This document shows, in pieces, positions 1 to 64,000 of a stretch of DNA of 64,000 bases. Every line of letters begins with the position of its first letter. Positions within the stretch are counted from its first letter, which is position 1. Below the pieces are notes generated by a model. That model saw only the letters and a list, made by a program, of their open reading frames with translations, ran no database searches and was not told where the DNA came from. Position numbers and translations under genes: made by a program. The stretch is from Desulfuromonadales bacterium (lineage in GTDB: Bacteria; Desulfobacterota; Desulfuromonadia; Geobacterales; Pseudopelobacteraceae). The DNA lies in the NCBI GenBank assembly GCA_016650295.1, contig JAENWA010000013.1, positions 48,457 to 112,456 on the forward strand, written 5' to 3'.

Positions 1-649
1 GCATGTAAAGGCCTTCGCCCTGCAGGGTGAAGCTTTCCAGGCGGGCCTTGCCGTCCGTGATCCGCACCATCCCCCTGGAATTCAGATTAACGGCATCGGG
101 CAGGGCAAAGGCACCCATCCTGATTCCTGAAAACTCCAGCCGGCTGATTTCCAGCTTCAATTCACCGTTTAACCCTTTTGCCCCGTGGGTGGCAAACCCT
201 TCGCTTTGCAGGCTGCCGCCAACCTTGGCACCCAGCACGGTCTTGAAAAACGGCATCTCATCCAGCATGACCCTGTCGGCCTTGAGCAGAAACGCCTGCG
301 AACCGGTTATGCCATATTCAAAATCAACCTGACCTGTCCCAAGAGAGGCCCGCGAACCGAGTATCAGACGTCCGCTCAACAGCTGCAGCCATCGCGGATA
401 CACCTGTAAGCGTTCCAGACGGATCAACGGGCCCTGGTCGGACGAGAGCAGTGCATTATCCCAGGCCAGGCCGGGCAGGAGGGTTTTATGTGCAGCCGGA
501 GCCAGGCTCAAACCCTGCGTTGAGAGGGCCTGATCAATTGCCGAATTGATTCTGCCGGTCGGGAAGAGTAGATAGATACAGACAATAAACAGGCTGAGCC
601 AGGCGAAAACCAGCACGGCCCCACGCACAAGGCCGGGGCGCGCCATCAT
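1..649 (-). CDS. gspN: type II secretion system protein N (GspN-like), truncated by the window edge
   Basis: Absent from the ORF track because it runs off the window. Manual reverse translation from the ATG at 649 (or 646) gives MMARPGLVRGAVLVFAWLSLFIVCIYLLFPTGRINSAIDQALSTQGLSL..., i.e. one N-terminal TM helix followed by a soluble domain. The start overlaps the gspM stop, and its position after GspM fits gsp operon order. Confidence 0.55.
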   Translation of the reverse strand, partial: MMARPGLVRGAVLVFAWLSLFIVCIYLLFPTGRINSAIDQALSTQGLSLAPAAHKTLLPGLAWDNALLSSDQGPLIRLERLQVYPRWLQLLSGRLILGSRASLGTGQVDFEYGITGSQAFLLKADRVMLDEMPFFKTVLGAKVGGSLQSEGFATHGAKGLNGELKLEISRLEFSGIRMGAFALPDAVNLNSRGMVRITDGKARLESFTLQGEGLYM

Positions 650-1194
650 TTGACCTGACCGGGAACAGGCTTGAGCAGGGCTATCGACAGGGCCAGATCA
701 AAATGTGACGGATCGTCGAAGCGTACCCGCAGATTGGCTTTTTTCAGCAATACGGGGCGGCTTCCCTTTTCAAGACGGTACAGCAGGTTGACGGTCTCGT
801 TGGCCGTCAATCCCTCGATGCGCACATCGGCTGCATCCTCTATGAAACCGATGCGCTCCTCACCTTTGAGTGGAGCTATCTTGACACCTTTACCCTTGAT
901 ACCGATCTCTTCGATAATCCTGGCCGGAGAATCGTCAGGACGCAGCGCGGACATCCTCCCGGCCTGCTGGACAGAGGCCGTTTTTGCACTGCGATAGGCG
1001 ACCCTGAGCGGCAGAAGCTCCTTGAGCACCGCTTCACGGGCCTTACGTTTGCGTTCAAGCTCTGCTGTTTTGGCCGCCAGTGCCGACCATCCCAGAGCAA
1101 CCGCCAAGAGCGCAATCAGGGCATATCCGCACCAGAGACGGCGGCGGTGGTCCAGGTCACGCCAGACATCCGCAATATTGGCAAGAAGTCTCAT
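646..1194 (-). CDS. gspM: type II secretion system protein M (GspM-like)
   Basis: 182 aa with a single N-terminal TM helix (LWCGYALIALLAVALGWSALAA) followed by a coiled segment. Size, topology and position between the L-like and N-like genes fit GspM. Its start overlaps the upstream gene by 4 nt. Confidence 0.6.
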   Translation of the reverse strand: MRLLANIADVWRDLDHRRRLWCGYALIALLAVALGWSALAAKTAELERKRKAREAVLKELLPLRVAYRSAKTASVQQAGRMSALRPDDSPARIIEEIGIKGKGVKIAPLKGEERIGFIEDAADVRIEGLTANETVNLLYRLEKGSRPVLLKKANLRVRFDDPSHFDLALSIALLKPVPGQVK

Positions 1195-2504
1195 TTCGCA
1201 GCCTCCTTGAGCGTACCGGACAGAGAAAAACCGACGGTACCATCGGGACGGCTCTTGATCTCACCCAGCTCGACCGTGGACAGCAGGCCGGTCAGCGATG
1301 TCTTGAATTCATTGACCGCCTGGGCTGAACGGGCATCACCCTTTACCCGCAGTGTGCGCCCTTCCAGTTCGGCCTCAAACAGCCCGTTGATAGCGGTCCC
1401 CTTGGCATCGGCCACCTGTTTGAGGACATCCAGGACAGAGCTGGAATTCTCGGCGCCGGACAGCTTTTTGATTTCGCCCTTGACCTCGGACAGTTCATCC
1501 ACGGCCTTGGTTCGCGTCGGGAAGATCTCGCGGTAGATCGAGGAGATGGAGCTGTTCAGCGATGTAATATCGGCCCGGGCCGCCCGGTATTGCAACCCCT
1601 TGGAAACAAACAGCAGAACCACAACCGCAACGGTCAGCAGGGCGGTCAACAGCAGTTTTTTTCGCATTCTGGCGTCGCCGGCGGTCCAGGCCAGATCACC
1701 CCTGCGGAAATCCGGAAGCGCCCCGGCCTGACAGGCGCGGGCCACGGCATACAGGCCGACCAGCTGCTGGAACGTCTTCTCGGTTCTGAAAACAGCTACC
1801 TGATCATCTGGCAGCTGCAGCTGTTCGACCTCCAGCGGAAGAGCAACCGTATCCGCTGCCGGTTCCGGCTGTTCGCCGAAGAGAAACAGATATGACGGAA
1901 GTTGAACGCCGGACAGCTCCAGAGCCGACAGCGTGGCCTGAAGCTGCTTCTGCAGCCCGGTCCCGTCCAGCGCCCGCACATAAGCAAGCCGACCGGATGA
2001 GAAGATCGCCAGGGCGGTACCGTCACAGACCGCACAGTCACCGGAGATCCCCGGCAGATACTGCCAGCCGAAGGCTGTTGTGCTGACAATCTGCGGCTCG
2101 CAGCCCGCTTCCCGGAATACCCCGACCGCATTGGCGATTTCGGCCCGTTTGGCCCACAGAGCCAGAAAGGTTCCATCCCCGGCCGGAAGCACATCAAACA
2201 CCGCCTCTTCGGCCGGAAGCGCAATTTCACCCTGCAGGTGTGACGGGATTATCTCGCGGACCTTGCGCAGGTCGGTCAAAGGCAGCGACACGACCCGCTG
2301 GGCGAACAGGTTCTGAGGAAGGCACAGCACAACCCGCGGCGAGCCGCTGAGACCTTCCGCAATCTTCGCGGCGACATCGGCCAGGGTCGTCCCGTCATCA
2401 AGCGGGAACGCCGCAGCACCGCCCAGGGTGGCAGAGCGCCCGGAGATTGCAAAGCGGGCTGCCGTAACCAGGCCTTCATTAAGAGAGATAATCAGATATT
2501 CCAT
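1191..2504 (-). CDS. gspL: type II secretion system protein L (GspL-like, PilM/PilN-type architecture)
   Basis: 437 aa with an N-terminal cytoplasmic actin-like domain, a central TM helix (LLLTALLTVAVVVLLFV) and a C-terminal periplasmic domain. It sits between the K-like and M-like genes. Confidence 0.65.
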   Translation of the reverse strand: MEYLIISLNEGLVTAARFAISGRSATLGGAAAFPLDDGTTLADVAAKIAEGLSGSPRVVLCLPQNLFAQRVVSLPLTDLRKVREIIPSHLQGEIALPAEEAVFDVLPAGDGTFLALWAKRAEIANAVGVFREAGCEPQIVSTTAFGWQYLPGISGDCAVCDGTALAIFSSGRLAYVRALDGTGLQKQLQATLSALELSGVQLPSYLFLFGEQPEPAADTVALPLEVEQLQLPDDQVAVFRTEKTFQQLVGLYAVARACQAGALPDFRRGDLAWTAGDARMRKKLLLTALLTVAVVVLLFVSKGLQYRAARADITSLNSSISSIYREIFPTRTKAVDELSEVKGEIKKLSGAENSSSVLDVLKQVADAKGTAINGLFEAELEGRTLRVKGDARSAQAVNEFKTSLTGLLSTVELGEIKSRPDGTVGFSLSGTLKEAAK

Positions 2505-2531
2505 AAGAGAGATCCCGTGGTTGTGCGGTCA

Positions 2532-3473
2532 TTATTCCTGCCAATAAAGTGTATCCACCCCGTTACCGGATAATCTTATCACCGCCTCCACCTTCCGGGC
2601 GGTTTCCTTGACCCTGGCAACGGAGGTGATTCTGAATAGCTTGCCCTTGACGCTCGCAAGTCCCCCAAAACTTGGCGAGAGAGAGATAGTTGCGCCGCCC
2701 GGAATCCTCGCCAGATCTCCAATGGGCTCGAACGGTTTTAGGCGTCGCTCTTCCAGTATCCGTTCCGCCATACGCTCGTCTATTGCGTCATCCAGTGCCA
2801 TAAGAACTTCTTTTGGGGCGGTGTTGATGTTTACTTTTGTCACCGTGTCTAGAGTTGTTGACTGATCGGCATAAATCGTCACAAACGGCTTCAGTTTGTC
2901 AATTATTTCCGGCGTGAATCCCTTGACAAGCGACAGCTCGGTCAGGGTTACCAGCTTGCCGTTGCGGGCGGCATAAGGCCTCTTCAGCGACCGGTAATAG
3001 GGCGTTTCCGCGCCGTTGGAACGGGTTTCGTCGTTGCTGTCCTGCCAATCCGCCAGGCTGTTCCAGATCTCGTCAGGAATCTGCAGACGCTTGCCAAGCC
3101 GTTTGAGTGCTGCCTGTGTGTACGGTTCAATTACTCCGTTCGAATACGCAAGGTTATTGAGGTTAATCTTGCCGCTCTCCTCGGACACGGTAACCTCCAA
3201 TGCGCCGGTCTCGTCATCCAGCTTGACCGGCGTGGCCCAGGCATCGGAGAGTGAAGTTGTTCCATTCGTCCCCGGGGGGATGGACAACTGGAGCAGCTTG
3301 ATCCCGCCGGTTACGCCCGATTCGGCCAGCAGCGAGGCCTGTTGTCCGTCACGGTAGCCCCTGCTCAGGGATATGTCCACATAAACCCCGTGAATCAGTT
3401 CCACCAGCACCGCCACCATCAGGGCCGTAACAACCAGCGTCAGGATCAGGGCAAAGCCCCTCTCGCCCCTCAT
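2532..3473 (-). CDS. gspK: type II secretion minor pseudopilin GspK
   Basis: 313 aa with an N-terminal hydrophobic pseudopilin-like segment (RGFALILTLVVTALMVAVLVELI) and a large GspK-type body. Its start overlaps the gspJ stop. Confidence 0.7.
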   Translation of the reverse strand: MRGERGFALILTLVVTALMVAVLVELIHGVYVDISLSRGYRDGQQASLLAESGVTGGIKLLQLSIPPGTNGTTSLSDAWATPVKLDDETGALEVTVSEESGKINLNNLAYSNGVIEPYTQAALKRLGKRLQIPDEIWNSLADWQDSNDETRSNGAETPYYRSLKRPYAARNGKLVTLTELSLVKGFTPEIIDKLKPFVTIYADQSTTLDTVTKVNINTAPKEVLMALDDAIDERMAERILEERRLKPFEPIGDLARIPGGATISLSPSFGGLASVKGKLFRITSVARVKETARKVEAVIRLSGNGVDTLYWQE

Positions 3474-4105
3474 AACCCCGTCACCATGGAGCGCGATAGA
3501 ACGGAGAACTCAGCCGGTTTGCCGTTTTCCTCAACCTGCACGGTGATACGCAGCATCTTCGGCAACGCGCCGTTCAGCGCTTGAGCTGTGTCCCAACTCT
3601 TGACCCACTTGGAGCCGTCGTAGCACTCCACCAGAAAGGAGCTGATCCGCTCCATCTGCGGGTATTCTTTGGCATCGGGGGACTCGAAAAAAACATCCTG
3701 CTCGCGCTTCATCAGGATATAGCGTTTGTCCTTCTCCACCAGACGATAACGGACTGCGCTGACACCTGATTCTTTGCGCCCCGCTCCGGCTGCGGAAACC
3801 AGGGTTGTCAATTCCAGTGTGGAAGCCGGTTTACCGAAGTTGTCGCGATCTTCCACGATGAAACGGAGCCGTTTATCATCGCGATTATTAACGTTAATGG
3901 AAGGCGCGGCAGCGAACTCACGCCTGATCCGGTCCAGGGTGCTGCCCAGTTCACGACGCGCCTCCATCCCTTCAAAGACCGTTTCCCTGGCACGCAGCAC
4001 CGTGAAATAGCTGCCGTAGAGGGCCGCGGAAAGGATCCCCAGCAGCACCACGGCGATCAGTATCTCAAGTAGCGTAAAACCCTTATTTGAGGACGTAACG
4101 CACAA
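3470..4105 (-). CDS. gspJ: type II secretion minor pseudopilin GspJ
   Basis: 211 aa with a prepilin-type N-terminal cleavage/methylation motif (KGFTLLEILIAVVLLGIL). Confidence 0.7.
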   Translation of the reverse strand: MCVTSSNKGFTLLEILIAVVLLGILSAALYGSYFTVLRARETVFEGMEARRELGSTLDRIRREFAAAPSINVNNRDDKRLRFIVEDRDNFGKPASTLELTTLVSAAGAGRKESGVSAVRYRLVEKDKRYILMKREQDVFFESPDAKEYPQMERISSFLVECYDGSKWVKSWDTAQALNGALPKMLRITVQVEENGKPAEFSVLSRSMVTGL

Positions 4106-4424
4106 GCGCCACCTCCCGTTTCTCTCCGCGGCGCTGAACCGTTACCACCAGTTTCTGCAAGGCGGGAATTTTGGTCGGAAACAACTCGGCACGCCAGGTT
4201 ACATCCGGATGGAGTGGAGTAAAGCTGCCTTCGCTCTTTTGCGCCAACGCGCCCTGCTGTTCAAGTTCCACCAGGCGAGTCCTGGCCAGAAGGGTCAGTG
4301 TCGTCGAATCGCGTTCGTCGGATATGCCGGCCAGGTGAAAGTTGAGCGATCCCAGTACCGTCAGGATGACACCCGCCATGATGGCCAGCGCCACCATCAC
4401 CTCCAGCAGGGTGAATCCTTTCAC
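4083..4424 (-). CDS. gspI: type II secretion minor pseudopilin GspI
   Basis: 113 aa with an N-terminal MKGFTLLEVMVALAIMAG prepilin motif. Size is typical of GspI. Confidence 0.7.
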   Translation of the reverse strand: MKGFTLLEVMVALAIMAGVILTVLGSLNFHLAGISDERDSTTLTLLARTRLVELEQQGALAQKSEGSFTPLHPDVTWRAELFPTKIPALQKLVVTVQRRGEKREVALVRYVLK

Positions 4425-4921
4425 GGCGCCTCCTCCAGATAACCTTCGAAAACCTTGACCTTGCCGCTGGACGGGAAGGCCATCACCGTCCAGAATTTAT
4501 CACCCGGCGAACGGAGATGGATTACCGTAAAATCCCGCAAACCGCCCATGCCCACATCCAGCCGCACCTGACCATCGTTAAGCTTGCCCAGACGGGGGAT
4601 CATCACATCCGCGACAACAATTCCCTCCTTGACGGGCCGTTTCAGGAGCAACGGGTCGCCCGGCTCTTTTTCGTTGCCGTCCGCAGCAGACTCCATCACC
4701 CTGGTGAGCTCTGTCCCCGGCTCCAGGTGCAGGTAGTAGGTCGTCTGAGCGGTGGCAGCCCGCTCCTGCATATAGCGCAGGGTCGAAGCCAGGGTGCGGG
4801 CGGATATCTTCAGGTTCTCGCTGTCCGATGAAGGCAGCCGCGGGAGAATCAGCATCATCACCATGCCGATGATCACCAACACCACTGAGATCTCTATCAG
4901 GGTGAAGCCGCGGCGATTCAT
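4421..4921 (-). CDS. gspH: type II secretion minor pseudopilin GspH
   Basis: 166 aa with an N-terminal RRGFTLIEISVVLVIIGMVMM prepilin motif. It is the first gene of the H-I-J-K-L-M-N series. Confidence 0.7.
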   Translation of the reverse strand: MNRRGFTLIEISVVLVIIGMVMMLILPRLPSSDSENLKISARTLASTLRYMQERAATAQTTYYLHLEPGTELTRVMESAADGNEKEPGDPLLLKRPVKEGIVVADVMIPRLGKLNDGQVRLDVGMGGLRDFTVIHLRSPGDKFWTVMAFPSSGKVKVFEGYLEEAP

Positions 4922-4924
4922 CTG

Positions 4925-5965
4925 CTAGAGAAACTCGCTCAATTTTTCACGTTCATCCACCAGGTAAAACTCGAGAGTTTTGCGCAGGGCCTCGTCAACA
5001 GTCGTTACCGGCTCCCACCCCAGACACTCCTTGGCACGCTGGACCGACGGAACACGGGTCAGCATATCCTGATAACCCTTGCCGTAGAAGGTGTCCGAGC
5101 TGATCTCTTCGATGACGCATTTTTCGGCTTTCTCACGGTAGAGCGGGAATTCGGCCACCATATCACGCAGTTTATAGGCCAGTTCCTTGACCGAGAGATC
5201 ATTGGCCGGGTTGCCGATGTTGAATATCCGGCCGTCGGCACAACCGTTCTCGTTGGCGATGATTTTCATCAGGCAGTCGATGCCGTCCTCGATAAAGGTG
5301 AAAGAGCGGCGCTGATTGCCGCCGTCCACCAGCTGGATCGGTTCGCCGGCCAGGATATCGTACAGAAACTGGGTCAGGACGCGCGAACTGCCCTCTTTGG
5401 CGGTGTGGATGCTGTCCAGCTTGGGACCGATCCAGTTGAAGGGGCGAAACAGGGTGAATTTCAATCCCTCGTGATTGCCGTAGGCATAGATGACCCGGTC
5501 AAGCATCTGCTTGGCGCAGGAATAGATCCAGCGTTCCTTGGCAATCGGCCCCAGCATGAGCGGTGAATTCTCTTCATCGAACTCGCTGTCGGGCGACATG
5601 CCGTAGACCTCGGAGGTGGAGGGAAAGATGACCCGTTTGTTGTACTTGTGGCAGAGGCGGATGATCTTGAGATTCTCCTCGAAATCCAGTTCAAAGACCC
5701 GCAGCGGGTCCTTGACATAGGTGACCGGCGTGGCAATGGCCACCAGCGGCAGGACAACGTCGCACTTCTTGATATTGTACTCGATCCATTCCTTGTTGAT
5801 GGTGATGTCACCCTCCAGAAAATGGAAGCGCGGATCACCCAGAGAGCGCTCCAGTTTATCGCAGGCCATATCAAGACCGAAGACCTCCCAATCGGTGGTG
5901 GTGAGTATCCGGTGGGTGAGGGCATTACCGATAAAACCGTTGACGCCTAAAATTAATACTTTCAT
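4925..5965 (-). CDS. NAD-dependent UDP-glucuronate decarboxylase, homolog of the ArnA C-terminal domain (UDP-4-keto-pentose/UDP-xylose synthase type)
   Basis: 346 aa with a Rossmann motif (ILGVNGFIGNAL). Strong by-eye similarity to the ArnA dehydrogenase/decarboxylase domain (FHFLEGDITINKEWIEYNIKKCDVVLPLVAIATP...STSEVYGM). Confidence 0.85.
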   Translation of the reverse strand: MKVLILGVNGFIGNALTHRILTTTDWEVFGLDMACDKLERSLGDPRFHFLEGDITINKEWIEYNIKKCDVVLPLVAIATPVTYVKDPLRVFELDFEENLKIIRLCHKYNKRVIFPSTSEVYGMSPDSEFDEENSPLMLGPIAKERWIYSCAKQMLDRVIYAYGNHEGLKFTLFRPFNWIGPKLDSIHTAKEGSSRVLTQFLYDILAGEPIQLVDGGNQRRSFTFIEDGIDCLMKIIANENGCADGRIFNIGNPANDLSVKELAYKLRDMVAEFPLYREKAEKCVIEEISSDTFYGKGYQDMLTRVPSVQRAKECLGWEPVTTVDEALRKTLEFYLVDEREKLSEFL

Positions 5966-5994
5966 CCTGCTATCTCCTTTTATGCGGACCAGGT

Positions 5995-6906
5995 TTAATC
6001 AAAATTCAAGACATCTGCTGTAACCGCATCTGAAGCTTGTTTTTCATCTTCTCCTTCAAACTGCAATGAGCGGATTTCCAGCAAGCCTTCGCCGGTGCCA
6101 ACTACCAAAGGTTTTCGAGACAGAATATGTCCCGATTCCCCACTTCCATCAACCGGACAAGCCTGCCAGATAGTTACTTTCTTTCCATCCAGATACGTAA
6201 ATGCCCCCGGATAGGGGTGGGTTACCCCGCGCACCAGGTTGTAGATCTGTACGGCGCTTTTTCCCCAGTCGATACGACCGTCAGCCGGTTTGCGACCGCC
6301 GCAGTAGGTTCCGTCCGCAAGATTCATGGGGATGCGGGATGCCAAACCGTCCCGCAGGAGCGGCCAGGCCCGTGACAGAACCGTCACCGCCGCATCAGTC
6401 ACCTTGACGAATACGTCCTGAGCCGTGTCGGTAAAGGTGATCGGCACCTTTTCCTGATCGACGATATCGCCGGCATCCGGCTTCTCCACCATATAGTGCA
6501 GCGTGGCGCCGGTCTCGGTTTCGCCGTTGATCACCGCCCAGTTAACCGGCACCCGCCCCCGGTATTTCGGCAGACAGGAACCGTGCAGGTTCAGTGCTCC
6601 CCGGAGCGGGGTCGCCAGCACTTCCGATCTGATCATATTGCGGTAGTAAAAAGAAAGCAGGAAGGCCGGGGCGATCTCTTTCACCAGCCGCACGTTTTCA
6701 GGATCATTAATATCGGTCGTCAGGTACGGAATGCAGTTTTGTTCCGCCAGACCGCGCACCGACTGAAACCAGATCTCCTCTGTCGGTGAGTCCTCGTGGG
6801 TGAAGATCAGGCTGATTTCGGCCCCCTGACGCAGCAGTTCCCCGATGCAGCGGTAGCCGACGTTATGATAGGCGCAGACGACGATCTTACTGTTCGTCAA
6901 AGCCAT
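5995..6906 (-). CDS. formyltransferase, homolog of the ArnA N-terminal domain (UDP-Ara4N formyltransferase type)
   Basis: Fmt-like motifs are present (HGSCLPKYRGRVPVNWAVINGETETGATLH). The track ORF extends to 7026, but that extension runs inside arnC. The ATG at 6906 (MALTNSKIVVCAYH...) gives a normal-length protein. Confidence 0.8.
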   Translation of the reverse strand: MALTNSKIVVCAYHNVGYRCIGELLRQGAEISLIFTHEDSPTEEIWFQSVRGLAEQNCIPYLTTDINDPENVRLVKEIAPAFLLSFYYRNMIRSEVLATPLRGALNLHGSCLPKYRGRVPVNWAVINGETETGATLHYMVEKPDAGDIVDQEKVPITFTDTAQDVFVKVTDAAVTVLSRAWPLLRDGLASRIPMNLADGTYCGGRKPADGRIDWGKSAVQIYNLVRGVTHPYPGAFTYLDGKKVTIWQACPVDGSGESGHILSRKPLVVGTGEGLLEIRSLQFEGEDEKQASDAVTADVLNFD

Positions 6907-7825
6907 AGGTCTTCCTGACCACAAAGCGCGGCCGCTTACGCACTTCCTGATAGATCCTGCCGACATATTCGCCGACGATACCGATTCCCATGATGACAAT
7001 GCCGATGAAGAAAAACAGGATTGCAAAGAGGGTGAAGACCCCCTCCACCTCTGCTCCGACGATAAAGCGGCGAATCAGCAGAAACAGGCCGAAAGCCAGC
7101 GCAAAGATGGATGTTGTTATGCCGAACAGTGCAAACAGCTGCAACGGCACAACCGAGAAGCCGGTCATCAGGTCAAAGTTGAGCCGGATCAGCTTGTACA
7201 TCGAGTATTTGCTCTCGCCGGCCGCCCGCTCGGCGTGAGAAACCTCTATCTCGGTCGGATTGGATGCGAAGGTCTGCGCCAGCGCCGGGATAAAGGTGGT
7301 GGATTCGCCGCAGCAGTTGATGTTCTCGATGATGTTTCTGTGGTAGGCGCGCAGCATGCAGCCGTAATCGTTCATCTTCATGCCGGTCATCTTGTTGGTG
7401 GTTATGTTGACGACCCGTGAGGCCAGCTTGCGGAACAGGCTGTCCTGACGCTGCCGGCGAATGGTGCCGACGACATCGTATCCTTTTTCGATCTCGGCAA
7501 CCAGGCGGGGAATCTCCTCGGGCGGGTTTTGCAGGTCGGCGTCCAGGGTAATGACAATCTGCCCCCGCGACATCTCAAAGGCTGCCAGAATGGCCATGTG
7601 CTGCCCGAAGTTGCCGTTGAACTCGACTACCTTGACGCCGGGATACTGCCGGACCATACCTCGCAGGATTTCCAGGGAACGATCACGGGAGCCGTCATTG
7701 GTAAAAATAATCTCAAACGGGCGCCCCGTGCCTTTGGCAACAGGGTATAATCGTTCCATCAGCGGGGCGAGGTTGGACTCCTCGTTGTACACCGGTATGA
7801 CAATACTCAGGTAGGGTTGTTCCAT
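6887..7825 (-). CDS. arnC: undecaprenyl-phosphate 4-deoxy-4-formamido-L-arabinose transferase (GT2, ArnC-like)
   Basis: 312 aa with a GT2 N-terminus (LSIVIPVYNEESNL...DGSRD...DADLQNPPEEIP) and two C-terminal TM helices, as in ArnC. Confidence 0.85.
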   Translation of the reverse strand: MEQPYLSIVIPVYNEESNLAPLMERLYPVAKGTGRPFEIIFTNDGSRDRSLEILRGMVRQYPGVKVVEFNGNFGQHMAILAAFEMSRGQIVITLDADLQNPPEEIPRLVAEIEKGYDVVGTIRRQRQDSLFRKLASRVVNITTNKMTGMKMNDYGCMLRAYHRNIIENINCCGESTTFIPALAQTFASNPTEIEVSHAERAAGESKYSMYKLIRLNFDLMTGFSVVPLQLFALFGITTSIFALAFGLFLLIRRFIVGAEVEGVFTLFAILFFFIGIVIMGIGIVGEYVGRIYQEVRKRPRFVVRKTYGFDEQ

Positions 7826-7840
7826 GCTCTGCTCCCGTTA

Positions 7841-8980
7841 TTATCCTGCCAGTTCTTTGAGCAGTACCGGTCCATAGGCCTTTTTCTGCCATTCCCGCAT
7901 TCCCGCGATACGGTCCAGCTCCTCAACAGAAACAGGATCTGCATCCGCCACCGCTTCCAGCAGCCAGTTGGGCGCCACCACACCCGGTTCAAGCCCCTGC
8001 GAGGAACTGAACTGCTCCCTCCAGGATTTGAGCCGTTTGATCCGCTCCTTGGTCCCATCGGCCGGCTCATCACGACGAAGGCGCGGGAAACGCGGCAGCT
8101 CCTCTTCCGGCAGCGCCAGCGCAGCAGAAACAGCTGCAACAATCTTTTCTCCGAAACGTTGAATCTGGCCCGGCGTCATACCCTTGATGCCGGAGAGATC
8201 AGCCAGTGTCCGGGGTCTTTTTTCCGCCGCTTCCAGAAGGGTCTCCGCCGAAAGGACCTTGAAGGGCGGCCGGTCGAGTTCACGCGCCTGGCGGTCGCGC
8301 AGCTGCAGCAATTCTTCAAGAGCGGCAAGACTGCGGTTCTTGATTTTCCCGGCCCCCTTGCAGGAAAGAAACAACGGGCCTTCCTTTTCTGTTACACGCG
8401 CCTGGCACAGCAGATGGCATTCCTCCTTCAGCCAGTGGAGACGCTCTTTTTTAATCAGTTCCGCCTTAAGCTGGTCGAAAAGCGGGAGCAGGTCAGAGGT
8501 ATCCGCGGCAGCATAGGCCCTCATCTCGGGACTGAGCGGCCGCTTGCTCCAATCAGCCTTCTGATATTTCTTGTTCAGCTCGATCCCGAAACGCGCCTTA
8601 AGCAGCGCTGCCAGGCCGAATTCGGTGATTCCCAGAAAACGTGATGCCAGCATGGTATCGAAAAGATTCCGTATCTCAATGCCGTAATCACGGTGAAGAG
8701 AGCGTACGTCATAGTCGGCACCGTGCATGACGATAAGAATCCGGGGATCACCCAGAGAAGGCGCCAGCGGGGACAGGTCTTTTAAAGCCAGCGGATCAAT
8801 CAGCCAGCTCTCGGAACGGGTTGACACCTGGATCAGGCAGACTTTCTCCTGATAGTGGTGCAGCGAATCCATCTCCAGATCAACCGCAAACTCGGTCTGA
8901 GAACTCAGTATAGCCGCGACTTCCTCCAGTCGCTCCGCCTGGGTAACTATTTCACAATCATGCCGCGTAAAAGGTGTCAA
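7841..8980 (-). CDS. rnd: ribonuclease D
   Basis: 379 aa with a DEDDy 3'-5' exonuclease domain (FAVDLEMDSLHHYQEKVCLIQVS...MHGADYDVRSL) and a C-terminal HRDC-like region. Confidence 0.85.
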   Translation of the reverse strand: MTPFTRHDCEIVTQAERLEEVAAILSSQTEFAVDLEMDSLHHYQEKVCLIQVSTRSESWLIDPLALKDLSPLAPSLGDPRILIVMHGADYDVRSLHRDYGIEIRNLFDTMLASRFLGITEFGLAALLKARFGIELNKKYQKADWSKRPLSPEMRAYAAADTSDLLPLFDQLKAELIKKERLHWLKEECHLLCQARVTEKEGPLFLSCKGAGKIKNRSLAALEELLQLRDRQARELDRPPFKVLSAETLLEAAEKRPRTLADLSGIKGMTPGQIQRFGEKIVAAVSAALALPEEELPRFPRLRRDEPADGTKERIKRLKSWREQFSSSQGLEPGVVAPNWLLEAVADADPVSVEELDRIAGMREWQKKAYGPVLLKELAG

Positions 8981-10053
8981 ACCGAAAACTCCCTTACAAT
9001 TGAATAAGTTGTACTACGCTGGGCCGGCAGGAAACCCGCCGACCGGATAAGAGCGATCATCTCGTCACTGGACATACGAAAACTGCAGCCTGCAGCTGCA
9101 ACAACGTTTTCCTCCAGCATGGTTCCTCCCAGGTCGTTGGCGCCAAAGAAAAGCGCCACCTGGGCCATTTTGGCCCCCTGGGTTACCCAGCTGGCCTGAA
9201 TATTGGGAATATTGTCCAACACGATGCGTGATAATGCCAGCACCTTGAGATATTCCACGCCGCTGGCGGTTGTGCCGCCCAGTTCGGTATTTCCCGGCTG
9301 ATATGTCCAGGGAATAAAGGCGGTGAATGATCCCCCGGCATCCTGCAGCTCCCGGATGCGGAACAGATGCTCGACAATATCCTCCGGTTTTTCACAGCTG
9401 CCGAACATCATGGTTGCAGTCGTCAGCATGCCCATCCCGGCAGCCGTGAGCATGACGTCCGCCCACTGGCGCCAGCCGATTTTTTTAGGGGAGATGCTCC
9501 CGCGTACCTCATCAACCAGGATTTCCGCGCCGCCGCCCGGGATGGAGTCGAGACCGGCATTTTTCAGTCGGGAGACGGTTTCAGCAACGGACAGACCGGA
9601 AGCAGACGCTATGCAGACGACCTCCGCCGGTGAGAGCGAATGGTTCTGAACGACCGGGAACCGGGTTTTAATCTCGCGGAACAAAGCTTCGAAGAACTCT
9701 ATCTTCAGTTCGGGATTAAGGCCTCCCTGCATCAGCAACTGGGTTCCGCCCTGCCTGACCAGCTCGTCAATCTTGCAGAATATCTCCTCCCGTGTCAGCA
9801 CATAGGCGTCCTCAGCTGATTTATCCCGGTAAAAGGCACAAAAAGAACACTTTGTTTCGCAGATATTCGTGTAGTTTACATTCCGGTCAATAACAAAGGT
9901 TACCCGCTTCTCCGGATGCATCATGCGACATATCCTGTCAGCACGGCTGCCGATGGCCAGTAGCTGATCCCTTGTCAACAGCTGTAAAGCTTCACTGCGC
10001 CCGATTCTTTGTCCGGTAACAGCTGTCCGCCCTGATAAATTCGATACAATCAT
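8977..10053 (-). CDS. mqnC: radical SAM enzyme of the MqnC/MqnE/CofH family, probably cyclic dehypoxanthinyl futalosine synthase
   Basis: 358 aa with a CxxxCxxC cluster motif (CETKCSFCAFY). MqnC-like blocks are GGGAEILVDEVRGSISPKK, TTATMMFG and FTAFIPWTYQP. The choice of MqnC over MqnE is by eye only. Confidence 0.65.
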   Translation of the reverse strand: MIVSNLSGRTAVTGQRIGRSEALQLLTRDQLLAIGSRADRICRMMHPEKRVTFVIDRNVNYTNICETKCSFCAFYRDKSAEDAYVLTREEIFCKIDELVRQGGTQLLMQGGLNPELKIEFFEALFREIKTRFPVVQNHSLSPAEVVCIASASGLSVAETVSRLKNAGLDSIPGGGAEILVDEVRGSISPKKIGWRQWADVMLTAAGMGMLTTATMMFGSCEKPEDIVEHLFRIRELQDAGGSFTAFIPWTYQPGNTELGGTTASGVEYLKVLALSRIVLDNIPNIQASWVTQGAKMAQVALFFGANDLGGTMLEENVVAAAGCSFRMSSDEMIALIRSAGFLPAQRSTTYSIVREFSV

Positions 10054-10088
10054 TCGGCCTTCGCTTCCCTGATCCCAGCCCGATGTAA

Positions 10089-10487
10089 CTACAAAGGAGT
10101 GTCTTCAGCGTTCATCATAAGTCTGACCTCAACCGGTACGCGGCGCGCCTTCAGGTCCGGACCGATGCACGCCAGCTTCACAAGCGCATCCACCAGCAGC
10201 CGGCCGTCGCTCTTTCGAACTATCTGTTGGCGTACTGTAAAAGATGAACCGCCGCTGCGCTCGGGTACTGTTACAACACTCAGCAGCTCATCGTGGCGAG
10301 CCGGAGACTTGAAATCCAGCTCCATGTGCACAACGGGAAATACAAAACCGTCAGCAGCTAATTCAGAGATCGACAGTCCCCTTTCCCGAAAATATTCTGT
10401 CCGGGCCCGCTCGACAAACTTGAGGTAATTGGCGTGGTAAACAACACCGGCCGCGTCAGTATCTTCATAGTAGGTGCGAATATCCAT
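10089..10487 (-). CDS. ybgC: YbgC/FadM-family acyl-CoA thioesterase (4HBT fold)
   Basis: 132 aa. The N-terminus YYEDTDAAGVVYHANYLKFVERARTEYFRERG is characteristic of this family. Confidence 0.8.
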   Translation of the reverse strand: MDIRTYYEDTDAAGVVYHANYLKFVERARTEYFRERGLSISELAADGFVFPVVHMELDFKSPARHDELLSVVTVPERSGGSSFTVRQQIVRKSDGRLLVDALVKLACIGPDLKARRVPVEVRLMMNAEDTPL

Positions 10488-10758
10488 TCTTCAGCCTGAG
10501 GTTAAGGATCTGAACAGGCAGATAATTTTTGTCATGGGTCCAGGCCCTCTTGAGACAATCTTATCTTTGTCACTTTAGTGCAGAATCCGCTCCCCTGCAA
10601 CTTCATTCTCATGCTGAAATTGTGCTTTAATCATTTTTTATCGCAAATCGCCCAAAATTGCTCCAGAATCCATAAACTCCTTTTATACTGGTCTCGGTCT
10701 TGGCAACTTCATTTAGACCGCGCAAAACAAAATTTTGTGACAAGGCCACGTAAAGCCG

Positions 10759-11415
10759 CTATTCATGGGCTTTGAGGGCAGTTATCACCACCAGATTCCG
10801 TTCACCTTTGCCCATTGGCAAAGAATAGGGTTGAATCGAACTGATTTCAAAACCGGATAGCCGCAACCCGTCTGCAGCAGCATCACATTCGTTGTCAACG
10901 CCTGGCCCTTTCATGGCAATCAGTCGTCCTCCGTAATTAAGTAATGGAGCAGCCAGACTGACAAATAATTCCAGTTGTGAAAAAGCACGCGATACAATCA
11001 CATCAAAACCGGCCGCATGAGTAACGTGGAGATTTTCTACCCTGGAGTGCACAGCCTCAAAATCCTTGAACGCCAGCATCCTGGAGATATGTCGCTGAAA
11101 GTTTATTTTTTTACCAACGGCATCAACAGAAAGCACGCTGATATCAGGGACTGCGATCTTGAGCGGTATCGCCGGGAAACCGGCCCCGGAACCAATATCC
11201 AGGACACGATTTCCCTTTTTCACATATGAGGCACATACAAGCGAGTCGATTATGTGTTTTACAGCAATATCCGTATCGTTGCAGATTGCGGTGAGGTTAA
11301 CTTTTTTGTTCCATTTCTTGAGCTCTTCAGCAAACCGGTCAAAAGACTGCAGACATTCTTCCGGGAGGTGTAAACCAATCTCTGCCAGTCCCTGTTCAAG
11401 CGCCGGGCGAATCAT
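10759..11415 (-). CDS. rsmG: 16S rRNA (guanine527-N7)-methyltransferase RsmG (GidB)
   Basis: 218 aa with a SAM motif (VLDIGSGAGFPAIPLKI). It lies immediately downstream of mnmG with a 1-nt overlap. Confidence 0.9.
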   Translation of the reverse strand: MIRPALEQGLAEIGLHLPEECLQSFDRFAEELKKWNKKVNLTAICNDTDIAVKHIIDSLVCASYVKKGNRVLDIGSGAGFPAIPLKIAVPDISVLSVDAVGKKINFQRHISRMLAFKDFEAVHSRVENLHVTHAAGFDVIVSRAFSQLELFVSLAAPLLNYGGRLIAMKGPGVDNECDAAADGLRLSGFEISSIQPYSLPMGKGERNLVVITALKAHE

Positions 11416-13307
11416 TATTCACAGCCTTTGAGCGTTTTCCAGCTGTTTGCTTTTAATGCTATTGATATCACTGAAATTGCCGCAGGCGTGACGCCCGGTA
11501 TCCGTGAGGCTTGGCCAAGCGTATCAGGTCGATATCTCTGCATCTTTTCCCGCACCTCGGTCGTTAAGCCGTTAATAGAGAAATAGTCCAGTTCCTCCGG
11601 CAAGCGGGCATGCTCCAGACCGCGTGCGCGCTCGATCTGTTCCTTTTGGCGTTCAATATAACCATGGTATTTGATCTGGATTTCCACCTGCTCCCTCACA
11701 TCTGTTCGTGTTTCACGTGAAACATCATCAAACAGGGAAAGTTCAGCATAGGTAATCTCCGGCCGTTTAAGCAACTGTTCCAGCGAGGTGCCCCTCTGGA
11801 TGTCAGCCAGATCATGCTCTTCCAAAAAAGCCATTTCCTGCTCGTTCAAGCTCAGGCGAGTCTGAGCAATACGCATCTGTTCTGCCAGTATCATTTCCTG
11901 TTTCCGGAGGAATCCGACATACAGTTCTTCGGGCACCAGACCGATGGAGTGCCCCTTCTCACGCAACCGCAGATCGGCATTATCCTCACGCAGCAAAAGA
12001 CGGTATTCGGCCCGGGAAGTGAACATACGATAGGGTTCTTTCGTGCCGAGTGTGACAAGGTCATCAATCATGACACCGATATAGGCCTCGCTCCTGTCAA
12101 GCACGAGCGGCGGATTGCCCTGCACACGCAGAGCGGCATTGATTCCGGCCATCAAACCCTGACCGGCGGCCTCTTCGTAACCGGATGTGCCGTTGATCTG
12201 GCCGGCATGATACAGGTTTCGTATCAGCTTGGTCTCAAGTGTCGCATGCAGCTGAATCGGATCGACGTAATCATATTCGATCGCGTAGGCCGGCCGCATG
12301 ATCTCCACCCTCTCCAAACCTTCCATGGAACGATAAAACGGTATCTGTATATCAATCGGCAAAGACGTTGACATGCCGCTGGGATAAACTTCAACGGTTT
12401 CAAGACCCTCCGGCTCGATAAAGGTCTGATGGCGTTCCTTGTCAGGAAAGCGCACAACCTTGTCTTCGATAGAGGGGCAGTAGCGCGGTCCGACACCTTC
12501 TATGACACCGGAATAGAGTGGCGAGCGATCCAGGCCGGAGCGAATGATTTCATGTGAGCGGGGGTTTGTGTAGGCGATGTGACATGGGACTTGCCGCATA
12601 GTTATACGTTCAGTTGAATAAGAGAACGGTTGGGGCGGATTGTCACCGTGCTGCGTTTCAAGTCGCGTAAAATCGATTGTCCGGCTGTCCAGTCGCGCAG
12701 GCGTACCGGTTTTGAGCCGTCCTACTTCAAACCCCAGGGTCCTGAACTGGTCGGAAAGGCCCACTGACGGCAGGTCACCGGCCCGGCCACCGGGATAATT
12801 GGTCAGCCCGATGTGGATCAGTCCGCGCATGAACGTTCCGGTTGTTACGATAACCGTTCTGCCCATAAAACGGATTCCTGAGCGGGTATCAACCCCTTTC
12901 AGTTCATCTCCTTCTCTGTACAGGGCCGTCACCTCACCCTGCTTGAGATGCAGATTGTCCTGTTGCTCCAGAACACGCTTCATGCGAAGGCGATACAGCT
13001 GTTTATCAGCCTGAGCTCTTGAAGCGCGCACAGCGGGTCCCTTGCGTGTATTGAGAACACGAAACTGAATACCGGTCGCATCAATATTTCTGGCCATTTC
13101 ACCACCCAGAGCATCGATCTCCTTGACCAGATGGCCCTTGGCCAGTCCACCGATGGCCGGATTGCATGACATGAGTGCAATGGCGTCCAGATTAATCGTC
13201 AGCATCAACGTACTGCACCCCATCCGGGCAGCTGCCAAAGCAGCTTCGCAACCCGCATGGCCGGCTCCGACGACGATTACGTCGTATATGGTGTCATAAC
13301 TGTGCAT
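11415..13307 (-). CDS. mnmG: tRNA uridine 5-carboxymethylaminomethyl modification enzyme MnmG (GidA)
   Basis: 630 aa with an FAD motif (DVIVVGAGHAGCEAALAAARMG) and full-length GidA similarity. Confidence 0.97.
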   Translation of the reverse strand: MHSYDTIYDVIVVGAGHAGCEAALAAARMGCSTLMLTINLDAIALMSCNPAIGGLAKGHLVKEIDALGGEMARNIDATGIQFRVLNTRKGPAVRASRAQADKQLYRLRMKRVLEQQDNLHLKQGEVTALYREGDELKGVDTRSGIRFMGRTVIVTTGTFMRGLIHIGLTNYPGGRAGDLPSVGLSDQFRTLGFEVGRLKTGTPARLDSRTIDFTRLETQHGDNPPQPFSYSTERITMRQVPCHIAYTNPRSHEIIRSGLDRSPLYSGVIEGVGPRYCPSIEDKVVRFPDKERHQTFIEPEGLETVEVYPSGMSTSLPIDIQIPFYRSMEGLERVEIMRPAYAIEYDYVDPIQLHATLETKLIRNLYHAGQINGTSGYEEAAGQGLMAGINAALRVQGNPPLVLDRSEAYIGVMIDDLVTLGTKEPYRMFTSRAEYRLLLREDNADLRLREKGHSIGLVPEELYVGFLRKQEMILAEQMRIAQTRLSLNEQEMAFLEEHDLADIQRGTSLEQLLKRPEITYAELSLFDDVSRETRTDVREQVEIQIKYHGYIERQKEQIERARGLEHARLPEELDYFSINGLTTEVREKMQRYRPDTLGQASRIPGVTPAAISVISIALKANSWKTLKGCE

Positions 13308-13340
13308 ACATGTACCTATGTTTCACGTGAAACACGCTCG

Positions 13341-14711
13341 TCACTTTCCGATACAAAACGAAGAAAAGATGATATCGAGGATAGTATCTGGAGTCGTTTC
13401 ACCGGTAATTTCACCAATGGCAGACAGGCTGTCACGCAGATCAATGGCCAGCAACTCACCGGAAACGCCGCTGCTCAACCGGGAACAGAAACCGGCCAGA
13501 CCGGCCAGAGCCCTGACGAGTATATCACGATGGCGAACCGTCGTAACGGCAACATGATCACGGGAACTCATCACCCCGTCAGACACGAATTTCTTGAATA
13601 TGACGTTACGCAGCTGATCGATACCGCTGCCGATCTTGCTGGAGATATGAACGATCTCGGTCTGACCCGGCAGCTCGTTATCCCCCACAACCGAAGGAAG
13701 ATCACTCTTGTTTACAACCGTTACAAACTGTTTGCCGCTAATCGCCTGCAAAAGATCTCTGTCGTTCGTGTCAAGCGGCGCAGAACCATCCACCAGAAAG
13801 AGAACCAGGTCAGCCAGGGCAAGTTTTTCCAGAGAGCGCCGGATGCCTTCCTGTTCAATCTCGTCACGGGATTCCCGGATACCGGCAGAATCAATGATAC
13901 GCACGGGAAGCCCATCGATATTGATGATCTCCTCGATCACATCGCGCGTTGTACCGGGAATATGAGAAACGATTGCACGCTGCTCAAGGGTCAGGGCATT
14001 CAGCAGGCTGGACTTTCCCACATTAGGTTTACCGGCCAGCAGGACCGAAATGCCGTCACGGATAACCTTGCCATGTGCAAACGATTCCAACAGCTCACCG
14101 AGACTGTTGTGTGCTGATTGAACAAGAGAATCTATCCGGTTCAAGGCGGTCTCATCCAGGTCTTCTTCGGGAAAATCAATAAAGGCCTCAATCAGAGCCA
14201 GAGCGTTTCTGAGAGAATCGGTGATTTCCTTGAGCCGGGCGGAAAGCAGACCTTCACGCTGACTCTGGGCAAAGGCCAGCGACATGTCGGTCCGGCTGTT
14301 GATAAGATCAATGATCGATTCAGCCTGACAAAGATCGATGCGGCCATTCAGAAAGGCCCTGCGGGTAAACTCTCCCGCCTCGGAAAGACGGGCTCCGGCA
14401 CGAAGACAGGCGTCCAGCACGCGCTGCACAATCAGATAACCGCCATGACAATGCAGCTCCAGTACATCTTCCCGGGTATAGGAGCGGGGAGCAGACATCA
14501 GCACAGCCATACCCTCATCGATCAGAGAACCGTCCAGCGGGTCAACTATCCGGCCATAATAAAAACGGTGGCTGTCGAGGCCACCGTTTCCCTGTTTTAC
14601 AAACACACTGCTGGCAATAATTGAAGCATCAGAACCGCTTACACGGATAATCCCAATGCCGCCGCACCCAACCGGGGTGGCTATGGCAGCTATGGTATCC
14701 TCAAGATACAT
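13341..14711 (-). CDS. mnmE: tRNA modification GTPase MnmE (TrmE)
   Basis: 456 aa. The N-terminus DTIAAIATPVGCGGIGIIRVSG, G-domain GKPNVGKSSLLN...DSAGIR and C-terminal CIGK motif all fit MnmE. Confidence 0.95.
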   Translation of the reverse strand: MYLEDTIAAIATPVGCGGIGIIRVSGSDASIIASSVFVKQGNGGLDSHRFYYGRIVDPLDGSLIDEGMAVLMSAPRSYTREDVLELHCHGGYLIVQRVLDACLRAGARLSEAGEFTRRAFLNGRIDLCQAESIIDLINSRTDMSLAFAQSQREGLLSARLKEITDSLRNALALIEAFIDFPEEDLDETALNRIDSLVQSAHNSLGELLESFAHGKVIRDGISVLLAGKPNVGKSSLLNALTLEQRAIVSHIPGTTRDVIEEIINIDGLPVRIIDSAGIRESRDEIEQEGIRRSLEKLALADLVLFLVDGSAPLDTNDRDLLQAISGKQFVTVVNKSDLPSVVGDNELPGQTEIVHISSKIGSGIDQLRNVIFKKFVSDGVMSSRDHVAVTTVRHRDILVRALAGLAGFCSRLSSGVSGELLAIDLRDSLSAIGEITGETTPDTILDIIFSSFCIGK

Positions 14712-14714
14712 GTC

Positions 14715-16343
14715 CTAATCCTTGACCAGTTTGTTGATATACATCTGCTGCCCGATGGTCAGAATATTATTGACGAGCCAGTAAAGAACCAGACCGGAGG
14801 GAAAGCTGAGAAACATGAAGGTAAACACCACCGGCAGGGCCAGCATCATCTTCGCCTGGATCGGATCCATCTGCGAGGGGGTCATCTTCTGCTGCAGGAA
14901 CATGGAGGCACCCATCACAAGCGGCAACGGTCCGATAACCATTGGCAGATGCAACAACTCGCCGAAAAGATTATCCGGTCCAGCCAGATCGGTAATCCAC
15001 AGGAAGAACGGCGCATGTCGCAGCTCGATGGAGAACATCAGCGCCTTGTAGAGGGCGAAGAAAACCGGTATCTGCACGACCATCGGAAGACAGCCGCCCA
15101 ACGGATTAACCTTATGTTCGCGGTAAAGCTCCATAACCGCCTTGTTCATAGCATCCCGGTCATCCTTGTACTTCTCTTTGAGGGCCGCCATCTTCGGCTG
15201 GATCTTCTGCATGTCCTTCATGGATTTGTAACTCTTGTGAGTCAGCGGGAAAAACAGACCCTTGAGAATGATAGTAATAATGATAATGGCAATGCCGTAA
15301 TTACCAACATAACGGTAGAAGAATTTGAGGGTGTAGAGCAGTGGCTTGGCAAGGACCGTGAACCAGCCCAGATCGAGAGACTGCTCCAGGGCGTTACCCT
15401 GCGCCTTGAGCACATCGATGTCTTTCGGCCCGACAAACAGACGCTGTGTCACGGTGATCGACTGTCCAGCGTTGACGGTAACCTGCGGTGCGCTGACGAT
15501 GGATTCCATGAAACCGGCGGCATTTTTCTTAAGCTCTACCGAGGAAATACTATTCTTCTCCGCCAGAATGGCGCTCAGGAAATACTTGTCGGCAAAACCG
15601 GCCCACTGAACATTCTTGTCATATTTCTTGGTGGCATTTGCAATATCTTTTGCTTTGTCGGATTGCAGGGCAGTATCTGAAAAAAGATAGGAACCGGCGG
15701 TGTCAAAACGGTTGTCCTTCACTTTTGGCTCCAAGGGATAAGTCATCACCTGCTGGATCGTGCCTACCAGCGGAGCAGCAGAGTTGTTCAAGATCTGCGT
15801 CTCAAGCTTGATGCCGTAAGAATCCGCCGCCAGGGTATACGTTTTGCGGACAGTAAACCCCTGGCCGGAAACGTAGGTAAACACCAGCTTACTGGTTTCA
15901 CTGCCGCTAATCTTGACTGCTGCGGCATCGGTTGAATATTCGGCACTATCGGAAAGGTTGAAACCGGTAGCCCTGGTCGAAAAGTTCAGCAGAGCGGGAT
16001 CCGCATTGCTGCCGAGAATTACCTGGCTGGCAGCGGGAGTGACCTGTTCGCGATACTTTTTAAGGGTCATGCTCTTCAGAGCCCCGCCACGGGCAGCAAA
16101 AACCGCCGTATAGAGCCCGGTTTCAACGCTTACATCCTTTTGACCGGCGGATAGCGGGGCAGGCTGTGAAGCCGAAGCTGCAGCCGGAGCCGGTGCGGAT
16201 GGAGGTACGGCAGGAGCCGCGGATGGGACTGCAATCTGTGGTGAAGCGGGAGCAGCCGGCTTTTTATCCGGTCCCAAGACCATTGAAAACAGGTAAAAAA
16301 CGACAATTGAAAGAACTACCGCAAGAAATGCACGTTTTTCCAT
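14715..16343 (-). CDS. yidC: membrane protein insertase YidC
   Basis: 542 aa with an N-terminal TM helix, a large periplasmic domain and a conserved 5-TM core ([21 protein letters not shown]...). Confidence 0.95.
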
Positions 16344-16366
16344 TAGAACTCCAGTTCTGTTCTCAT

Positions 16367-16579
16367 TTAAGGTGCTGGATCAAAACCACCCGGATGAAAC
16401 GGGTGGCACTTGCTAAGCCGGACAAGAGTAAGCCACGTTCCTCTGACAACTCCATGCCTGACTATTGATTCTCGGGAATACTCGGAACAGGAGGGATAAA
16501 AACGACACGTGGATGGCAGAAGCGGTGAAAGAAGCTTCTGATAGAACCTGATAGCTAGAAGTGCGATACTTTTGAGCAT
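16367..16579 (-). CDS. yidD: membrane protein insertion efficiency factor YidD
   Basis: 70 aa containing the conserved [10 protein letters not shown]...[15 protein letters not shown]. Confidence 0.9.
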
Positions 16580-16911
16580 GGGGTTACGCCGATATGTCTG
16601 AAGGCTTTAAGGAGCTGCTGCTGCAGATTATGAAAATCCATGGCAGCAGCTTCACTCCGGGCAATAACATTCAAATCAACTGCCGGCAACAATAAACGAT
16701 TGGTTCTGAATATCTCCCTGATATAACGCTTGACCCTGTTTCTGGTTACCGAACAACCAACCTTTTTGCTTACAGTGACCCCTAGACGTGCATGTGCAAG
16801 GTTGTTTTCATGCCACACAACAAGGATGCCCCGTGAGGCAATTTTTTGAACAGAGCCCGCCAGACTGAGAAACTCGGAGCGTTTCCGCAGTCTGACAGCC
16901 GGGGGATATAT
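16555..16911 (-). CDS. rnpA: ribonuclease P protein component RnpA (start uncertain)
   Basis: RnpA core is present ([11 protein letters not shown]...[29 protein letters not shown]). The only in-frame ATG (17019) overlaps rpmH by 74 nt in another frame. No ATG/GTG/TTG lies between the rpmH stop and the conserved core, so the 5' end given here is approximate. Confidence 0.75.
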
Positions 16912-16945
16912 GTTACCGGCAGGTACACTCCCGCCGGTCGGACAA

Positions 16946-17095
16946 TTATTTTGCTGCAATGCGAACTGACAGATTTTTTCGGCCTTTTGCCCTTCTGCGC
17001 TTGATAACGAGACGGCCATTCTTGCTGGCCATTCTTACCAGAAAACCGTGAGTCCTTTTGCGTGAAACATTGCTTGGCTGAAATGTTCTTTTCAT
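16946..17095 (-). CDS. rpmH: 50S ribosomal protein L34
   Basis: Too short for the ORF track. Manual translation gives [49 protein letters not shown], with the stop TAA at 16946-16948. Confidence 0.9.
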
Positions 17096-17099
17096 GTCC

Positions 17100-17462
17100 C
17101 GTACCTCTGAATATTTATTTCAAGAAAAGAGTTTTTACACATAACAGGGGTTATATGTCAAGATAATTATTATGAATCAAGACCTTCAGAGAGATTGATT
17201 TGCCTTGAAAAATGACGCCAGCTCTGGTAATCTTCACAACCTAAATTTATATAAACAATGTTAGATAGTTAGATGTAACAGACTGTATTTGCTAAAGAAA
17301 AAGTTATCAACAGCTGTTGAAAACAATGTGGATAACTTTTGTTGACTGTTGACGGGATAAACGCGAAACCTGCCTGATTCGATTAGCTTTTTTCCCCGCT
17401 TATGGATATGTTGATAACCTCCTGCCATTCCGGCGGCCTTACCTGAACAGTGTGATTGGTAT
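17100..17462. promoter_or_regulatory. AT-rich rpmH-dnaA intergenic region with DnaA boxes (dnaA promoter/autoregulation and candidate oriC part)
   Basis: DnaA-box-like 9-mers are TTTTACACA at 17133-17141, TTATCAACA at 17304-17312, TGTGGATAA at 17327-17335 (perfect reverse complement of TTATCCACA) and TGTTGATAA at 17409-17417. Gene orientation diverges on either side of this region. Confidence 0.55.
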
Positions 17463-18818
17463 ATGCAAGAAATCTGGAAAAAAACAACTGAAAATCTCGA
17501 AAGAGTTCTGTCTGAACGGGATTTTTCAACCTGGATAAAACCGGTCAATTACAACAGTTCCGAGAGTGATATAGTCTATCTATCCGTTCCTACGTCTTTT
17601 TTTAAAGAATGGCTGGAAGATCATTATCTGGCTGTCCTCTCAAGTGCCATGTCCGTAGCAGCCGGACGGAATCTCTCCATAGAATTTGTTATCAACGAGA
17701 ACGAAGCCGACAGTATTCCGCTTTTGCCGGAAGAATTTATTTCCAAAGGGCTTCCAGACCCGCTGGAAACTAAAAACAACAACCTGCACGACATATCCTT
17801 TACCCCCCTGAATCACAAATACACATTTGATCTGTTTGTAAGCGGTACCGGCAACCAGTTCGCACACGCCGCCGCCATGGCGGTGGCAAACAATCCAGCG
17901 GCAACCTATAATCCTCTCTTCATCTACGGAGGTGTGGGTCTTGGGAAAAGCCATCTGCTGAATGCAATCGGCCACACCATTCATGCCACTGCCCCGGAAC
18001 TGAGCGTCTGCTACTGCTCGGCGGAAAAATTCATGTACGAAATGGTCAATGCCCTTCGACATAAGAAAATGGAGCATTTTCGCGCCCGGTTCAGGACGAT
18101 TGATGTACTGCTGGTAGACGACATTCAATTTATATCCGGCAAGGTAGGTACTCAGGAAGAGTTTTTTCACACCTTTAATGCCCTGTATGACATGCATAAA
18201 CAAATCGTCATTACCTCTGATAAATTTCCCAAGGAGATTTCCGACCTTGAAGAACGGCTGCGCTCACGCTTTGAGTGGGGATTGATTGCAGACATACAAC
18301 CTCCTGATACGGAAACCAAGATTGCAATCCTCAAGAAAAAGTCAGAGATAACCAGGATACATCTGCCGGATGATGTTACCTATTTTCTTGCTTCGAGTGA
18401 CACAAAAAACATACGCGAACTTGAAGGGATGCTGATCAGACTCGGTGCCTACAGCAGTTTGCAAAATATTCCCATAACCCTTGATATGGCCAGGGAAAGT
18501 CTTAAAGATATTCTCGGTGACAAACGTAAGGATATAACCGTAGAGCTGATACAAAAAGCGGTCGCTGATCATTTTGGGCTGAAGGTTGCTGACCTGAAAT
18601 CGGACAAGCGTCTTAAAGCATTTGTGCAGGCACGTCAAATAGCCATCTGGTTATGCCGCGATATGACAAAAGCCTCCTATCCGGATATAGGTATGAGGTT
18701 TGGCGGTAAAGATCATTCCACGGTTATTTATGCCACCAAGAAAATAGACAGTGCTCTGAAGGAAGATACAAAACTATCTAAAATTATTGAAGAAATAAAA
18801 AGTATACTTTTGAAATAG
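17463..18818 (+). CDS. dnaA: chromosomal replication initiator protein DnaA
   Basis: 451 aa with an AAA+ domain (GGVGLGKSHLLNAIG, LLVDDIQF) and a C-terminal DNA-binding domain (GGKDHSTVIYATKKI). Confidence 0.98.
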   Translation: MQEIWKKTTENLERVLSERDFSTWIKPVNYNSSESDIVYLSVPTSFFKEWLEDHYLAVLSSAMSVAAGRNLSIEFVINENEADSIPLLPEEFISKGLPDPLETKNNNLHDISFTPLNHKYTFDLFVSGTGNQFAHAAAMAVANNPAATYNPLFIYGGVGLGKSHLLNAIGHTIHATAPELSVCYCSAEKFMYEMVNALRHKKMEHFRARFRTIDVLLVDDIQFISGKVGTQEEFFHTFNALYDMHKQIVITSDKFPKEISDLEERLRSRFEWGLIADIQPPDTETKIAILKKKSEITRIHLPDDVTYFLASSDTKNIRELEGMLIRLGAYSSLQNIPITLDMARESLKDILGDKRKDITVELIQKAVADHFGLKVADLKSDKRLKAFVQARQIAIWLCRDMTKASYPDIGMRFGGKDHSTVIYATKKIDSALKEDTKLSKIIEEIKSILLK

Positions 18819-18821
18819 GAA

Positions 18822-19026
18822 TATCTTGTTCATAAGGTGTGGATAACTGTTGATAACCTGGGGCCCTGTTGATAACCTGCAAGATGTCGGAAATTCACCA
18901 ACAGCATCAGATCCATAATTGTCACATATAATCAGATCATTGAAAAGTTATCACCATTTTACCAGCGCCTATAATAACAACTATCTTTTAAATATTTAAA
19001 ACATACATTCATATAAGGAGTGAGGC
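18822..19026. promoter_or_regulatory. dnaA-dnaN intergenic DnaA-box cluster plus AT-rich stretch (candidate oriC/DUE)
   Basis: Boxes are TGTGGATAA at 18838-18846, TGTTGATAA at 18848-18856 and 18867-18875, and TTATCACCA at 18948-18956. A strongly AT-rich run follows at about 18957-19015. Confidence 0.6.
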
Positions 19027-20148
19027 ATGGAATTCATAATCGACAAGGAACTCTTTCTTAAATCATTACAGAAGATCCAGGGTATCGTGGAAAAAAGAAC
19101 TTCAATGCCGATCATGTCGAATGTGCTGATCGAAGCAACCGAATCTTCGCTTCACATCACGGCCACAGACCTTGAAGTAGGCATGAAGAGCATCTATCCG
19201 GCAGAGGTCATATCAACCGGCAGAATCACGGTTGGTGCAAAGAAGCTCTACGAAATCGTCAAGGAACTCCCCAACCAGAAAATAACATTTTCAACAAAAG
19301 ACAATGACTGGGTGGAAATCAAGTGCGGCAAGGTCCAATTCAATATTGTCGGACTTTCTCCGGAAGAATTTCCTTACTTTCCTGCGGTAAAGGAAGAGAG
19401 TTTATTTGAAATCGAAAGTTCGCTCCTGAAAGGGATGATTGAAAAGACCTTCTACGCCATCTGTAACGACGAAACAAAATACAATCTGAACGGTCTGTTT
19501 ACGAAGGTTGAAGTAGCGCCCAACGGAGATCAGTTACTCAAGATGGTTGCTACAGACGGGCATCGTCTCTCGATTTCCAACGGCGCGTTCAAGGGCACTG
19601 CCGGTCCTGAACTCCTGAAAGGCGTTATCCTTCCCAAAAAGGGTATCTTTGAGATGAAAAAGATTACCGAAGAAGAGGGCGGAAACCTGCTGTTCGGTTT
19701 TATGGATAACAGTGCCGTCATCAAACGTGGTGATTCCTACATGGTCATGAGGCTTGTAGATGGCGATTTTCCGGACTACAATCGCGTGATTCCGACCGCA
19801 AATGATCGGGTCATAACCGTTAACAAAGAGGATTTTACCCACTCGGTACGCAGGATGGCGATCCTTTCCAGCGAAAAATTCAAAGGGATCATGCTGGAAA
19901 TATCCGATTCAAGCATAAAAATTTCTTCCAGTAACCCTGAACTGGGTGACGCCCGGGAAGATATTGATGTCAGTTACGGTGGAGAACCTATTGCGGTCAG
20001 GTTCAATGCCCGTTATCTTCTGGATGTACTGGCTGTAGCCGAGACGGAAAATGTAGACATGAAATTCAGGGATGAACTCTCACCTTCGATTATTGTTCCA
20101 AGCCAGTCGGACAGCTTTCTGGCCGTGATCATGCCGATGAGGCTGTAA
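19027..20148 (+). CDS. dnaN: DNA polymerase III subunit beta (sliding clamp)
   Basis: 373 aa with full-length DnaN similarity (ending ...FLAVIMPMRL) and the canonical position after dnaA. Confidence 0.97.
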   Translation: MEFIIDKELFLKSLQKIQGIVEKRTSMPIMSNVLIEATESSLHITATDLEVGMKSIYPAEVISTGRITVGAKKLYEIVKELPNQKITFSTKDNDWVEIKCGKVQFNIVGLSPEEFPYFPAVKEESLFEIESSLLKGMIEKTFYAICNDETKYNLNGLFTKVEVAPNGDQLLKMVATDGHRLSISNGAFKGTAGPELLKGVILPKKGIFEMKKITEEEGGNLLFGFMDNSAVIKRGDSYMVMRLVDGDFPDYNRVIPTANDRVITVNKEDFTHSVRRMAILSSEKFKGIMLEISDSSIKISSSNPELGDAREDIDVSYGGEPIAVRFNARYLLDVLAVAETENVDMKFRDELSPSIIVPSQSDSFLAVIMPMRL

Positions 20149-20159
20149 ACAAGTTTCTG

Positions 20160-23673
<3,514 letters not shown>

Positions 23674-23770
23674 GGCATTGGCTGTTGTAGGTTCACGCAA
23701 TTAAAGGTTTTTTGTACCAATTAAACGTTTTTTCCTACATTGAAATTCAAATGTATAAATTAGTTAATTA

Positions 23771-23799
23771 ACGGCTCGTTCCCACGGGCCGTTTTTTTT
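23771..23799 (+). terminator. rho-independent terminator after gyrB
   Basis: A 7-bp stem (CGGCTCG/CGGGCCG) with loop TTCCCA is followed by an 8-T run. Confidence 0.75.
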
Positions 23800-24336
23800 A
23801 TTGTGGCATTAAAACTTTTTGGTTGATTGGTGAACAAGATGAAAAATAAGACAATGTTAAGCCGGCCAGGAAGGCGGCATTGGCGATGGTGAAGGAAGCG
23901 TTCCTGCGCTCAACCTCTTGGTACAGATTGAACTTTCTGTGCTCGCGGCGCAGCTGGTCCAGGCCGGCAATGTTGCCCATCAGGCTGCTCCAGGGGTGTC
24001 CAGACCGCCAGCTTGTCTTCACGCGCCAGCAGGGCATTTTTCCTCTCCTTGCCGGGGTTGAACAGGTCGGGACGGGAGCGGGCAAACTCCGCCACCTTGC
24101 GCAGGTTACCTCGCAGAATGGCAAAGGACTTGCTGTCAGCGGCAATGTGCGGGGTCGGGGGCACTGGGTGTGGAAAGGGCAATGATGGGAAAAGAAAGGA
24201 TGGCGAGGAGAATTACCGATACAAGTGCGTGCAATATGGGGCCCTCCGGTTTGGCTTATTCAGGGTGCGTCAGCTGTTTTGAAGCTGAGTACGGCGGGAG
24301 TACTGCCCGCCGCCTTCTCACCCGGGAGGCTGATTG

Positions 24337-24810
24337 TCAGCCGAGTTCCCTGGCAACGGCCATGATTGATTCAGAATCAGGCAGACCTGCCAGCTGCATC
24401 AGCATAAAATCCTTGACCAGGGCAAGAATCTGCTCGAAACGATCACTGCTGACAGAGAGGTTTTCCGACATGCTGCGGACAACGGCCTGCTCTTTCTCTG
24501 ACATGACACCGTCTGCAAATGCAACCATGATGCAGGTTGCGACGATCATCTCCCTCTGTTCAACATCAGGAAATAGTTCCGCGGACAGGGATACTCCGCC
24601 GATGTCATTGCTGATGGTTTCAAATCCGGGCCATTCTCCGCCATTGGAATTCCTGAAACCTTCATAGAACTGGCCGACCATGGCCACTTCCTCGGCGGTT
24701 CCTGCACTGTCGACATGTGCGATATGCAACATCGCCTTGGTCACGGAAATAACCTGATCTCGGGTAAATGGGGAATCTGTTTTAAGTGGAAACATGATCT
24801 GCTCCTTCAA
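24337..24810 (-). CDS. TerB-like (tellurite-resistance TerB / DjlA-N type) domain protein
   Basis: 157 aa with two repeats of the TerB-type pattern (IAHVDSAGTAEEVAMV and VAFADGVMSEKEQAVV). Its start overlaps the stop of the upstream AAA+ gene by 4 nt. Confidence 0.5.
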   Translation of the reverse strand: MKEQIMFPLKTDSPFTRDQVISVTKAMLHIAHVDSAGTAEEVAMVGQFYEGFRNSNGGEWPGFETISNDIGGVSLSAELFPDVEQREMIVATCIMVAFADGVMSEKEQAVVRSMSENLSVSSDRFEQILALVKDFMLMQLAGLPDSESIMAVARELG

Positions 24811-26636
24811 CGTTTGATATGCAGCCTCAACTCTGTCAGTTTTTCCTGTATCTGCTCCGGCGTCAGCGAGCGGAACCGTTGCGGAAGCAGCGAACGGCGG
24901 GATGTTTCAAACACCGCCAGCATCTCCATATAACGGAGCATGGCTACTTCGCGCGGCGGCAAAAAATCATCGATTGCCAGTACAAACAACTTCTCATCTA
25001 CCACGGACTTTTCCCGCTCGGCAAACTCAAGCGCCAGAAGCGTCAGAGCCTCAAGGTCCGCATTGGAGTACCCATCCAGCGGTGCGCAAATCTTCTCCAG
25101 TGCAGACATTTCGATAGCGCTGGTTACACCGTACCGTCCCAGTATTGCAGAGACAATGGCGGCACGCTCTGCTGCGGTCTCGGCATAGAAGAAAGGTATC
25201 TTTCGATCAAGACGTCCCGGCCGTTTAATATCGGTGTCGAGCTTGTCCGGGCGGTTGGTCATCAGGATAAACAGCACCTGTCCGCGGTTTTCCGGGTCGG
25301 ACATGAACTCCTTCAACCGGGCAATGACACGGGAGCTGGTGCCGCCGTCAGAATCTTCGCTCTGGTTGCCGAAACTCCGGTCCCCCTCATCGATCACCAG
25401 TGCTATCGGCCCCATCGCCTTGACCGTTGACAGGACCCGTTCAAGATTGGCCTCGGTGGAGCCGACCCACTTGGAGCGGAAGTTCTTGAGCGCAATACCG
25501 GACAGTCCGGCCTCTTTGAGAAAGGCCTTGATGACAAAGGTCTTGCCGGCACCCATGGCGCCAACCGCCAGAAGCCCCATCGGGGCCCTGCTGCGGTCGC
25601 CGCTTTTTATCATCCGGGCGATCTCCATCAGCTCTGTCTTGATATGCTCATTGCCCCCCACCGCATCCAGACCATGCCGGGGCTCGATGAATTCAATCAG
25701 ACCGGAACATTCCTTCTCGATCAGTTCACGCTTGCGCCGCCGCACGATCTCGATCATCTCTTCATAGGGATTTTCAGCTTCAGGCAGACTGCGGGCAGGG
25801 TCAATCAGCTGCCTGATTTCGTCCGGTGTCATCCCCGAGGTTATGGCTGCCAGCTTTGCCGCGCGCTCCGTTGCATTGGGGGTTCCCTTGAGCAGCTCGT
25901 CAATCAGGGTCGCCCGCTGTTGTTCGTCAAGCCCCTGCGGCGCGTCGCTGGCAACGATTGTTGCCAGTTGAACGATGCGCAGTCCGGCAGTCTGATCGGC
26001 AAGATGGCCTGCCTGGTCATCGGACATTCCCGGAGCGTAGTGATGAATCGCCAGATCCCGTGTTGCCCGGTCAGGCATCGGAATTTCTATGGCCGCCACC
26101 CGAGGGTTGGCAGGCAGTGCCGGATTGAGTTCGGCAAGGGATTCGGCGATCAGGATGATCAGATTGTCTTTTGCAGAGAGTTCCTCATCAAGAGACCACC
26201 TGTGCAGCGCAATAAAGGCGCTGCGTTCGTCAAGCGAGAGAAACTGCGGTTCCGCCGCAGGAAGCAGGGAGCCGGCGTAGGGAATGATCAGGGCATTTGA
26301 AGGGTATTCCCGCATCCGCCGTTCAAGCGATTCGAATATGCCGGCCAGCCCCTTCCCCTCAAGATGCCGGTATATCTCGTCCTTCTCCGCCGGGCTGCCG
26401 CCATGAAGAACCTTGAGACCACGGTACAGACACAGCTCGAAGATCCGCTGCTTCTTTTCCACAAGCAGAACATCCGCCAAAAACGAAACCAGCCCGTAGC
26501 TCTTGCCGGACAGGAGTGTCCGGTCAAAAACATTTCCGTACAGGATGAAGACGGAGGCCTCACCTGCCAGATATTTCTGGCGGACTGTTTCAGCCCAGCG
26601 GGGCAGCACCGGTTTATTGGTATTCTGAAATTCCAT
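24807..26636 (-). CDS. classic-clade AAA+ ATPase with a long N-terminal domain lacking a P-loop
   Basis: 609 aa. The C-terminal half has Walker A (GAMGAGKT), Walker B (ALVIDEGD) and a second region of homology (NRPDKLDTDIKRPGRLDRKIPF). I could not place the N-terminal ~330 aa in any family. Confidence 0.85.
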   Translation of the reverse strand: MEFQNTNKPVLPRWAETVRQKYLAGEASVFILYGNVFDRTLLSGKSYGLVSFLADVLLVEKKQRIFELCLYRGLKVLHGGSPAEKDEIYRHLEGKGLAGIFESLERRMREYPSNALIIPYAGSLLPAAEPQFLSLDERSAFIALHRWSLDEELSAKDNLIILIAESLAELNPALPANPRVAAIEIPMPDRATRDLAIHHYAPGMSDDQAGHLADQTAGLRIVQLATIVASDAPQGLDEQQRATLIDELLKGTPNATERAAKLAAITSGMTPDEIRQLIDPARSLPEAENPYEEMIEIVRRRKRELIEKECSGLIEFIEPRHGLDAVGGNEHIKTELMEIARMIKSGDRSRAPMGLLAVGAMGAGKTFVIKAFLKEAGLSGIALKNFRSKWVGSTEANLERVLSTVKAMGPIALVIDEGDRSFGNQSEDSDGGTSSRVIARLKEFMSDPENRGQVLFILMTNRPDKLDTDIKRPGRLDRKIPFFYAETAAERAAIVSAILGRYGVTSAIEMSALEKICAPLDGYSNADLEALTLLALEFAEREKSVVDEKLFVLAIDDFLPPREVAMLRYMEMLAVFETSRRSLLPQRFRSLTPEQIQEKLTELRLHIKR

Positions 26637-27349
26637 CAGATCGTTTTTGGCGTTGTGGCCGCGGCCTGTGCGACCCTGGCCCGCTTCATCTCTTCCAGTT
26701 CCTGTCGGGCGGTGATGGAACCGCTGCTCTGGCGCAACTTTGCCAGCTGCACATCCAGATCGGATTCCCTCAGCTCGCTTCCCATCTTGGCCTCGGCCAC
26801 GGTGTTCTTGATATGTTCACGGACGTTGTCAAGCGCCCGGACCTCGGCATCTACCGAAAGCCCATCCAGCTGGTTCTGGATCTTGAGCCGTGCCTGGGCG
26901 CTGAGCATCTGGGCGAGCATGCGGTCCTTTTCATCCTTGAGTTTCTGCACCTCGCTCTTGACCTGCAGCAGGGAGGATTTTGCCTCTTCGGCATCGGTCC
27001 TGGCCTGCTCCATATCCTGTTCAAGAACCTTGATGCTCGCATCCAGAGAATTCTTCTTCTGAATCAGGACGATTCCCAGTTCGTCCTGGCCGGTTGCCAG
27101 CGCCGCATTCAGATCGGCAGTAATGGCCTCAAGTTCTGTTTTTTCTCGTGTCAGTCGGGCATTGATGTCTTCACGCCGCCTCATAATAGCTGCAGTGGCG
27201 GACTTGAGCTTGCCGTACTTGTCGATCATGGAATCTATGGCGTTCTGATAGGCGATCTCCGGATGGTTCTTTTCTACATCGGAAATCCAGAGTGAGACAA
27301 AACCGGCCCAGAGATTTGCAAGTCGTGCTACCAAATTGATGTTGGCCAT
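26636..27349 (-). CDS. PspA/IM30/Vipp1-family (bacterial ESCRT-III-like) protein
   Basis: 237 aa and all-helical coiled coil with PspA-type blocks ([32 protein letters not shown]..., ...[19 protein letters not shown]...). Confidence 0.8.
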
Positions 27350-27385
27350 TTCGGAATCTTCCTTTCGTAAGTAAAGCTGAGGTTT

Positions 27386-28273
27386 CTATGTAGTTTGCGG
27401 GTTTGGTCGGGCGGTCTGTGCCTTTGGCTGGTTAATGGCAGCGCTACGCTGCAGCGGCGAGACCATTCCGGGCAGGGCAGCTTCCAGCTCTCCCGAAAGT
27501 TCGGCCTCGATATCTTCCTGAAGTCTGAGCTTTTCTATCGAATCCTCAAGCCGCGAGCCAACATCCTCGGAGGCCGGAGTGGTCATGATGGTCTGGTAGA
27601 TCTCCTCCAACTGGTCCGGCATGGAGAGCATGGCCGCCTCAATGGCGGTTTTGCGGCTCATCATCCTGTTGTGCCGCTCAACCAGGGCAAAGTACTCCGC
27701 CTTTGCCTTCTGGAGCTGCCGTGCATCCACTCCCGGTCGTGCGGACTCAAGCTCCCGGTTGATCATCGCCACCCGCTGCTCGATCTCTTTCAGGTTGATG
27801 GATTCGGCCCGGTCCTCCATAACCAGCCGTGCAAGCCAGATGCACAGGTACTCGATCGTTGCATCGTCCAATCGTTCAATCTCGACTATCGGCAGGCTAG
27901 TCCGGGTTTCTGCGGCATGTCGGTAGAGTGACTCCACCCGTTCCGACATCCTGCGCCAGGTCCTGAGAGTCTGCTCAAATGCGGTCCTTTTCTTGTCCCG
28001 CGCCTGGATCTCGTCAAGAAGCCTGCTGCGTGCCGCCTCCCTGTTTTTTGCACGGAATCGTCTGTCAACGGCATCACGAAACGTGATGGAACCGGGAATA
28101 TACATCGCGGCAATGAACTCTCCCGCTGCGAAGGCTATCAGAGGGAGTGCGCCGAATCCGAAACCGAGCGGTATGGAGAGCAGTGCAGCGGCGGCCATGG
28201 AGCCGAGGCCGGCGTACAGGTTGCCCTGGCTGGTAAGCATCTCTTTTAGATAGGATGGTTGTCTCTCTGTCAC
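27386..28273 (-). CDS. membrane-anchored coiled-coil protein of unknown function (two N-terminal TM helices)
   Basis: 295 aa. The hydrophobic hairpin LGSMAAAALLSIPLGFGFGALPLIAFAAGEFIAAMYIPG is followed by a long helical, charged region. Topology is reminiscent of XpaC-type proteins, but I did not recognise a family. Confidence 0.6.
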   Translation of the reverse strand: MTERQPSYLKEMLTSQGNLYAGLGSMAAAALLSIPLGFGFGALPLIAFAAGEFIAAMYIPGSITFRDAVDRRFRAKNREAARSRLLDEIQARDKKRTAFEQTLRTWRRMSERVESLYRHAAETRTSLPIVEIERLDDATIEYLCIWLARLVMEDRAESINLKEIEQRVAMINRELESARPGVDARQLQKAKAEYFALVERHNRMMSRKTAIEAAMLSMPDQLEEIYQTIMTTPASEDVGSRLEDSIEKLRLQEDIEAELSGELEAALPGMVSPLQRSAAINQPKAQTARPNPQTT

Positions 28274-28283
28274 AGTGCGTCCT

Positions 28284-29144
28284 TCAGACTGTTACCCGGA
28301 CAGTGCCTTTGCCCGGGGCTTTGTGCAACTGTGCCAGAATCCGTTTTTCGTGCTGCAGCGCTTCTTCCGAACGCTGCCATGTGGTTGAGCGGGGGCGTGG
28401 TACGTCGATGGTGAAATCATCGGCGATCTTGGCGGGTTGCGGTGAAAGTACAATCACCCGGTCACCAAGCACCAGCGCCTCCGTGACATCGTGGGTGACA
28501 AAAACAACCAGACAGGGGCGCTCTTTGTACAGGTCAATGAGCAGCAGCTGCATCTCCTCCCTGGTTTGGGCATCCAGCGCTCCGAAGGGTTCATCCATGA
28601 GCAGGATGCGAGGTCTCAGAACCAGTGCCCTGGCGAGCGCGACCCGCTGGTTCTGGCCGCCTGAAAGCTGTGACGGGCGCAGATTCCTTTTGTCCGCCAA
28701 ACCAACCGACTCCAGCATATCGGATATGCGCTTTCTCCACTCCGCCTCCGGGACGCGCTTTTTCCAGAGGTTGAGGCGAAACGGAAAGGCAACGTTGTCA
28801 AACACGGAAAGGTCGGGGCGGTTCGAGTAGCGCTGAAACACCATGACCGAATCGTCATGGGCATCATGGCATTCGACGCCGTCAATAAGTATTTTTCCGG
28901 ATGTGGGGGTTTTGGCGTTCATCGGCCTGACACCACCCAACATGTGAAGGATCGTGCTCTTGCCGCAGCCGGAAGGGCCGAGCAGCATGTTTATTCCCGG
29001 ACGCTCAAAAACAAGATTTACCCCGTCAACAACGCGAGTAATCCCGCCGCCGGAAGCAGGATACTCTTGGACAATGTCCTTCAGTTCTATCGAAACTGCC
29101 GTCGCTGCTTCCGGCTGCGGTGACGAATCGCTCTGGGCACTCAT
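28284..29144 (-). CDS. ABC transporter ATP-binding protein (NitT/TauT nitrate/sulfonate/bicarbonate type)
   Basis: Walker A (GPSGCGKST), signature (LSGGQNQRVALARAL) and Walker B (LLMDEPFGALD) are present. The ATG at 29144 (MSAQSDS...) overlaps the permease stop as ATGA. The longer track ORF (to 29411) runs through the permease gene. Confidence 0.9.
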   Translation of the reverse strand: MSAQSDSSPQPEAATAVSIELKDIVQEYPASGGGITRVVDGVNLVFERPGINMLLGPSGCGKSTILHMLGGVRPMNAKTPTSGKILIDGVECHDAHDDSVMVFQRYSNRPDLSVFDNVAFPFRLNLWKKRVPEAEWRKRISDMLESVGLADKRNLRPSQLSGGQNQRVALARALVLRPRILLMDEPFGALDAQTREEMQLLLIDLYKERPCLVVFVTHDVTEALVLGDRVIVLSPQPAKIADDFTIDVPRPRSTTWQRSEEALQHEKRILAQLHKAPGKGTVRVTV

Positions 29145-29956
29145 AGCTGGGTCTCCCAGGGGTAGAGTCTGCGTTTGATGTAGATCATCAGCTGATAGGT
29201 GATCAGCGCCAGGGCCACAATGACGATGATACCGGCAAAGACCTGATCCCAGGCGCTGAAACGGCGGGCATTCTGTATGAGCTGGCCAAGCCCGACCTTG
29301 GCATTGACGTATTCTGCAACGGTTATGTAGGTCCACATGACAGAGAATGCCACGATGATGGCATCGGCAATGCGGGGCATCGCCATCGGGATGACCGCCT
29401 TGCGGATACACTCCCAGGGGGTTGCACCCAGGTCACGGGCACTGATCCAGTAGCTCTGGGGAACGGCCTGAATCGCGTCACGAACCATCGGTATCAGGTA
29501 GACCACGGCACCGGTAAACAGAAATCCGATCTTCATCGCTTCACCGATTCCGAGCCACATCACCAGTATGGGCAGTAGAGCAACTACCGGCGCCGAGCGG
29601 AAGGGATCCACCAGGGGCGAGATGGCCGCATTTATCCGCTGTGAAGCCCCCATCAGGATTCCAACCGGGATGCCGATGACGATCACCAGTATTCCAGCGA
29701 CCACCAGCCGGCCGACCGACCAGAGTGTCGCAATAAACAGCATGCTTTCACCATCGTTCCAGGCCAGGTATCCGAATGCCCTGACCACATCCCACGGTGC
29801 CGGAAGCCTGGCCGGACTGACGAGTCCGGTGACAGCCAGCAGGCTCCACAGAACAAGCACTGAAACGACCGAGCCGATTCCCAGGGCGCGGCTCTGCGAT
29901 GGCGGAGGAGACAGGTAAGGATTCCAGAAACCGTTCATACCGTTAGCGCCCGCCAT
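29141..29956 (-). CDS. ABC transporter permease (NitT/TauT family)
   Basis: 271 aa with about 6 TM helices and an EAA-like loop (ISARDLGATPWECIRKAVIPMAMPRI). Confidence 0.85.
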   Translation of the reverse strand: MAGANGMNGFWNPYLSPPPSQSRALGIGSVVSVLVLWSLLAVTGLVSPARLPAPWDVVRAFGYLAWNDGESMLFIATLWSVGRLVVAGILVIVIGIPVGILMGASQRINAAISPLVDPFRSAPVVALLPILVMWLGIGEAMKIGFLFTGAVVYLIPMVRDAIQAVPQSYWISARDLGATPWECIRKAVIPMAMPRIADAIIVAFSVMWTYITVAEYVNAKVGLGQLIQNARRFSAWDQVFAGIIVIVALALITYQLMIYIKRRLYPWETQL

Positions 29957-31607
29957 AGACGGCGATACGGGTGGTGCGGTTCATGGCGCGGCACTCCTCG
30001 AGCGACAGCCCGTCGGCCGCAGGATTGGCCTCGTTACACAACGGCAGGTCCGATCCGTTGCCCTTGATCTTGAAACGATCCTTCGAAAACTCCCACTGAC
30101 TGGCAAGATACTCCACAACCGCCCTGGCCCGTGCTCCGGAAAGCCGCATGTTGGTTGAACGGGCACCGGTAGAATCCGTATTTCCGCTCACTTCAAAGTA
30201 CGCCTTGCCATTGTTTTCAATGAACGGCACCATCTCTTCATCAATGGTCTTTTGCGCCCGTTTCGTCAACGTGGCGGTACCGGTGGAAAAACCGACCGTG
30301 ACCGGCTTGGTAACAATGGCTGACTTCTGTTGCGTCGCCTGGGTCAGCTCTGCCTGTGAGAAGGTTGTCTGCGGCTTGGCGGCTGCCTTGGAGGCCCCCT
30401 TGTCCTGCCCCAGCAGCGACTTTATGAAACGATAGTCAAAGCTGTCCTGGGGGGCGATCACCGGGGACTTGGGGTTTGCCAGGGCGCCGGCCTTGCGGTA
30501 GATCTCGTCAAAACGGCGATACACCCGCTCATAATGGTTTGTGCCGCCCGCCAGACCAAGTATGCGGGCGTTGTCTTCCAGACCTGTCCAGACCAGGTTG
30601 CCAAAGAGGCTCTTGACAAAGGGTTTCCCTTCCTTGTCGGCAAGAAGCTTGAAGAACTCTTCGGTCTGCACCAGGGCGTCAACCGCATTGTCCGGATTGG
30701 AGCGGGCACCCTTGACCCCATCCATCCAGCCATCCACAAACTTCTGCACCACCGCCTGGCCATCAGGTTTGGCAAGTACCCGCGAATCGCAAACCATAAC
30801 GTCAAAGATCAGGTTTGTGGCGGTCTTGGTCGAATAGACTACATGGGAACCCTTCACGTTGCGCTGGGCAAGGGCAAGATCCGGATCCCACAGCACCGCG
30901 GCATCCACATTGCCAGATTCATAGGCGGCACGCACGCCGGCGGTTCCTTCTTCGGCGTTGATGAAGACGGTCTTGATGCTTTCCTTCTTACGGGCGGTAA
31001 GGGAGGAGTTGTCGATGGCATCTATCAGCATGCCGTGGGACGGGGTAAACTGCAGCAGGGCCACTGTTTTGCCGGCAAGATCCTCTACGGAGCGGATCGC
31101 CGGGTCACGGGCAATAATCGCGTCGCCACCCTGCGTGTTGTCAACAATCATGACCGCCTTGCCATCCTTGCCGGCATTGCGGAGGTTCGGCTGTTCCTGA
31201 GCCCAGAAATCTGACGTGCGCCAAGCGCAATGGGCAGCACCCGATTCATAGATGGTTGACAGGGTCGGAATATCATCCTGAATCAGAAACTGGAGGTTCA
31301 ATCCCTTGCCGGCATAAATCGAGTCAGGCCGGGTAACAAGACTGTTGCCATTGGCAAGCAACGCAGGCGCATAGCCGTGAAAGCTTACCAGGCTCACCTT
31401 CAGAGGATTGTTCGCCGAACCTAATGGTGCATTCGGATCCGCAGGGGGCGCAACAGCTTTTGCACCTTTATCGGCCTTCTTCTCGGTGACAGCGCTCTTC
31501 GTCTTGGAAAAGCGTTCTTTCAGTCCCAGGTTCCAGGCAGCGGAGGCAGCAACTCCGATTACGATTACAGAAACCAGTCCTTTTGCCAAAGGGGTCAGCT
31601 GAGCCAT
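29943..31607 (-). CDS. ABC substrate-binding protein (NMT1/SsuA-like) fused to a C-terminal OmpA-type peptidoglycan-binding domain
   Basis: 554 aa with an N-terminal TM anchor and a periplasmic binding domain. The C-terminus has OmpA_C motifs (SGNTDSTGARSTNMRLSGARARAVVEYL...NRTTRIAV). Confidence 0.75.
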   Translation of the reverse strand: MAQLTPLAKGLVSVIVIGVAASAAWNLGLKERFSKTKSAVTEKKADKGAKAVAPPADPNAPLGSANNPLKVSLVSFHGYAPALLANGNSLVTRPDSIYAGKGLNLQFLIQDDIPTLSTIYESGAAHCAWRTSDFWAQEQPNLRNAGKDGKAVMIVDNTQGGDAIIARDPAIRSVEDLAGKTVALLQFTPSHGMLIDAIDNSSLTARKKESIKTVFINAEEGTAGVRAAYESGNVDAAVLWDPDLALAQRNVKGSHVVYSTKTATNLIFDVMVCDSRVLAKPDGQAVVQKFVDGWMDGVKGARSNPDNAVDALVQTEEFFKLLADKEGKPFVKSLFGNLVWTGLEDNARILGLAGGTNHYERVYRRFDEIYRKAGALANPKSPVIAPQDSFDYRFIKSLLGQDKGASKAAAKPQTTFSQAELTQATQQKSAIVTKPVTVGFSTGTATLTKRAQKTIDEEMVPFIENNGKAYFEVSGNTDSTGARSTNMRLSGARARAVVEYLASQWEFSKDRFKIKGNGSDLPLCNEANPAADGLSLEECRAMNRTTRIAVYGGR

Positions 31608-31627
31608 ATATTCTCTCCTGTTTTTTA

Positions 31628-32305
31628 TTATTCAGCTACGAACTGAGCCGTAATCTCACCCAAGCGTTCAATCTCTGTACCGATTCTGCGTGACTCCCTG
31701 CCGACAGTTTCCCGGGCCGCCCGAACGCCTGCTTCAATAGCGGTTGTCTGCTGGGCTGATTTGGAAATCTCCCGTTCAAGCAACTTTTCCAGCTCAGAGA
31801 TCTGCTTGCGTATCTCGGACGTAGATTTCTCCAGGCCGGACCTGATATCTTCTACCTGTGCCACCGACTGCTGTTCGGCTGCCTGCAGCTGTACATCCAG
31901 AAGCTGTTTATAGCTGTTCAGTGTGTCGATCTTGCGTTTCGCATCATCGACGCAATCGCTTATCTGCCAGTTATCATCCGCGGCATCCATAGCCTGAACA
32001 GCGGCCTTGCGGGTTACTGCATCCATGGTGCGCAAACCTTCCAGCAGTCGCAGCAGTTTTTCAGCCGGAAAAGGGGACTGGGGCAGACCCGTTGCGGCAT
32101 AAATATCTTCTATTGGTCTGTTTTCAATGATAGTGCTCCCGGGTGGGAACACGTTTTGGAGAGGTGGCGGTTCTGGTGGGTCAGGTGGAACATCCACCTG
32201 ATCGGACGATGGCATATCAAGGTTTTCTATGCCGGCCTCAACTTTTTCCTCATCACTCAACTCAACAAGATTCGCCTTTGCAAGCAGATTCAAAAGACCC
32301 TTCAT
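31628..32305 (-). CDS. hypothetical coiled-coil protein, first gene of the operon
   Basis: 225 aa with a proline-rich linker (PPDPPEPPPLQNVFPP) followed by a heptad-rich helical region. It lies 20 nt upstream of the binding-protein gene. No family recognised. Confidence 0.55.
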   Translation of the reverse strand: MKGLLNLLAKANLVELSDEEKVEAGIENLDMPSSDQVDVPPDPPEPPPLQNVFPPGSTIIENRPIEDIYAATGLPQSPFPAEKLLRLLEGLRTMDAVTRKAAVQAMDAADDNWQISDCVDDAKRKIDTLNSYKQLLDVQLQAAEQQSVAQVEDIRSGLEKSTSEIRKQISELEKLLEREISKSAQQTTAIEAGVRAARETVGRESRRIGTEIERLGEITAQFVAE

Positions 32306-32775
32306 GGCTCCTCCATAAATAACAGTTCATTACAGGGGTTTTCGAAAGACAGCTCATATCGTTTACCACCATTTAGGGGATGTAGCAACTGGAGAACATG
32401 CAAGACATCACTATATTTGTTATAAACTCTAAAACTTTGCAGCTCCTGCCTGTTGATGCGCCAAGCAGGAGTTGCATATCAAGGAATAATTCATTTTGCT
32501 GCTACCAAACCCATCAGCTCCGCCATGCGCGATGCCGGGGTATCACTGACCCGCTGGCCGTCGTGGTAGAAAGTTATCAACTGCAGAGGGCCGTCCTTGG
32601 CGGCCTTGATTGCCACATCATCCGGTGTAAAGGTCGTACGACCCAGGGATCTCTTGGTCGGCCAATCGATGCCGCTGGGGGCTGTCAGGGTCAAGTCTTG
32701 AAAAGTCAGATTTGCAATGGCGCTCTGTTAGGATGAATTACTTTTTTTCACTGCACAGCATAGAAACAGGCAAAA

Positions 32776-33021
32776 ATGCTCCTTCACTGCACCAAAAAGC
32801 TAGCCGCCAAACTGCCGGAGGTGTCGGCAACACCGCTTGCCGAAACAAGCCATCTGGGAAGTTGGCATGCCCACCTTCTCACCATCGACCGCCGCCAGTG
32901 CGTGATGTTCTGCCACGACGAGAGCCATTATGTCCTCTTTCAACCGGGTCTGGTCAAGACGAACTTTGCGGATTTGGGTCGTCTGCACCGGGAGCTATTC
33001 CTGTCTTCGCTGGTTGCTTGA
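32776..33021 (+). pseudogene. possible 5' fragment of a conserved hypothetical gene (81-aa ORF)
   Basis: MLLHCTKKLAAKL...WHAHLLTIDRRQCVMFCHDESHYVLFQPGL... reads like a real protein N-terminus. It stops exactly where the antisense VbhA-like remnant begins. I recall no confirmed family. Confidence 0.3.
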
Positions 33022-33024
33022 GAG

Positions 33025-33163
33025 TTCGTATCTTCCCGGCGGGTTCGTCTTTCAGGTAAATCCCTTCGATGGCAAACGAAGAAACCAGCGAACGACGCAT
33101 AAGCCGCTTGCGCTAACCGGATCTTTCAGGTAGGGATTGGTCTCAAGTAGTGACTTTTTCATA
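33025..33163 (-). pseudogene. frameshifted paralog of the VbhA-like small gene at 52879-53070
   Basis: The reverse strand from the ATG at 33163 reads MKKSLLETNPYLKDPV, identical over the first 16 residues to the intact copy. Homology then continues only in another frame (RKRLMRRSLVSSSFAIEGIYLKDE versus RRKMLDRSIISSSAIEGIHITEED). The in-frame reading stops after 37 codons. Confidence 0.6.
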
Positions 33164-33195
33164 GCGGCAGTTTTCCTTGAATTGAGCTGAAACAA

Positions 33196-33224
33196 TGACC
33201 ACTAGACCCCCAGTCTAGTGTGCC
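33196..33224. repeat. copy 1 of a 25-nt identical palindromic repeat (TGACCACTAGACCCCCAGTCTAGTG)
   Basis: Exact 25-nt match to 54063-54087, or 29 nt with one mismatch. It contains the hairpin CACTAGAC-CCCCA-GTCTAGTG. Confidence 0.9.
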
Positions 33225-33238
33225 AGGGGCGACTGACT

Positions 33239-33649
33239 TTAACCAATCGGATAGAGGGTAATTCCCGCCGGTTTGCCGAGCGCCTCGAAGTGGCTGTCCA
33301 GGGTTGCCACCTGAACCTTGGCCGAAGCGGCGGCTGCGGCAATGAAGCAGTCGGACAGGCCGACGGTGATACCTTTGCGACGCAGTTTGCCTGACAATTT
33401 ACCGGCAGCAGCCCATAATTCGGGAGTTTCGGGAATGAAAGTAAAAACCTTCAGGAAGTCATCGAGAACGGTAAGTTCCTTGTCTGACTTCGCCCCTTGC
33501 ATCAGTTCGGCAAGGATGATGCCGCAGCAGACGACCTGATCGTTGTCGATAAGCTTCGTTACCATGCTGTGATACGGTTCGCGCTGACGAAAAAACTCAA
33601 TCCAGATCGAGGTGTCTATCAGTACACTAGCCAAGGCGATTGTCTCCAT
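33239..33649 (-). CDS. vapC: type II toxin VapC (PIN-domain ribonuclease)
   Basis: PIN signature is present (VLIDTSIWIEFF...ILAELMQG...LSDCFIAAAA...ATLDSHF). The ATG at 33649 is preferred over 33661. The gene overlaps the vapB 3' end. Confidence 0.8.
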   Translation of the reverse strand: METIALASVLIDTSIWIEFFRQREPYHSMVTKLIDNDQVVCCGIILAELMQGAKSDKELTVLDDFLKVFTFIPETPELWAAAGKLSGKLRRKGITVGLSDCFIAAAAASAKVQVATLDSHFEALGKPAGITLYPIG

Positions 33650-33836
33650 GGCGCAGTTCATCGGCAGTGCCGGTAAACTCCATATTTCCGGCCATGGCCT
33701 TGATGCGGCTCAGCTTGCGCAGGCGGATCTCGTCCTTGACTGCGGTAACGACAGCTTCGGTCTTGCTTCTGGCCCCCAACAGAGCCATTAATTCTGTCAG
33801 CAGGTCCTGGGGAAGGGTGACTGTAGCGCGTGTCAT
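33627..33836 (-). CDS. vapB: type II antitoxin, VapB-like
   Basis: 69 aa (MTRATVTLPQDLLTELMALLGARSKTEAVVTAV...) lying directly upstream of, and overlapping, the PIN toxin gene. Confidence 0.7.
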   Translation of the reverse strand: MTRATVTLPQDLLTELMALLGARSKTEAVVTAVKDEIRLRKLSRIKAMAGNMEFTGTADELRHGDNRLG

Positions 33837-33956
33837 ATCTGACCTCCATGAGTATGTTGCACAAATAATGATACGTATTTTGTGCTAAACATCAACACAA
33901 AAATAAGCAATCTAAATTGAAATGTAATCAATTAGCCTCTCTTTTGAATATGAAAT

Positions 33957-33992
33957 TAAAACGCTGCAACGAAATGTTGCGGCGTTTTTTGT
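33957..33992 (-). terminator. hairpin terminator downstream of the orphan hyfB-like gene (usable in both directions)
   Basis: A 10-bp stem (ACGCTGCAAC/GTTGCGGCGT, one G-U pair) with loop GAAAT is flanked by TTAAA on one side and TTTTTT on the other. Confidence 0.6.
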
Positions 33993-34051
33993 GTGCGGAC
34001 TCACGCAGGAATGGCCGAATTCCGGAAAGATAACGTCTTCAGTTTAATGGA

Positions 34052-36061
34052 CTAGTATGGCAGGCTGATGACGATAAGCACTACCAGAGTGATGAAGGTG
34101 TAGAGGATGTAGAGGTGCAGATGTCCGTGCTGAAGCCTCCTGACAGGCAGGAACTTCTCGTAGATGCGAGCGAGTATGGGTAGATATATCCGTTCTAGAA
34201 CTGCTTCCGGCACATGGCTTTCAAAATGAGGATCAGCAGGGAATGGGCCTATGATGTGCGGCGCGTGACGCTGGAGGCGCAGAACACCAGCAAAGAGGTT
34301 CACCAGTATGTCGGCAAAGGAAGATGCACTGTATTGCATTCTGCTGCCCGGTTCGAGATAGCCGCATCCCCAGGTGGCGGCGCTGGAAACGGTTGCTTTG
34401 TTCACCTTGTTGCGGTACCAGTACGTCAAACAGAACGTCACGGCAAGCAGGGCAACGGCAAGGATCGAAATCCAGGCCAAAGGAGCAACGGCGGCCAAGA
34501 AAATGGGGCCTGTAGAGCGTGGCAACCAGGCGCTTACAGCAGATTCCAGAAGGTGGGCTATTGCTACAGGCACCACCCCGATGATGAGACAGACCATGGC
34601 CAATATCATCAAGGGGAGACGCATGGTCCATTTTGCTTCATGGACCGTTGCCGGGAGTTGCGAGCGCGGCGCTCCAAGAAATACAACGCCTACGACCTTG
34701 ACGAAACAGGCGACGGCCAGACCACCGATCAGGGCCAGGGCTGGAGCAGCGATGGCCGTAGCGATGGCCCCTGCACCGCTGCCGTAAATAGTCCCGTTGA
34801 AAAAACCGAGATAAATCAGGAATTCACTGACAAACCCGTTGAGTGGAGGTAATCCGCAAATTGCCACGGAGCCGATAATGAACGATACGGCGGTCCAGGG
34901 CATGGGACGCAGCAGACCTCCCATGCGATCGATTTCACGGGTTGCAACCGCATGAATGACCGAACCGGCTCCAAGAAAAAGAAGCGCCTTGAAGGTGGCA
35001 TGGTTCAGCACGTGCAAGAGCGCACCGGCCAGTCCCAACAAAATAAGGATTGGTGAACCGCTGGCCGAACCGATCAATGCCGTGCCGATCCCCATGGTGA
35101 TAATGCCGATGTTTTCGATACTGTGATAGGCCAACAGGCGCTTGAGGTCGTGCTGTCCCAGGGCAAAGAGTACACCGACGATCCCGGATGCCATGCCGAG
35201 GACAATGACGACCATGCCCCACCAGAGCGGTATCCCCGTATAAAACGACAAAGTCCGCACCAGGCCGTAGATGCCGATCTTCAGCATGACACCGGACATG
35301 ATGGCGGATACGTGACTGGGGGCGTTGGCGTGGGCAGACGGGAGCCAGATGTGAAGCGGCATGAGTCCGGCCTTGAACCCGAACCCGAACAGGGCCACCA
35401 GGAAGATGGCTGCGGACAGAGGCGCCGTGGCGGCCAGAGAACCGGCATTGGGGAATGTGAAGGCGCCGGTGCTGCTCTTCAGCAGTGCGAACAGGGCAAA
35501 CAGGGCCAAGGTTCCGGTATGGGTGCAGATCATATAGAGAGTGCCGGCGTCACGGACTTCCGGGGTGTGGTCGTCAGTGGTCAGAACGAAATAGGCGGCC
35601 AGCGCCATTATCTCCCAGGCCAGCAGAAACATGCCCGCCGAACGCGCCATGATAATGAAGATCATGGATGACACCAGCAGTCCGAAAAAAAAGGTCATTT
35701 TACGAACAGTGCGGGGATTGGTCAGGGCCGGCCAGTAGTCCAGGGCATAGATGCTGCAGCAGGCGGCAACAATCAGGATCGGCAGGGCAAAGAAGGCGGT
35801 GAGCGGGTCAATCCCGCATTCAGCAGGACCGAAGGGAAGCGGCCAGGCCAATTGATAGGTAACGTAGTGACGATGGATAAGCGTCATGACGGAACCGGCA
35901 ATCCCTCCAACCGCAGCAGCAACCAGTGCCAACGTCGCTAAGCGCTGGCCAAGAACCGGGTTCAGAACGCGCAGCAAGAGTGGCAGACCTGATAAAGCAG
36001 CCGTTAGTGCCGCTCCTATCAGGAGCATGGCAGAAAGGTTTGCCGCCGGGTCGCCGGTCAT
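34052..36061 (-). CDS. HyfB/NuoL-type proton-conducting antiporter-like membrane subunit (orphan paralog)
   Basis: 669 aa and polytopic, with conserved blocks (LAWEIMALAAYFVLT, GFKAGLMPLHIWLPSAHANAPSHVSAIMSGVMLKIGIYG). It is clearly paralogous to the gene at 37608-39593. Confidence 0.85.
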   Translation of the reverse strand: MTGDPAANLSAMLLIGAALTAALSGLPLLLRVLNPVLGQRLATLALVAAAVGGIAGSVMTLIHRHYVTYQLAWPLPFGPAECGIDPLTAFFALPILIVAACCSIYALDYWPALTNPRTVRKMTFFFGLLVSSMIFIIMARSAGMFLLAWEIMALAAYFVLTTDDHTPEVRDAGTLYMICTHTGTLALFALFALLKSSTGAFTFPNAGSLAATAPLSAAIFLVALFGFGFKAGLMPLHIWLPSAHANAPSHVSAIMSGVMLKIGIYGLVRTLSFYTGIPLWWGMVVIVLGMASGIVGVLFALGQHDLKRLLAYHSIENIGIITMGIGTALIGSASGSPILILLGLAGALLHVLNHATFKALLFLGAGSVIHAVATREIDRMGGLLRPMPWTAVSFIIGSVAICGLPPLNGFVSEFLIYLGFFNGTIYGSGAGAIATAIAAPALALIGGLAVACFVKVVGVVFLGAPRSQLPATVHEAKWTMRLPLMILAMVCLIIGVVPVAIAHLLESAVSAWLPRSTGPIFLAAVAPLAWISILAVALLAVTFCLTYWYRNKVNKATVSSAATWGCGYLEPGSRMQYSASSFADILVNLFAGVLRLQRHAPHIIGPFPADPHFESHVPEAVLERIYLPILARIYEKFLPVRRLQHGHLHLYILYTFITLVVLIVISLPY

Positions 36062-36744
36062 GAGACGGTTTTGCCGAGATCATTTTCGATTTCAAGAACG
36101 GCAGCCATGATCGCCTCGGAGTTGCATTGTTTGCCGAGGATGTCCCGCAAACGCTGATCCCGCAGACAATAGGCCAGCTTTGAGAGCAGATGCAGGTGCA
36201 TCCTGATGGTCGGAGAGATGATGGTGAAAAGTATCTGAACCGGCTTACCGTCCAATGCCCCGAAATCAACCGGCTCCGAGAGAAAACAGAGTGCAATCTT
36301 CGGGACGGGCAACTGCACCAGGATCGGATTACGGACATGTGGAATGGCGATACCATCGCCGACTGCAGTTGTTCCCATGGCTTCACGGGCCAGCAGCACC
36401 TGCAGGATGAAGTCGGGATCGATATCCGGCGGCAAGTCCAAGACCTTCACGGCATTTCGCAGCACAGCTTCCTTATCGTCACCCGGAAAACCACAATGGA
36501 TGCCGCCGGCTTGCAGCGCCTGGCTCAATGTCGGCAACGGACGATTATCCGCATCAGGCATCTTGTACAGGGCCGGATTCACTTTTATTCCGTGCTCCGT
36601 TGCCCATTCCAGCAGGTCCACCGGGTTGATCTGGTAATTCCCCTGGATGGATTCAGCGGGTAAATTGTCTTTTTTAATCCAGCGCACAACAGTTTTTTCA
36701 TCGACATTCAATGCCTGCGCGGCTTCGGACGTTTCAAGCAGCAT
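36058..36744 (-). CDS. HTH (excisionase/MerR-type) domain fused to PTS EIIA(Ntr/Fru)-type domain
   Basis: 228 aa. The N-terminus is LLETSEAAQALNVDEKTVVRWIKKDNLPA. The EIIA domain has the phosphorylatable-His motif GDGIAIPHVR. Its stop overlaps the start of the hyfB-like gene by 4 nt. Confidence 0.8.
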   Translation of the reverse strand: MLLETSEAAQALNVDEKTVVRWIKKDNLPAESIQGNYQINPVDLLEWATEHGIKVNPALYKMPDADNRPLPTLSQALQAGGIHCGFPGDDKEAVLRNAVKVLDLPPDIDPDFILQVLLAREAMGTTAVGDGIAIPHVRNPILVQLPVPKIALCFLSEPVDFGALDGKPVQILFTIISPTIRMHLHLLSKLAYCLRDQRLRDILGKQCNSEAIMAAVLEIENDLGKTVS

Positions 36745-36814
36745 GTGGTTTATCCTTTAGTAAGTTAGATATTATTCACTGCGATTTTTGTAGGGAATAA
36801 TATCGTAAACGCAC

Positions 36815-37192
36815 TTATCCTGTTTTAACAGGGTTGAGGTATCCCAGCGTTTCTTCGATACCGAGTTGCAGGCAGAGCGTCTTATCTACCTGACTCATGA
36901 GTGATTTACTAATAAAGCCGAGCCGGTCGCCGACCACGTTGGCCTTGTCGATGGTAATCAGAATATGCGAGCTGATCTTGGCATCTCTTGCCAAACCGTC
37001 GTCCGAAGCCGGCAAAAAGGTCTCGAAATCATAGATCTTTTCCAGACGGGTAAAATTCAGGGGAATAATGGTCACGACAGAAGAATATTCGTTACTGATA
37101 TTATTACTCACCACCAGGCAGGGGCAGACCTCAGGTTCCTGCACATCGGCATGGGGCAACTTGACCGCATAGATACCGCCGCGCTTAAACAT
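36815..37192 (-). CDS. mazF: MazF/PemK-family type II toxin endoribonuclease
   Basis: 125 aa (FKRGGIYAVKL...PCLVVSNNISNEYSSVVTIIPL), a typical MazF/PemK pattern. Confidence 0.75.
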   Translation of the reverse strand: MFKRGGIYAVKLPHADVQEPEVCPCLVVSNNISNEYSSVVTIIPLNFTRLEKIYDFETFLPASDDGLARDAKISSHILITIDKANVVGDRLGFISKSLMSQVDKTLCLQLGIEETLGYLNPVKTG

Positions 37193-37421
37193 CCCGTTTC
37201 TCCGTTACCGCTGATTCGAATTTTTTGAGCACCTCTTTGGTTTCCTCCGCAGTCGACGTGTATCCTTCTATCAGGCCCTTGTAGGCCCTTTTTTTCACCT
37301 CTTCAAGTTTTTCCCTGGCCGCTTCCGCAAGGAACTGACTCAATCCCCGCTGCCCATACAAGGCCTTGATATCGTCCACGATCGGGCTCGGCAACGTGAT
37401 ATTCAATCGCGTATTCGGCAT
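37185..37421 (-). CDS. ribbon-helix-helix (CopG/MazE-like) antitoxin
   Basis: 78 aa (NTRLNITLPSPIVDDIKALYGQRGLSQFLAEAAREKL) overlapping the mazF start by 8 nt. Confidence 0.7.
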   Translation of the reverse strand: MPNTRLNITLPSPIVDDIKALYGQRGLSQFLAEAAREKLEEVKKRAYKGLIEGYTSTAEETKEVLKKFESAVTEKRDV

Positions 37422-37607
37422 AATGGCTATTTCCTTTGCATATTTATGTGTCTTGAATTAATTTAGCGCTTCACAATTGCATTGACGTATGAATATTTGT
37501 ACCAGATATCTATGTAAAGTGTTATAAATTTTTACAACGTATAATTATTTAATACCATCAATCAGCCATGTCCCCTCGATTGAGCGAGAGAACAGGTGTG
37601 AGGCTTC

Positions 37608-39593
37608 GTGTTTTATTCCGTTGAACCGACGATATTCCTACTGGCAGCAGCAATACTGATGGCGTTTTCAGGTGTGCCGGGTCTCGCGTTACATCATCCG
37701 GCCCGAGGACAACGAATAGCCGCTTTTTTCGTTGTTATTGCATCTTTTCTGGGTGAATACGCCGTCATTACTCTCCTTAACGGTTCCACGGGAGCAGTCT
37801 ACCAGATTGACTGGCCGCTGCCGTTCGGCCCGGCCCTCTTGTCCGTCGATCAGCTCTCGATTATCTTCCTCCTGCCACTCTTCCTGGTTGCCGGGTGTGT
37901 CTCGGTATATTCAGTCGCTTACTGGCCGGCCAGAAAGCATTCCAGCGCCGGAAAACTTACGCTGTTTCTCGGAATCTTCGCAGCAGCGATGGTCATAGTG
38001 GTTATGGCCCGCAACAGCGTACTGTTTATTATGGCATGGGAAGTGATGGCCCTGTCGGCCTATTTCCTGTTGACGGCCGAGCAACAGAGTGCCGAGGTGC
38101 AGCGGGTCGGTACGGTCTATCTGATTGCCACACACACCGGAACCATGGCGCTTTTAGCTATGTTTTCGCTCCTGCGCGGGACGATCGGCACGTTTGAGTT
38201 TCCGCTATCGCATTCACTTTCCCCGTCTGTGCCGGTTGCATCGGTCATTATCATCACGGCCCTGATCGGTTTTGGCGGCAAAGCAGGCCTTATGCCTCTG
38301 CACTTCTGGATGCCCGGCGCCCATGCCAACGCCCCCAGCCATGTTTCTGCCATGATGTCCGGCGTGATGCTGAAGATGGGTGTTTATGGCATTCTGCGGA
38401 CATTGTCATTTTTTGACGCCCTTCCGGTCTGGGTTGGCTGGCTGATCCTCCTCTTGGGCGCCTGGTCGGCAATCAACGGCATTGCCCTGGCAGCCGGCCA
38501 ACGCGACCTGAAACGTCTCCTGGCCTGCAGCAGCATCGAGAATGTCGGCATTATCTTCATCGGCATCGGTCTGGCGCTGGTTGGAATGCAACTGCAGGCA
38601 CCCTACCTGGTTGTATGTGGTCTCTTCGGAGCCTTCATCCATATCATCAATCATGGTCTGTTCAAATCGCTCCTCTTTCTGGGCAGCGGGGTGCTGATCC
38701 ATGCTGTCGGTACCCGTGAGATAGACCGGATGGGGGGCCTGGCCCGACGCATGCCGATCACGTCTCCGCTCTTTCTGGTCGGTTCCCTGGCCATCTGCGG
38801 GCTGCCGCCGCTCAATGGTTTCGTCGGTGAGCTGTTTCTCTACGTCGGCGCCATCACCGATGGGATTGTTGCCCCGTTGCCTCTGGCGGCCCTGGTGGCA
38901 CCGGTCCTGGCATTGGTTGGAGGGTTGGCGGTGATTACTTTCGTTAAACTGTATGGCATCATTTTTCTTGGCGTTCCCCGCTCAGTCGAAGCCGCGCACG
39001 GCCATGAAGCAACTCCGGCCATGACCGTTCCGATGGTTCTGCTGGCGGCAGGTTGCCTGGTTGCAGGGTTGGCGCCTGTGCTGCTGGTGCGACTGGTTAC
39101 CCCGGCGGTCGCTTTGTATGGTGATCTGGCCGCTCCTGTCATTGCCAAGGTTACCAGTCTGGTTCCTATAGTGCCGCTCACGATTGCGAATATCCTGCTC
39201 GTCTCCCTGTTCCTGGTGATCGGGACTGCGTACCTGCTTCGTCTGCGCAGGTTGCCACGCTCCCGGGGGGCTACCTGGGGGTGCGGCTACCTTGAACCGA
39301 CAGCCAGAATGCAATATACCGGCACATCCTTCAGTGAGATGGCGATTAACGTGTTAGGGGCAATCGTTGCCCCCAACCGCCGGAAACCCCGGCTTGCCGC
39401 AGCTTTTCCGCCTGCCGGGACACGTTTTCAGTACACGGTTACCGAAACCGTGCTGGACCGGATTCTGACACCGATCTTTGAAGTTGTCGGCCTGGCCTTT
39501 TCCTATCTCAGGAGAGTGCAGCACGGCCAGCTTCATATCTATGTACTGTATATCTTTGCCACGTTGTGCGTCCTGATGTTCTGGAGGAATTAA
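37608..39593 (+). CDS. Ehr complex subunit, HyfB/NuoL-like antiporter subunit (EhrA-like)
   Basis: 661 aa with a GTG start and conserved HyfB blocks (MAWEVMALSAYFLLT, GGKAGLMPLHFWMPGAHANAPSHVSAMMSGVMLKMGVYG). Confidence 0.85.
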   Translation: MFYSVEPTIFLLAAAILMAFSGVPGLALHHPARGQRIAAFFVVIASFLGEYAVITLLNGSTGAVYQIDWPLPFGPALLSVDQLSIIFLLPLFLVAGCVSVYSVAYWPARKHSSAGKLTLFLGIFAAAMVIVVMARNSVLFIMAWEVMALSAYFLLTAEQQSAEVQRVGTVYLIATHTGTMALLAMFSLLRGTIGTFEFPLSHSLSPSVPVASVIIITALIGFGGKAGLMPLHFWMPGAHANAPSHVSAMMSGVMLKMGVYGILRTLSFFDALPVWVGWLILLLGAWSAINGIALAAGQRDLKRLLACSSIENVGIIFIGIGLALVGMQLQAPYLVVCGLFGAFIHIINHGLFKSLLFLGSGVLIHAVGTREIDRMGGLARRMPITSPLFLVGSLAICGLPPLNGFVGELFLYVGAITDGIVAPLPLAALVAPVLALVGGLAVITFVKLYGIIFLGVPRSVEAAHGHEATPAMTVPMVLLAAGCLVAGLAPVLLVRLVTPAVALYGDLAAPVIAKVTSLVPIVPLTIANILLVSLFLVIGTAYLLRLRRLPRSRGATWGCGYLEPTARMQYTGTSFSEMAINVLGAIVAPNRRKPRLAAAFPPAGTRFQYTVTETVLDRILTPIFEVVGLAFSYLRRVQHGQLHIYVLYIFATLCVLMFWRN

Positions 39594-39594
39594 A

Positions 39595-39692
39595 GAAGGT
39601 TGAAGGTTGAAGGCTGAAGGTTGAAGGTTGAAGGTTGAAGGTTGAAGGTTGAAGGTTGAAGGATGAGGGATGAGGGATGAGGGATGAGGTAA
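39595..39692 (+). repeat. heptamer tandem array: (GAAGGTT/GAAGGCT) x9, GAAGGAT, (GAGGGAT) x3, GAGGTAA
   Basis: Read directly from the sequence. The 14 in-phase 7-nt units start 2 nt after the ehrA-like stop codon. Confidence 0.95.
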
Positions 39693-39710
39693 CGCTTTTG
39701 CCTTGTTTTC

Positions 39711-39731
39711 CCTTCAGCCTTCAGCCTTCAG
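39711..39731 (+). repeat. (CCTTCAG) x3, inverse complement of the GAAGGCT/GAAGGTT units
   Basis: CCTTCAGCCTTCAGCCTTCAG can pair with the upstream GAAGG(C/T)TGAAGG units to form a long imperfect hairpin within the 167-nt intercistronic gap. Confidence 0.9.
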
Positions 39732-39760
39732 TCTATAAGTAACATTGAGGATGGCCGATT

Positions 39761-40669
39761 ATGACTGATATCATCATACATTGCGCAGTGGCGCTGCTCT
39801 TCCCGCCCCTGCTGCTGGGGGTCATCGGCAAGACCAAGGCGGCCTTTGCCGGACGGGTCGGGGCGCCCTATTTCCAGCCTTATTACGACCTGATCAAACT
39901 CTTCCGCAAGGGTTCGGTCTTCAGCGAGACCACCAGCTGGGTCTTTCGGGCCGGTCCCGTGGTGACGCTGTCGGCAACGCTGATCGCCGGCCTGCTGATA
40001 CCGCTGGGGCACCATGACGCGCCGATATCCTTCAGCGGTGATCTGATCCTGTTTGCCTATCTTTTCGGGCTGTCACGCTTCTTCACGACCATCGCCGCCC
40101 TGGATACCGGTTCAAGCTTTGAAGGTATGGGAGCGGCCCGCGAGGTGACTTTTTCCTGCCTGGCTGAACCGACACTGTTTTTCACACTCATCACGCTGGC
40201 CAGGATCAGTAAGTCGCTTACTCTTTCGGACATTCTGACACACCCCACGCCCATGATCTGGCTTGCATCCGGAGCCAGCATGCTGCTGCTGGCCGGGGCG
40301 CTCTTTATCACCCTGCTGGCGGAAAACAGCCGCATCCCCTTTGATGACCCCAACACACACCTGGAATTGACCATGATCCATGAGGTCATGGTTCTTGATC
40401 ACAGCGGACCTGCCTTTGGGATCATTCTCTACGGCGCCGCCTTGAAACTGTTCGTTCTCGGGGCGGTGTTCGTCAATGTCGCCCTCCCCTTTGCCACCGG
40501 CAACGCTCTGCTGGACTGGGCAATCTTCATTGCTGCCATGCTTTCCCTGGCAATGACCATCGGCATTGTCGAGTCGGTCATGGCCAGATTGAGGATGACG
40601 CGTATCCCGCAGCTCCTGGTCGGTGCCACCATCCTGTCAGCCTTTGCCCTGATGCTGGTGTTAAGGTAA
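39761..40669 (+). CDS. Ehr complex subunit, HyfC/HycD/NuoH-like membrane subunit (EhrB-like)
   Basis: 302 aa and polytopic with NuoH/HycD-type motifs (YFQPYYDLIKLFRKG, IPFDDPNTHLELTMIHEVMVLDHSG). Confidence 0.85.
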   Translation: MTDIIIHCAVALLFPPLLLGVIGKTKAAFAGRVGAPYFQPYYDLIKLFRKGSVFSETTSWVFRAGPVVTLSATLIAGLLIPLGHHDAPISFSGDLILFAYLFGLSRFFTTIAALDTGSSFEGMGAAREVTFSCLAEPTLFFTLITLARISKSLTLSDILTHPTPMIWLASGASMLLLAGALFITLLAENSRIPFDDPNTHLELTMIHEVMVLDHSGPAFGIILYGAALKLFVLGAVFVNVALPFATGNALLDWAIFIAAMLSLAMTIGIVESVMARLRMTRIPQLLVGATILSAFALMLVLR

Positions 40670-40673
40670 CCAT

Positions 40674-41315
40674 ATGATATTATTAGCAGATCAACTATTA
40701 GTCCTGGTGATGCTGATCAATCTGGTCATGCTCGGAACGAGCCGACTGATCTTTTCCATCCGCGCCGTGGCTGTCCAGGGGGTCATTCTCGGCATCTTGC
40801 CCGGCTTGATTCACCCTTTTTCCGGTCACCTGGCCGGCATCACGGTCGGGATCATCCTGGCCAAAGGGATTATCATCCCGTACCTGATCAGCGATGCCGT
40901 CCGCAAGGCCCACATCAGGCGCGAAGTGGAGCCATTCCTCGGCTATGTGCCGACCCTGCTCCTGGGCGCCGTGTTCACCGCTCTTTCCTTTGCTTTTGCC
41001 GAACAATTGCCTCTCGCGCCTGAACACAAGGAACTTCTGTTTGTTCCGGCCTCCATCGCCACCCTCTTGACCGGCTTTCTGGTCCTCACAACACGGCGCA
41101 AGGCTATTTCCCAGGTCATCGGCTATCTGGTAATGGAAAACGGTATTTTCGTATTCGGACTATTGTTGAGCGAGGCTATGCCGGTCATGGTGGAGGCTGG
41201 TGCGCTGCTCGATCTTCTGGTGGGGATATTTGTCATGGGAATTGTCATCAACCATATCAGCCGGGAGTTTTCGTCCCTGGACACATCTCGTCTGCGGACT
41301 CTCAAGGAGGAGTAG
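40674..41315 (+). CDS. Ehr complex subunit, HyfE-like small membrane subunit (EhrC-like)
   Basis: 213 aa with about 6 TM helices and a HyfE-like block (ISQVIGYLVMENGIFVFGLLL). Confidence 0.75.
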   Translation: MILLADQLLVLVMLINLVMLGTSRLIFSIRAVAVQGVILGILPGLIHPFSGHLAGITVGIILAKGIIIPYLISDAVRKAHIRREVEPFLGYVPTLLLGAVFTALSFAFAEQLPLAPEHKELLFVPASIATLLTGFLVLTTRRKAISQVIGYLVMENGIFVFGLLLSEAMPVMVEAGALLDLLVGIFVMGIVINHISREFSSLDTSRLRTLKEE

Positions 41316-41319
41316 CAGC

Positions 41320-42756
41320 ATGTTGTATGCCCTTGTTCTGCTGCCCCTGCTGGGGGCGTTATGCGCCTGGATTGTACCGGACAACCGCTGGCGTCCCCTG
41401 GTTCTGCCGGTAATCGCTACAATCCATAGTATAGTGACGGCCATACTGTTGGGCAATGCACCGCCGCCTTCCCCCGCAGGATGGATCTGGCTCGACCCAC
41501 TGGGGAAGATCGTACTCTTGTGCATCAGTCTGCTGTTTGCAGTCTGCGCATTCTATGCGGTCGGTTACCTGTCTTACCGTCGGGAGCGTTCCAACCGGGT
41601 GCTCTGCATGGGACTGCTGGTCTGCCTGTCGGCCATGAGCATGGTGACCATGACCCAGCATCTGGGGCTGCTCTGGGTCGCCCTGGAGACGACCACCGTC
41701 TCGATGGCACCGCTGATCTACTTCAATCACAACGCCCGTTCCATCGAAGCGACCTGGAAGTACCTGCTGCTCTGTTCCGTGGGGATCGGTCTGGCTTTGC
41801 TCGGGCTGCTGTTCCTGGCCTACTCAACCTACGTGGCACATCATGATGCAACCCTGTTGCTTGGCCCGCTCATGTTTTCGGCCCGCGAGCTGAATCCGGC
41901 CTGGCTGCATGCGGCGACGATTTTCCTGCTGGTCGGCTATGGAACCAAGATGGGGCTGGCGCCATTGCATGCCTGGAAACCGGATGCCTACGGCGAAGCG
42001 CCGGGACTGGTGGGTGCGCTGCTGGCCGGCGGATTGGTCAACTGCGCCTTTCTGGCGATCCTGCGAGTTTACCAGATCTGCCTGGCATCCGGAACCGAGA
42101 TCCGTTTTTTTCAACAGGCCCTGCTCGGGATGGGACTGATCTCCATGGCCTTTGCCGCCGTTTTCATGGCCCGCCAGGCCGACTTCAAGAGGATGCTGGC
42201 CTATTCGAGCGTCGAACATGTGGGGATTCTCGCTATCGGCCTGGGGCTTGGCAAGGGCGCCCTGTACGGCGCGCTCTTTCACCTGCTGAATAACGGATTG
42301 ACCAAAGGGGTGCTGTTCCTTTCATCCGGCAACATTCACCGCTCCTATTCAAACAAGACGACCCACGTGGTCAAGGGAGCCCTGACGCGCCTGCCCTGGT
42401 CCGGAGGGCTCTTTCTGGCCGGTTTCATAGCCATCACCGGATCGCCGCCGTTCTCGCCGTTCATCAGCGAGTACACCATCGTCAGCAGCGCCTTTATCGA
42501 CGGGCATTATCTGGTAGGCGGGCTGTTTCTGCTCTTTCTGGTGGTTGTCTTCATCGGCATGGCCCTTACGGTACTGCCGATGGTCATGGGTGCCCCGCCG
42601 GCAAATATCGAACCGACCGACTACGAGGATCGCCTGTTGACGGTCGGGCCGCCGCTTTTCATGATGGCTTTAATCCTGCTGCTGGGGGTCTGGCCGCCGG
42701 AATTTCTGGTCACTTTACTCAAAGACGGCTCTGCCATGCTGGGGGTGCAACCGTGA
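41320..42756 (+). CDS. Ehr complex subunit, HyfF/NuoN/M-like antiporter subunit (EhrD-like)
   Basis: The ATG at 41320 (MLYALVLLPLLGA...) has an AGGAGG Shine-Dalgarno sequence at 41305-41310. The longer track ORF (from 41200) overlaps the upstream gene. Conserved block: GTKMGLAPLHAWKPDAYGEAP. Confidence 0.85.
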   Translation: MLYALVLLPLLGALCAWIVPDNRWRPLVLPVIATIHSIVTAILLGNAPPPSPAGWIWLDPLGKIVLLCISLLFAVCAFYAVGYLSYRRERSNRVLCMGLLVCLSAMSMVTMTQHLGLLWVALETTTVSMAPLIYFNHNARSIEATWKYLLLCSVGIGLALLGLLFLAYSTYVAHHDATLLLGPLMFSARELNPAWLHAATIFLLVGYGTKMGLAPLHAWKPDAYGEAPGLVGALLAGGLVNCAFLAILRVYQICLASGTEIRFFQQALLGMGLISMAFAAVFMARQADFKRMLAYSSVEHVGILAIGLGLGKGALYGALFHLLNNGLTKGVLFLSSGNIHRSYSNKTTHVVKGALTRLPWSGGLFLAGFIAITGSPPFSPFISEYTIVSSAFIDGHYLVGGLFLLFLVVVFIGMALTVLPMVMGAPPANIEPTDYEDRLLTVGPPLFMMALILLLGVWPPEFLVTLLKDGSAMLGVQP

Positions 42757-44273
42757 ACGGCTCCCTGCGCACCATATACAATGGTTCCTCTCTTCCGATG
42801 TCGGACATTCCGGCTGTCGATTCCAGCCAGTTTTTACAGAGCATTCTCGACCACGTAGATCGTGGCTGGCGCATAGTTTCGTACTTCGGGATTCCGGACC
42901 AGACCGGCATAACGCTGGTTTGTGTGCTTGCCGATCGGGGCGAGGGGCAGCTTGCCGTAACCCGTTCGGTTACGAGTGATGACCATTTCCCTTCCATCGC
43001 CTCACTCTGTACGCAGGTACAACTGTTTGAGCGAGAGATTGCCGAACAGTGCGGACTGATATTTGATGAGCATCCCTGGTTCAAGCCCCTGCGTTTCCAC
43101 CGTTCGTTCGTTCCCGGACGCGATGCCTGGAACCGGCCTGCGGACGAGCCTATCCGTGTGGGGGTCATGAACTATTTTCAGGTGACCGGCGACGAAGTGC
43201 ATGAAGTTGCCGTCGGCCCGGTGCATGCCGGGATTATCGAACCGGGGCATTTCCGTTTCCAGTGTCACGGAGAAGAGGTCTTTCATCTGGAAATTTCGCT
43301 TGGTTATCAGCACCGGGGGATAGAGGCAGCCCTGATGGGCGGGCCTCACCCACGCACCCTGCAGGTGCTGGAGACCGCCGCCGGAGACACCACTATCGGT
43401 CATGGCCAGGCCTACTGCATGATCATGGAGACATTATCCGGGATCAAGGTGCCGCCGCGGGCAGAGGTACTGCGCGGCATTGCGCTCGAACTGGAACGGC
43501 TGGCAAACCATACCGGCGACCTGGGGGCCATTGCAGGCGATGTCGGCTATCTCCCCACTGCATCCTTTTGCGGCCGGATCAGGGGAGATTTCCTCAACAT
43601 GACCGCTGCACTCTGCGGTAGCCGGTTTGGTCGGGGACTGCTCACCCCCGGCGGCACCGTCTTCGATATCACAACCAACCAGCGTGACGACCTGCTCAAG
43701 CGCCTGGCGGATGCCCGTCGTGACCTGACTGATGCCGTTGAGCTCCTCTGGAACTCGCCTTCGGTTATGGGACGACTGGAAGAAACCGGCGCTCTGACAA
43801 AAGAACAGGGGCTTGAACTGGGATTGGTAGGACCTGCCGCCCGGGCCTGCGGCATCAAACGGGATGTGCGCAATGATTATCCGTTCGGGATCTATCGCAT
43901 GACCCATCTGCCGGTTGCCACCGCCTTCCACGGAGACGTCTGCTCACGGACCATGATCAGATGGCAGGAAGCCCAGAAATCCATGGATTTCATCGAAGAA
44001 CAGCTACGGCAGATTCCCGGTGGAGGACATCGTGCCACATCGTCACGCAGCAGCGGCCTGCGGCTGGCGGTTGCCCTGACAGAGGGGTGGCGCGGGGAGA
44101 TATGTCACGTGGCGGTTACCGATGAAGCCGGTAAGTTTGCCCGTTACAAGATTGTTGACCCCTCCTTTCATAACTGGTCGGGAGTCGCCATGGCGCTCCG
44201 TGGGCAGCAGATATCCGATTTTCCGGTAATTAACAAGAGCTTCAATTTGTCCTATTGCGGGTTTGATTTATAA
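42753..44273 (+). CDS. NuoC-NuoD/HycE-like large subunit lacking the [NiFe] cysteine ligands (EhrL-like)
   Basis: 506 aa with HycE/NuoD blocks (VGPVHAGIIEPGHFRF, LGYQHRGIE). ETAAGDTTIGH replaces the RxCGxCxxxH motif. The C-terminus ...INKSFNLSYCGFDL lacks DPCxxC. Confidence 0.85.
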   Translation: MNGSLRTIYNGSSLPMSDIPAVDSSQFLQSILDHVDRGWRIVSYFGIPDQTGITLVCVLADRGEGQLAVTRSVTSDDHFPSIASLCTQVQLFEREIAEQCGLIFDEHPWFKPLRFHRSFVPGRDAWNRPADEPIRVGVMNYFQVTGDEVHEVAVGPVHAGIIEPGHFRFQCHGEEVFHLEISLGYQHRGIEAALMGGPHPRTLQVLETAAGDTTIGHGQAYCMIMETLSGIKVPPRAEVLRGIALELERLANHTGDLGAIAGDVGYLPTASFCGRIRGDFLNMTAALCGSRFGRGLLTPGGTVFDITTNQRDDLLKRLADARRDLTDAVELLWNSPSVMGRLEETGALTKEQGLELGLVGPAARACGIKRDVRNDYPFGIYRMTHLPVATAFHGDVCSRTMIRWQEAQKSMDFIEEQLRQIPGGGHRATSSRSSGLRLAVALTEGWRGEICHVAVTDEAGKFARYKIVDPSFHNWSGVAMALRGQQISDFPVINKSFNLSYCGFDL

Positions 44274-44280
44274 ACAGGTT

Positions 44281-44322
44281 GAAGGTTGAAGGTTGAGGGA
44301 TGAGGGTTGAGGGATGAGGAAA
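44281..44322 (+). repeat. second heptamer array: GAAGGTT x2, GAGGGAT, GAGGGTT, GAGGGAT, GAGGAAA
   Basis: Read directly from the sequence. It starts 8 nt after the large-subunit stop. A partial complementary CCTTCAG/CCTGTCA segment follows at 44364-44377. Confidence 0.9.
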
Positions 44323-44411
44323 TATCTTGAATTTGGTGGTCAAGTTGGGTTATCCCCTGACAGCCTTCAGCCTGTCAACCTGAGTAGTTATCAATACAAG
44401 GATAGTAACTC

Positions 44412-45161
44412 ATGATTCGTGCCATTATTTCCCGTTTCAAGCAAGGACATCGCACCATGCCCTATCCCGCAGCGCCGCCGCAGATGCCGGAACGGTTCCG
44501 CGGTTACCCGGATGCAGCATCGCTGGCCCGGGCCGCAGAGCATGGTGATGATGAATCGGCAGAATGTCCGTATGGCGCCTTTTCGGCTTCAAACGGGGGC
44601 TGTCTGGATCTGGGGAAATGCCTCTTCTGCGCCGAGTGCCCGGCCGGCAACATGGAATTCACCACGGATCACCGGCTGGCCGTGACAAAGAGGGAGCAAC
44701 TGCTCATAACGCCTGAGTCTGACCGCCAGCTGGCACAGCCGCTTCCTCCTGATCTGCGACGGATTTTCGGTCGCTCGCTCAAGTTCCGGGAGGTCAGCGC
44801 CGGCGGGTGCAATGCCTGTGAGGCCGATACCAACGTGCTGTCAACCATAGGCTGGGACTTGGGCCGCTTCGGCATTCAGTTCGTGGCCTCGCCCCGCCAC
44901 GCGGACGGACTCTGGGTAACCGGCCCGGTTACTCAAAACATGGTCCAGGCACTGCTTACGACCTATGAGGCGATTCCCTCCCCCAAGATCGTTGTCGCCT
45001 GTGGCGCCTGTGCCATCAACGGCGGGCCGTACATCGATTCGCCCCAGGTCTGCAACGGTGTGGACAGACTGATTCCGGTCGATCTCTACATCCCCGGCTG
45101 CCCGCCTCATCCGTTAACCATTCTTGACGGGCTGTTGCGCATTCTCGATAAAATCAGATGA
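44412..45161 (+). CDS. NuoB/HycG-like small subunit with an N-terminal Cys-containing extension (EhrS-like)
   Basis: 249 aa with NuoB-type cluster ligands (GGCNACE, ACGACAINGG, IPGCPPHP). The N-terminal about 90 aa carry a partial ferredoxin-like pattern (ECPYGAF...GKCLFCAECP). Confidence 0.8.
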   Translation: MIRAIISRFKQGHRTMPYPAAPPQMPERFRGYPDAASLARAAEHGDDESAECPYGAFSASNGGCLDLGKCLFCAECPAGNMEFTTDHRLAVTKREQLLITPESDRQLAQPLPPDLRRIFGRSLKFREVSAGGCNACEADTNVLSTIGWDLGRFGIQFVASPRHADGLWVTGPVTQNMVQALLTTYEAIPSPKIVVACGACAINGGPYIDSPQVCNGVDRLIPVDLYIPGCPPHPLTILDGLLRILDKIR

Positions 45162-45189
45162 TATCGCTCAATCCAAGAAAGGAGTCTTC

Positions 45190-46071
45190 ATGGATCCTGA
45201 ATTAAGCGAACAACTTAAAAGGGTTCTTGACTCTGTCGAAGCTCTGCTGCCGCAACGGGCAGGCAAGATCGACTGGAAAGAGTGCCATGCCGCCAACTGG
45301 CGGCGGCACTCCTTTGTCGGCTACCTTGACCCGGTGCCGGAAATCGAGGGGATACACCTGGACGATCTGCTCGGCATTGAAAAGCAGAAACAGATCCTGA
45401 TCCGGAACACCGCCCAGTTTCTCAATAAGTTTCCTGCCAACAATGTTCTGCTGTGGGGTACGCGCGGCACCGGTAAATCATCTCTGGTCCGCGCCCTCCT
45501 CAATCGTTATGCCCCGGAGGGCCTCAGGATCATCCAGGTAGACAAAGATGATCTGGTTCACCTGCCTGATATTGTTAATTCGATTAAACAGGAACCGTAC
45601 CGGTTTATAATCTTCTCCGATGACGTATCGTTTGAAGTTGGCGAGGTCGGTTACAAGATGCTCAAAAGTGCTCTGGATGGTTCCGTATATGCTCCGCCTG
45701 AGAACACGAGAATCTACGTCACGTCCAATCGGCGCCATCTGTTGCCGGAATACGAGACCGACAATCGCGGAGCTATGCTGGTCAAAAACGAGATTCATCA
45801 CGGTGAGGCGGCTGAAGAAAAGATCTCGCTCTCCGGCAGGTTTGGTCTTTGGATCGGTTTCCACCCTTTTTCTCAGGATCAGTATGTCGAGGTTGTCCGG
45901 CAGTGGGTTGTGAAACTTTCCCAACAGTATAATATTGCTCCCGTCTGGGATGACAACGGAGAAAAGGCCGCCATAGAGTGGGCCTACAGCAAGGGAGACA
46001 ACAGTGGTCGCATTGCCTATCAATTTGCTACCGACTGGGTAGGAGCTACACTGCTAAGGCAGCAGATGTAG
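45190..46071 (+). CDS. DUF815-family AAA-type ATP-binding protein
   Basis: The ATG at 45190 has an AAAGGAG Shine-Dalgarno sequence. Walker A is GTRGTGKSSLV and Walker B-like is FIIFSDD. The overall pattern is typical of DUF815 proteins. Confidence 0.75.
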   Translation: MDPELSEQLKRVLDSVEALLPQRAGKIDWKECHAANWRRHSFVGYLDPVPEIEGIHLDDLLGIEKQKQILIRNTAQFLNKFPANNVLLWGTRGTGKSSLVRALLNRYAPEGLRIIQVDKDDLVHLPDIVNSIKQEPYRFIIFSDDVSFEVGEVGYKMLKSALDGSVYAPPENTRIYVTSNRRHLLPEYETDNRGAMLVKNEIHHGEAAEEKISLSGRFGLWIGFHPFSQDQYVEVVRQWVVKLSQQYNIAPVWDDNGEKAAIEWAYSKGDNSGRIAYQFATDWVGATLLRQQM

Positions 46072-46330
46072 AACGTTCAAAGTATGCAGGACATAAGTAT
46101 CAATGCTGGAAACGGCCCAATCCTTACCAATTCATGCCCCATCAGATGTTGAGCATTGTAAGAACACCTCTTTCGTCTTCTCGGGAAAAACTCGAAGCAA
46201 TCTGCTGAACACGGGCTGTCAGAGCCCAGGGAAGGGGTTCTTTGCGGCGTTGACAGGTGGGAGCCGGCGGGGTAAGGTGAAGCGTTTTTTATAGTATGTT
46301 GAAACTAATAGCTCATCAGGAGCGGCCCGA

Positions 46331-49159
46331 GTGTCACCCACACCTGAACAGGAAGCGCGCATAGAGATCGACCGCATGCTGGTCGAGGCCGGCTGGCTGG
46401 TGCAGGACGTGAAGAGTGTCAACCTGCATGCCGGCCGGGGCGTGGCCATCCGCGAGTTCCCGCTGGAGCGCGGCTTCGGTTTCGCCGATTACCTGCTGTA
46501 TATCGACGGCCGGGCAGCCGGGGTGATCGAGGCCAAGCGGGCCGGCGTGACCCTCTCGGGTGTCGAGATCCAGTCCGACCGTTATACCCAGGGCCTGCCC
46601 GCTTCGCTTCCGGCCTGGTTCCGTCCCCTTCCCTTCCGTTATCAATCCACCGGCGTCGAGACCCGTTTTACCAGCGGCCTTGATCCCGATCCCCGTTCAC
46701 GCGAAGTGTTCTCCTTTCACCGTCCCGAGACCCTGGCCGAGTGGCTGGATACGGCCTGCCGCAGCGTGGAGAGCGCCACCCACCAGCCCGGTGAAGTGGC
46801 TGAACCGGGCCTGATCTGGTCGCCGGACTGCTACCGACAGCGACTGCGACACATGCCGCCCCTGCACAGTGAGGGGCTCTGGCTGGCCCAGTTCACGGCC
46901 ATCGGCAACCTGGAGAAATCCCTGGCCGCCGACCGACCCCGCTCGCTGGTGCAGATGGCCACCGGCTCGGGCAAGACCTTTACCGCCGTCTCCTTCATCT
47001 ATCGCCAGCTGAAGTTCGCCGGTGCCCGGCGGGTGCTGTTCCTGGTAGACCGAGCCAACCTGGGACGCCAGACCCTCAAGGAGTTCCAGCAGTACCAGTC
47101 CCCTTACACCCCCTACAAGTTCTCCGAGGAGTACATCGTCAACCACCTGCAGTCCAGCCGCCTGGACAGCACGGCGCGGGTCAGCATCTGCACCATCCAA
47201 CGGCTCTACTCGATCCTGCGCGGCGAGGAACTGGCCCCGGAGCTGGAGGAGGAATCGCTCTTCGACCATGCCGGCCTCTTCCGCGAGCCACCGCCGGTGG
47301 TCTACAACCCGGCCATCCCGCCCGAGACATTCGACCTGATCGTTACCGACGAGTGCCACCGCTCGATCTACAACCTCTGGCGTCAAGTGCTGGAGTATTT
47401 CGACGGATTCCTGGTCGGCTTGACCGCCACCCCCGGCAAGCAGACCTTCGGCTTCTTCAACCAGAACCTGGTGATGGAATACCCCCACGAGCAGGCCGTG
47501 GCCGACGGGGTCAACGTCAACTACGACGTCTACCGCATCCGCACGCGGATAACCCAAGGGGGCTCAGTCGTGGAGGCCGGACATTACGTGGACCACCGCG
47601 AGCGGGAGACGCGGGCCGTGCGCTGGGAACAGCTGGACGAGGACCTTGCCTACGAGGCGGGTCAGCTCGACCGGGACGTGGTGGCGGTGGACCAGATCCG
47701 CACCGTGATCCGGACCTTTCGCGACAAGGTGCTGACCGAGATCTTCCCCGGCCGCACCTGGGTGCCCAAGACCCTGATCTTCGCCAAGGACGACTCCCAC
47801 GCCGAGGACATCGTCCGCATCGTGCGCGAGGAGTTCGGCAAGGGGAACGACTTCTGCCAGAAGATCACCTACCGCACCACCGGCCGCAAGCCGGAAGAGC
47901 TGATCGCCGAGTTCCGCACCAGCCCCATGCCGCGCATCGCCGTCACCGTGGATATGATCGCTACCGGCACCGACATCAAACCGCTGGAGTGCGTTTTCTT
48001 CATGCGCATGATCCGTTCCCGTTCCTTCTTCGAACAGATGAAGGGGCGCGGGGTGCGGGTGATCAACGATACCGACCTGCAGGCGGTCACCCCCGATGCC
48101 GTGGCCAAGACCCACTTCGTCATCGTCGATGCGGTCGGCGTCTGTGAACAGGACAAGACCGATTCCCGCCCGCTGGAAAAGAGGCCGAGCGTCTCCTTGG
48201 AAAAACTGCTCCAGGCCGTGGCCCTGGGCAATACCGAGAGCGAGGTGGTCTCCTCCATTGCCGGGCGTTTTGCCCGCCTGGAGCGCAAGCTCGATCCGGC
48301 CGGCAAGGCGGAGATCGAGCGGTTGACGGGTGGCAAGGGGTTGAAGGAGCTGACCGGCGACCTGATCGCTGCCATCGACCCGGAACAACAGATCGAGCAG
48401 GCCCAGGCCGATTTCGGCGTGGGTGATCCGACCGTGGAGCAGGTCCGCCAGGCCGGTGTCAGGCTGATCCAGCAAGCGGTTCGGCCGCTCTGTGAGCCGA
48501 AGCTCAGGGAGAAGATCCTGGAGCTGCAGCGTAAGGCCGACCAGATTATCGACACGGTCAGCGCCGACGAGGTGATCGAGGCCGGTTTCGATGCCGATGC
48601 CCTGGACAAGGCCAAGGGACTGGTGCACTCCTTCGAACAGTTCATCGAGCAGAACAAAGACGAGATCACCGCCTTGCAGATCCTCTACAGCCGCCCCTAC
48701 CGCCAGCGGTTGAAGTACGACGAGATCAAGGGACTGGCCGAGATGATCGAACGTCCCCCTTATCTGTGGCGCATCGACCGATTGTGGGATGCCTACGCCG
48801 CCCTGGAAACATCCAAGGTCAAGGGGGCAGGCAGAAGGCGCCTCTGGACTGATATCGTCTCGCTGGTCCGTTTTGCCCTGCATCAAGAGCCGACCCTGGA
48901 GCCGTTCGAGGAGCATGTCCAAGAGAAATTTGCCGCCTGGATTGCCAAGCAGGAGGCCAGCGGGAAGGGTTTCAGCGATGAGCAGCGCTGGTGGCTGGAG
49001 CGGATTCGCGATCACGTCATTGCCAGCCTGGAGATCGGGCGGGATGATTTCGAGTTTACGCCGTTCAAGGAGAACGGCGGGATCGGCAAGGTGTATCAGT
49101 TGTTTGGAGAGGAGTTGTGGGGGATGTTGGAGGAATTGAATGAGGTGCTGGCGGCGTAA
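46331..49159 (+). CDS. hsdR: type I restriction endonuclease subunit R (HsdR, EcoEI-like)
   Basis: 942 aa with a GTG start. It has an N-terminal nuclease region, SF2 helicase motifs (MATGSGKTFTA, DECHRS, TATP) and a long helical C-terminal domain. Confidence 0.9.
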   Translation: MSPTPEQEARIEIDRMLVEAGWLVQDVKSVNLHAGRGVAIREFPLERGFGFADYLLYIDGRAAGVIEAKRAGVTLSGVEIQSDRYTQGLPASLPAWFRPLPFRYQSTGVETRFTSGLDPDPRSREVFSFHRPETLAEWLDTACRSVESATHQPGEVAEPGLIWSPDCYRQRLRHMPPLHSEGLWLAQFTAIGNLEKSLAADRPRSLVQMATGSGKTFTAVSFIYRQLKFAGARRVLFLVDRANLGRQTLKEFQQYQSPYTPYKFSEEYIVNHLQSSRLDSTARVSICTIQRLYSILRGEELAPELEEESLFDHAGLFREPPPVVYNPAIPPETFDLIVTDECHRSIYNLWRQVLEYFDGFLVGLTATPGKQTFGFFNQNLVMEYPHEQAVADGVNVNYDVYRIRTRITQGGSVVEAGHYVDHRERETRAVRWEQLDEDLAYEAGQLDRDVVAVDQIRTVIRTFRDKVLTEIFPGRTWVPKTLIFAKDDSHAEDIVRIVREEFGKGNDFCQKITYRTTGRKPEELIAEFRTSPMPRIAVTVDMIATGTDIKPLECVFFMRMIRSRSFFEQMKGRGVRVINDTDLQAVTPDAVAKTHFVIVDAVGVCEQDKTDSRPLEKRPSVSLEKLLQAVALGNTESEVVSSIAGRFARLERKLDPAGKAEIERLTGGKGLKELTGDLIAAIDPEQQIEQAQADFGVGDPTVEQVRQAGVRLIQQAVRPLCEPKLREKILELQRKADQIIDTVSADEVIEAGFDADALDKAKGLVHSFEQFIEQNKDEITALQILYSRPYRQRLKYDEIKGLAEMIERPPYLWRIDRLWDAYAALETSKVKGAGRRRLWTDIVSLVRFALHQEPTLEPFEEHVQEKFAAWIAKQEASGKGFSDEQRWWLERIRDHVIASLEIGRDDFEFTPFKENGGIGKVYQLFGEELWGMLEELNEVLAA
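49084..49157 (+). repeat. direct repeat copy 1 (3' end of hsdR)
   Basis: 74 nt matching 50313-50386 with 3 mismatches. It encodes the last about 24 codons of HsdR (GKVYQLFGEELWGMLEELNEVLAA). Confidence 0.95.
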
Positions 49160-49248
49160 TAATATAACTGATATATTATATTTGCTGTTGACATTAATAA
49201 TTAATATGTTATTTTTATGTCATAAATAAATAACATGAGAGTTATATT

Positions 49249-49719
49249 ATGACGCCGAAACAGAGACAGGCAGCCCGACAGCAGCTCGACAAGACCTTGA
49301 GCCTGTTCGGTTCTGCAAAAAGAATTCAACCGCCGGTAAAAGGATGGATTCGGGCCGTACGCGAGGTGCTGGGAATGTCTGGTACACAGCTGGCTAAACG
49401 GCTCGGGGTCTCTCAGCCGCGTATCCCGAAACTGGAGCAGGATGAGCTGTCCGGCGCTTTGACCCTGAAAACCATGCGTCAGGCGGCTGAGGCCTTGGAC
49501 TGTGTCTTTATCTATGGACTTGTCCCGCGCACATCACTGGAGGATACCATCAGGGCGCAGGCCCGAAAGGTTGCCGGGGAACGCATGCAGCGGGTATCGC
49601 ACTCCATGCTCCTTGAGTCGCAGGCACTAGGCAAGGAAGAGCAGCGCGCCTCCCTTGACGCTGCCGTTGATGAGCTGGCACGCGAGACGCCGCGAGACTT
49701 GTGGGATTCGAAAGCATGA
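49249..49719 (+). CDS. mobile mystery protein A (XRE-type HTH; TIGR02612-like)
   Basis: 156 aa with the HTH segment GWIRAVREVLGMSGTQLAKRLGVSQPRIPKLEQDE. It is paired with the Fic gene as in the TIGRFAM mob_myst_A/B pair. Confidence 0.75.
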   Translation: MTPKQRQAARQQLDKTLSLFGSAKRIQPPVKGWIRAVREVLGMSGTQLAKRLGVSQPRIPKLEQDELSGALTLKTMRQAAEALDCVFIYGLVPRTSLEDTIRAQARKVAGERMQRVSHSMLLESQALGKEEQRASLDAAVDELARETPRDLWDSKA

Positions 49720-50300
49720 ACTTTGACTACCCGGAAGGGGCAACGCCACTCGACCCGGATGAGGCACAGGGATTGCTGCTCTCCCATATTACCACACGGG
49801 CAGAGCTTGACCGCTGGGAGCAGGAGAACATCACCGAAGCCGAAGTCTGGGCCTTCCGCCGCACCCCGCGTGACATCCTCACCGATGGTTTCATCAAACG
49901 CCTGCATAAACGGATGTTCGGCCAGGTCTGGCGCTGGGCAGGAGAATACCGGACCACCGGCAAGAATATCGGCGTGCCGGCATGGCAGATAGCCACGGAA
50001 CTGCGCACTCTCTGTGCCGATACCGCCGCCTGGCTGGAACATGGCAGCTATCTGCCCGACGAGATCGCCGTCCGTTTCCATCACCGGCTCACGGTGATTC
50101 ATCCTTTTCCCAACGGCAATGGCCGTCATGCCCGGATGATGACCGATATCCTGTTGGTGCATCTGTTGAATCAGCCACGTTTTACCTGGGGAGGCGGCAA
50201 TCTTGTTGATGCCGGGGAGTGCCGCCGGCAGTACATAAACGCACTTCGGGCGGCGGATCGTCATGATTACGGGCCGCTGCTTGAGTTTGTTCGGACGTAG
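49716..50300 (+). CDS. mobile mystery protein B (Fic/DOC family; TIGR02613-like)
   Basis: The Fic core motif is HPFPNGNGRHARMM (HxFxxGNGRxxR, with N in place of the usual D/E). The ATG at 49716 overlaps the upstream stop as ATGA. The track start at 49701 is a GTG. Confidence 0.8.
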   Translation: MNFDYPEGATPLDPDEAQGLLLSHITTRAELDRWEQENITEAEVWAFRRTPRDILTDGFIKRLHKRMFGQVWRWAGEYRTTGKNIGVPAWQIATELRTLCADTAAWLEHGSYLPDEIAVRFHHRLTVIHPFPNGNGRHARMMTDILLVHLLNQPRFTWGGGNLVDAGECRRQYINALRAADRHDYGPLLEFVRT

Positions 50301-50312
50301 GATAAAGAAAAG

Positions 50313-50386
50313 CGGCAAGGTGTATCAGTTGTTTGGAGAGGAGTTGTGAGGGATGTTGGAGGAATTGAATGAGGTGCTTGCAGCGT
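50313..50386 (+). repeat. direct repeat copy 2 (relic hsdR 3' end abutting hsdS)
   Basis: It matches 49084-49157. A G-to-A change creates an in-frame TGA (GEEL*GML), and it ends in GCGTGATGG, overlapping the hsdS start. Confidence 0.95.
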
Positions 50387-51824
50387 GATGGAAAAACATA
50401 ATTTAAAATCTCCCCTTAAGACTAAAATGATTAAGTTTGGGAAGCTATGTAAAGTTCAAGGTGGATTTGCATTCAAAAGCACATGGTATAAAGGAGACGG
50501 AATACCTCTTGTCAGAATTTCGAGCCTTGTAAATAGCACTGTTCAATTTGACGAAAAGACGGTCTTCCTTGATCCCTCGCGATTAAAGGAATACTCCGAT
50601 TTTACTTTAAAAAAGGGTGACACCCTCATTGCCATGTCGGGTGCAACTACAGGCAAAATGGCTGTTTATAGCGACAACCAAGAAGCTTTGCTTAACCAAC
50701 GTGTTGGAAGATTCAAGTTGTTGTCAGAGTTACCAGTTGATCCTAAATATATTTCCTACCTTGTAATCCAACTTCGCGACAGAGTCCTTAAAGATGCATA
50801 CGGCGCAGCACAGCCAAATATCAGTCCCAAACAAATTGAAGATATTGAAGTCCCATATTTCCCTTTGAATGAGCAACGACTGATCGTCGCCGAAATCGAA
50901 AAGCAATTCTCCCGCCTGGATGAAGCCGTTGCCTCACTCAAGCGGATTCAGGCTAATCTCAAACGCTACAAAGCCGCCGTCCTCAAGGCCGCTGTGGAAG
51001 GCAAACTCACCGAACAGTGGCGTAAGGATCACCCCGACGTCGAACCTGCCGACCAACTCCTCAAACGCATCCTCGCCGAACGCCGCGACAAGTGGGAAAC
51101 CGAAGAGCTGGCGAAGATGAAGGCAAAGGGTATAAAGCCGAAGGATGATTCTTGGAAGAAGAAATACAAGGAGCCTGCCTGGCCGGATACGGCCAATCTG
51201 CCGGAATTGCCGGAGGGGTGGGTGTGGGCGAAACTTGAAGCTATTGCTGCACTCAAGGGTGGAATCACGGTAGACAAGAAGCGAAAAGACCCGACTGCGC
51301 GGCTTGTCCCCTATCTCCGTGTTGCTAACGTGCAGAGAGGTTACCTGAACCTAACAGAAATGAAAGAGATAGAGGCTTCTCAATCCGTCATCGAAGAATT
51401 AAGCCTTATCCCAGGTGATATTTTATTTAATGAAGGCGGAGACCGCGATAAGCTTGGTCGTGGCTGGATTTGGGAAGGCCAACTTCCTGAATGTATCCAT
51501 CAGAATCACGTCTTTAGGGCAAGACTCTGTGCCAGCGGTGTTTCAGCAAAGTTGATTTCTTGGTGGGGTAACACATTCGGTAAGGACTATTTTCTTCGAG
51601 CAGGAAAGCAGACAACAAATCTTGCATCCATTAATATCACAAAGCTCAGTGAATTCCCGATTCCACTGATGCCAGAAGCTGAACAACACCAAATTGTGGA
51701 AGAAATCGAGCGCCGTCTCTCCGTCACCGAAGAACTCGAAGCCACCATCGAAACCAACCTCAAACGCGCTGAGCGACTTAGGCAGACGATCTTGCAACAG
51801 GCGTTTTCGGGTGGGTTGGTTTAA
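50385..51824 (+). CDS. hsdS: type I restriction-modification specificity subunit HsdS
   Basis: 479 aa with two target-recognition domains separated by a conserved helical spacer (LNEQRLIVAEIEKQFSRLDEAVASLKRIQANLKRYKAAVLKAAVEGKLT). The C-terminal conserved helix is EQHQIVEEIERRLSV... Confidence 0.9.
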   Translation: MMEKHNLKSPLKTKMIKFGKLCKVQGGFAFKSTWYKGDGIPLVRISSLVNSTVQFDEKTVFLDPSRLKEYSDFTLKKGDTLIAMSGATTGKMAVYSDNQEALLNQRVGRFKLLSELPVDPKYISYLVIQLRDRVLKDAYGAAQPNISPKQIEDIEVPYFPLNEQRLIVAEIEKQFSRLDEAVASLKRIQANLKRYKAAVLKAAVEGKLTEQWRKDHPDVEPADQLLKRILAERRDKWETEELAKMKAKGIKPKDDSWKKKYKEPAWPDTANLPELPEGWVWAKLEAIAALKGGITVDKKRKDPTARLVPYLRVANVQRGYLNLTEMKEIEASQSVIEELSLIPGDILFNEGGDRDKLGRGWIWEGQLPECIHQNHVFRARLCASGVSAKLISWWGNTFGKDYFLRAGKQTTNLASINITKLSEFPIPLMPEAEQHQIVEEIERRLSVTEELEATIETNLKRAERLRQTILQQAFSGGLV

Positions 51825-51839
51825 ATACTGGAGGGTGCA

Positions 51840-52868
51840 TTGAACAACCCTTTTTCAGAAGAAAAACTCGCAAGGTTGTTCGAGTCAGATGCTGCCAGAG
51901 CTGATCGCCTTAAACGACGTGAGAGCACCACGCTCGAACTGAAACAGAATTTCAGCCTGTCACCTGATGCCAAGGTTGAATACGGTCGCACAATGGCTGC
52001 ATTTGCGAACCGAGATGGCGGCTATTTATTGTTTGGAATAAAGGACCAACCGCACCTCTTGTTGGGTATGATCAATGATAGATTCGAGACACTTGACCCG
52101 AGGATTTTATCGCAGTTCCTTGCCGAACAATTTTCGCCAAATATTAACTGGCATCATCACGTACATAACAAAGATGGAAAGCGTTTCGGTGTTATCTACG
52201 TAGCACCAGCAAAACGTAAACCAATCGTTTGTACAAGAAACAACGGCAAGCTGAGAGATGGCGACGTATATTATCGATATCAAGGTGAAACTAGGCTTAT
52301 AGCATCTGCTGAACTTCATGGGCTTATACAAGATCTCATTGACGCCGAAAGGAAGTCATGGCGAGAGTTATTAACCAAAACAGCTCATACAATTCCAAGC
52401 GCAACATATCTTCTGGACACAAATTCAGGCCGTGCAACCGGTGAGCGAGGTACATTTGTAATCGGTGAGCAACTCCTCGAAAAGGTCAAATTCATCGAGG
52501 AAGGACACTTTGAAGAAGGGGGAGAACCGGCATTACGGGTTATTGGTGATGTTGAAGTTGTGAGAACTGAAATGGTCCAGGTACCTCATCCGGTTCCGAC
52601 AGACCCTGCAGTTACTCACCCTTTGCTACAGAAAGATCTAATGGCAGGAATAAATGCGGAGTTTGGGGCGGGGACTGTAAATCAGTTCGACATGCAGTGT
52701 GTTCGGTCCGTACATAACGTAACTACTAATCAAGAATGGTACTATTTGAACACCATTGGATTACATGCACCGCAATACAGCAATACTTACCTTGAGTGGC
52801 TTAAAGAGCAGTTTAGGCAGAATCCAACATTCTTTAACGATGCGCGAATGATACGAAATCTATTTTGA
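51840..52868 (+). CDS. AlbA_2 (Schlafen-type) domain protein
   Basis: 342 aa with a TTG start 5 nt after a GGAGGG Shine-Dalgarno sequence. The N-terminus RESTTLELKQNFSLS...AAFANRDGGYLLFGIKD...YVAPAKRKPIV is typical of the AlbA_2 putative nucleic-acid-binding domain. Confidence 0.65.
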   Translation: MNNPFSEEKLARLFESDAARADRLKRRESTTLELKQNFSLSPDAKVEYGRTMAAFANRDGGYLLFGIKDQPHLLLGMINDRFETLDPRILSQFLAEQFSPNINWHHHVHNKDGKRFGVIYVAPAKRKPIVCTRNNGKLRDGDVYYRYQGETRLIASAELHGLIQDLIDAERKSWRELLTKTAHTIPSATYLLDTNSGRATGERGTFVIGEQLLEKVKFIEEGHFEEGGEPALRVIGDVEVVRTEMVQVPHPVPTDPAVTHPLLQKDLMAGINAEFGAGTVNQFDMQCVRSVHNVTTNQEWYYLNTIGLHAPQYSNTYLEWLKEQFRQNPTFFNDARMIRNLF

Positions 52869-52878
52869 TGTGGAATTC

Positions 52879-53070
52879 TTAGCGGGGAGTATCGGAAGTC
52901 TCTTTCGTGGTCTCTTTCACTGCCCGCTCTTCCCTGAAACGTTGCAGGTCTTCTTCGGTAATATGAATACCTTCAATTGCGCTGGAAGAGATAATGGATC
53001 TATCCAGCATTTTGCGCCTGAGCACAGGATCTTTCAGGTAGGGATTGGTTTCAAGCAATGACTTTTTCAT
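52879..53070 (-). CDS. small VbhA-like protein carrying a Fic-inhibitory SxxxEG motif
   Basis: 63 aa: MKKSLLETNPYLKDPVLRRKMLDRSIISSSAIEGIHITEEDLQRF... The segment SSAIEG fits the (S/T)xxxE(G/N) alpha-inh motif of class I Fic antitoxins. The family call is by eye. Confidence 0.4.
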   Translation of the reverse strand: MKKSLLETNPYLKDPVLRRKMLDRSIISSSAIEGIHITEEDLQRFREERAVKETTKETSDTPR

Positions 53071-53112
53071 AGAGGCAGTATACCGAATCCGACGATATTT
53101 TGCACCAGAAAT

Positions 53113-53164
53113 GCCATTTTAGCTCAGGTGCTAGAGCACATCACTCGTAATGATGAGGTTCAAT
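53113..53164 (+). pseudogene. truncated tRNA-Thr(CGU)-like fragment
   Basis: It has a 5' acceptor GCCATTT, a D arm GCTC-AGGTGCTA-GAGC and an anticodon arm CATCA-CTCGTAA-TGATG. Only AGG precedes a TTCAATTCC T-loop-like piece, and there is no 5' T-stem and no 3' acceptor. Confidence 0.7.
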
Positions 53165-53207
53165 TCCCCTTTAGCTCAGTTGGTAGAGCAGGTGGCTGTT
53201 AATCAAC
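53165..53207 (+). pseudogene. truncated tRNA-Asn(GUU)-like 5' half
   Basis: It has TCCCCTT-TA-GCTC-AGTTGGTA-GAGC-A-GGTGG-CTGTTAA-TCAAC, with one mismatch in the anticodon stem. No variable or T arm follows. Confidence 0.65.
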
Positions 53208-53232
53208 AGGAAAAATTTGAAGGACTTCGCAC

Positions 53233-53877
53233 ATGATCATTTTCCTCGACGAATCTGGCGATTTGGGCTTTGACTTTAGCAAGCCGAAGACATCCAGAAA
53301 GTTCGTTATTACTCTTCTCGTTTGTGAAAATGTTGAAGCAATTGAAGGGTTCCGTCGTGGCGTTCGCAGGACCTTGAAAAACAAGCTTAACAACAGGAAG
53401 AACAGATCACAGGAGTTGAAAGGTACCAATACTACTCAGGTCATCAAGGAATATTTTTACCGTCATGTATCGCCTGATGGCTGGCAAATCTATTCGGTAA
53501 TTCTGAATAAAAGCCGGGTGTACGATAATCTTCGTACAAAGCTTGGAAAGAAGAAGCTTTACAACTTTCTGGCCCGGTTTCTTCTGGAAAAGATTGATCT
53601 TTCAAAGGCCGGCAATACCGTCAACCTGATTATGGACAGGTGCAAGAACAAAGAGGAGATCAAAGACTTTAACTCCTATGTAGAAAACCAGCTACAGGGA
53701 TTACTGCCGCTGGATATCCCACTATTCATAACCCACGAAATGTCACATAACAACCCTGGCTTGCAGGCTGTAGATCTCTTTTGCTGGGGAATCTTCAGAA
53801 AACACGAGGGAGAGGATGAAGAATGGTACAGGGTGTATCGTTCGGCCATTGCCTACGAAGGGGAGTATCTGAAATAG
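53233..53877 (+). CDS. DUF3800 domain protein
   Basis: 214 aa. The N-terminal IIFLDESGDLGF (the conserved DE motif of DUF3800) and the overall size fit the family. Confidence 0.7.
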   Translation: MIIFLDESGDLGFDFSKPKTSRKFVITLLVCENVEAIEGFRRGVRRTLKNKLNNRKNRSQELKGTNTTQVIKEYFYRHVSPDGWQIYSVILNKSRVYDNLRTKLGKKKLYNFLARFLLEKIDLSKAGNTVNLIMDRCKNKEEIKDFNSYVENQLQGLLPLDIPLFITHEMSHNNPGLQAVDLFCWGIFRKHEGEDEEWYRVYRSAIAYEGEYLK

Positions 53878-54007
53878 ACAATAAAAAAGACGGCCCCTGT
53901 TACGTCTATTATCCCGAGGCTCATGGCCAACCGATGGAGGGGAGCACCTCAGGCACGTAACAGGATTTACCCGTCTGTTAAGACTGTATACCTGATAAAA
54001 TTTAACT

Positions 54008-54026
54008 GTCAACAATTATTGTTGAC
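54008..54026. promoter_or_regulatory. 19-nt palindrome GTCAACAAT-T-ATTGTTGAC upstream of hsdM (operator-like)
   Basis: Perfect 9-nt inverted arms. The right arm contains TTGACG, with TATGAG 17 nt downstream. Confidence 0.35.
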
Positions 54027-54062
54027 GCTTAGTGATCCTCGGGTTATGAGCCCGATGGTCGG

Positions 54063-54091
54063 TGACCACTAGACCCCCAGTCTAGTGAGCC
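54063..54091. repeat. copy 2 of the 25-nt identical palindromic repeat
   Basis: Exact match to 33196-33220. It lies about 35 nt upstream of a perfect TATAAT (54122-54127) and 65 nt upstream of the hsdM start. Confidence 0.9.
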
Positions 54092-54151
54092 AATAACCTA
54101 CGGCTTAGAAGGCCGTTGCTCTATAATCATAAAATTGAAACGAGACCATAG

Positions 54152-55648
54152 ATGACCCCAGCGGCAATCGTACAAAAACTCTGGAACTACTGCAACGTCC
54201 TGCGCGACGACGGAATGAGCTACGGCGATTACGTCGAGCAGCTCACCTTCCTGCTCTTCCTCAAGATGGCCGACGAGCGGACGAAGAAACCCTACAGCCA
54301 GACAAGCCCGGTTCCGGCTGGCTATGACTGGCCCAGCCTGCTGAAGAAGGACGGCGACGAACTCTTCGACCACTACCGCCACACTCTGGAAAAACTGGGA
54401 CAGGAGAAGGGGCTGCTGGGACTGATCTTCGGCCGCGCCCAGAACAAGTTCCAGGACCCGGCCAAACTGCGCCGTCTGCTGGTGGACCTGCTGGACAAGG
54501 AAAACTGGTCGATCATGAGCGCCGACGTCAAGGGGGAGGCCTACGAGGGGCTTTTGGAGAAGAACGCCCAGGACACCAAGAGCGGCGCCGGGCAGTACTT
54601 TACCCCGCGTCCGCTGATCCAGGCCATTGTGGATGTCATGGCGCCCAGGCCGAAGGAGACGATCTGCGACCCGGCCTGCGGCACCGGCGGCTTTCTGCTG
54701 TCGGCCTTTACCTATGTCAGCGACCCCAAGCATTACAAGCTGGACCGGGACCAGAAGCGATTCCTGGAAACCGAGACCCTGCGCGGCTGGGAATTGGTGC
54801 ACGCCACGGCACGGCTCTGCGCCATGAACATGATGCTGCACGGCATCGGCGGCGAGGCGCTCCCCATCGAGGCGGGCGTTGATTCGCTGGCTTCCGATCC
54901 GGGCGAGCGCTTCGATATCATTCTGACCAACCCGCCCTTCGGCAAGAAGAGCAGCACAACCATCATCGGCGCGGACGGCAAGGCCTACAGCGAAAAGGAG
55001 ACCATCGAGCGGGATGATTTCTGCGCCACCACCTCCAACAAGCAGCTCAACTTCATGCAGCACATCAAGACCCTGCTCAAACAACACGGCCGCGCCGCCG
55101 TGGTGGTGCCGGACAACGTGCTCTTCGAAGGCGGTGCGGGTGAAACAATCCGTCGCAAGCTGCTTCAGGAGTGCGACGTGCACACCCTGCTGCGCCTCCC
55201 TACCGGTCTGTTCTATGCCCAGGGGGTCAAGGCCAACGTGATCTTCTTCGACAAGAAACCGGCCAGCGAGACACCCTGGACAAAGAAGCTCTGGATCTAC
55301 GACCTGCGCACCAACCTGCACTTCACCCTCAAGACCAACCCGCTCAAGCGCACCGACCTGGAAGAGTTCGTGGCCCTCTACAATCCGGCCAACCGCCATG
55401 AGCGCAGCGCCACCTGGAGCGATGCGACCCCCGCTGGCCGCTGGCGGTCCTACGACTACGCCAATCTGATGGCCCGCGACAAGGCCAGTCTGGACATCTT
55501 CTGGCTGCGGGACGAATCCCTGGAGAATTCGGACAACCTGCCCGAGCCGGGTGTGATCTGCCGCGACATGATCGTTGATCTGGAAAGCGCTCTGGAACAG
55601 CTGCGGCTGATCGCGGAGGATGTGGGTGAAGAACTCGATGAGAGCTAG
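54152..55648 (+). CDS. hsdM: type I restriction-modification methyltransferase subunit HsdM
   Basis: 498 aa with an HsdM N-terminal domain (KLWNYCNVLRDDGMSYGDYVEQLTFLLFLKM), a SAM motif (DPACGTGGFL) and the catalytic NPPFG. Confidence 0.93.
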   Translation: MTPAAIVQKLWNYCNVLRDDGMSYGDYVEQLTFLLFLKMADERTKKPYSQTSPVPAGYDWPSLLKKDGDELFDHYRHTLEKLGQEKGLLGLIFGRAQNKFQDPAKLRRLLVDLLDKENWSIMSADVKGEAYEGLLEKNAQDTKSGAGQYFTPRPLIQAIVDVMAPRPKETICDPACGTGGFLLSAFTYVSDPKHYKLDRDQKRFLETETLRGWELVHATARLCAMNMMLHGIGGEALPIEAGVDSLASDPGERFDIILTNPPFGKKSSTTIIGADGKAYSEKETIERDDFCATTSNKQLNFMQHIKTLLKQHGRAAVVVPDNVLFEGGAGETIRRKLLQECDVHTLLRLPTGLFYAQGVKANVIFFDKKPASETPWTKKLWIYDLRTNLHFTLKTNPLKRTDLEEFVALYNPANRHERSATWSDATPAGRWRSYDYANLMARDKASLDIFWLRDESLENSDNLPEPGVICRDMIVDLESALEQLRLIAEDVGEELDES

Positions 55649-55706
55649 GAGCCTGTCGGACTTAGGGGAAATCTAAGGTATACTGACAGTGCAGACATCT
55701 ATCCGC

Positions 55707-55931
55707 ATGACGACAGGGCGAGGGAAGATAGTGACGACAGAAGAGCGGTTCACAAATCATAAACAGGTCTTTACCTGCCCCCACTGCGGTGAACGCATAT
55801 CCATGCTGCTGGATTCCTCAATCGGCTTCCAGAGCTACATCGAGGACTGCGAAGTCTGCTGCAACCCCATCGAAATCAGTTATCAGGCCGAAGAAGGCAG
55901 AATCGTCTCGTTCCAGGCCCTGATCTCATGA
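55707..55931 (+). CDS. CPXCG-motif cysteine-rich small protein
   Basis: FTCPHCGERISMLLDSSIGFQSYIEDCEVCCNPIEISY matches the CPxCG ... CxVCC pattern. The start codon is uncertain (55689 or 55707). Confidence 0.65.
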   Translation: MTTGRGKIVTTEERFTNHKQVFTCPHCGERISMLLDSSIGFQSYIEDCEVCCNPIEISYQAEEGRIVSFQALIS

Positions 55932-55994
55932 TATAAAGCAATCAGGCCGCCTTGGCCCGGTAACATCCCGTCAACACGGATTCGGAGGTTCTTC

Positions 55995-56423
55995 ATGAAG
56001 GTCGAATGGCTGGAAAGTCTTTCGGTAGGGGTAGAGGAAATCGATCGCCAGCACAAGCTCCTTTTCGATAAATACAATGACTTTTTTACGGCCTACTCCG
56101 AGGGGCGGTCCGACGAAGAGGTAATCCGGCTGTTGAGTTTTCTTGAAGAGTATGTGGCCGTCCACTTTGCCAACGAGGAGAGGCTGCAACGACTGATCGG
56201 GTTTCCTGATTACCAGAAACATCTGAAGCAACACCAGGAACTGACCCGCACGGTTGCCGAACTCAAGGAACGCTTCAAAAAGCAGGGTCCCGACCCGAGC
56301 CTTATTACATCCACGGGCCTGTTGATGACCGGTTGGCTTATCGAGCACATTTCCGTCATGGACCGTGCCATCGGTCGGTTCATGAAGGAAGTGCAAAGCC
56401 GGGGTGCCGGGGAAAAACCCTGA
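55995..56423 (+). CDS. hemerythrin-like (bacteriohemerythrin) protein
   Basis: 142 aa (VEWLESLSVGVEEIDRQHKLLF...HFANEE...YQKHLKQHQ...WLIEHISVMD) with the His/Glu/Asp iron-ligand pattern. Confidence 0.85.
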   Translation: MKVEWLESLSVGVEEIDRQHKLLFDKYNDFFTAYSEGRSDEEVIRLLSFLEEYVAVHFANEERLQRLIGFPDYQKHLKQHQELTRTVAELKERFKKQGPDPSLITSTGLLMTGWLIEHISVMDRAIGRFMKEVQSRGAGEKP

Positions 56424-56538
56424 AGCCGCCTGTGAAGAGGATTTTAACGGGATGTCCGAGTGGACGCCGACTGTCGGCGAGGCTTGAAGAGAAAGCTGTT
56501 TCACAAAATGACCCTCGTTAAATAAGGAGGTGTGCGAC

Positions 56539-56835
56539 ATGAAGGTACTTGTCGATTTATGCGTGGTTCCGATCGGAGTTGGCGTATCCCTGTCTGCCTA
56601 TGTTGCGGAATGTGAAAAAATCCTGACCGGGGCGGGCCTGAAGAGTTCGCTGCACTCCTACGGGACCAACATCGAAGGCGAGTGGGACGATGTTTTCGCG
56701 CCCATCAAACGCTGCCATGAAAAAGTCCACGCCATGGGAGCACCGCGGATTACAACAACCATCAAGCTGGGAACACGCACCGACCGGGATCAGACCATGG
56801 CGGAGAAGATCGAAAGCGTGAAGAGCAAGCTGTGA
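56539..56835 (+). CDS. MTH1187/YkoF-family thiamine-binding protein (DUF77)
   Basis: 98 aa from the ATG at 56539, 8 nt after an AAGGAGG Shine-Dalgarno sequence (MKVLVDLCVVPIGVGVSLSAYVAECEKIL...TNIEGEWDDV). Confidence 0.75.
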   Translation: MKVLVDLCVVPIGVGVSLSAYVAECEKILTGAGLKSSLHSYGTNIEGEWDDVFAPIKRCHEKVHAMGAPRITTTIKLGTRTDRDQTMAEKIESVKSKL

Positions 56836-56877
56836 CCGCCACACGTGATGAGCAAAGAGACAGTTGATATCCCCCTG

Positions 56878-56904
56878 ATCCCCCTTTCTCAAGGGGGATT
56901 TTTG
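56878..56904 (+). terminator. rho-independent terminator
   Basis: Stem TCCCCCTT/AAGGGGGA with loop TCTC, followed by TTTTTG. Confidence 0.75.
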
Positions 56905-56957
56905 CAGCGGCGCCAGAAACGACAGTTTGTGCGGCGAACCAAAGGAACAGGCTTGCA

Positions 56958-58187
56958 ATGAAAATCCTGCACACATCGGATTGGCACATCGGGCGGGCGC
57001 TGTATGGCCGCAAACGCTACGAGGAATTCGCGCAATTTCTCGACTGGCTGATCGGCTGTATTGAGTCAGAAGGGATCGAGGCCCTGCTGGTGGCCGGGGA
57101 TGTCTTCGACAACGGTACGCCCGGCAACCGGGCGCTGGAGCTCTATTACCGCTTTCTGTGCCGCTGTGCCGGAGCAGGCTGCCGTCACGTGGTGGTCACG
57201 GCCGGCAACCACGATTCCCCCTCGCTGCTGAATGCACCCCGCGAGGTGTTGCGTTTCCTCAATGTCCACGTGGTTGGCTGCATGGCCGAAGCGACCGATG
57301 AGCTGGTTGTGCTGAACGATGTTGACGGCCGGCCGGAGCTGATCGTCTGCGCGGTTCCCTATCTGCGTGACCGCGATATCCGCAGCGCCGAGGCCGGTGA
57401 AACCTTTGAGGACAAGGGGCGCAAACTTGTGGAGGGTATCCGCGAGCACTACCGGCAGGCGGGCGAGGCGGCCGTTGCCAAGCGCTCCGAACTGGGGAGG
57501 AATATCCCCATTATCGCCATGGGACACCTGTTTACCAACGGCGGTCAGACCATGGAAGGCGATGGGGTGCGGGAGCTGTATGTGGGGACCCTTGGGCAGG
57601 TGCGGGCCGATTGCTTTCCCGAATGCTTCGACTACCTGGCCCTCGGTCATCTGCATCTGGCGCAGCGGGTCGGCGGTTCGGATCTGCGCCGCTATTCGGG
57701 TGCGCCCATCCCGATGAGCTTCGGCGAGGCCGGGCAGCGCAAGGTTGTGGTGGCGGTGAATACAGGCGCCGAAGTTGTAACGGTACAGGAAATCCCTGTC
57801 CCCTGTTTTCAGACCTTGGCCACGGTGCGCGGCGACTGGCAGCGCATCGCCGGGCGGATCGGGGAGCTGAAACGGGATGGTGCGGCGGCTTGGCTGGAGG
57901 TGATCTACGAGGGGGATGAGGTTATCGCTGATCTGCAGGAACGCTTGCGGGAACTGATCGACGGCACGGCGCTGGAAATCCTGCGGGCCAAGAACATGCG
58001 CCTGGTGGAGCGGACCCTGAGCCGGATGGCGACGGAAGAGACCCTGGATGATCTCAGTGTTGACGATGTCTTCGCCCGCTGCCTGGCGGCCCATGCGGTG
58101 CCCGAGGAGCAGCAGGCCGAACTGGTGGCGGCCTTTCGTGAGACCGTGGCGGCACTGCATGAAGATGCCAGTTTGGGGGAAGTATGA
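56958..58187 (+). CDS. sbcD: exonuclease SbcCD subunit D (Mre11-like nuclease)
   Basis: 409 aa with phosphoesterase motifs (ILHTSDWHIG, LVAGDVFD, VVTAGNHD, GHLH). Confidence 0.92.
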   Translation: MKILHTSDWHIGRALYGRKRYEEFAQFLDWLIGCIESEGIEALLVAGDVFDNGTPGNRALELYYRFLCRCAGAGCRHVVVTAGNHDSPSLLNAPREVLRFLNVHVVGCMAEATDELVVLNDVDGRPELIVCAVPYLRDRDIRSAEAGETFEDKGRKLVEGIREHYRQAGEAAVAKRSELGRNIPIIAMGHLFTNGGQTMEGDGVRELYVGTLGQVRADCFPECFDYLALGHLHLAQRVGGSDLRRYSGAPIPMSFGEAGQRKVVVAVNTGAEVVTVQEIPVPCFQTLATVRGDWQRIAGRIGELKRDGAAAWLEVIYEGDEVIADLQERLRELIDGTALEILRAKNMRLVERTLSRMATEETLDDLSVDDVFARCLAAHAVPEEQQAELVAAFRETVAALHEDASLGEV

Positions 58188-61100
58188 AAGTCCTGCGCCT
58201 CTCTTTTAAAAACCTCAATTCCCTGGCCGGTGTCTGGAGTATCGATTTCACCCACCCCGACTATGTCTCCAGCGGCATCTTTGCCATCACCGGGCCGACC
58301 GGCGCCGGCAAAACCACCATCCTGGACGCCATCTGCCTGGCCCTCTACGGCCAGACCCCCCGTCTCAGCCGGATCACCCAGGGCGAAAACGAGATCATGT
58401 CGCGCCAGACCGGCGAATGCTTCAGTGAGGTGGAATTTGAAACCGCCAAGGGGCGTTTTCGCTGCCACTGGAGCCAGCACCGCTCGCGGCGACAGGCCGA
58501 CGGCCAGTTACAGTCGCCCAGACATGAGATCGCCGTGGTTGAAAGCGGACAGATCCTCGAATCAAAACTGAGGGCCGTGGCTGAAAAGGTTGAAGAGGTC
58601 ACCGGCATGGACTTCGACCGTTTCACCCGTTCCATGCTGCTGGCGCAAGGTGGCTTCGCCGCATTTTTGCAGGCCCGCCCCGACGAGCGCGCCCCGATCC
58701 TGGAGCAGATCACCGGCACCGCCATCTACAGCCAAATCTCCATTAAGGTCCATGAGCGCACCAGCGAGGAAAGGAAACAGCTGGGAGAGCTGCGGGCCGA
58801 ACTGGAGGGTATCCGGCTGCTGACGCCGGAGGAAGAGCAGGACCTGCTGTGTAAAAAAACGGATCTGCTCCTGGCGGAACAGGCCCTGACCACGGAAGCC
58901 CGGATTATCCGCGAAGCCCAGGCCTGGCGGGAGCGAATCGCGGCCCTGGAGGCGGAACTCCGGCAGCTGGATCAGTACCGCTCAGATTTTGAAACACGCA
59001 AAACAGCTGCCGCGCCGGAGCTGGAGCGGCTGGAGCTGGCCGGTCGCGCCCTGAATCTGGAAGGGGAGCACGCCCATATCCTGTCGCTTCGCGTCCAGCA
59101 GACTGCTGAACAGGGCGAACTGAAGGATGCAGAGGAACGACTCCCCCAGCTTCGGATTGACTGGCAGAGCGCCTTTGACGCACTGCAACTGGCCGAGAGC
59201 GGCTTGACACGCGCCCGGGTCGAGCAGGAACAGGAGGCGGAGCTGATCCGTATTACCCGTGCGCTGGATGTCAAGCTCGGCGAGGCCCAGGCCCAGCTGC
59301 AAGGCTTGACGGTCGAGATAGAAAAAACACAGCGACAAAACGGCGATTTTCGCCGGGCGATAACCGAATGCGATCTGCGCAGGAACGAAATCGGCGCGGA
59401 GTTGCAGCAGGCCGCCGCCTTTCTGGATGCGCACCAAAACGATGCCGGACTGGCCGAGGCCCTGACCGGCATCGAACAGCAGCTGAAGGGGCTGAAGACG
59501 CTGGATGCGCAACGGCGTGACACGCTGGCCAAGCTGGGGCAGCAGTCAACAGTGATCGAGACCGCCCAACTGACCCTCGGCCGGACTGAAACCGCCTGGC
59601 AGGGGGCTCAGCAGGCCGTTAATGCGGCGCAACAGCAGCAGACGGATCTGCGTACCGTTCGCGAAACCATTTTGCAGAACCGAGATCTTTCCGCATGGCG
59701 CACTGATGCCGAAGCAGTCACGACCCGCCAGACCCGCCTGGGGATGATTCAGGAAACCGTTGCGCGAATCGCGGAGGCGCAGCCGGGACTGCTGGAGCTG
59801 AAACTGCGCGGAGAGGGGCTTGGAGAGCGGAGGCAGGCCCTGGTCCGGCAGGAGGAGATGCTGGCCCGTGAATATGAATTGTGCGAGCAGGTTGCCAAAA
59901 AAATGCAGGATAACGTCCTGTTGCTCAACCGGGTGCGCAGTCTGGAAGAGGATCGAAAACAGCTGGTGGACGGCGCCCCCTGCCCGCTCTGCGGCGCTGC
60001 CGATCACCCCTATGCCTCCGGAAATATCCCGCAGCCGGACGAGGCCCGCCAGGAGCTTGAGCTGGCCCTCAACGAGGCGAAACGGGTGCAGGAGGAACTT
60101 TCCCGGATCAGGCAGGATCTGGTGGCTGTTGCCAAGGACCTGCAACGTAACGCAGAGGATCAGGCCGCGCTTCAGGAACGGCTGCTGCGCGATGAGGCCT
60201 TGTGCGCCGGCGCCTTTGCGGAGCTGGGGATACGCGCCGACCCTGAGACGCGGCCGGAGGTTATTCGGCGCGAATCCGAGACCTGCCGGGAAGAGCTGGC
60301 CATCCGCCACGACATCATCCGCACGGGGGAACTGAACGAGCAGGAAGAACGAACGCTTCAGACAGCGATGACCAGGCTCAGGGACGAGCTGGCCACGCAT
60401 GACAAGGCCCGGCTGGCGGCCCGCCTGGGACAGGAAGCGGCGCTGCGGGAACGCACCCGTCTGGAGGGGGAATCCGCGTCGCTTCATGACGACCTTGAAC
60501 AGGCGCTGACCCTGGTCGGAGGCGTTGTAGCGCCCTATGGGTGTGGCGAGGTTGCGCCGGATACGGCCGACAAGCTGCTGGCGGCCCTGACAACCCGGCG
60601 CAACGCCTTTGTTCAGCGCTTTCAGGCCGGGGAACGTCTGGAAAAAGCGCTGGCCGACACGACAGCCGAACAGGAAAAACAGCGGGCCTTGCTGGCCGGA
60701 TCGCACAAGACGCTTGAGGAGCGGGAGCTGCTGCTGCGGGAGAAAGGCGCACAGCGGGATCTGCTGGTTGAGCAGCGTCTGGAACGCTATGGAGAACGCA
60801 ACCCGGATACGGAGGAAAAACGGCTGGCCGATGCGCTGCGACAGGCCGGTGAACGGCGTGAAGCGGCGCTGCGGGAGCAGAACCGGCTGCGTGCCGAGCT
60901 TGACGGGTTGAGCCGGCTGGTGGAACGGCTGTCGGACGCTACTACCCGAAGGGGTGAGCAGCTTGCCGAACGGGAAGCTGCCTTCCGTCTGTGTCTGGCG
61001 GATGCCGTTTTTGCGGACGAGGCCGCTTTTCAGGAGGCGCGCCTGCCAAGGGAGCGCTTCGATGAGCTCAGGCATAAGGCCGAGACCCTGCGCTCGGAGG

Positions 61101-61855
61101 AGATCGCCATTCAGGCCCGTCACCAGGACCGCAGCCAGGCCCTGGCCGGGGAGCGTGATCGACAGCTGACCGATAAAGCGCTGGATCTGATTCAGGAGGA
61201 GAACGCCGCTGTTAGTGGACGCTTGAACGAGCTGCAGAAGGAGTTGGGCGCCATCGATCAGCAACTTCGCCAGCACGCCGAACAGCAGCAGCGCCATCAG
61301 AGCCGGCTTCAGGCAATAGCGATACAGAGGCGCGAGTGCGACCGCTGGGAGCAGCTGCACAGCCTGATCGGCTCCAGCGACGGGAAGCGCTTCCGCAACT
61401 TTGCCCAAGGGCTGACCTTCGAGTTGATGGTTGCCCATGCAAACCGTCAGTTGCAGAAGATGAGCGACCGATATATACTGCTGCGCGACAACAGCGAACC
61501 GCTGGAACTGAACGTTATCGACAACTACCAGGCCGGGGAGATCCGTTCCACCAAGAATCTTTCCGGTGGCGAGAGTTTCATCGCCAGCCTGGCCCTGTCA
61601 CTCGGGCTTTCCAGTATGGCCAGCCGCAACGTGCGTGTTGATTCATTGTTTCTTGACGAAGGATTCGGTACACTTGATGAGGATGCGTTGGAAACCGCCC
61701 TGGAAACCCTTTCCGGCCTGCAGCAGGACGGCAAGCTGATCGGCATCATCTCGCATGTCCCGGCACTCAAGGAGCGCATCGGTACACAGATTCAGGTAGA
61801 GGCAGGCAGCGCAGGGCGCAGCAGGATCAGCGGACCGGGTGTGAATCGACTTTGA
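58184..61855 (+). CDS. sbcC: exonuclease SbcCD subunit C (Rad50-like ATPase)
   Basis: 1223 aa with N-terminal Walker A (GPTGAGKTT), a very long coiled coil with a central CPLCG zinc hook, a C-terminal signature (LSGGESF) and Walker B (LFLDEGFGTLD). Confidence 0.95.
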   Translation: MKVLRLSFKNLNSLAGVWSIDFTHPDYVSSGIFAITGPTGAGKTTILDAICLALYGQTPRLSRITQGENEIMSRQTGECFSEVEFETAKGRFRCHWSQHRSRRQADGQLQSPRHEIAVVESGQILESKLRAVAEKVEEVTGMDFDRFTRSMLLAQGGFAAFLQARPDERAPILEQITGTAIYSQISIKVHERTSEERKQLGELRAELEGIRLLTPEEEQDLLCKKTDLLLAEQALTTEARIIREAQAWRERIAALEAELRQLDQYRSDFETRKTAAAPELERLELAGRALNLEGEHAHILSLRVQQTAEQGELKDAEERLPQLRIDWQSAFDALQLAESGLTRARVEQEQEAELIRITRALDVKLGEAQAQLQGLTVEIEKTQRQNGDFRRAITECDLRRNEIGAELQQAAAFLDAHQNDAGLAEALTGIEQQLKGLKTLDAQRRDTLAKLGQQSTVIETAQLTLGRTETAWQGAQQAVNAAQQQQTDLRTVRETILQNRDLSAWRTDAEAVTTRQTRLGMIQETVARIAEAQPGLLELKLRGEGLGERRQALVRQEEMLAREYELCEQVAKKMQDNVLLLNRVRSLEEDRKQLVDGAPCPLCGAADHPYASGNIPQPDEARQELELALNEAKRVQEELSRIRQDLVAVAKDLQRNAEDQAALQERLLRDEALCAGAFAELGIRADPETRPEVIRRESETCREELAIRHDIIRTGELNEQEERTLQTAMTRLRDELATHDKARLAARLGQEAALRERTRLEGESASLHDDLEQALTLVGGVVAPYGCGEVAPDTADKLLAALTTRRNAFVQRFQAGERLEKALADTTAEQEKQRALLAGSHKTLEERELLLREKGAQRDLLVEQRLERYGERNPDTEEKRLADALRQAGERREAALREQNRLRAELDGLSRLVERLSDATTRRGEQLAEREAAFRLCLADAVFADEAAFQEARLPRERFDELRHKAETLRSEEIAIQARHQDRSQALAGERDRQLTDKALDLIQEENAAVSGRLNELQKELGAIDQQLRQHAEQQQRHQSRLQAIAIQRRECDRWEQLHSLIGSSDGKRFRNFAQGLTFELMVAHANRQLQKMSDRYILLRDNSEPLELNVIDNYQAGEIRSTKNLSGGESFIASLALSLGLSSMASRNVRVDSLFLDEGFGTLDEDALETALETLSGLQQDGKLIGIISHVPALKERIGTQIQVEAGSAGRSRISGPGVNRL

Positions 61856-61930
61856 ATCACGCCCCACAACAGTATGAAACCCGGCTGGATAGTATCCCGC
61901 TGGTTCAATTAAAGGAGGTTACAGTATCCC

Positions 61931-62215
61931 ATGACCAAAGCTGACATCGCAGAAAAGATCCAGGATTCTACCGGCCTGACAAAAAAGGAATCCGCCGAAA
62001 TGATGGAGGCGGTCTTTTCCATCATGAAGAACACCCTGGAATCCGGAGAGACGTTGAAAATATCCGGTTTCGGCAGCTTCCTCGTAAAAGAGAAGGCGGA
62101 CCGTCGCGGCCGCAACCCGCAGACCGGAGAGGCAATCACCATAAAGGCCAGGCGGATACTGACCTTCAAGCCAAGCAATCTTCTCAGGGATGCGATCAAT
62201 GGAACAGAAGAATGA
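61931..62215 (+). CDS. ihfA: integration host factor subunit alpha (HU/IHF family)
   Basis: 94 aa (MTKADIAEKI...ISGFGSFLVKEKADRRGRNPQTGEAITIKARRILTFKPS). The alpha-versus-beta call is by resemblance to Geobacter-type IhfA. Confidence 0.8.
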   Translation: MTKADIAEKIQDSTGLTKKESAEMMEAVFSIMKNTLESGETLKISGFGSFLVKEKADRRGRNPQTGEAITIKARRILTFKPSNLLRDAINGTEE

Positions 62216-62320
62216 TCCGGCTGGTCATCCTGTGAACAATAATCGGATTCCCGCACAAAATTTCTTGTGCCCGCATCCAATATCAACCGGCGATATCTCC
62301 GGCCAAAGAGGTTATGTACA

Positions 62321-62947
62321 ATGAAACAACCCGTCAGATATATCCTGTTCACCCTGCTGGCCTGCTCACTTTCCGTCGCGGCCGGGGCTGCCGACCCCGC
62401 CACAGGCACGCAGCCCCAGAAACCGTCCCTGCTGTCGCCTGCTCAGCAGATACTGCCCACCGAAACCCCCAAAAAACCGGAGGACACATCGGCACAACAG
62501 ACCTTGCGCCTGGGGCATGTGGATCTTATACGGATCAGCAACGAATCCGAGACCGGAAAAGCAGGAAAGCTTCAACTGGCCGAACTTCAAAAAAAATTGC
62601 AGGGCCAGATCGAGACCAAGCGCAAGCAACTGGATAAACAAAAGTCGGCCATTGAAGCCAAGCTGAGCACGCTGACCGCCCAGCAACGGGAAGCCAAGGG
62701 CAAAGATTTTCAGAAAAAAGTCGAGGAGTTCCAGAAATTCGGCCAGAAGGCTGAAAAAGAACTTCAGGAACGGCAGGAGGAGTTCAGCAACAGTCTGTTC
62801 AAGGCAATTGAGCAGGCCAGCTCCGAATACGGCAAGGCCAATGGTCTTGCTCTGGTGGTTGTCAAGAGAGAGCTCCTGTATTTGGGCAGCGGGGTCGATG
62901 CCCAGGATGTGACCGACGGGGTAATCAAGCTGATCGACAAAAAGTAA
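62321..62947 (+). CDS. OmpH/Skp-family periplasmic chaperone
   Basis: The ATG at 62321 has an AAGAGG Shine-Dalgarno sequence. A signal peptide (MKQPVRYILFTLLACSLSVAAGA) is followed by a lysine- and glutamine-rich coiled-coil body typical of Skp. Confidence 0.75.
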   Translation: MKQPVRYILFTLLACSLSVAAGAADPATGTQPQKPSLLSPAQQILPTETPKKPEDTSAQQTLRLGHVDLIRISNESETGKAGKLQLAELQKKLQGQIETKRKQLDKQKSAIEAKLSTLTAQQREAKGKDFQKKVEEFQKFGQKAEKELQERQEEFSNSLFKAIEQASSEYGKANGLALVVVKRELLYLGSGVDAQDVTDGVIKLIDKK

Positions 62948-62972
62948 TCGGTAACAACCTGATGTGAAAATG

Positions 62973-63009
62973 AGAAGAGCCGCCCTGGCAGACCAGGGCG
63001 GCTCTTCTT
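62973..63009. terminator. bidirectional terminator between convergent genes
   Basis: A 14-bp perfect stem (AAGAGCCGCCCTGG/CCAGGGCGGCTCTT) with loop CAGA is flanked by T-rich sequence on both strands. Confidence 0.8.
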
Positions 63010-63038
63010 GTGTGGCTTCAATGGTACCGTCTGACGTA

Positions 63039-63845
63039 TTAAAAGAGCGGATGTTCAAACGACAGATAGGCCAGGCCGCCAAGCTCTCCTCTGGATGGCC
63101 CAACCCCTATGGGCATGGAAACTCCCGGCACAATCTGAAGTCCGGATTTGAAGTTGATGGCGAATCGAACGCCAGGGTTGATAAAGAACGTGTTTGCCTG
63201 CTGTTTGCTGCCGTCCGGTTGCACTGATTCTCCCGATGTACCGGCTGCTTCAAGCATCAGGTTGAAATTCTCCGTAGCCAGGTAAATGAGGCTGGCGCCG
63301 TAATTAAATGAAGTGGTATCAGCTTTTGCCCCACCCGATTCCCTGCTGCGCGGGGTGTATGTGGCTCCGAGGTTCCAGTGGGTAACAAATTTATCCGATA
63401 ACTCTACACTCAAAGGGATATTGGCCTGAAGACCGACCGAATCGGTGCCGTGTCCTTTTTTGTAATCGCCGGTCGGCAGTATGACGGAAAACCGAGGGGA
63501 CAATGCAATATGGTCTTTTAACACAGCCTGATAACGGTAGTTAAGAGCAATGTCACCGATGCCGCTTGCATTTGCAGGGTCGCTCACATGCACCACGGGA
63601 ATGGTATAGGAAAGCTGATGAGTCTCATTCGGTACCGGCCATTCCTGCGTAAAGGTATAGATCCAGTCCTTGGATTCCTTCAGATACATGAAGGTCTGGA
63701 TATGCTGTACAACCCCTGCTTCCTGATTGTAAGCCTCCTCCAGCAGGAATGAATTGTCCTGGATTTTCTTCGGTTCTTCGGCCATGACCTGAAAAGGCAT
63801 ACTTGCAATAAGAGTCAGTGCCAAAACAATCTTTTTACCCCGCAT
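63039..63845 (-). CDS. outer-membrane beta-barrel transporter (MetA/phenol-degradation-pathway-like family)
   Basis: The ATG at 63845 has a GGAGG Shine-Dalgarno sequence. A signal peptide (MRGKKIVLALTLIASMPFQVMA) is followed by alternating beta-strand patterns and a C-terminal aromatic residue (...FEHPLF). Confidence 0.65.
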   Translation of the reverse strand: MRGKKIVLALTLIASMPFQVMAEEPKKIQDNSFLLEEAYNQEAGVVQHIQTFMYLKESKDWIYTFTQEWPVPNETHQLSYTIPVVHVSDPANASGIGDIALNYRYQAVLKDHIALSPRFSVILPTGDYKKGHGTDSVGLQANIPLSVELSDKFVTHWNLGATYTPRSRESGGAKADTTSFNYGASLIYLATENFNLMLEAAGTSGESVQPDGSKQQANTFFINPGVRFAINFKSGLQIVPGVSMPIGVGPSRGELGGLAYLSFEHPLF

Positions 63846-64000
63846 AACAACCTCCAAATGATTTTGGATAATCGTTTTCATTAGATAATAGATCATATGG
63901 GTGGTGTCAAGATAAAGCAAAGTTGGAGGCGTCCTATCGTTTTCCTGCACATTGAAAGGTGTTGTTGTGTTATTTGCGGTTCCCGGCTGCCTCACGGGCA

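Follow-up and report, generated by a model that had tools for sequence, protein, structure and literature searches.

A conserved operon encoding a PspA-family protein and a Cdc48-type tandem AAA ATPase, possibly for membrane maintenance

Eight minus-strand open reading frames at positions 24337-32305 of the window, which is the whole stretch of 64,000 nucleotides analysed, encode a PspA-family protein, a tandem AAA ATPase and six other proteins; the pairing of the first two is conserved in dozens of species. We give about an even chance to the reading that these genes form one operon for an envelope-spanning membrane-maintenance machine, in which a Cdc48-type hexamer would extract PspA from membrane polymers or recycle it.

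Gene content and layout of the operon

The features are as follows.

24337..24810, minus strand: TerB-domain protein, 157 aa (Pfam TerB, 41 bits)
24810..25679, minus strand: AAA ATPase (609 aa) residues 320-609, classical AAA domain D2 (PF00004, 85 bits; match to VAT/p97 D2)
25707..26636, minus strand: AAA ATPase residues 1-310, degenerate AAA fold D1 (AF2 model, Foldseek, conservation)
26636..27349, minus strand: PspA/IM30-family protein, 237 aa (PF04012, 63 bits, residues 8-225)
27386..28273, minus strand: inner-membrane (2-TM) protein, 295 aa (AF2 model; present in 74/75 loci)
28284..29144, minus strand: ABC transporter ATP-binding subunit, NitT/TauT-type, 286 aa (ABC_tran, 95 bits)
29141..29956, minus strand: ABC importer permease (BPD_transp_1, TauC/SsuC-like), 271 aa (Pfam, 88.5 bits)
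29943..31607, minus strand: membrane-anchored periplasmic SBP-OmpA protein, 554 aa (Pfam, NCBIfam)
31628..32305, minus strand: 225-aa protein, encoded first in the operon (open reading frame preceded by the ribosome-binding site GGAGGAG)
32306..32480, minus strand: putative promoter and 5' leader (AT-richer stretch 5' of the first gene)

The order of transcription would be 225-aa protein, SBP-OmpA protein, permease, ABC ATPase, 2-TM protein, PspA, AAA ATPase and TerB protein. The SBP gene is separated from the 225-aa gene by a 20-nt gap and overlaps the permease gene by 14 nt, and, with 29144 taken as the ATG of the ABC gene, its start and the permease stop overlap by 4 nt. Gaps of 10 nt and 36 nt separate the 2-TM gene from the ABC and PspA genes respectively, the PspA and AAA genes overlap by 1 nt, and the TerB protein is translationally coupled to the ATPase through a 4-nt overlap. 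Each junction, coordinate and domain content agrees with the tight packing of eight minus-strand genes described in the initial annotation. Shine-Dalgarno-like sequences are located upstream of all five non-overlapping starts. A terminator scan detects no convincing terminator inside the eight-gene cluster, and the 10 terminator-like sites are not in excess of the 9.7 expected from shuffled sequence. These spacings, together with the synteny described below, suggest that the eight genes are transcribed as one unit. The region 32306..32480 is probably its promoter and 5' leader; a sigma-54 consensus is not found there, and the scan gives no hit on the minus strand.

The locus lies beside dnaA-dnaN-recF-gyrB in the core genome. 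TerB domains are known from loci for stress response and defence, and models of the IetA/IteA-type ATPase and of ZorB (MotB) give weak, generic hits, as might be expected if the TerB protein, the AAA ATPase and a membrane effector constituted an anti-phage or abortive-infection system. However, this reading is extremely improbable, because PADLOC gives no specific match, the core-genome site shows no GC anomaly, the operon is absent from the plasmids searched at E<=1e-30, and its synteny is stable inside genera.

The ATPase, PspA and the proteins encoded beside them

The D2 domain of the ATPase matches PF00004 at residues 356-482 and contains the Walker A motif GAMGAGKT, the pore loop SKWVG, the Walker B motif VIDEGD, sensor 1 at N461, the arginine fingers R472 and R475, and a conserved C-terminal extension. 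These motif columns are invariant or near-invariant among homologues. The motifs listed in the initial annotation (GAMGAGKT, LVIDEGD and RPGRLDRKIPF) are present and conserved across homologues, and its assignment of the enzyme to the classic AAA clade is borne out, with pore loop and arginine fingers intact. The N-terminal region, which had been described as roughly 330 aa without a P-loop, indeed lacks the Walker A lysine (LYGNVFDR), but is in fact a degenerate D1 AAA domain of about 310 residues. Its Walker B acidic pair is also absent (LIIPYAG), yet it is highly conserved. It is found in 702 cluster representatives at E<=1e-3, and its AF2 model, with a pLDDT of about 90, consists of an alpha/beta core and a helical lid. 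Judged from these motifs, D1 is catalytically dead, and D2 lacks none of the motifs of an active classical AAA that threads its substrate.

The AF2 model of the whole ATPase (pLDDT 86.5, pTM 0.80) is matched by Foldseek over the full chain to D1 plus D2 of Rix7, p97, Cdc48 and NVL, substrate-engaged p97 included, with E of about 5e-20, about 600 aligned columns and TM of 0.5-0.6. The best sequence relatives are the D2 domains of VAT/p97 (E of about 1e-37). The ATPase scores 39.6 bits with the CdvC model and 80.7 bits with the CDC48 model, the latter score being far below the CDC48 family cut-off of 802.65 bits. Pfam detects neither an MIT nor a Vps4_C domain. The Vps4-like character initially proposed is not supported for the family or architecture of this enzyme, because it lacks both domains, is a D1-D2 tandem with a dead D1, and is closest to Cdc48/VAT; its whole chain aligns to the Cdc48/p97/Rix7/NVL tandem enzymes.

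The PspA-family protein scores well above the Pfam gathering score for PspA_IM30 (33.9), and Vipp1 structures match its residues 28-224 at E=7e-8. Its N-terminus is hydrophobic-amphipathic. With the E. coli-type PspA equivalog model it reaches only 24 bits, the cut-off being 243. By these profile and structure matches, the protein is an ESCRT-III-superfamily PspA of a divergent subfamily. A MIM-like motif is not established in it. The TerB protein exceeds the gathering score for TerB (24.4) and weakly matches PDB 2ou3 (E=0.008). A match to the DjlA TerB-like region at 24 bits is a faint echo, noted as a lead only.

The 295-aa protein is predicted to have a two-TM hairpin (approximately residues 16-61) and, after it, a cytoplasmic domain made up entirely of helices and some 200 residues long (AF2 pLDDT 73, pTM 0.62; residues 70-230 mostly >85). 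The 225-aa protein has a conserved amphipathic motif at its N-terminus (MKGLLNLLAKANLVEL). A variable linker rich in Pro then leads to a conserved helical block, PAEKLLRLLxGL...AMDAADDNW, and the C-terminal part is a coiled coil. Neither protein matches a known family; Pfam, PDB and profile-profile searches with the 225-aa protein find no match to PspA, and the 295-aa protein gives no Snf7/PspA signal by Pfam on 25 members, hhalign or Foldseek against PDB. The 'divergent Snf7' assignment published for the TM protein (Ravi et al. 2024) is not reproduced by these three methods.

Conservation and variation across related loci

The comparison set consists of 80 related loci, all from other species, in genomes of Desulfuromonadales, Rhodocyclales, Burkholderiales and Xanthomonadales-type bacteria. 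The same genes occur in the same order in these loci, with denominators varying per gene. The initial annotation had treated PspA, AAA and TerB as a triad, and they recur as neighbours: the PspA gene lies directly upstream of the ATPase gene, adjacent to it in 77/77 loci, and in 71 of the 72 proteobacterial/Desulfuromonadales loci the ATPase gene is followed by TerB. The 2-TM protein is missing from a single locus of 75, and the 225-aa protein is present in 62 of the 63 loci with enough flank; in Propionivibrio its gene has moved to a position after TerB, still in the cluster. The linkage of these genes is far above chance and supports the conclusion that they are one conserved unit. At greater distance, the PspA-AAA pair persists at 34-35% identity of the ATPase N-domain (clusters L081 and L083/L084), with or without the ABC, SBP-OmpA and 2-TM genes; TerB is not detected in L081 and L083. 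The distant clusters L082 and L085 have no neighbouring PspA, indicating that the ATPase family is not restricted to PspA.

Such distant members without PspA would be expected if the ATPase were a membrane-protein extractase or quality-control unfoldase with a Cdc48/Msp1/FtsH-like role, for which PspA merely seals or stabilises the membrane meanwhile. Its clients would be other envelope proteins, for instance damaged transporters, the anchored SBP or the 2-TM protein; many of the proteins encoded in the operon are membrane proteins, and the nearest structural and sequence relatives (Cdc48, p97, VAT and Afg2) are general segregases. This explanation is plausible but unlikely, because the invariant adjacency of PspA and the 1-nt overlap suggest that PspA is a stoichiometric partner, not a bystander, and because the cluster encodes no protease or degradation partner by Pfam/NCBIfam.

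The periplasmic arm is more variable. In the 554-aa protein, a TM anchor at the N-terminus is combined with a solute-binding domain of the NMT1/SsuA type (NMT1, 22 bits; SsuA_fam of NCBIfam, 68 bits) and an OmpA-like domain that binds peptidoglycan (45 bits). The permease scores 128 bits with the TauC model, under its cut-off of 342, and the SaoA, ntrCD and SsuB-type models all score under their cut-offs on the ABC subunit. The importer is present in only about 39 of 63 loci. In about 33 loci it is replaced with a non-homologous PG_binding_1 + SBP_bac_8 protein without a transporter, and the anchor MAQLTPLAKGL...WNLGLKE is kept as a separate TM+Sel1 protein. Thus, the periplasmic arm has two non-homologous recurring solutions, an SsuA-like SBP with OmpA or two PG_binding_1 domains with SBP_bac_8. 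These loci support a peptidoglycan-binding SBP as the constant theme, with the permease and ABC ATPase being dispensable. Of the ties that had been proposed, the one to the cell wall agrees with this theme, and the one to solute import is only partly borne out, in that a wall-anchored binding protein is kept and the transporter often is not. Loss of the importer from about one third of the loci and its ordinary NitT/TauT type would also be accounted for if a sulfonate/taurine-type importer and a PspA stress module simply lay side by side. This arrangement is very improbable, because module genes flank the importer genes on both sides (225-aa upstream, 2-TM/PspA downstream) in the same order in at least 36 species, because a non-homologous SBP that binds the wall is found in their place, along with the conserved TM anchor, when they are lost, and because an SBP with an OmpA domain is unusual for a plain importer.

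Proposed mechanism and relation to known systems

In the membrane-maintenance reading, PspA would form a polymer on the cytoplasmic side of the inner membrane wherever this is under stress or being remodelled, and the 2-TM protein, and possibly the 225-aa protein, may position or nucleate the polymer. The ATPase hexamer lacks an N-domain for binding substrates and would therefore need an adaptor to recruit it. The foremost candidate is the TerB protein, which is translationally coupled to the ATPase, but this role is speculative because TerB is missing in distant clusters. In classical AAA hexamers, aromatic residues of the pore loops translocate the substrate, which is how Vps4 takes ESCRT-III apart. 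Likewise, the hexamer may thread PspA, its presumed substrate, subunit by subunit through its KWVG-lined pore, leading to disassembly, recycling or active remodelling of the polymer, such that a Cdc48-type enzyme would do the job of Vps4. The wall-anchored binding protein would couple the machine to a periplasmic ligand or the envelope state, its TM anchor surviving as a separate protein where the binding domains are swapped; in the variant of the window, it would additionally feed the importer.

As in the ESCRT-III/Vps4 systems (archaeal CdvB/CdvC, eukaryotic CHMPs/VPS4), the gene for a superfamily polymer adjoins that for a classical-clade AAA that has two arginine fingers and an aromatic pore loop (SKWVG here, SKWMG in Vps4), and the proposed working principle is shared. 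Unlike Vps4, the ATPase is a D1(dead)-D2 tandem instead of a single ring and has neither MIT nor Vps4_C. The two enzymes are analogous, or were recruited independently within the classical clade, and are not orthologues; the likeness would be one of function without family homology. The ATPase resembles the tandem unfoldases Cdc48/p97/VAT, Rix7/NVL and Afg2 in full-length fold and D2 sequence, but lacks their N-terminal cofactor-binding domain and the Walker A/B motifs of D1, and its operon partners are PspA and TerB instead of ubiquitin-type adaptors. Chloroplast VIPP1 oligomers are assembled and disassembled by HSP70B-CDJ2-CGE1, which is likewise an ATP-driven chaperone system on a PspA-family polymer, as proposed here; however, its ATPase is of the Hsp70 class and is not operon-linked.

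The enterobacterial Psp system (PspF-PspABC) also has a PspA-family effector that contacts an AAA+ protein, PspF. PspB, PspC and PspF are absent from the operon by Pfam/NCBIfam domain calls, as the initial annotation had noted, and its PspA does not qualify as the E. coli equivalog. In E. coli, the AAA+ domain of PspF is bound by PspA and thereby inhibited (PMC7619361). By analogy, PspA may act on the ATPase as a stress-released inhibitor or adaptor that gates an enzyme with another output, such as the ABC importer or wall-linked proteins, and the operon has no transcription factor. Nevertheless, this is rather improbable, because PspF belongs to another AAA+ clade and works via a DNA-binding domain that the classical-clade AAA here lacks, and because the importer is dispensable in one third of loci.

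As far as the account in Ravi et al. (mSystems 2024, PMC11237479) extends, the operon architecture is already in the literature and is not new. It describes operons of PspA, inactive-AAA/AAA, TM protein, ABC and PBPB-OmpA, with the Table S3 entry OGG56892.1 (Candidatus Handelsmanbacteria) and AEY64321.1 (Clostridium) as examples, and infers ATP-dependent membrane remodelling by analogy with ESCRT-III/Vps4, an inference that was drawn there independently and agrees with the one made here. Literature searches found no experimental work on this operon type, in agreement with the initial annotation. Common to those operons and ours are PspA, the tandem AAA with a dead N-terminal copy, the SBP with OmpA, the permease, the ABC ATPase and a TM helical protein just ahead of the PspA/AAA genes. 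The published example begins with PspA and lists neither TerB nor the 225-aa protein, whereas the 225-aa gene is first here, with PspA directly before the ATPase and TerB after it. Three elements appear to extend that description: the TerB protein, the 225-aa protein and the variant that has PG_binding_1 + SBP_bac_8 and no transporter.

Layout, genomic setting and conservation of the operon

The eight genes of the operon, listed from the first to the last, are as follows.

31628-32305, minus strand: 225-aa protein
29943-31607, minus strand: SBP-OmpA fusion protein (554 aa)
29141-29956, minus strand: permease
28284-29144, minus strand: ABC ATPase
27386-28273, minus strand: 295-aa 2-TM protein
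26636-27349, minus strand: PspA
24807-26636, minus strand: 609-aa ATPase
24337-24810, minus strand: TerB protein

Neighbouring genes overlap by 4, 1, 4 or 14 nt or are separated by 36, 10 or 20 nt, and both the ORFs and their spacing match the initial annotation exactly. A Shine-Dalgarno-like sequence precedes five of the starts, and the other three starts overlap the preceding gene, suggesting that they are translationally coupled. The terminator scan detects no convincing terminator inside the cluster; the operon region contains 10 terminator-like sites, as compared with 9.7 in shuffled sequence, and thus no excess. A sigma-54 promoter of the PspF type is rejected, because no match is found near 32306-32500 and matches across the window are fewer than in shuffles.

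The dnaA-dnaN-recF-gyrB genes lie approximately 0.6 kb downstream and are convergent with the operon, indicating that the operon belongs to the core genome beside the replication origin. A plasmid or mobile origin is rejected on account of these neighbours, the absence of a plasmid match at E≤1e-30 and the absence of a GC anomaly at the operon. The chromosomal origin neighbourhood occupies 11415-23673 of the window, where minus-strand mnmG, mnmE and yidC are followed by plus-strand dnaA, dnaN, recF and gyrB, and the dip of GC content to 0.43-0.47 at approximately 16-20 kb is probably oriC. A strong plus-strand terminator is located 3' of gyrB (23770-23793). The approximately 540 bp that separate this terminator from the TerB stop (within 23770-24336) contain only an unconserved 115-aa ORF with a TTG start; the idea that they harbour a further conserved gene or an RNA is rejected, because neither blastn nor tblastx detects a match to them in the 80 related loci. 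The genes upstream of the operon encode a PIN-domain protein (33239-33661, minus strand), two Proton_antipo_M proteins of the Mrp/Nuo type (34052-36061 and 36058-36744, both minus strand) and an HTH + PTS_EIIA_2 protein (37608-39593, plus strand). None of these neighbours is related to the cluster or kept beside it elsewhere.

A scan in which each species is represented by one genome detects relatives of the ATPase in at least 497 genomes. The 80 loci retrieved are from Geobacter/Trichlorobacter, Accumulibacter, Propionivibrio, Sulfuritalea, Undibacterium, Hydrogenophaga, Rhodoferax, Polaromonas and Xanthomonadales-type MAGs. The eight window proteins were compared with all ORFs of these loci, and the loci with sufficient flanking DNA serve as the denominators. 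PspA is encoded directly upstream of the ATPase at 77 of 77 loci, and TerB directly downstream at 71 of 72. The 2-TM protein (74/75) and the 225-aa protein (62/63) are conserved to a similar extent, while the permease and SBP-OmpA are each present at 39 of 63 loci and the cognate ABC ATPase at about 39 of 63. All eight genes are arranged in unchanged order at 36 loci. The operon is thus a real and strongly conserved feature, and the PspA-AAA-TerB triad singled out by the initial annotation is kept as neighbours in other genomes. That two units have been juxtaposed by coincidence is very improbable.

In Propionivibrio (loci L002 and L003), the 225-aa gene stands last in the cluster, behind TerB, instead of first, and is still in the operon despite this rearrangement. 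In Undibacterium, an extra 285-aa ORF, to which Pfam assigns no family, separates the 2-TM gene from PspA (8271-9128 of locus L017; also loci L020-L023, L032 and L036).

Tandem AAA architecture of the ATPase

The ATPase, which is 100% identical to a protein of a Desulfuromonadales MAG, contains a classical AAA domain (PF00004, 85 bits) at residues 356-482. Its confident AF2 model, constructed with 36 homologues (pLDDT 86.5, pTM 0.80), consists of an alpha/beta core with a helical lid at residues ~12-310 and a canonical AAA module at residues ~320-609. Foldseek aligns the whole chain with the tandem ATPases Rix7, p97/Cdc48, NVL and Afg2 over 585-640 columns (E of 5e-20 to 1e-18), that is, as two AAA folds stacked within a single chain. 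The N-terminal domain (D1) has LYGNVFDR at the P-loop site and LIIPYAG at the Walker B site, and therefore neither the Walker A lysine nor the Walker B acidic pair; these degenerate motifs are highly conserved in the homologues. The alpha/beta-plus-lid fold and the degenerate motifs indicate that a dead D1 ring makes up the N-terminal region of ~330 aa, in which, as correctly described at the outset, there is no P-loop. The C-terminal domain (D2) retains sensor-1 N461 together with Walker A GAMGAGKT, Walker B VIDEGD, pore loop 1 SKWVG and, within KRPGRLD, the arginine fingers R472 and R475; the Walker motifs, pore loop and arginines are invariant or nearly so. These catalytic and translocation motifs are common to all classical AAA proteins and thus do not discriminate Vps4 from the others.

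The best solved sequence relatives of the ATPase are VAT and p97 D2 (E of ~1e-37), and one VAT alignment spans residues 227-583. All of the best 60 PDB sequence matches are tandem AAA proteins of the Cdc48 group (VAT, p97/Cdc48, Afg2/SPATA5, NVL and Rix7), and none of these 60 is Vps4. The NCBIfam models score 80.7 bits for CDC48 (cut-off 802.65), 63.9 for PAN, 59.8 for FtsH and 39.6 for CdvC (cut-off 650). Vps4 and CdvC, which are of type I and of the meiotic clade, have an MIT domain, a single ATPase domain and a Vps4_C domain, whereas the window ATPase is tandem and has neither MIT nor Vps4_C according to Pfam. Judging from its sequence and predicted fold, the ATPase is classified as a classical AAA protein of the Cdc48 type, and membership of the Vps4 family is rejected. 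It resembles Cdc48, p97 and VAT in its two stacked AAA domains, but differs from them in that D1 is dead, its score is below the CDC48 cut-off and its chain begins at D1, without the double-psi-barrel N-domain with which Cdc48 binds cofactors. The ATPase therefore probably needs separate adaptors. The C-terminal extension past the AAA lid (residues ~553-609, window 24807-24980; FLPPREVAMLRYMEMLAVFETSRRSLLPQRF) is almost invariant across the family.

PspA and the envelope-associated components

The window PspA matches PspA_IM30 (PF04012) at 63 bits, against a gathering score of 33.9, over residues 8-225 of 237, and the Vipp1 structures of Synechocystis sll0617 (E=6.8e-8, residues 28-224) and Nostoc (5.5e-7). 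Its N-terminus is markedly hydrophobic-amphipathic, and its C-terminal LxKLRQSSxxxTA...MK segment is conserved. On this sequence similarity, it is assigned to the PspA/IM30 family of the ESCRT-III superfamily. It is not the E. coli-type equivalog, because it scores only 24.2 bits with TIGR02977 against a cut-off of 242.95. The operon also differs from PspFABC of E. coli in lacking PspB, PspC and PspF, for which Pfam detects no domain in any of the eight proteins, as the initial annotation had it. We consider improbable the reading in which PspA regulates the ATPase, in the manner of PspA and PspF. The rest of the domain content proposed by the initial annotation likewise holds: besides PspA_IM30 and the classical AAA domain, it comprises SBP-OmpA, the permease, the ABC ATPase and TerB (PF05099, 41.4 bits against a gathering score of 24.4). 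Only the C-terminal half of the TerB profile aligns (71-116 of 118), and the TerB protein matches PDB entry 2ou3 at E=0.008.

Neither the 295-aa nor the 225-aa protein has a Pfam match to a known family. The 295-aa protein is composed of a 2-TM hairpin and a helical domain of ~200 residues (AF2 pLDDT 73); basic residues that follow TM2 suggest that both ends of the hairpin are cytoplasmic. The published label 'divergent Snf7' for the TM protein in this position is not reproduced by any of four approaches: Pfam gives no Snf7 or PspA match at E≤5 in 25 members, a PDB profile search gives nothing significant, hhalign against the window PspA family gives E=0.15-0.26 with a probability below 1%, and the best 50 Foldseek matches in the PDB all have E>0.1 and include no ESCRT-III structure. 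These searches detect no similarity of this protein to any solved fold. The helices of its C-terminal part at 129-176, 184-231, 238-251 and 256-266 might correspond to a hairpin with short helices behind it, which does not count as evidence. The ESCRT-III fold is conformationally plastic, and the published label, unconfirmed here, may still hold. The 225-aa protein begins with a conserved amphipathic motif and continues with a Pro-rich linker, a helical block that is strongly conserved, and a coiled coil. It was also considered as a divergent PspA, having PspA's place in the published Handelsmanbacteria operon, and rejected as such on the available evidence, because hhalign gives E=0.12-0.15 and no Pfam or PDB family is matched.

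The window importer is of the NitT/TauT type: its permease is BPD_transp_1, its ATPase ABC_tran and its binding protein, fused to OmpA, of the NMT1/SsuA type; all substrate-specific equivalog models score under their cut-offs. At ~33 loci from Hydrogenophaga, Rhodoferax and others (e.g. 6085-8328 of locus L077; loci L034-L039, L045 and L056), the importer is absent and two other genes lie between the 225-aa and 2-TM genes. One encodes a small TM + Sel1/TPR protein, and the other encodes a 527-aa protein that joins two PG_binding_1 domains to a PotD-like SBP_bac_8 solute-binding domain. The small protein's N-terminal TM anchor (MASLTPLSKGLIGLAIVGAMASAVWHLGLKE) is homologous to that of the window SBP-OmpA (MAQLTPLAKGLVSVIVIGVAASAAWNLGLKE). 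The permease and ABC ATPase are therefore optional, while the system always includes a periplasmic protein predicted to bind peptidoglycan and a solute, built from either of two non-homologous domain pairs. This argues that the periplasmic protein may be built into the machine as a sensor or tether, instead of serving only as the receptor for a co-located importer. At Rhodoferax-type loci, a PBP1C-like gene (Transgly + Transpeptidase + BiPBP_C) is located right after TerB (12195-14471 of locus L077; loci L053, L056, L057, L076 and L080), which represents a further putative link to the cell wall.

Phage defence is rejected as barely credible: PADLOC 2.0 detects only generic similarity to IetA (36 bits) and ZorB/MotB (25 bits), and no specific model fits.

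Proposed mechanism, published operons and distant relatives

The ATPase hexamer would thread PspA subunits and thereby take apart or remodel PspA polymers on the membrane. The 2-TM and 225-aa proteins may form a membrane platform, TerB may serve as an adaptor or regulator, and the anchored periplasmic protein would couple the machine to the cell wall and to a ligand. We infer this mechanism by analogy, because the classical AAA translocase mechanism and the action of Vps4 on ESCRT-III are established, and give it an even chance as a whole. The data on which it builds are the gene linkage, the domain identities, the tandem fold with dead D1 and active D2, and the two interchangeable wall-binding SBP solutions. 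A more specific form is put forward tentatively, at somewhat below an even chance: the operon would encode an independently arisen, functional bacterial counterpart of ESCRT-III/Vps4, in which a Cdc48-type tandem AAA protein with a dead D1 and no N-domain is recruited by TerB and unfolds PspA, driving or resetting membrane remodelling, within a trans-envelope complex that has a peptidoglycan-tethered ligand sensor as its periplasmic arm, the SBP TM anchor and the 2-TM and 225-aa proteins constituting an unrecognised membrane platform.

To our knowledge, it is not yet settled what disassembles or energises the ESCRT-III-type polymers of bacteria (PspA, Vipp1). According to a 2025 review (PMC7619361), a Vps4-like ATPase appears absent in bacteria, a view that an independent PspA-unfolding pair, if real, would contradict. 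The operon family is a concrete and widely conserved candidate for the source of a PspA/Vipp1-disassembling ATPase, and the presence of culturable Rhodoferax, Hydrogenophaga, Undibacterium and Trichlorobacter among the genomes makes direct testing possible. If the mechanism is true, all domains of life would share ATP-driven remodelling of ESCRT-III polymers, though by different AAA enzymes, and the wall-anchored binding protein would represent a new kind of periplasm-to-cytoplasm coupling.

This value is tempered, because the mechanism is inferred throughout and both the association and the analogy are already published from comparative genomics. In its passages on this operon type, the study of Ravi et al. 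(mSystems 2024, PMC11237479; preprint 2020) describes a class composed of PspA, an inactive-AAA/AAA protein, a TM protein, ABC and PBPB-OmpA, and explicitly likens it to Snf7-Vps4. The components are co-directional in the window and its relatives, and the window locus is a further member of this class. The initial annotation thus rediscovered a published in-silico association; its ESCRT-III/Vps4-like interpretation is partly supported, being functionally plausible but wrong about the family to which the ATPase belongs. The predicted dead D1 confirms the description of the ATPase in those passages. The near-universal TerB and 225-aa components in the clade, the importer-less variant with its non-homologous wall-binding SBP and conserved TM anchor, and the confirmation, by a predicted model, of a Cdc48-type tandem enzyme appear to be additions to it. 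Literature searches yield no experimental study of the system, in agreement with the initial annotation.

A search with the ATPase N-domain gives 702 cluster representatives out of 1.84 billion (E≤1e-3), mostly of 560-620 aa, and the neighbourhoods of a few distant members were sampled. At locus L081, PspA-AAA is accompanied by an unrelated small gene, and at loci L083 and L084 the order is SBP-OmpA, permease, ABC, 2-TM-like, two small genes, PspA and AAA. These neighbourhoods indicate that the PspA-AAA core extends well past the clade of the window, while TerB and the 225-aa protein are clade-specific. PspA is not detectable near the ATPase at loci L082 and L085, so that the ATPase family is not tied exclusively to PspA. 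This observation speaks for the reading in which the ATPase is a Cdc48-like extractase for other membrane proteins and PspA is a membrane sealant; given the invariable PspA neighbour within the clade, we regard this reading as unlikely, and remodelling of PspA polymers by the ATPase as the preferred one. At L083 (1-9464) and L084, the ATPase N-domain is 34% identical to that of the window, and small ORFs of 102, 146, 135 and 109 aa replace the 225-aa and TerB proteins. A Cas12f1-like TnpB gene is located next after this cluster.

Follow-up and report, generated by a model that had tools for sequence, protein, structure and literature searches.

Toxin and defence modules at the internal junctions of a type I restriction-modification operon

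The window analysed here, a 64,000-nucleotide stretch of DNA from a Desulfuromonadales bacterium, carries a type I restriction-modification (R-M) system whose methyltransferase gene starts 2,327 nt past the end of hsdS, which raises the question of how the genes in between, and those between hsdR and hsdS, came to lie there and what they do. The initial annotation had described a locus pulled apart by insertions of candidate toxin or defence cargo and had inferred, with PrrC as precedent, that one or more of the embedded genes act as R-M-linked second-line defence. The features it listed all lie where it had placed them, give or take a few bases, with the hsd genes co-oriented, and its view of the interposed genes as separately acquired toxin/defence cargo is borne out below, whereas the PrrC-like link, the pairing of a Schlafen gene with tRNA-like sequences and the picture of a pulled-apart operon are not. 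That type I R-M loci host embedded defence genes is already documented, with PrrC, TgvAB and a guilt-by-embedding survey as examples (10.1101/2024.01.29.577857, PMC11411939). The residual novelty thus lies in the link of DUF3800-V to type I R-M loci and in repeat scars derived from hsd gene ends, rather than in the embedding pattern itself.

The hsd genes and their relatives

46331-49159, plus strand: hsdR, type I restriction subunit, 942 aa, EcoEI/EcoAI-type C-terminus (Pfam EcoEI_R_C, 2.4e-37; ResIII, 3.4e-32; HSDR_N; PADLOC REase_I)
50388-51824, plus strand: hsdS, specificity subunit with two target-recognition domains (two Methylase_S stretches; PADLOC Specificity_I, 4.8e-109)
54152-55648, plus strand: hsdM, type I methyltransferase, 498 aa (N6_Mtase, 6.1e-70; HsdM_N; PADLOC MTase_I, 2.5e-197)

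All three genes are full length and keep their catalytic motifs. A motif check of HsdR found Walker A GSGKT (212) and DECH (340), and D53...E67xK69 is its candidate nuclease motif; HsdM carries both NPPF (260) and DPACGTGGF (173). Full-length alignment of hsdR with the loci L002, L003 and L060 gives 84-91%. Judged by its sequence, the operon is apparently functional. The true start of hsdS is probably not the listed 50385 but an ATG at 50388 that shares bases with the TGA of a duplicated hsdR end. Since hsdS matches its relatives at the DNA level only in the central and C-terminal conserved regions, its recognition domains have been swapped. A separate promoter seems to serve hsdM: a perfect TATAAT lies at 54122-54127 ahead of the gene, and a plus-strand promoter-like TTGACG (54022) -17- TATGAG (54045), its hexamers read from the sequence, points to it.

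Among the relatives, hsdS and hsdM could both be located in 48 loci, 39 of them also with hsdR; every one of the 48 has hsdS on the upstream side of hsdM and cargo in between. The gap spans 0.8-8.8 kb, and 111 of the 127 cargo ORFs of at least 120 aa found in this slot are co-oriented. The separation of hsdS and hsdM is therefore normal for this hsd family and not a one-off disruption, so that "pulled apart" is a misleading description. The hsdS-hsdM slot of the relatives holds Fic, AbiE, DUF3800, Schlafen, CBASS and reverse transcriptase genes, and from one sister locus to the next a given junction is occupied by different cargo. A Pfam census of 143 cargo ORFs from both slots yielded Fic (7), AbiEii (6), DUF3800 (5), AAA_15, AAA_21 and WYL (4 each), RhuM, HerA, AbiEi and SLFN_AlbA_2 (3 each), SMODS and RVT (2 each), and DarT, HamA and HipA (1 each).

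The cargo of relatives frequently has incomplete copies of hsd gene ends at its borders, which hints at the route by which modules enter. Copies of the hsdR 3' end lie between hsdR and hsdS in L033 (three copies), L040, L053 and L164; in L069 one is recognisable only in the protein sequence. Of 69 loci, 17 contain additional hsdM 5' fragments, and hsdM 5'-end repeats of 66-101 nt bracket DUF3800 in L095, L103, L104 and L137.

A Fic cassette at the hsdR/hsdS junction

49161-50312, plus strand: mobile mystery A/B cassette, 1.15 kb (TIGR02612, TIGR02613)
49249-49719, plus strand: mobA (HTH), "mobile mystery protein A" (TIGR02612, 205.6 bits, cut-off 122.6)
49716-50300, plus strand: mobB (Fic, HPFPNGNGRHAR), "mobile mystery protein B" (TIGR02613, 297.1 bits, cut-off 124.4)
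49084-49160, plus strand: direct repeat copy 1, in-frame hsdR 3' end ending in TAA (repeat search, family D1)
50313-50389, plus strand: direct repeat copy 2, displaced 3' end of hsdR, still overlapping hsdS through the ancestral TGA/ATG

The window has a scar of the same kind. Two copies of the hsdR end, 77 nt long, 95% identical and spaced by 1229, enclose the cassette; the GCGTGA with which hsdR ends in relatives matches the end of copy 2, and the hsdR reading frame is preserved despite the duplication. This repeat had not been among the features of the initial annotation. Because the cassette is bracketed by the duplication, and because copies found elsewhere than in hsd loci (L174, L176) are homologous to it only over 49164-50309, we regard it as separately acquired; mobAB is also met in unrelated contexts, away from R-M genes. 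The inserts had been called AT-richer, which holds for the cassette (GC about 0.59-0.60, against 0.63-0.66 in hsdR), whereas the stretch at 0.42-0.52, from 50250 to 54000, includes hsdS itself.

mobA and mobB are joined by an ATGA stop/start overlap, behind a promoter-like site TTGACA-16-TATTTT (49188-49215) found by a promoter scan. mobB also corresponds to PADLOC PDC-S04 (7.7e-22), in keeping with the toxin/defence nature of the cargo, and has the length of all its close homologues, 194 aa. Its Fic motif, HPFPNGNGR, has N where D/E is usual, and a motif search of mobA and mobB recognised no inhibitory motif in either. The locus L172 has the same cassette and repeat structure with hsdR, hsdS and hsdM truncated; embedding is therefore no guarantee that the R-M system is maintained.

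Modules between hsdS and hsdM

51840-52868, plus strand: prokaryotic Schlafen (pSlfn) nuclease, 342 aa (Pfam SLFN_AlbA_2, 5.7e-20)
52879-53070, minus strand: 63-aa ORF with the Fic-inhibitory helix motif SSAIEG, fitting (S/T)xxxE(G/N)
53113-53205, plus strand: two tRNA-derived 5' fragments (Rfam tRNA match 53113-53197)
53233-53877, plus strand: DUF3800 protein, 214 aa, RNase H2-like nuclease (Pfam DUF3800, 1.9e-16)
53884-53981, minus strand: DUF3800-V sRNA, convergent with DUF3800 (Rfam RF02964, 45.8 bits, threshold 37.4)
53983-54027, no strand assigned: putative back-to-back promoter region (promoter scan)

The Schlafen gene begins with a TTG 15 nt after hsdS, with a GGAGG Shine-Dalgarno sequence 7 nt ahead of it, and is probably co-transcribed with hsdS. 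In L164 and L165 a homologue with 83% identity also lies directly 3' of hsdS, and in L164 the hsdS 3' end and the Schlafen gene form a single contiguous homologous block; other homologues are found beside a type ISP-like system, beside an SNF2/SACS locus, or alone amid metabolic genes. The protein, noted earlier as AlbA_2/Schlafen-type, indeed has the Schlafen motif and fold: an N-terminal SLFN domain with E28-x4-E33-x-K35 and a separate C-terminal domain (~255-342), both modelled by AlphaFold at ~90 pLDDT, with structural matches of probability 1.0 to SLFN14, SLFN11, SLFN13 and the SAMD9 tRNase. In the alignment with rSlfn13 (5yd0), both the Ex4ExK stretch and GGYLLFG are included, and D69 falls on the second D of the rSlfn13 GVDD. 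Among 35 homologues E28, E33 and K35 are invariant, while D69, the third acidic residue of the site, varies within the family. For the C-terminal domain, a sub-threshold EC042_2821 hit is the sole family match. Bacterial Schlafens are proven phage-activated tRNases triggered directly by phage proteins (PMC13056530), and by homology the protein in the window is most probably a tRNase set off by phage, the C-terminal domain being its sensor.

The small antisense ORF had been called VbhA-like, and its SSAIEG indeed fits the Fic-inhibitory motif; in sequence it matched neither VbhA nor any solved structure, and its family matches are weak (Fic_N, E = 0.0014; SoFic). Homologues conserve the motif and the N-terminal 40 residues. 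In 15 of 23 other loci carrying the ORF, a Fic protein of the 214-aa type, which has no inhibitory motif of its own, is encoded immediately upstream and convergently; this usual partner is missing in the window, while the pair is intact in the sister locus L060. The ORF is thus an orphan here, probably the Fic-inhibitor remnant of such a convergent Fic/inhibitor pair.

Residues D6, E7, D135 and D181 are invariant among 32 homologues of the DUF3800 protein, and its AlphaFold model (pLDDT 86.5) matches RNase HII of M. jannaschii (1eke; E 7.7e-5, probability 1.0). PADLOC has no DUF3800 model; in the literature the family is described as a defence accessory with an RNase H fold (PMC7736814, PMC10910872, PMC12669027). 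The convergent sRNA, which the initial annotation did not list, has a terminator formed by the basal stem and U-run of DUF3800-V. A homologous RNA accompanies DUF3800 in 77 of the 80 metagenomic loci with that gene. In 76 of these the match, on the strand opposite to DUF3800, immediately follows its stop codon; L132, the remaining one, has two matches, one at that position and one ~4 kb upstream. Compensatory changes were seen at 17 of 29 pairs, with pairing retained in 97% of cells. The linkage of protein and RNA is thus strict and the convergent sRNA obligate. Its putative promoter, TTGACA-18-TACAGT (minus strand, 54012-53983), lies within the palindrome GTCAACAATTATTGTTGAC (54008-54026), whose region contains a TGTCAA element invariant in 4 loci. 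The sRNA may be a protein-bound, antitoxin-like regulator of the nuclease. hsd matches occur in 26 of the 44 metagenomic DUF3800 loci with both flanks covered, which ties this unexplained protein-RNA pair to type I R-M loci; in about one third of DUF3800-V loci R-M genes were not seen and the neighbours are housekeeping genes.

Origin and role of the cargo

Taken together, the locus is probably a member of an hsdR-hsdS-cargo-hsdM operon family in which self-contained toxin/defence modules use the two internal junctions as landing pads. Four such units are present in the window: the mobAB cassette, the Schlafen gene, the orphan Fic-inhibitor, and DUF3800 with its sRNA directly before hsdM. Cargo may enter by recombination using conserved hsd gene ends as portable homology arms, as the scars suggest; neither a recombination intermediate nor a recombinase was seen. 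Once in place, the modules would act as independent second-line defences, of abortive-infection or toxin-antitoxin type, that are not wired to HsdRMS but move, and come under selection, along with the R-M genes.

Alternatively, toxin-antitoxin-like selfish cassettes could simply pile up at tolerant hsd junctions, serving no phage defence while the hsd genes perhaps decay, along the lines of the genomic-sink idea (10.1101/2024.01.29.577857). Fic/inhibitor, AbiE, HipA and DarT are classic toxin-antitoxin types, the orphan inhibitor gene and the decayed tRNA fragments show ongoing erosion, and L172 has lost parts of all three hsd genes. We nevertheless find this unlikely, as the hsd genes of the window are all full length with intact motifs, the duplication preserved the hsdR frame, catalytic residues are conserved in Schlafen and DUF3800, and bona fide defence families (SMODS, HamA, reverse transcriptases, pSlfn) are among the cargo.

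Even less probable is a guard of the PrrC type, in which HsdRMS would hold embedded proteins inactive and set them free once the enzyme is blocked by a phage's anti-restriction protein. The precedent of PrrC (reviewed in PMC12707154), the closeness of the Schlafen gene, with its own Shine-Dalgarno sequence, to hsdS, their joint block in L164 and the ~60% of DUF3800-V loci within or beside type I R-M loci would favour such wiring. However, PADLOC and NCBIfam scans matched no cargo gene to PrrC/RloC models, and characterised pSlfn proteins respond to phage proteins directly. As Schlafen, mobAB and DUF3800 families also occur outside R-M loci, the cargo looks autonomous.

The tRNA-like sequence had been taken, speculatively, as a hint at tRNA-directed Schlafen activity. 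It consists of a Thr(CGT)-like acceptor/D/anticodon arm followed by an Asn(GTT)-like D arm with half an anticodon arm, and it reaches the Rfam tRNA threshold (31.2 bits against 29) only as a chimera of these two 5' fragments, in which 31 nt stand where the model has 18 positions for the variable region and T arm. With the T arm missing and no tRNA called by ARAGORN, a tRNA gene was rejected. The Asn-tRNA-like piece, 34 nt long, turns up ahead of DUF3800 both here and in L161, and in L060 it precedes two different cargo genes by 10-35 nt. A functional element (decoy, processing signal, or target mimic for the Schlafen or DUF3800 nuclease) is very improbable despite the above-threshold score and the recurrence of the Asn-like piece upstream of cargo, since substitutions among the window, L161 and L060 break stem pairs without compensation and the fragments, limited to the window, L060/L106 and L161, are absent from L064, L007 and all other hsd relatives. 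Their presence in L161, which has no Schlafen gene, makes the pairing coincidental. The fragments instead make up the left edge of the DUF3800 block.

The type I R-M locus and its relatives

ORF mapping and domain searches bore out the gene list of the initial annotation almost to the base. One element had been overlooked there, the DUF3800-V sRNA, which lies next to the DUF3800 gene.

Features of the hsd locus and its flanks (window positions)
37608-46071: upstream flank, complex-I/Ech-type membrane hydrogenase subunits and a DUF815 ATPase
46331-49159 (+): hsdR, with ResIII, Helicase_C, HSDR_N and EcoEI_R_C domains
49249-49719 (+): mobA, HTH protein; TIGR02612, 205.6 bits (curated cut-off 122.6)
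49716-50300 (+): mobB, Fic protein; TIGR02613, 297.1 bits (curated cut-off 124.4)
50385/50388-51824 (+): hsdS, with two Methylase_S stretches
51840-52868 (+): Schlafen (SLFN_AlbA_2) gene, E28-x4-E33-x-K35 motif and SLFN fold
52879-53070 (-): inhibitor ORF, 63 aa, SSAIEG at residues 29-34
53113-53205: tRNA-like region, two tRNA 5' fragments; just above the Rfam threshold as a chimera
53233-53877 (+): DUF3800 gene; Pfam 1.9e-16
Strand opposite DUF3800, starting 7 nt after its stop: DUF3800-V sRNA; RF02964, 45.8 bits (threshold 37.4)
54152-55648 (+): hsdM, full N6_Mtase (6.1e-70) and HsdM_N
55995-61855: downstream flank, hemerythrin, thiamine-binding protein, SbcD and SbcC

Judged by their sequences, HsdR, HsdM and HsdS all belong to a type I R-M system. 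HsdR carries a Walker A motif (GSGKT212), a DExH motif (DECH340) and a candidate PD-(D/E)xK nuclease (D53...E67xK69), HsdM carries the motifs of gamma-class N6-adenine methyltransferases (DPACGTGGF173 and NPPF260), and all three proteins align end to end with their relatives, HsdS matching them in its central and C-terminal conserved regions and differing in its two target-recognition domains. Both flanks consist of ordinary chromosomal genes. An ORF 3' of hsdM (55971-56540, minus strand) is probably not a gene, since hemerythrin is encoded on the opposite strand, and we thus take the hsd locus to end at hsdM.

Scanning 185,579 species genomes for HsdM yielded 80 loci, the nearest hsd relatives being Geobacteraceae and Desulfuromonadales MAGs (83-94% identity). 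Wherever both genes were placed, hsdS lies upstream of hsdM (48/48 loci; hsdR also placed, upstream of hsdS, in 39 of them), and the gap of 0.8-8.8 kb between the two is never empty. Hence, being split is the normal condition of this hsd family, and the locus is not "pulled apart" in the sense of a disruption, as had initially been described. More than 900 nt also separate hsdR and hsdS in ten loci. Clustering of the cargo ORFs gave well over 100 groups, most of them with a single member. Among ORFs of at least 120 aa in the hsdS-to-hsdM slot of the relatives, 111 of 127 are co-oriented with the hsd genes, as are mobA, mobB, Schlafen and DUF3800 between hsdR, hsdS and hsdM in the window. Toxin and defence families dominate a Pfam census of 143 cargo ORFs, which counted Fic (7), AbiEii (6), DUF3800 (5), AAA_15 and AAA_21 (4 each), WYL (4), RhuM, HerA, AbiEi and SLFN_AlbA_2 (3 each), SMODS and reverse transcriptase (2 each), and DarT, HamA and HipA (once each).

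Two relatives shed light on the history of the window cargo. L161 reads hsdR-hsdS-[89 aa]-tRNA fragments-DUF3800-sRNA-hsdM; its DUF3800 is 96% identical to that of the window, and it has neither the Fic cassette nor Schlafen. L060, whose HsdM is 94% identical to the window's, bears an IS200-like fragment at the hsdR/hsdS junction, and its hsdS is followed by a 327-aa ORF, a 214-aa Fic, a convergent inhibitor ORF, tRNA fragments, DUF3800, the sRNA and hsdM. From these layouts, the DUF3800 block with tRNA fragments at its left edge is common to the window lineage, and Schlafen and the mobAB cassette are variable additions within it. Other relatives hold further kinds of cargo between hsdS and hsdM. 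A Nitrospiraceae locus (L064:1555-4335) encodes a QueC homologue, an Ogg-HhH glycosylase-like protein and two unknown ORFs ahead of an inhibitor ORF and DUF3800, and this cargo may serve 7-deazaguanine-type DNA modification or restriction. Another locus (L003:7923-9979) encodes a 194-aa ORF and a 489-aa reverse transcriptase (RVT_1), which could form a retron-, DRT- or Abi-type module.

Type I R-M loci have long been known to harbour nested genes, such as PrrC and the Campylobacter rlo genes. Under the term "guilt-by-embedding", Payne et al. 2024 (10.1101/2024.01.29.577857) described the occurrence of defence genes within type I R-M, BREX, DISARM and Hma loci, and TgvAB inside the type I R-M locus of V. 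cholerae VPI-2 is an experimentally proven case (PMC11411939). That systematic survey came to the same conclusions on the orientation and defence content of nested genes (10.1101/2024.01.29.577857). The window resembles its loci in that the cargo lies between subunit genes, is mostly co-oriented and belongs to known or candidate defence families; mobB matches PDC-S04 (7.7e-22), a candidate family that the study added to PADLOC. The present loci differ from the survey in that the hsdS-to-hsdM slot is occupied in every relative sampled here, that partial copies of hsd ends frequently flank the cargo, a feature absent from the survey's main text, and that DUF3800 with its sRNA has no significant match in PADLOC. 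The window locus is one more type I R-M operon with nested defence or toxin genes, and can be annotated as such with confidence.

Fic and Schlafen cargo beside the R-M genes

The mobA and mobB genes overlap by an ATGA stop/start and, as an adjacent pair scoring above both curated cut-offs, belong to the mobile mystery proteins A/B. The Fic active-site loop of mobB, HPFPNGNGRHAR, fits HxFx(D/E)GNGRxxR save for N in place of D/E. With its overlapping HTH and Fic genes and a Fic loop of canonical type apart from that one position, the pair resembles mobile mystery and Fic toxin modules such as VbhT/VbhA, but a Fic-inhibitory motif, sought in mobA and mobB, is absent from both. A promoter scan placed a promoter-like site (TTGACA-16-TATTTT, 49188-49215) ahead of mobA. 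The mobA promoter region is framed by a 28-nt inverted repeat (49152-49179 / 49230-49257, 82% complementary), which may be an operator for the HTH protein. Homology to mobAB copies in unrelated contexts (loci L174 and L176) is confined to 49164-50309, and the cassette is thus a discrete unit; we saw neither terminal repeats nor a recombinase at its ends, and no integrase or transposase occurs in the window locus.

The inhibitor ORF had been called VbhA-like, a description that stands at the level of the motif, as SSAIEG fits the inhibitory helix (S/T)xxxE(G/N) and is conserved in five homologues of the ORF. It does not extend to sequence homology with VbhA, since a profile search returned no PDB match at E up to 10 and NCBIfam gave no match; against Pfam, the ORF found a weak Fic_N match only. 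No cognate Fic devoid of its own inhibitory motif adjoins the ORF in the window. Of the 23 other loci carrying the ORF, 15 have such a Fic immediately upstream in convergent orientation, and on these comparative grounds the window copy is the remnant of a Fic/inhibitor pair. A separate likeness to VbhT/VbhA lies in a small protein with an (S/T)xxxE(G/N) inhibitory motif, whereas the small gene is convergent with its usual Fic partner instead of upstream in an operon, and that partner is missing from the window. The complete two-gene module, a 214-aa-type Fic (HPFREGNGRxAR, no internal inhibitory motif) with a convergent small SxxxEG ORF, recurs directly before or after hsdM in L009, L048, L058, L005, L047, L052, L062 and other relative loci. 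A convergent arrangement such as this is unusual among Fic toxin-antitoxin pairs.

The Schlafen protein is a pSlfn by catalytic motif and modelled fold, and a predicted nuclease. Its Ex4(E/D)xK motif reads E28-STTL-E33-L-K35, with E28, E33 and K35 invariant in 35 homologues, and the stretch around it can be aligned with its counterpart in rat Slfn13 (rSlfn13, 5yd0). The N- and C-terminal domains of the AlphaFold model are both confident (N-terminal pLDDT ~90), and Foldseek matched the model to SLFN14, SLFN11, SLFN13, SLFN5 and the SAMD9 tRNase with probability 1.0. The C-terminal domain is weakly REase-like, with a sub-threshold EC042_2821 match alone. In PADLOC, the Schlafen protein gave weak PDC-S19 and PDC-S50 matches only. 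Bacterial Ex4(E/D)xK proteins have recently been shown to cleave tRNA in the anticodon arm when triggered by phage, with sensor domains at their C-termini (PMC13056530, Nat Microbiol 2026). The window protein shares with them the N-terminal Slfn nuclease, an extra C-terminal domain and the defence-island context, but belongs to a small subfamily, of which 39 homologues were found. It is 83% identical in L164/L165, where it occupies the same position directly after hsdS, and its distant homologues lie beside a type ISP-like system, beside an SNF2/SACS locus, or alone among metabolic genes.

The initial annotation had connected Schlafen with the neighbouring tRNA-like sequences. The tRNA fragments occur only in the window, L060/L106 and L161, and since L161 is devoid of Schlafen, this link is unsupported. 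The element is not a tRNA gene: ARAGORN found no complete tRNA in 53113-53205, and a T arm is lacking, as in the Rfam tRNA alignment 31 nt of the second, D-arm-like fragment replace 18 model positions (variable region and T arm). A function as decoy is weakened by the substitutions among the window, L161 and L060 copies, which break stems without compensation. Classical att remnants would be tRNA 3' halves, and the pieces found here are 5' halves. A 34-nt Asn-tRNA-like element, TAGCTCAGTYGGTAGARCAGGTGRCTGTTAATCA, is present at 53172-53205 in the window, at about 9940-9973 in L161, and twice in L060 (5813-5846 and 6758-6791), there just 5' of two different cargo genes. The cargo genes that follow it, Fic and DUF3800, are unrelated, and their start codons lie 10-35 nt 3' of the element.

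Part of the embedded cargo had been suspected to act as a second line of defence linked to the R-M system. The embedding of toxin and defence families is borne out, while the wiring to R-M is not. Homologues of Schlafen, mobAB and DUF3800 do occur unlinked to R-M genes, an observation that the initial annotation had itself named as counting against its reading, and models of PrrC and RloC (PADLOC, NCBIfam) matched none of the cargo genes. These two results favour autonomous modules, which would be co-located and co-transferred, perhaps also co-transcribed, with the R-M genes. A wired guard, with cargo coupled to the R-M enzyme, is the less likely explanation. Like PrrC in the EcoprrI type IC locus, Schlafen is a candidate tRNA-targeting effector inside a type I hsd operon; however, hsd family and gene order differ here, Pfam found no ABC-ATPase domain in the cargo genes, where PrrC/RloC-type guards would have one at the N-terminus, fused to a C-terminal anticodon nuclease, and such guards are expected almost exclusively inside type I R-M loci, whereas homologues of Schlafen, mobAB and DUF3800 also occur outside them.

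The DUF3800-V protein-RNA module

DUF3800 has, according to its structural model, an RNase H-like fold with a conserved acidic site. The residues DESGD (6-10), D135 and QxxD (QAVD 178-181) are invariant across homologues, and the model (pLDDT 86.5) matched RNase HII (1eke) with a Foldseek probability of 1.0. DUF3800 proteins are known to serve type VII retrons as effectors with an RNase H fold and CRISPR loci as accessories (PMC7736814, PMC10910872, PMC12669027), and the DUF3800-V motif was described as Rfam RF02964 by Weinberg et al. 2017 (PMC5737381). It is one of 11 DUF3800-associated RNA motifs (I-XI), which have been without a functional hypothesis since 2017, as the literature itself states (PMC7736814, PMC10910872, PMC12669027, PMC5737381). 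The same RNA family adjoins the DUF3800 gene in the window. The window protein shares the RNase H2-like fold and conserved acidic site with the DUF3800 effectors found in type VII retrons and in class 2 CRISPR loci, but its locus has neither a reverse transcriptase nor a CRISPR array and, with no RT domain detected by Pfam, is not a type VII retron.

The sRNA of the window has its own promoter-like site (TTGACA-18-TACAGT in the promoter scan), and its basal stem and U-run form a predicted terminator. A DUF3800-profile scan of metagenomes yielded 80 loci. A covariance model built from four sRNA copies detected the sRNA in 77, of which 76 have their match on the opposite strand immediately past the DUF3800 stop. 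The remaining one, L132, carries a match at that position, truncated where its contig ends, and another ~4 kb upstream; in the three loci without a match, the contig stops at the DUF3800 gene. Covariation is strong: 17 of 29 base pairs show double changes, 97.1% of cells are paired and none of 500 shuffles reaches these values, in an alignment fitted to the model, which favours this result. A small HMM from four DUF3800 sequences missed two more distant DUF3800 cargo genes counted by the Pfam census.

About 60% of the DUF3800-V copies in this sample lie in or beside type I R-M loci, hsd matches being found by tblastn with the window proteins in 26 of 44 loci with both flanks covered. Their layouts include R-S-DUF3800-sRNA-M and, in another type I family, R-M-S-DUF3800. 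In a set of 28 loci, comprising those without hsd matches and some with weak or distant ones, a Pfam census assigned type I domains to a few more ORFs, and the rest were housekeeping genes. Strict pairing with a nuclease, together with the frequent location in or beside type I R-M, points to a role of DUF3800-V in defence or as toxin-antitoxin. This strong association of protein and RNA with type I R-M loci may be a modest novelty, judged from sequence comparison. It sets the module apart from known DUF3800 systems, as it is in this sample mostly embedded in or attached to type I R-M, often with an hsdM 5' fragment.

Antisense control of the DUF3800 translation start by the sRNA was dropped as an explanation since there is no excess complementarity: RNAduplex gave -41.6 for the cognate DUF3800 5' region, -42.1 for shuffled and -41.9 for non-cognate ones, in a crude comparison that ignores intramolecular structure. 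Long invariant unpaired stretches of the sRNA fit recognition by a protein better. The module recalls ToxIN, a type III toxin-antitoxin system, in its strict pairing of a nuclease with a small structured RNA that brings its own terminator. Yet the DUF3800-V RNA occurs as a single copy, downstream of the nuclease gene and convergent with it, where type III systems have tandem repeats ahead of the toxin, and the nuclease fold is RNase H-like, not ToxN-like. The module is thus formally not a type III system, and the analogy is functional only; by the same logic, a constitutively made, labile sRNA might keep the DUF3800 nuclease silent.

Repeats of hsd ends and a putative route of embedding

A 77-nt stretch at the very 3' end of hsdR (49084-49160) recurs with 95% identity at 50313-50389, immediately 5' of hsdS, and the 1,152 nt separating the two copies are the mobAB cassette. 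The first copy terminates in TAA; the second keeps a TGA/ATG overlap with hsdS, like the native hsdR/hsdS junction of the relatives. A sister locus (L172:4655-10744) has the same hsdR-end/mobAB/hsdR-end/hsdS structure amid damaged hsd genes (hsdR cut to 256 aa, hsdS split, hsdM truncated), and there the cassette has outlived a decaying R-M system.

Such repeats are recurrent. The hsdR/hsdS interval contains additional hsdR 3' ends in L033 (a total of three copies), L040, L053 and L164/L165, as well as in L069, there at the protein level only. Of 69 loci, 17 have additional pieces of the hsdM 5' end within their cargo, and one of these loci (L079) has two. Among the DUF3800 loci, the module of L095, L103, L104 and L137 lies between 66-101-nt copies of the hsdM 5' end, and in L146, L148, L150, L153 and L155 hsdM is matched solely by a short piece of its 5' end immediately downstream of the module. 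The hsdR/hsdS slot of L164 (4684-6432) also holds a second kind of Schlafen, a 485-aa protein with SLFN_AlbA_2 and HATPase_c_4; the 57-aa "gene" after it is actually a 134-nt copy of the hsdR 3' end.

Since the hsd-end repeats are 66-95% identical and not perfect, they resemble copies of different hsd alleles brought in along with the cargo, rather than target-site duplications. Cargo may thus enter by homology-anchored recombination, either by Campbell-type integration of a circle carrying cargo and an hsd-end segment, or by homology-facilitated illegitimate recombination. Imperfect hsd-end repeats around cargo in many independent loci suggest a testable, recombinase-free route for acquiring and stacking embedded defence genes, and such scars, judged from sequence comparison, may be a modest new clue to how embedding proceeds.

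It is possible, though we consider it rather doubtful, that DUF3800-V and its sRNA form an RNA-regulated, RNase H-like abortive-infection module specialised for type I R-M loci, which spreads by means of an hsdM arm. The sRNA would act as a protein-bound antitoxin of the nuclease, and the cassette would be equipped with an outward promoter and with a "homology arm" consisting of a short hsdM 5' segment, allowing it to recombine into any related hsdM and to leave behind a truncated hsdM copy while the methylase is still expressed. The same principle, with hsdR 3' copies as arms, could lead to the stacking of other cargo such as the Fic cassette at hsd junctions. If true, this would provide a first function for DUF3800-associated RNA motifs and a concrete mechanism of defence-gene embedding.

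The leader of hsdM contains a perfect 8-bp hairpin, CACTAGAC-CCCCA-GTCTAGTG (54067-54087), which is kept in L060 and is followed by a perfect TATAAT at 54122-54127. Just 5' of hsdM, 24 nt (54098-54121) match L002:8843-8866 exactly, and in that relative they lie upstream of a RhuM-Fic cargo gene, itself abutting hsdM. From the position of this match in the two loci, cargo may also plug in between the hsdM leader and the hsdM start codon.

Follow-up and report, generated by a model that had tools for sequence, protein, structure and literature searches.

A mob_myst_A/B cassette bracketed by a duplicated hsdR 3′ end at an insertion hot spot of a type I restriction-modification operon

Introduction

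Insertion with long target duplication was described by Nobusato and coworkers (Nobusato, Uchiyama, Ohashi & Kobayashi 2000, Gene 259:99) and by Furuta and coworkers (Furuta, Abe & Kobayashi 2010, NAR 38:2428; PMC2853133), the latter reporting insertions that lack mobility genes and are flanked by target duplications of variable length, exceeding 30 bp. The published cargo consists of restriction-modification (RM) genes, insertion of this kind into an operon-like cluster is on record, and the authors suspected that DNA breakage by the cargo itself played a part. Embedded systems within type I RM loci have been described in several papers, whose accounts cover gene content, not the anatomy of the junctions.

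Here we analyze a 64,000-nt stretch of a Desulfuromonadales contig (referred to as the window) in which, unlike in the published long-target-duplication cases, an RM operon is the target and the cargo is a toxin-antitoxin-like gene pair.

Organization of the hsd operon and the embedded cassette

The window contains a type I RM operon (type IB, EcoAI/EcoEI-like) with the gene order R-S-M, which encodes HsdR, HsdS and HsdM, all apparently intact and with the expected domains (Table 1). HsdR matches the NCBIfam models PRK11448 and restrict_EcoAI, as well as the Pfam domains EcoEI_R_C, ResIII, Helicase_C and HSDR_N.

Table 1. Features of the hsd locus (positions in the window)
Feature	Position	Strand	Description
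hsdR	46331..49159	+	EcoAI/EcoEI-type type I restriction subunit, 942 aa; profile matches
Repeat copy 1	49084..49160	+	last 25 codons and TAA stop of hsdR; functional
Cassette leader	49161..49248	+	88 nt, 84% A+T; promoter-like site and three operator-like palindromes
Promoter-like site	49188-49215		TTGACA-16-TATTTT; -35 at 49188-49193, -10 at 49210-49215
Palindromes	49164, 49197, 49230		ATAAY-N6-RTTAT
mob_myst_A	49249..49719	+	HTH_3 (XRE-type) protein, putative antitoxin/autorepressor, 156 aa; TIGR02612, Pfam HTH_3
mob_myst_B	49716..50300	+	Fic-domain protein, putative toxin; TIGR02613, Pfam Fic
Spacer	50301..50312	+	12 nt, A/G-rich (GATAAAGAAAAG); B stop to copy 2
Repeat copy 2	50313..50389	+	non-coding hsdR 3′-end remnant; in-frame TGA at 50347-50349
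hsdS Shine-Dalgarno	50370-50375		GAGGTG, within copy 2
hsdS	50385..51824	+	specificity subunit, 479 aa; Pfam Methylase_S; PADLOC Specificity_I, 5e-109
hsdS-hsdM cargo region	51840..53981	mixed	
AlbA_2/Schlafen protein	51840-52868	+	hsdS-hsdM interval
SSAIEG ORF	52879-53070	-	63 aa; hsdS-hsdM interval
tRNA-like element	53113-53197	+	hsdS-hsdM interval
DUF3800	53233-53877	+	hsdS-hsdM interval
DUF3800-V RNA	53884-53981	-	hsdS-hsdM interval
hsdM	54152..55648	+	methyltransferase subunit, 498 aa; Pfam N6_Mtase, HsdM_N; PADLOC MTase_I, 2.5e-197

The preliminary description of this DNA had recognized, between two 74-nt copies of the hsdR end, a 1155-bp segment with an AT-rich leader containing TTGACA, and had assigned its two genes to the mobile mystery protein A/B pair; both observations stand. 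The segment comprises the leader, mob_myst_A, mob_myst_B and the 12-nt spacer. The three palindromes of the leader are phased at 33 nt; their pattern is matched three times in the 64-kb window, always within the leader (0.01 matches expected), and the same spacing is repeated in 24 related loci. Both proteins score well above the curated NCBIfam cutoffs (mob_myst_A, 205.6 bits against 122.6 for TIGR02612, 3e-61; mob_myst_B, 297.3 bits against 124.4 for TIGR02613, 5e-89), and the order of the pair is conserved: A is located directly upstream of B in 80 of the 80 genome loci recovered with B. In the window, the stop codon of A and the start codon of B overlap by 4 nt (ATGA). No recombinase, transposase, integrase or nuclease is encoded in the 1.15-kb insert, whose two proteins have HTH and Fic domains only.

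The two genes resemble class I Fic modules (VbhT/VbhA, FicT/FicA), in which a small upstream gene likewise overlaps the gene of a Fic-domain protein. The C-terminal motif of A, SH[ST]MxLExQ, is conserved among 77 homologues, at least 90% of which have the Glu; it contains [ST]xxxE, similar to the class I inhibitory helix [S/T]xxxE[G/N]. After this Glu, A, N or S predominate and G also occurs, whereas the class I motif has G or N. Unlike class I Fic antitoxins, mob_myst_A has 156 aa and an N-terminal XRE-type HTH. The active-site motif of B is HPFPNGNGRHAR. Its family motif, HPFxNGNGRHxR, has an invariant Asn at the D/E position of the canonical HxFx(D/E)GNGRxxR and retains the other positions, and the Fic core is common to VbhT and NmFic, which, together with FICD, are distant relatives of B in the PDB. 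B also matches PADLOC PDC-S04 (7e-22), a candidate family rather than a tested system. B is a putative toxin and A its putative antitoxin, with A probably repressing its own promoter and inhibiting the toxin via the Fic-inhibitory-like helix. In its position between hsd genes, the cassette is comparable to the PrrC/RloC-type anticodon nucleases and to the PDC-S04 candidates, which are also accessory toxin-like genes.

Anatomy and authenticity of the repeat

The preliminary description had also stated that the two 74-nt copies (49084-49157 and 50313-50386) differ at three positions, that the first is the functional end of hsdR, and that the second has acquired an in-frame stop (TGG to TGA) while retaining the overlap of the hsdR stop with the hsdS start. 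All of this was borne out. There are exactly three differences, at repeat positions 36 (G>A, creating the TGA), 67 (G>T) and 70 (G>A), and the direct repeat extends to 77 nt (73/77 identical), the fourth mismatch being the stop codon itself, TAA in copy 1 and TGA in copy 2. Copy 2 terminates with GCGTGATGG, where the GTG start codon of hsdS overlaps the old TGA, and it carries the hsdS Shine-Dalgarno sequence as well as this GTGA overlap. The repeat is far above chance expectation, since the second-largest direct repeat of the surrounding 9 kb is only 26 nt long with 77% identity.

The window originates from a metagenome, and the repeat interrupts short-read assembly graphs, which might point to an assembly artefact. 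The order repeat-cassette-repeat-hsdS is, however, also present in L081 and in L082, L083 and L084, which derive from other samples and independent assemblies made with other assemblers, and L126-128 show the same repeat-bracketed architecture with a shortened right copy; these loci are at 87-91% nucleotide identity. The 12-nt spacer is shared with L081 and is missing in L082-84, where copy 2 begins at the B stop codon. Furthermore, Logan unitigs of four permafrost-metagenome runs cover every junction of repeat and unique sequence, and tie the copy-specific bases to their own flank. Since diverged relatives share the architecture and unitigs span the copy-specific junctions, and with single-copy empty sites present in related loci, the probability of an artefact is negligible.

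The insertion was originally described as apparently a clean footprint of how the cassette entered, a reading that could not be upheld. The duplication is older than approximately 9-13% DNA divergence, and its copies share variants in a mosaic pattern. The insertion is real but old. Copy 2 of L081 carries a TGGCCG allele that is otherwise found in the hsdR ends of other loci; for this allele, arrival of a foreign hsdS module with a piece of hsdR fits at least as well as duplication in situ.

The hsdR-hsdS junction in related loci

Uninterrupted junctions, which the preliminary description had named as the standard of comparison, were found in L087 (87% nucleotide identity over hsdR), L091/92, L094/95, L105, L109, L113-115, L120 and L123/124. 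These empty sites contain a single copy of the segment, and the hsdR TGA overlaps the hsdS GTG, whereas hsdR of the cassette-bearing loci ends with TAA or TAG. In the hsdR tree, the outgroups are empty, and a derived clade (11-16% DNA divergence) includes mob_myst, RAYT, Phd/ParE, AlbA_2, AAA_14 and empty states. Within one hsdR clade the junction, a hot spot for insertions, contains at least seven different cargos.

About two thirds of the insert-bearing junctions retain a remnant of the hsdR 3′ end (19-207 nt), flush with the hsdS start. Its length is 23-24 nt next to RAYT/REP cargo (L085, L086 and L121), 22 nt next to AAA_14/DUF4143 (L090), 56-69 nt next to VapBC (L102 and L116), and approximately 19 nt next to both Phd/ParE (L088) and AlbA_2 (L089). 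L107, with RhuM and Fic cargos, has remnants of 111 and 207 nt and thus three copies in all, in the order repeat-cargo-repeat-cargo-repeat. All remnants share a 3′ border, the hsdS start, and vary in their 5′ border. Their shared minimum, GAATGAGGTGCTGGCGGCGTGA, which corresponds to the final ~20 nt of copy 2 in the window, consists of the hsdS Shine-Dalgarno sequence and the GTGA stop/start overlap, and the remaining part may decay, by an in-frame stop in the window and by a frameshift in L116. Because other cargos at this junction precede the same kind of remnant, the duplication is a property of the hsdR-hsdS junction and not of mob_myst cassettes. The remnant was undetectable in about one third of the insert-bearing junctions (L096, L100, L103, L110, L112 and L118); hsdS can therefore gain another initiation region.

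Since the shared minimum comprises precisely the signals for starting hsdS, it may be proposed that copy 1 completes HsdR and copy 2 keeps hsdS translatable, acting in its translation initiation. The working hsdR end of L088 and L121 has diverged (ELNETLAA), and the ancestral nucleotides persist in the remnant, as expected if the copies split the coding and initiation functions.

Copy 2 could, alternatively, be the leftover of a second, foreign hsdR allele that was imported with the present hsdS, by module exchange or by way of tandem hsd loci that later underwent deletion, so that the cassette merely sits between the resident hsdR and an imported hsdR′-hsdS module. Such an origin is suggested by copy 2 of L081, with the TGGCC allele of the L087/L091 hsdR ends and not that of its own copy 1, by the difference between remnant and resident hsdR end in L088 and L121, by the low identity of the three copies of L107 (only 64-70% at the protein level), and by the hsdS target-recognition domains, which have clearly been exchanged between otherwise similar loci. 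It is nevertheless rather unlikely: longer intermediates are absent from all loci, with remnants reaching at most 207 nt of a 2.8-kb gene, the remnants always directly adjoin the cargo, and the copies match the resident end at 93-97% identity in the window, L082 and L128. This scenario would also still need an illegitimate joint, and to that extent it merges with the homology-facilitated form of the insertion proposed below.

mob_myst cassettes at other sites

In unrelated contexts, the homology between cassettes extends from 49158-49163, at the first operator, to the B stop codon. These borders, sharp and conserved in dozens of such contexts, would be compatible with a mobility mechanism of the cassette itself that creates long target duplications at gene ends. 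Gene-end duplications indeed adjoin the cassette, or a small island holding it, at other mob_myst loci: 51 nt of a tsaB-like 3′ end (L017), 93 nt of a comEC 3′ end (L044), 77 nt of an hsdR 5′ end (L051) and 249 nt including a tRNA-Leu 3′ end (L003). The preliminary description had proposed to test whether other mob_myst loci are flanked by duplications as well. These proved significant in only about 10 of 76 other loci, leaving some 65 without a flanking repeat, and there was no enrichment over shifted control placements (6/53 real versus 2/42 control). Several of these other duplications enclose additional genes, the same remnant occurs beside unrelated cargos at the hsdR-hsdS junction, and A and B lack nuclease and recombinase domains. 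With most other cassettes unflanked, the outcome that the preliminary description had named as a refutation has largely come about for a mechanism specific to the cassette, which is improbable.

Direct repeats of tens of bases that rebuild the 3′ end of a target gene typify integrase-mediated insertion, and the copies might accordingly represent attL and attR of a site-specific event (mediated by a trans-acting tyrosine or serine recombinase, or by an integron-type system). Integrases are found among the upstream neighbours of mob_myst cassettes elsewhere (3 of 70), and L040 is located among integron-integrase remnants. We consider this explanation very unlikely, given that there is no integrase in or beside the hsd locus of the window, that repeat length at this one site differs with the cargo (19-207 nt), and that cassettes elsewhere carry neither hsdR-like sequence nor an attC-like element, their homology ending at the B stop codon. 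The original preference for recombination or gene-cassette-type insertion over transposition was correct insofar as the repeat far exceeds the length of target-site duplications made by transposases and the insert encodes no recombinase; evidence of an integron-type mechanism was not obtained.

Neither of two known element types agrees with the locus. An integron gene cassette would not agree with the mere 12 nt between the B stop codon and copy 2, with the end of homology at this codon or with the lack of an integrase in the hsd locus. A resemblance to integron cassettes lies in arrays near the promoter in which a repeated element separates single cargo units, as in L107, but the junction has no intI and no attC, and its repeat is target-derived coding sequence of no fixed length. 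As for a transposon or IS, a transposase is absent, the leader's inverted repeats are operator palindromes, and the duplication, 77 nt long in the window, measures 19-207 nt with other cargos.

Proposed origin of the duplication

The locus probably goes back to an insertion with long target duplication that took place long ago at the hsdR-hsdS junction of an R-S-M type I RM operon, where the two genes are translationally coupled; insertion with target duplication is indicated because related loci have an uninterrupted hsdR-hsdS overlap. The inserted unit is a self-contained cassette of ~1.15 kb, reaching from the first operator to the B stop codon and equipped with its own promoter, three phased operators, A and B. 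In the empty state, with the hsdS GTG overlapping the hsdR TGA, the hsdS ribosome-binding site lies within the last hsdR codons, and an insertion at the junction would harm hsdR or hsdS if this common stretch were not doubled. Copy 1 preserves the HsdR C-terminus, now with its own TAA, and copy 2 the Shine-Dalgarno sequence and start context of hsdS, the remainder decaying. Since an unduplicated insertion would damage hsdR or hsdS, the duplication may be read as the surviving class of illegitimate, recombinase-independent insertions, with the hsdR stop presumably as the left joint and the right joint lying 77 nt upstream of it. Against this explanation stand the one third of insert-bearing junctions lacking a detectable remnant, the remnants of 56-207 nt, which are longer than a ribosome-binding site requires, and the TGGCCG allele in copy 2 of L081.

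In homology-facilitated illegitimate recombination, as in Campbell-type single-crossover integration, DNA is inserted beside a homologous anchor, with a target duplication of arbitrary length and without a dedicated recombinase. The former was reportedly described by de Vries and Wackernagel in 2002. By analogy, the cassette may be regarded as an insert beside such an anchor, and the likeliest flavour of the event would be homology-facilitated illegitimate recombination in which the incoming DNA had the cassette behind an hsdR 3′ end. A donor and a recipient similar enough to reveal the original joints were not found, and neither the donor molecule nor any microhomology at the right joint was established. 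Selection would afterwards have kept the arrangement, and ordinary homologous recombination would have passed it on or exchanged it between related hsd loci.

The insertion agrees with the class of Furuta et al. (2010) in its direct repeats of more than 30 bp and variable length, in a short insert (<20 kb) that has neither a transposase nor an integrase nor any other mobile element, in the single-copy empty site of a related genome, and in a repeat that spans a translation stop or start and leaves the target genes intact. Neither a tRNA nor an integrase is found near the repeat, whose length varies across the cargos at the junction. Unlike in the published cases, the same junction has been struck repeatedly by different cargos. 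The cassette insertion is thus an example of an already known, mechanistically unsolved kind of insertion. The additional cargo between hsdS and hsdM shows that the hsd operon is a multi-site cargo platform.

Structure of the repeat and of the inserted cassette

The hsdR and hsdS genes are separated by a cassette encoding the mobile mystery proteins A and B (mob_myst), which is bracketed by direct repeats of 77 nt that agree at 73 positions. Over the 74-nt span recognized in the preliminary description the two copies differ, as stated there, at exactly 3 positions; the fourth difference is located in the stop codon (TAA in copy 1, TGA in copy 2). No comparable repeat was found within the surrounding 9 kb. 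Copy 1 encodes the C-terminus of an EcoAI/EcoEI-type HsdR (942 aa). Copy 2 contains an in-frame TGA and terminates in GCGTGATGG, where the GTG start codon of the hsdS ORF overlaps the former stop, in agreement with the roles previously ascribed to both copies. Downstream of copy 2 the operon continues with hsdS, a gene for an AlbA_2 protein, a DUF3800 gene and hsdM. The positions of these and other features are presented in the table.

Positions of features in the window and in the comparison loci (designated L)
Feature	Locus	Position	Strand	Remarks
56-nt piece, second copy	window	33116-33171		91% identity to 53024-53079
Exact GCTGGTGG	window	48987-48994		~100 nt upstream of the repeat
Repeat, copy 1	window	49084-49160		hsdR 3' end
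GCTGGCGG	window	49147-49154		within the conserved remnant
Start of cassette homology	window	49158-49163		just past the hsdR stop
ATAAY-N6-RTTAT palindromes	window	49164, 49197, 49230		in the leader
mob_myst_A	window	49249-49719	+	TIGR02612
mob_myst_B	window	49716-50300	+	TIGR02613 (Fic)
Spacer	window			12 bases, between the repeat copies
Repeat, copy 2	window	50313-50389		
63-aa ORF	window	52879-53070	-	
56-nt piece	window	53024-53079		
tRNA-like element	window	53113-53197	+	RF00005; 31.2 bits (gathering score 29)
DUF3800-V RNA (Rfam)	window	53884-53981	-	45.8 bits (gathering score 37.4)
Gp49/HTH (HigBA-like) pair	L081	3168-3880		hsdS-hsdM gap
RhuM-Fic fusion	L082	10821-11798		hsdS-hsdM gap
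RAYT-type gene	L085	3469-4256		hsdR-hsdS junction
RAYT-type gene	L086	6076-7029		hsdR-hsdS junction
hsdM 5' duplication, DUF3800	L105	7220-7447		hsdS-hsdM gap
hsdM 5' duplication, DUF3800	L114	7461-8674		hsdS-hsdM gap
hsdM 5' duplication, DUF3800	L115	10462-11675		hsdS-hsdM gap
Three hsdR 3' ends, two cargos	L107	6740-8422		ends: to 6759; 7127-7237; 8216-8422
Cassette outside hsd operon	L128	6001-7379		

The cassette opens with an 88-nt leader (84% A+T) containing the promoter-like sequence TTGACA-16-TATTTT, which bears out the earlier remark on an AT-rich, TTGACA-containing leader, and both of its proteins score far above the curated cutoffs of the TIGRFAM models to which they had been assigned. 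The leader also contains three ATAAY-N6-RTTAT palindromes spaced by exactly 33 nt, the middle one overlapping the -10 region. There are no other matches to this pattern in the 64-kb window (0.01 expected), and the 33-nt phasing is repeated in 24 related loci. Judging from the sequence, these sites are putative operators of the HTH protein A. This protein has a conserved SH[ST]MxLExQ motif resembling the inhibitory helix ([S/T]xxxE[G/N]) of class I Fic antitoxins. In protein B, which matches the PADLOC candidate family PDC-S04, the Fic motif reads HPFPNGNGRHAR, its D/E position being occupied by an invariant Asn. It is most likely that A and B form a putative autoregulated, toxin-antitoxin-like pair.

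Homologues of mob_myst_B (~56% identity) were identified on 255 plasmids of a plasmid collection, including those of Agrobacterium (100), Rhizobium (51), Coxiella (19), Sinorhizobium (17) and Vibrio (17), and none was present among 50,697 phage records. An exact-protein look-up of B returned no record, and the literature on the "mobile mystery protein" yielded only passing annotation mentions.

Authenticity and age of the duplication

The closest relatives of the B protein (92-95% protein identity) are encoded in four loci from other samples (L081 and L082/L083/L084). Each has the cassette between the hsdR 3' end and hsdS, with both repeat copies present. Moreover, in Logan unitigs of four permafrost-metagenome runs each copy, with its diagnostic bases, is joined to its own flank. 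An assembly artefact is therefore excluded. Since the cassette DNA of these relatives is 87-91% identical to that of the window, the duplication is older than this divergence. In L082-L084 copy 2 begins at the B stop, which shortens the right joint by 14 nt, and hsdR contains internal deletions with the cassette intact. No excised form or joint was detected in the Logan contigs of the four runs, although contigs are no proof that rare variants are absent.

Flanking repeats at other mob_myst loci

We surveyed 80 species-representative genome loci, all with an intact A/B pair, 76 of which were testable for flanking repeats. Had the duplication been a footprint of cassette entry, as proposed in the preliminary description, similar repeats should have bracketed other mob_myst loci, and the result was mostly negative: a significant direct repeat across the cassette was found in about 10 of the 76. 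In the full-flank subset the frequency was 6/53, versus 2/42 when control placements were shifted within these neighbourhoods, and we claim no general association of mob_myst with flanking duplications from these figures. The repeat-bearing loci are heterogeneous. Genuine gene-end duplications occur in four: the window, L017 (51 nt of a tsaB-like 3' end), L044 (93 nt of the comEC 3' end) and L051 (77 nt of the hsdR 5' end). The repeats of three others are (i) due to tandem tRNA-Leu islands (L003), (ii) associated with an integron-integrase remnant (L040) or (iii) hairpin-rich and non-coding (L018).

The cassette itself has sharp borders in dozens of unrelated contexts. Homology to unrelated genomes begins just past the hsdR stop and finishes at the B stop codon, with different flanks in every locus, and no common genomic context was found, the neighbours ranging from housekeeping to conjugation, phage and BREX genes. 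The low repeat frequency and the diverse neighbours argue largely against a mechanism specific to the cassette. The tempting conclusion that the duplication reveals how the "mobile mystery" pair moves is thereby removed.

Empty sites and cargos at the hsdR-hsdS junction

Metagenome contigs were scanned with the HsdR C-terminus, which yielded 44 loci of the same R-S-M family. Many are compact: the hsdS GTG overlaps the hsdR TGA (GTGA), and a GAGGTG Shine-Dalgarno sequence lies within the last hsdR codons. The uninterrupted junctions sought for comparison are thus present, e.g. in L087 (87% nt identity over hsdR), L091/92, L094/95, L105, L109, L113-115, L120 and L123/124. A tree built from the hsdR 3' region has empty junctions in its outgroups. 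A derived clade (11-16% divergent) contains mob_myst, RAYT, Phd/ParE, AlbA_2, an AAA_14/DUF4143 ATPase and empty states; beyond it, VapBC (L102, L116) and RhuM plus Fic (L107) were found.

At approximately two thirds of the insert-bearing junctions, hsdS is immediately preceded by a retained remnant of the hsdR 3' end. The remnant length is ~19 nt with Phd/ParE (L088) and AlbA_2 (L089), 22 nt with the AAA_14 ATPase (L090), 23-24 nt with RAYT (L085, L086, L121), 56-69 nt with VapBC (L102, L116), 72-78 nt with mob_myst (window, L081, L082-84), and 111 and 207 nt with RhuM and Fic (L107). All remnants end at the hsdS start on their 3' side and differ in where they begin on the 5' side, the minimum common to all of them being GAATGAGGTGCTGGCGGCGTGA. 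On the left, the joint coincides with the hsdR stop codon or falls within it in every case; with the toxin-antitoxin cargos this codon has become TAA or TAG. Remnants lose the reading frame, by a stop in the window and by a frameshift in L116. The functional hsdR end of L088 and L121 has undergone nucleotide drift (ELNETLAA) and the remnant there retains the ancestral sequence, as expected if a dual-role segment was duplicated and its roles were split. The only array-like case found is L107, in which three hsdR 3' ends alternate with two cargos. One of these is a RhuM-like fragment, which is fused to the remnant; the other is a Fic gene accompanied by a small ORF on the opposite strand.

These data show that the duplication is a signature of the junction, not of the cassette. 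A result added by this analysis is that cargos have repeatedly entered this junction, which makes it a hot spot with a testable rule; at least seven cargo types have hit it within a shallow clade. That the cassette encodes the duplicating mechanism is a weakened explanation, with both the repeat statistics and the other cargos at the same junction counting against it.

The RAYT-type genes at this junction (L085, L086, L112, L121) encode a Y1 transposase with a weak Pfam Y1_Tnp match and have REP-like hairpins (…tcgcccctac…) on both sides; in L128 a hairpin of similar type is found after the cassette.

Cassettes outside hsd operons and other elements of the operon

Three loci (L126-L128) carry the cassette between housekeeping genes, SGNH-lipase-like on one side and DUF167/yggU-like on the other, and contain no hsd sequence other than 205 nt of the hsdR 3' end to the left of the cassette and 21-33 nt of the hsdR end to its right. 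The hsdR-end/cassette block is followed by a REP-like hairpin. Either the cassette took pieces of its former flanks along when it moved, or it is an addictive module that remained as the surrounding hsd locus decayed; decay of this sort can be seen under way in L082.

The hsdS-hsdM gap is also variable. It contains AlbA_2 plus DUF3800 in the window, a HigBA-like pair in L081, a RhuM-Fic fusion in L082 and nothing in L094. In L105, L114 and L115 the DUF3800 gene of this gap is preceded by a duplicated hsdM 5' fragment spanning residues 1-83 or 1-23, which is a mirror image of the hsdR-3' remnant at the other junction of the same operon family.

In the window, the DUF3800 gene has a tRNA-like element (no ARAGORN call) directly 5' and a DUF3800-V RNA directly 3', on the opposite strand. 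This RNA recurs beside DUF3800 in L086, L096 and L114 and beside a DUF3800 remnant in L089; the tRNA-like match recurs in L082. The 63-aa ORF contains SSAIEG, a perfect [S/T]xxxE[G/N] Fic-inhibitory motif, and weakly matches the N-terminal part of SoFic in PADLOC; it looks like a candidate orphan VbhA/FicA-type antitoxin. A similar small antisense ORF adjoins the Fic gene in L107, and a homologous region occurs near the RhuM-Fic gene in L082. A 56-nt piece of this part of the window is repeated elsewhere in it.

The octamer GCTGGCGG differs by one base from the E. coli Chi octamer, which may not be the Chi of this host. Both it and GCTGGTGG are over-represented in the window (12 versus 4.3 and 2.6 expected, with codon usage not controlled). 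The GCTGGTGG sites divide by strand: the 7 located before 46.8 kb lie exclusively on the minus strand, the 5 located after 48.9 kb exclusively on the plus strand.

Origin of the duplication and its significance

The structure belongs to the insertions with long target duplication, a category that Nobusato et al. (2000) established and Furuta et al. (2010, PMC2853133) later enlarged. The initial duplication fits homology-facilitated illegitimate recombination, in which the incoming DNA would already have carried an hsdR 3' end followed by the cargo; the left joint fixed at the stop codon, with its new stop, and the variable right joint fit such an event. These joints would likewise be compatible with a long staggered break or with a template switch. 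The strongest rival is that copy 2 is a remnant of a second, imported hsdR-hsdS module, which partly merges with the homology-facilitated variant of our explanation. For site-specific or integron-type recombination, no enzyme at the hsd locus, no core sequence and no fixed repeat length were found. The preliminary description, which favoured recombination or gene-cassette-type insertion over transposition, was right as to the kind of event (recombination). The gene-cassette route that it named found no support, and it erred in its attribution, since the duplication is a property of the site and not of the cassette.

After insertion, cargos can be spread or swapped by ordinary homologous recombination in conserved hsd sequences. 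The copy 1 and copy 2 variants form a mosaic across lineages which, in this small sample, is compatible with such exchange, as well as with gene conversion or allele exchange. The persistence of insertions would be set by selection, as HsdR would require its C-terminus and hsdS an initiation region lying inside hsdR.

It is conceivable, though in our judgement improbable, that the duplicated hsdR 3' end/hsdS initiation region serves as a recombinase-free, RecA-dependent cassette platform in type I restriction-modification (RM) operons. Because the cargos are bracketed by the same target-derived repeat, they could loop out as circles, re-enter any related empty junction and stack into arrays such as that of L107. 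If true, the platform would functionally be an integron without an integrase, and could explain the embedding of toxin-antitoxin and defence genes in RM operons, which is usually described as gene content only.

The category of insertions with long target duplication is widened by these observations from RM genes as the cargo to RM operons as the target. The rule that may be tested is that, at overlapping stop/start junctions, the insertions that persist are those duplicating the shared segment, so that neither the end of the upstream gene nor the ribosome-binding site of the downstream gene is lost.
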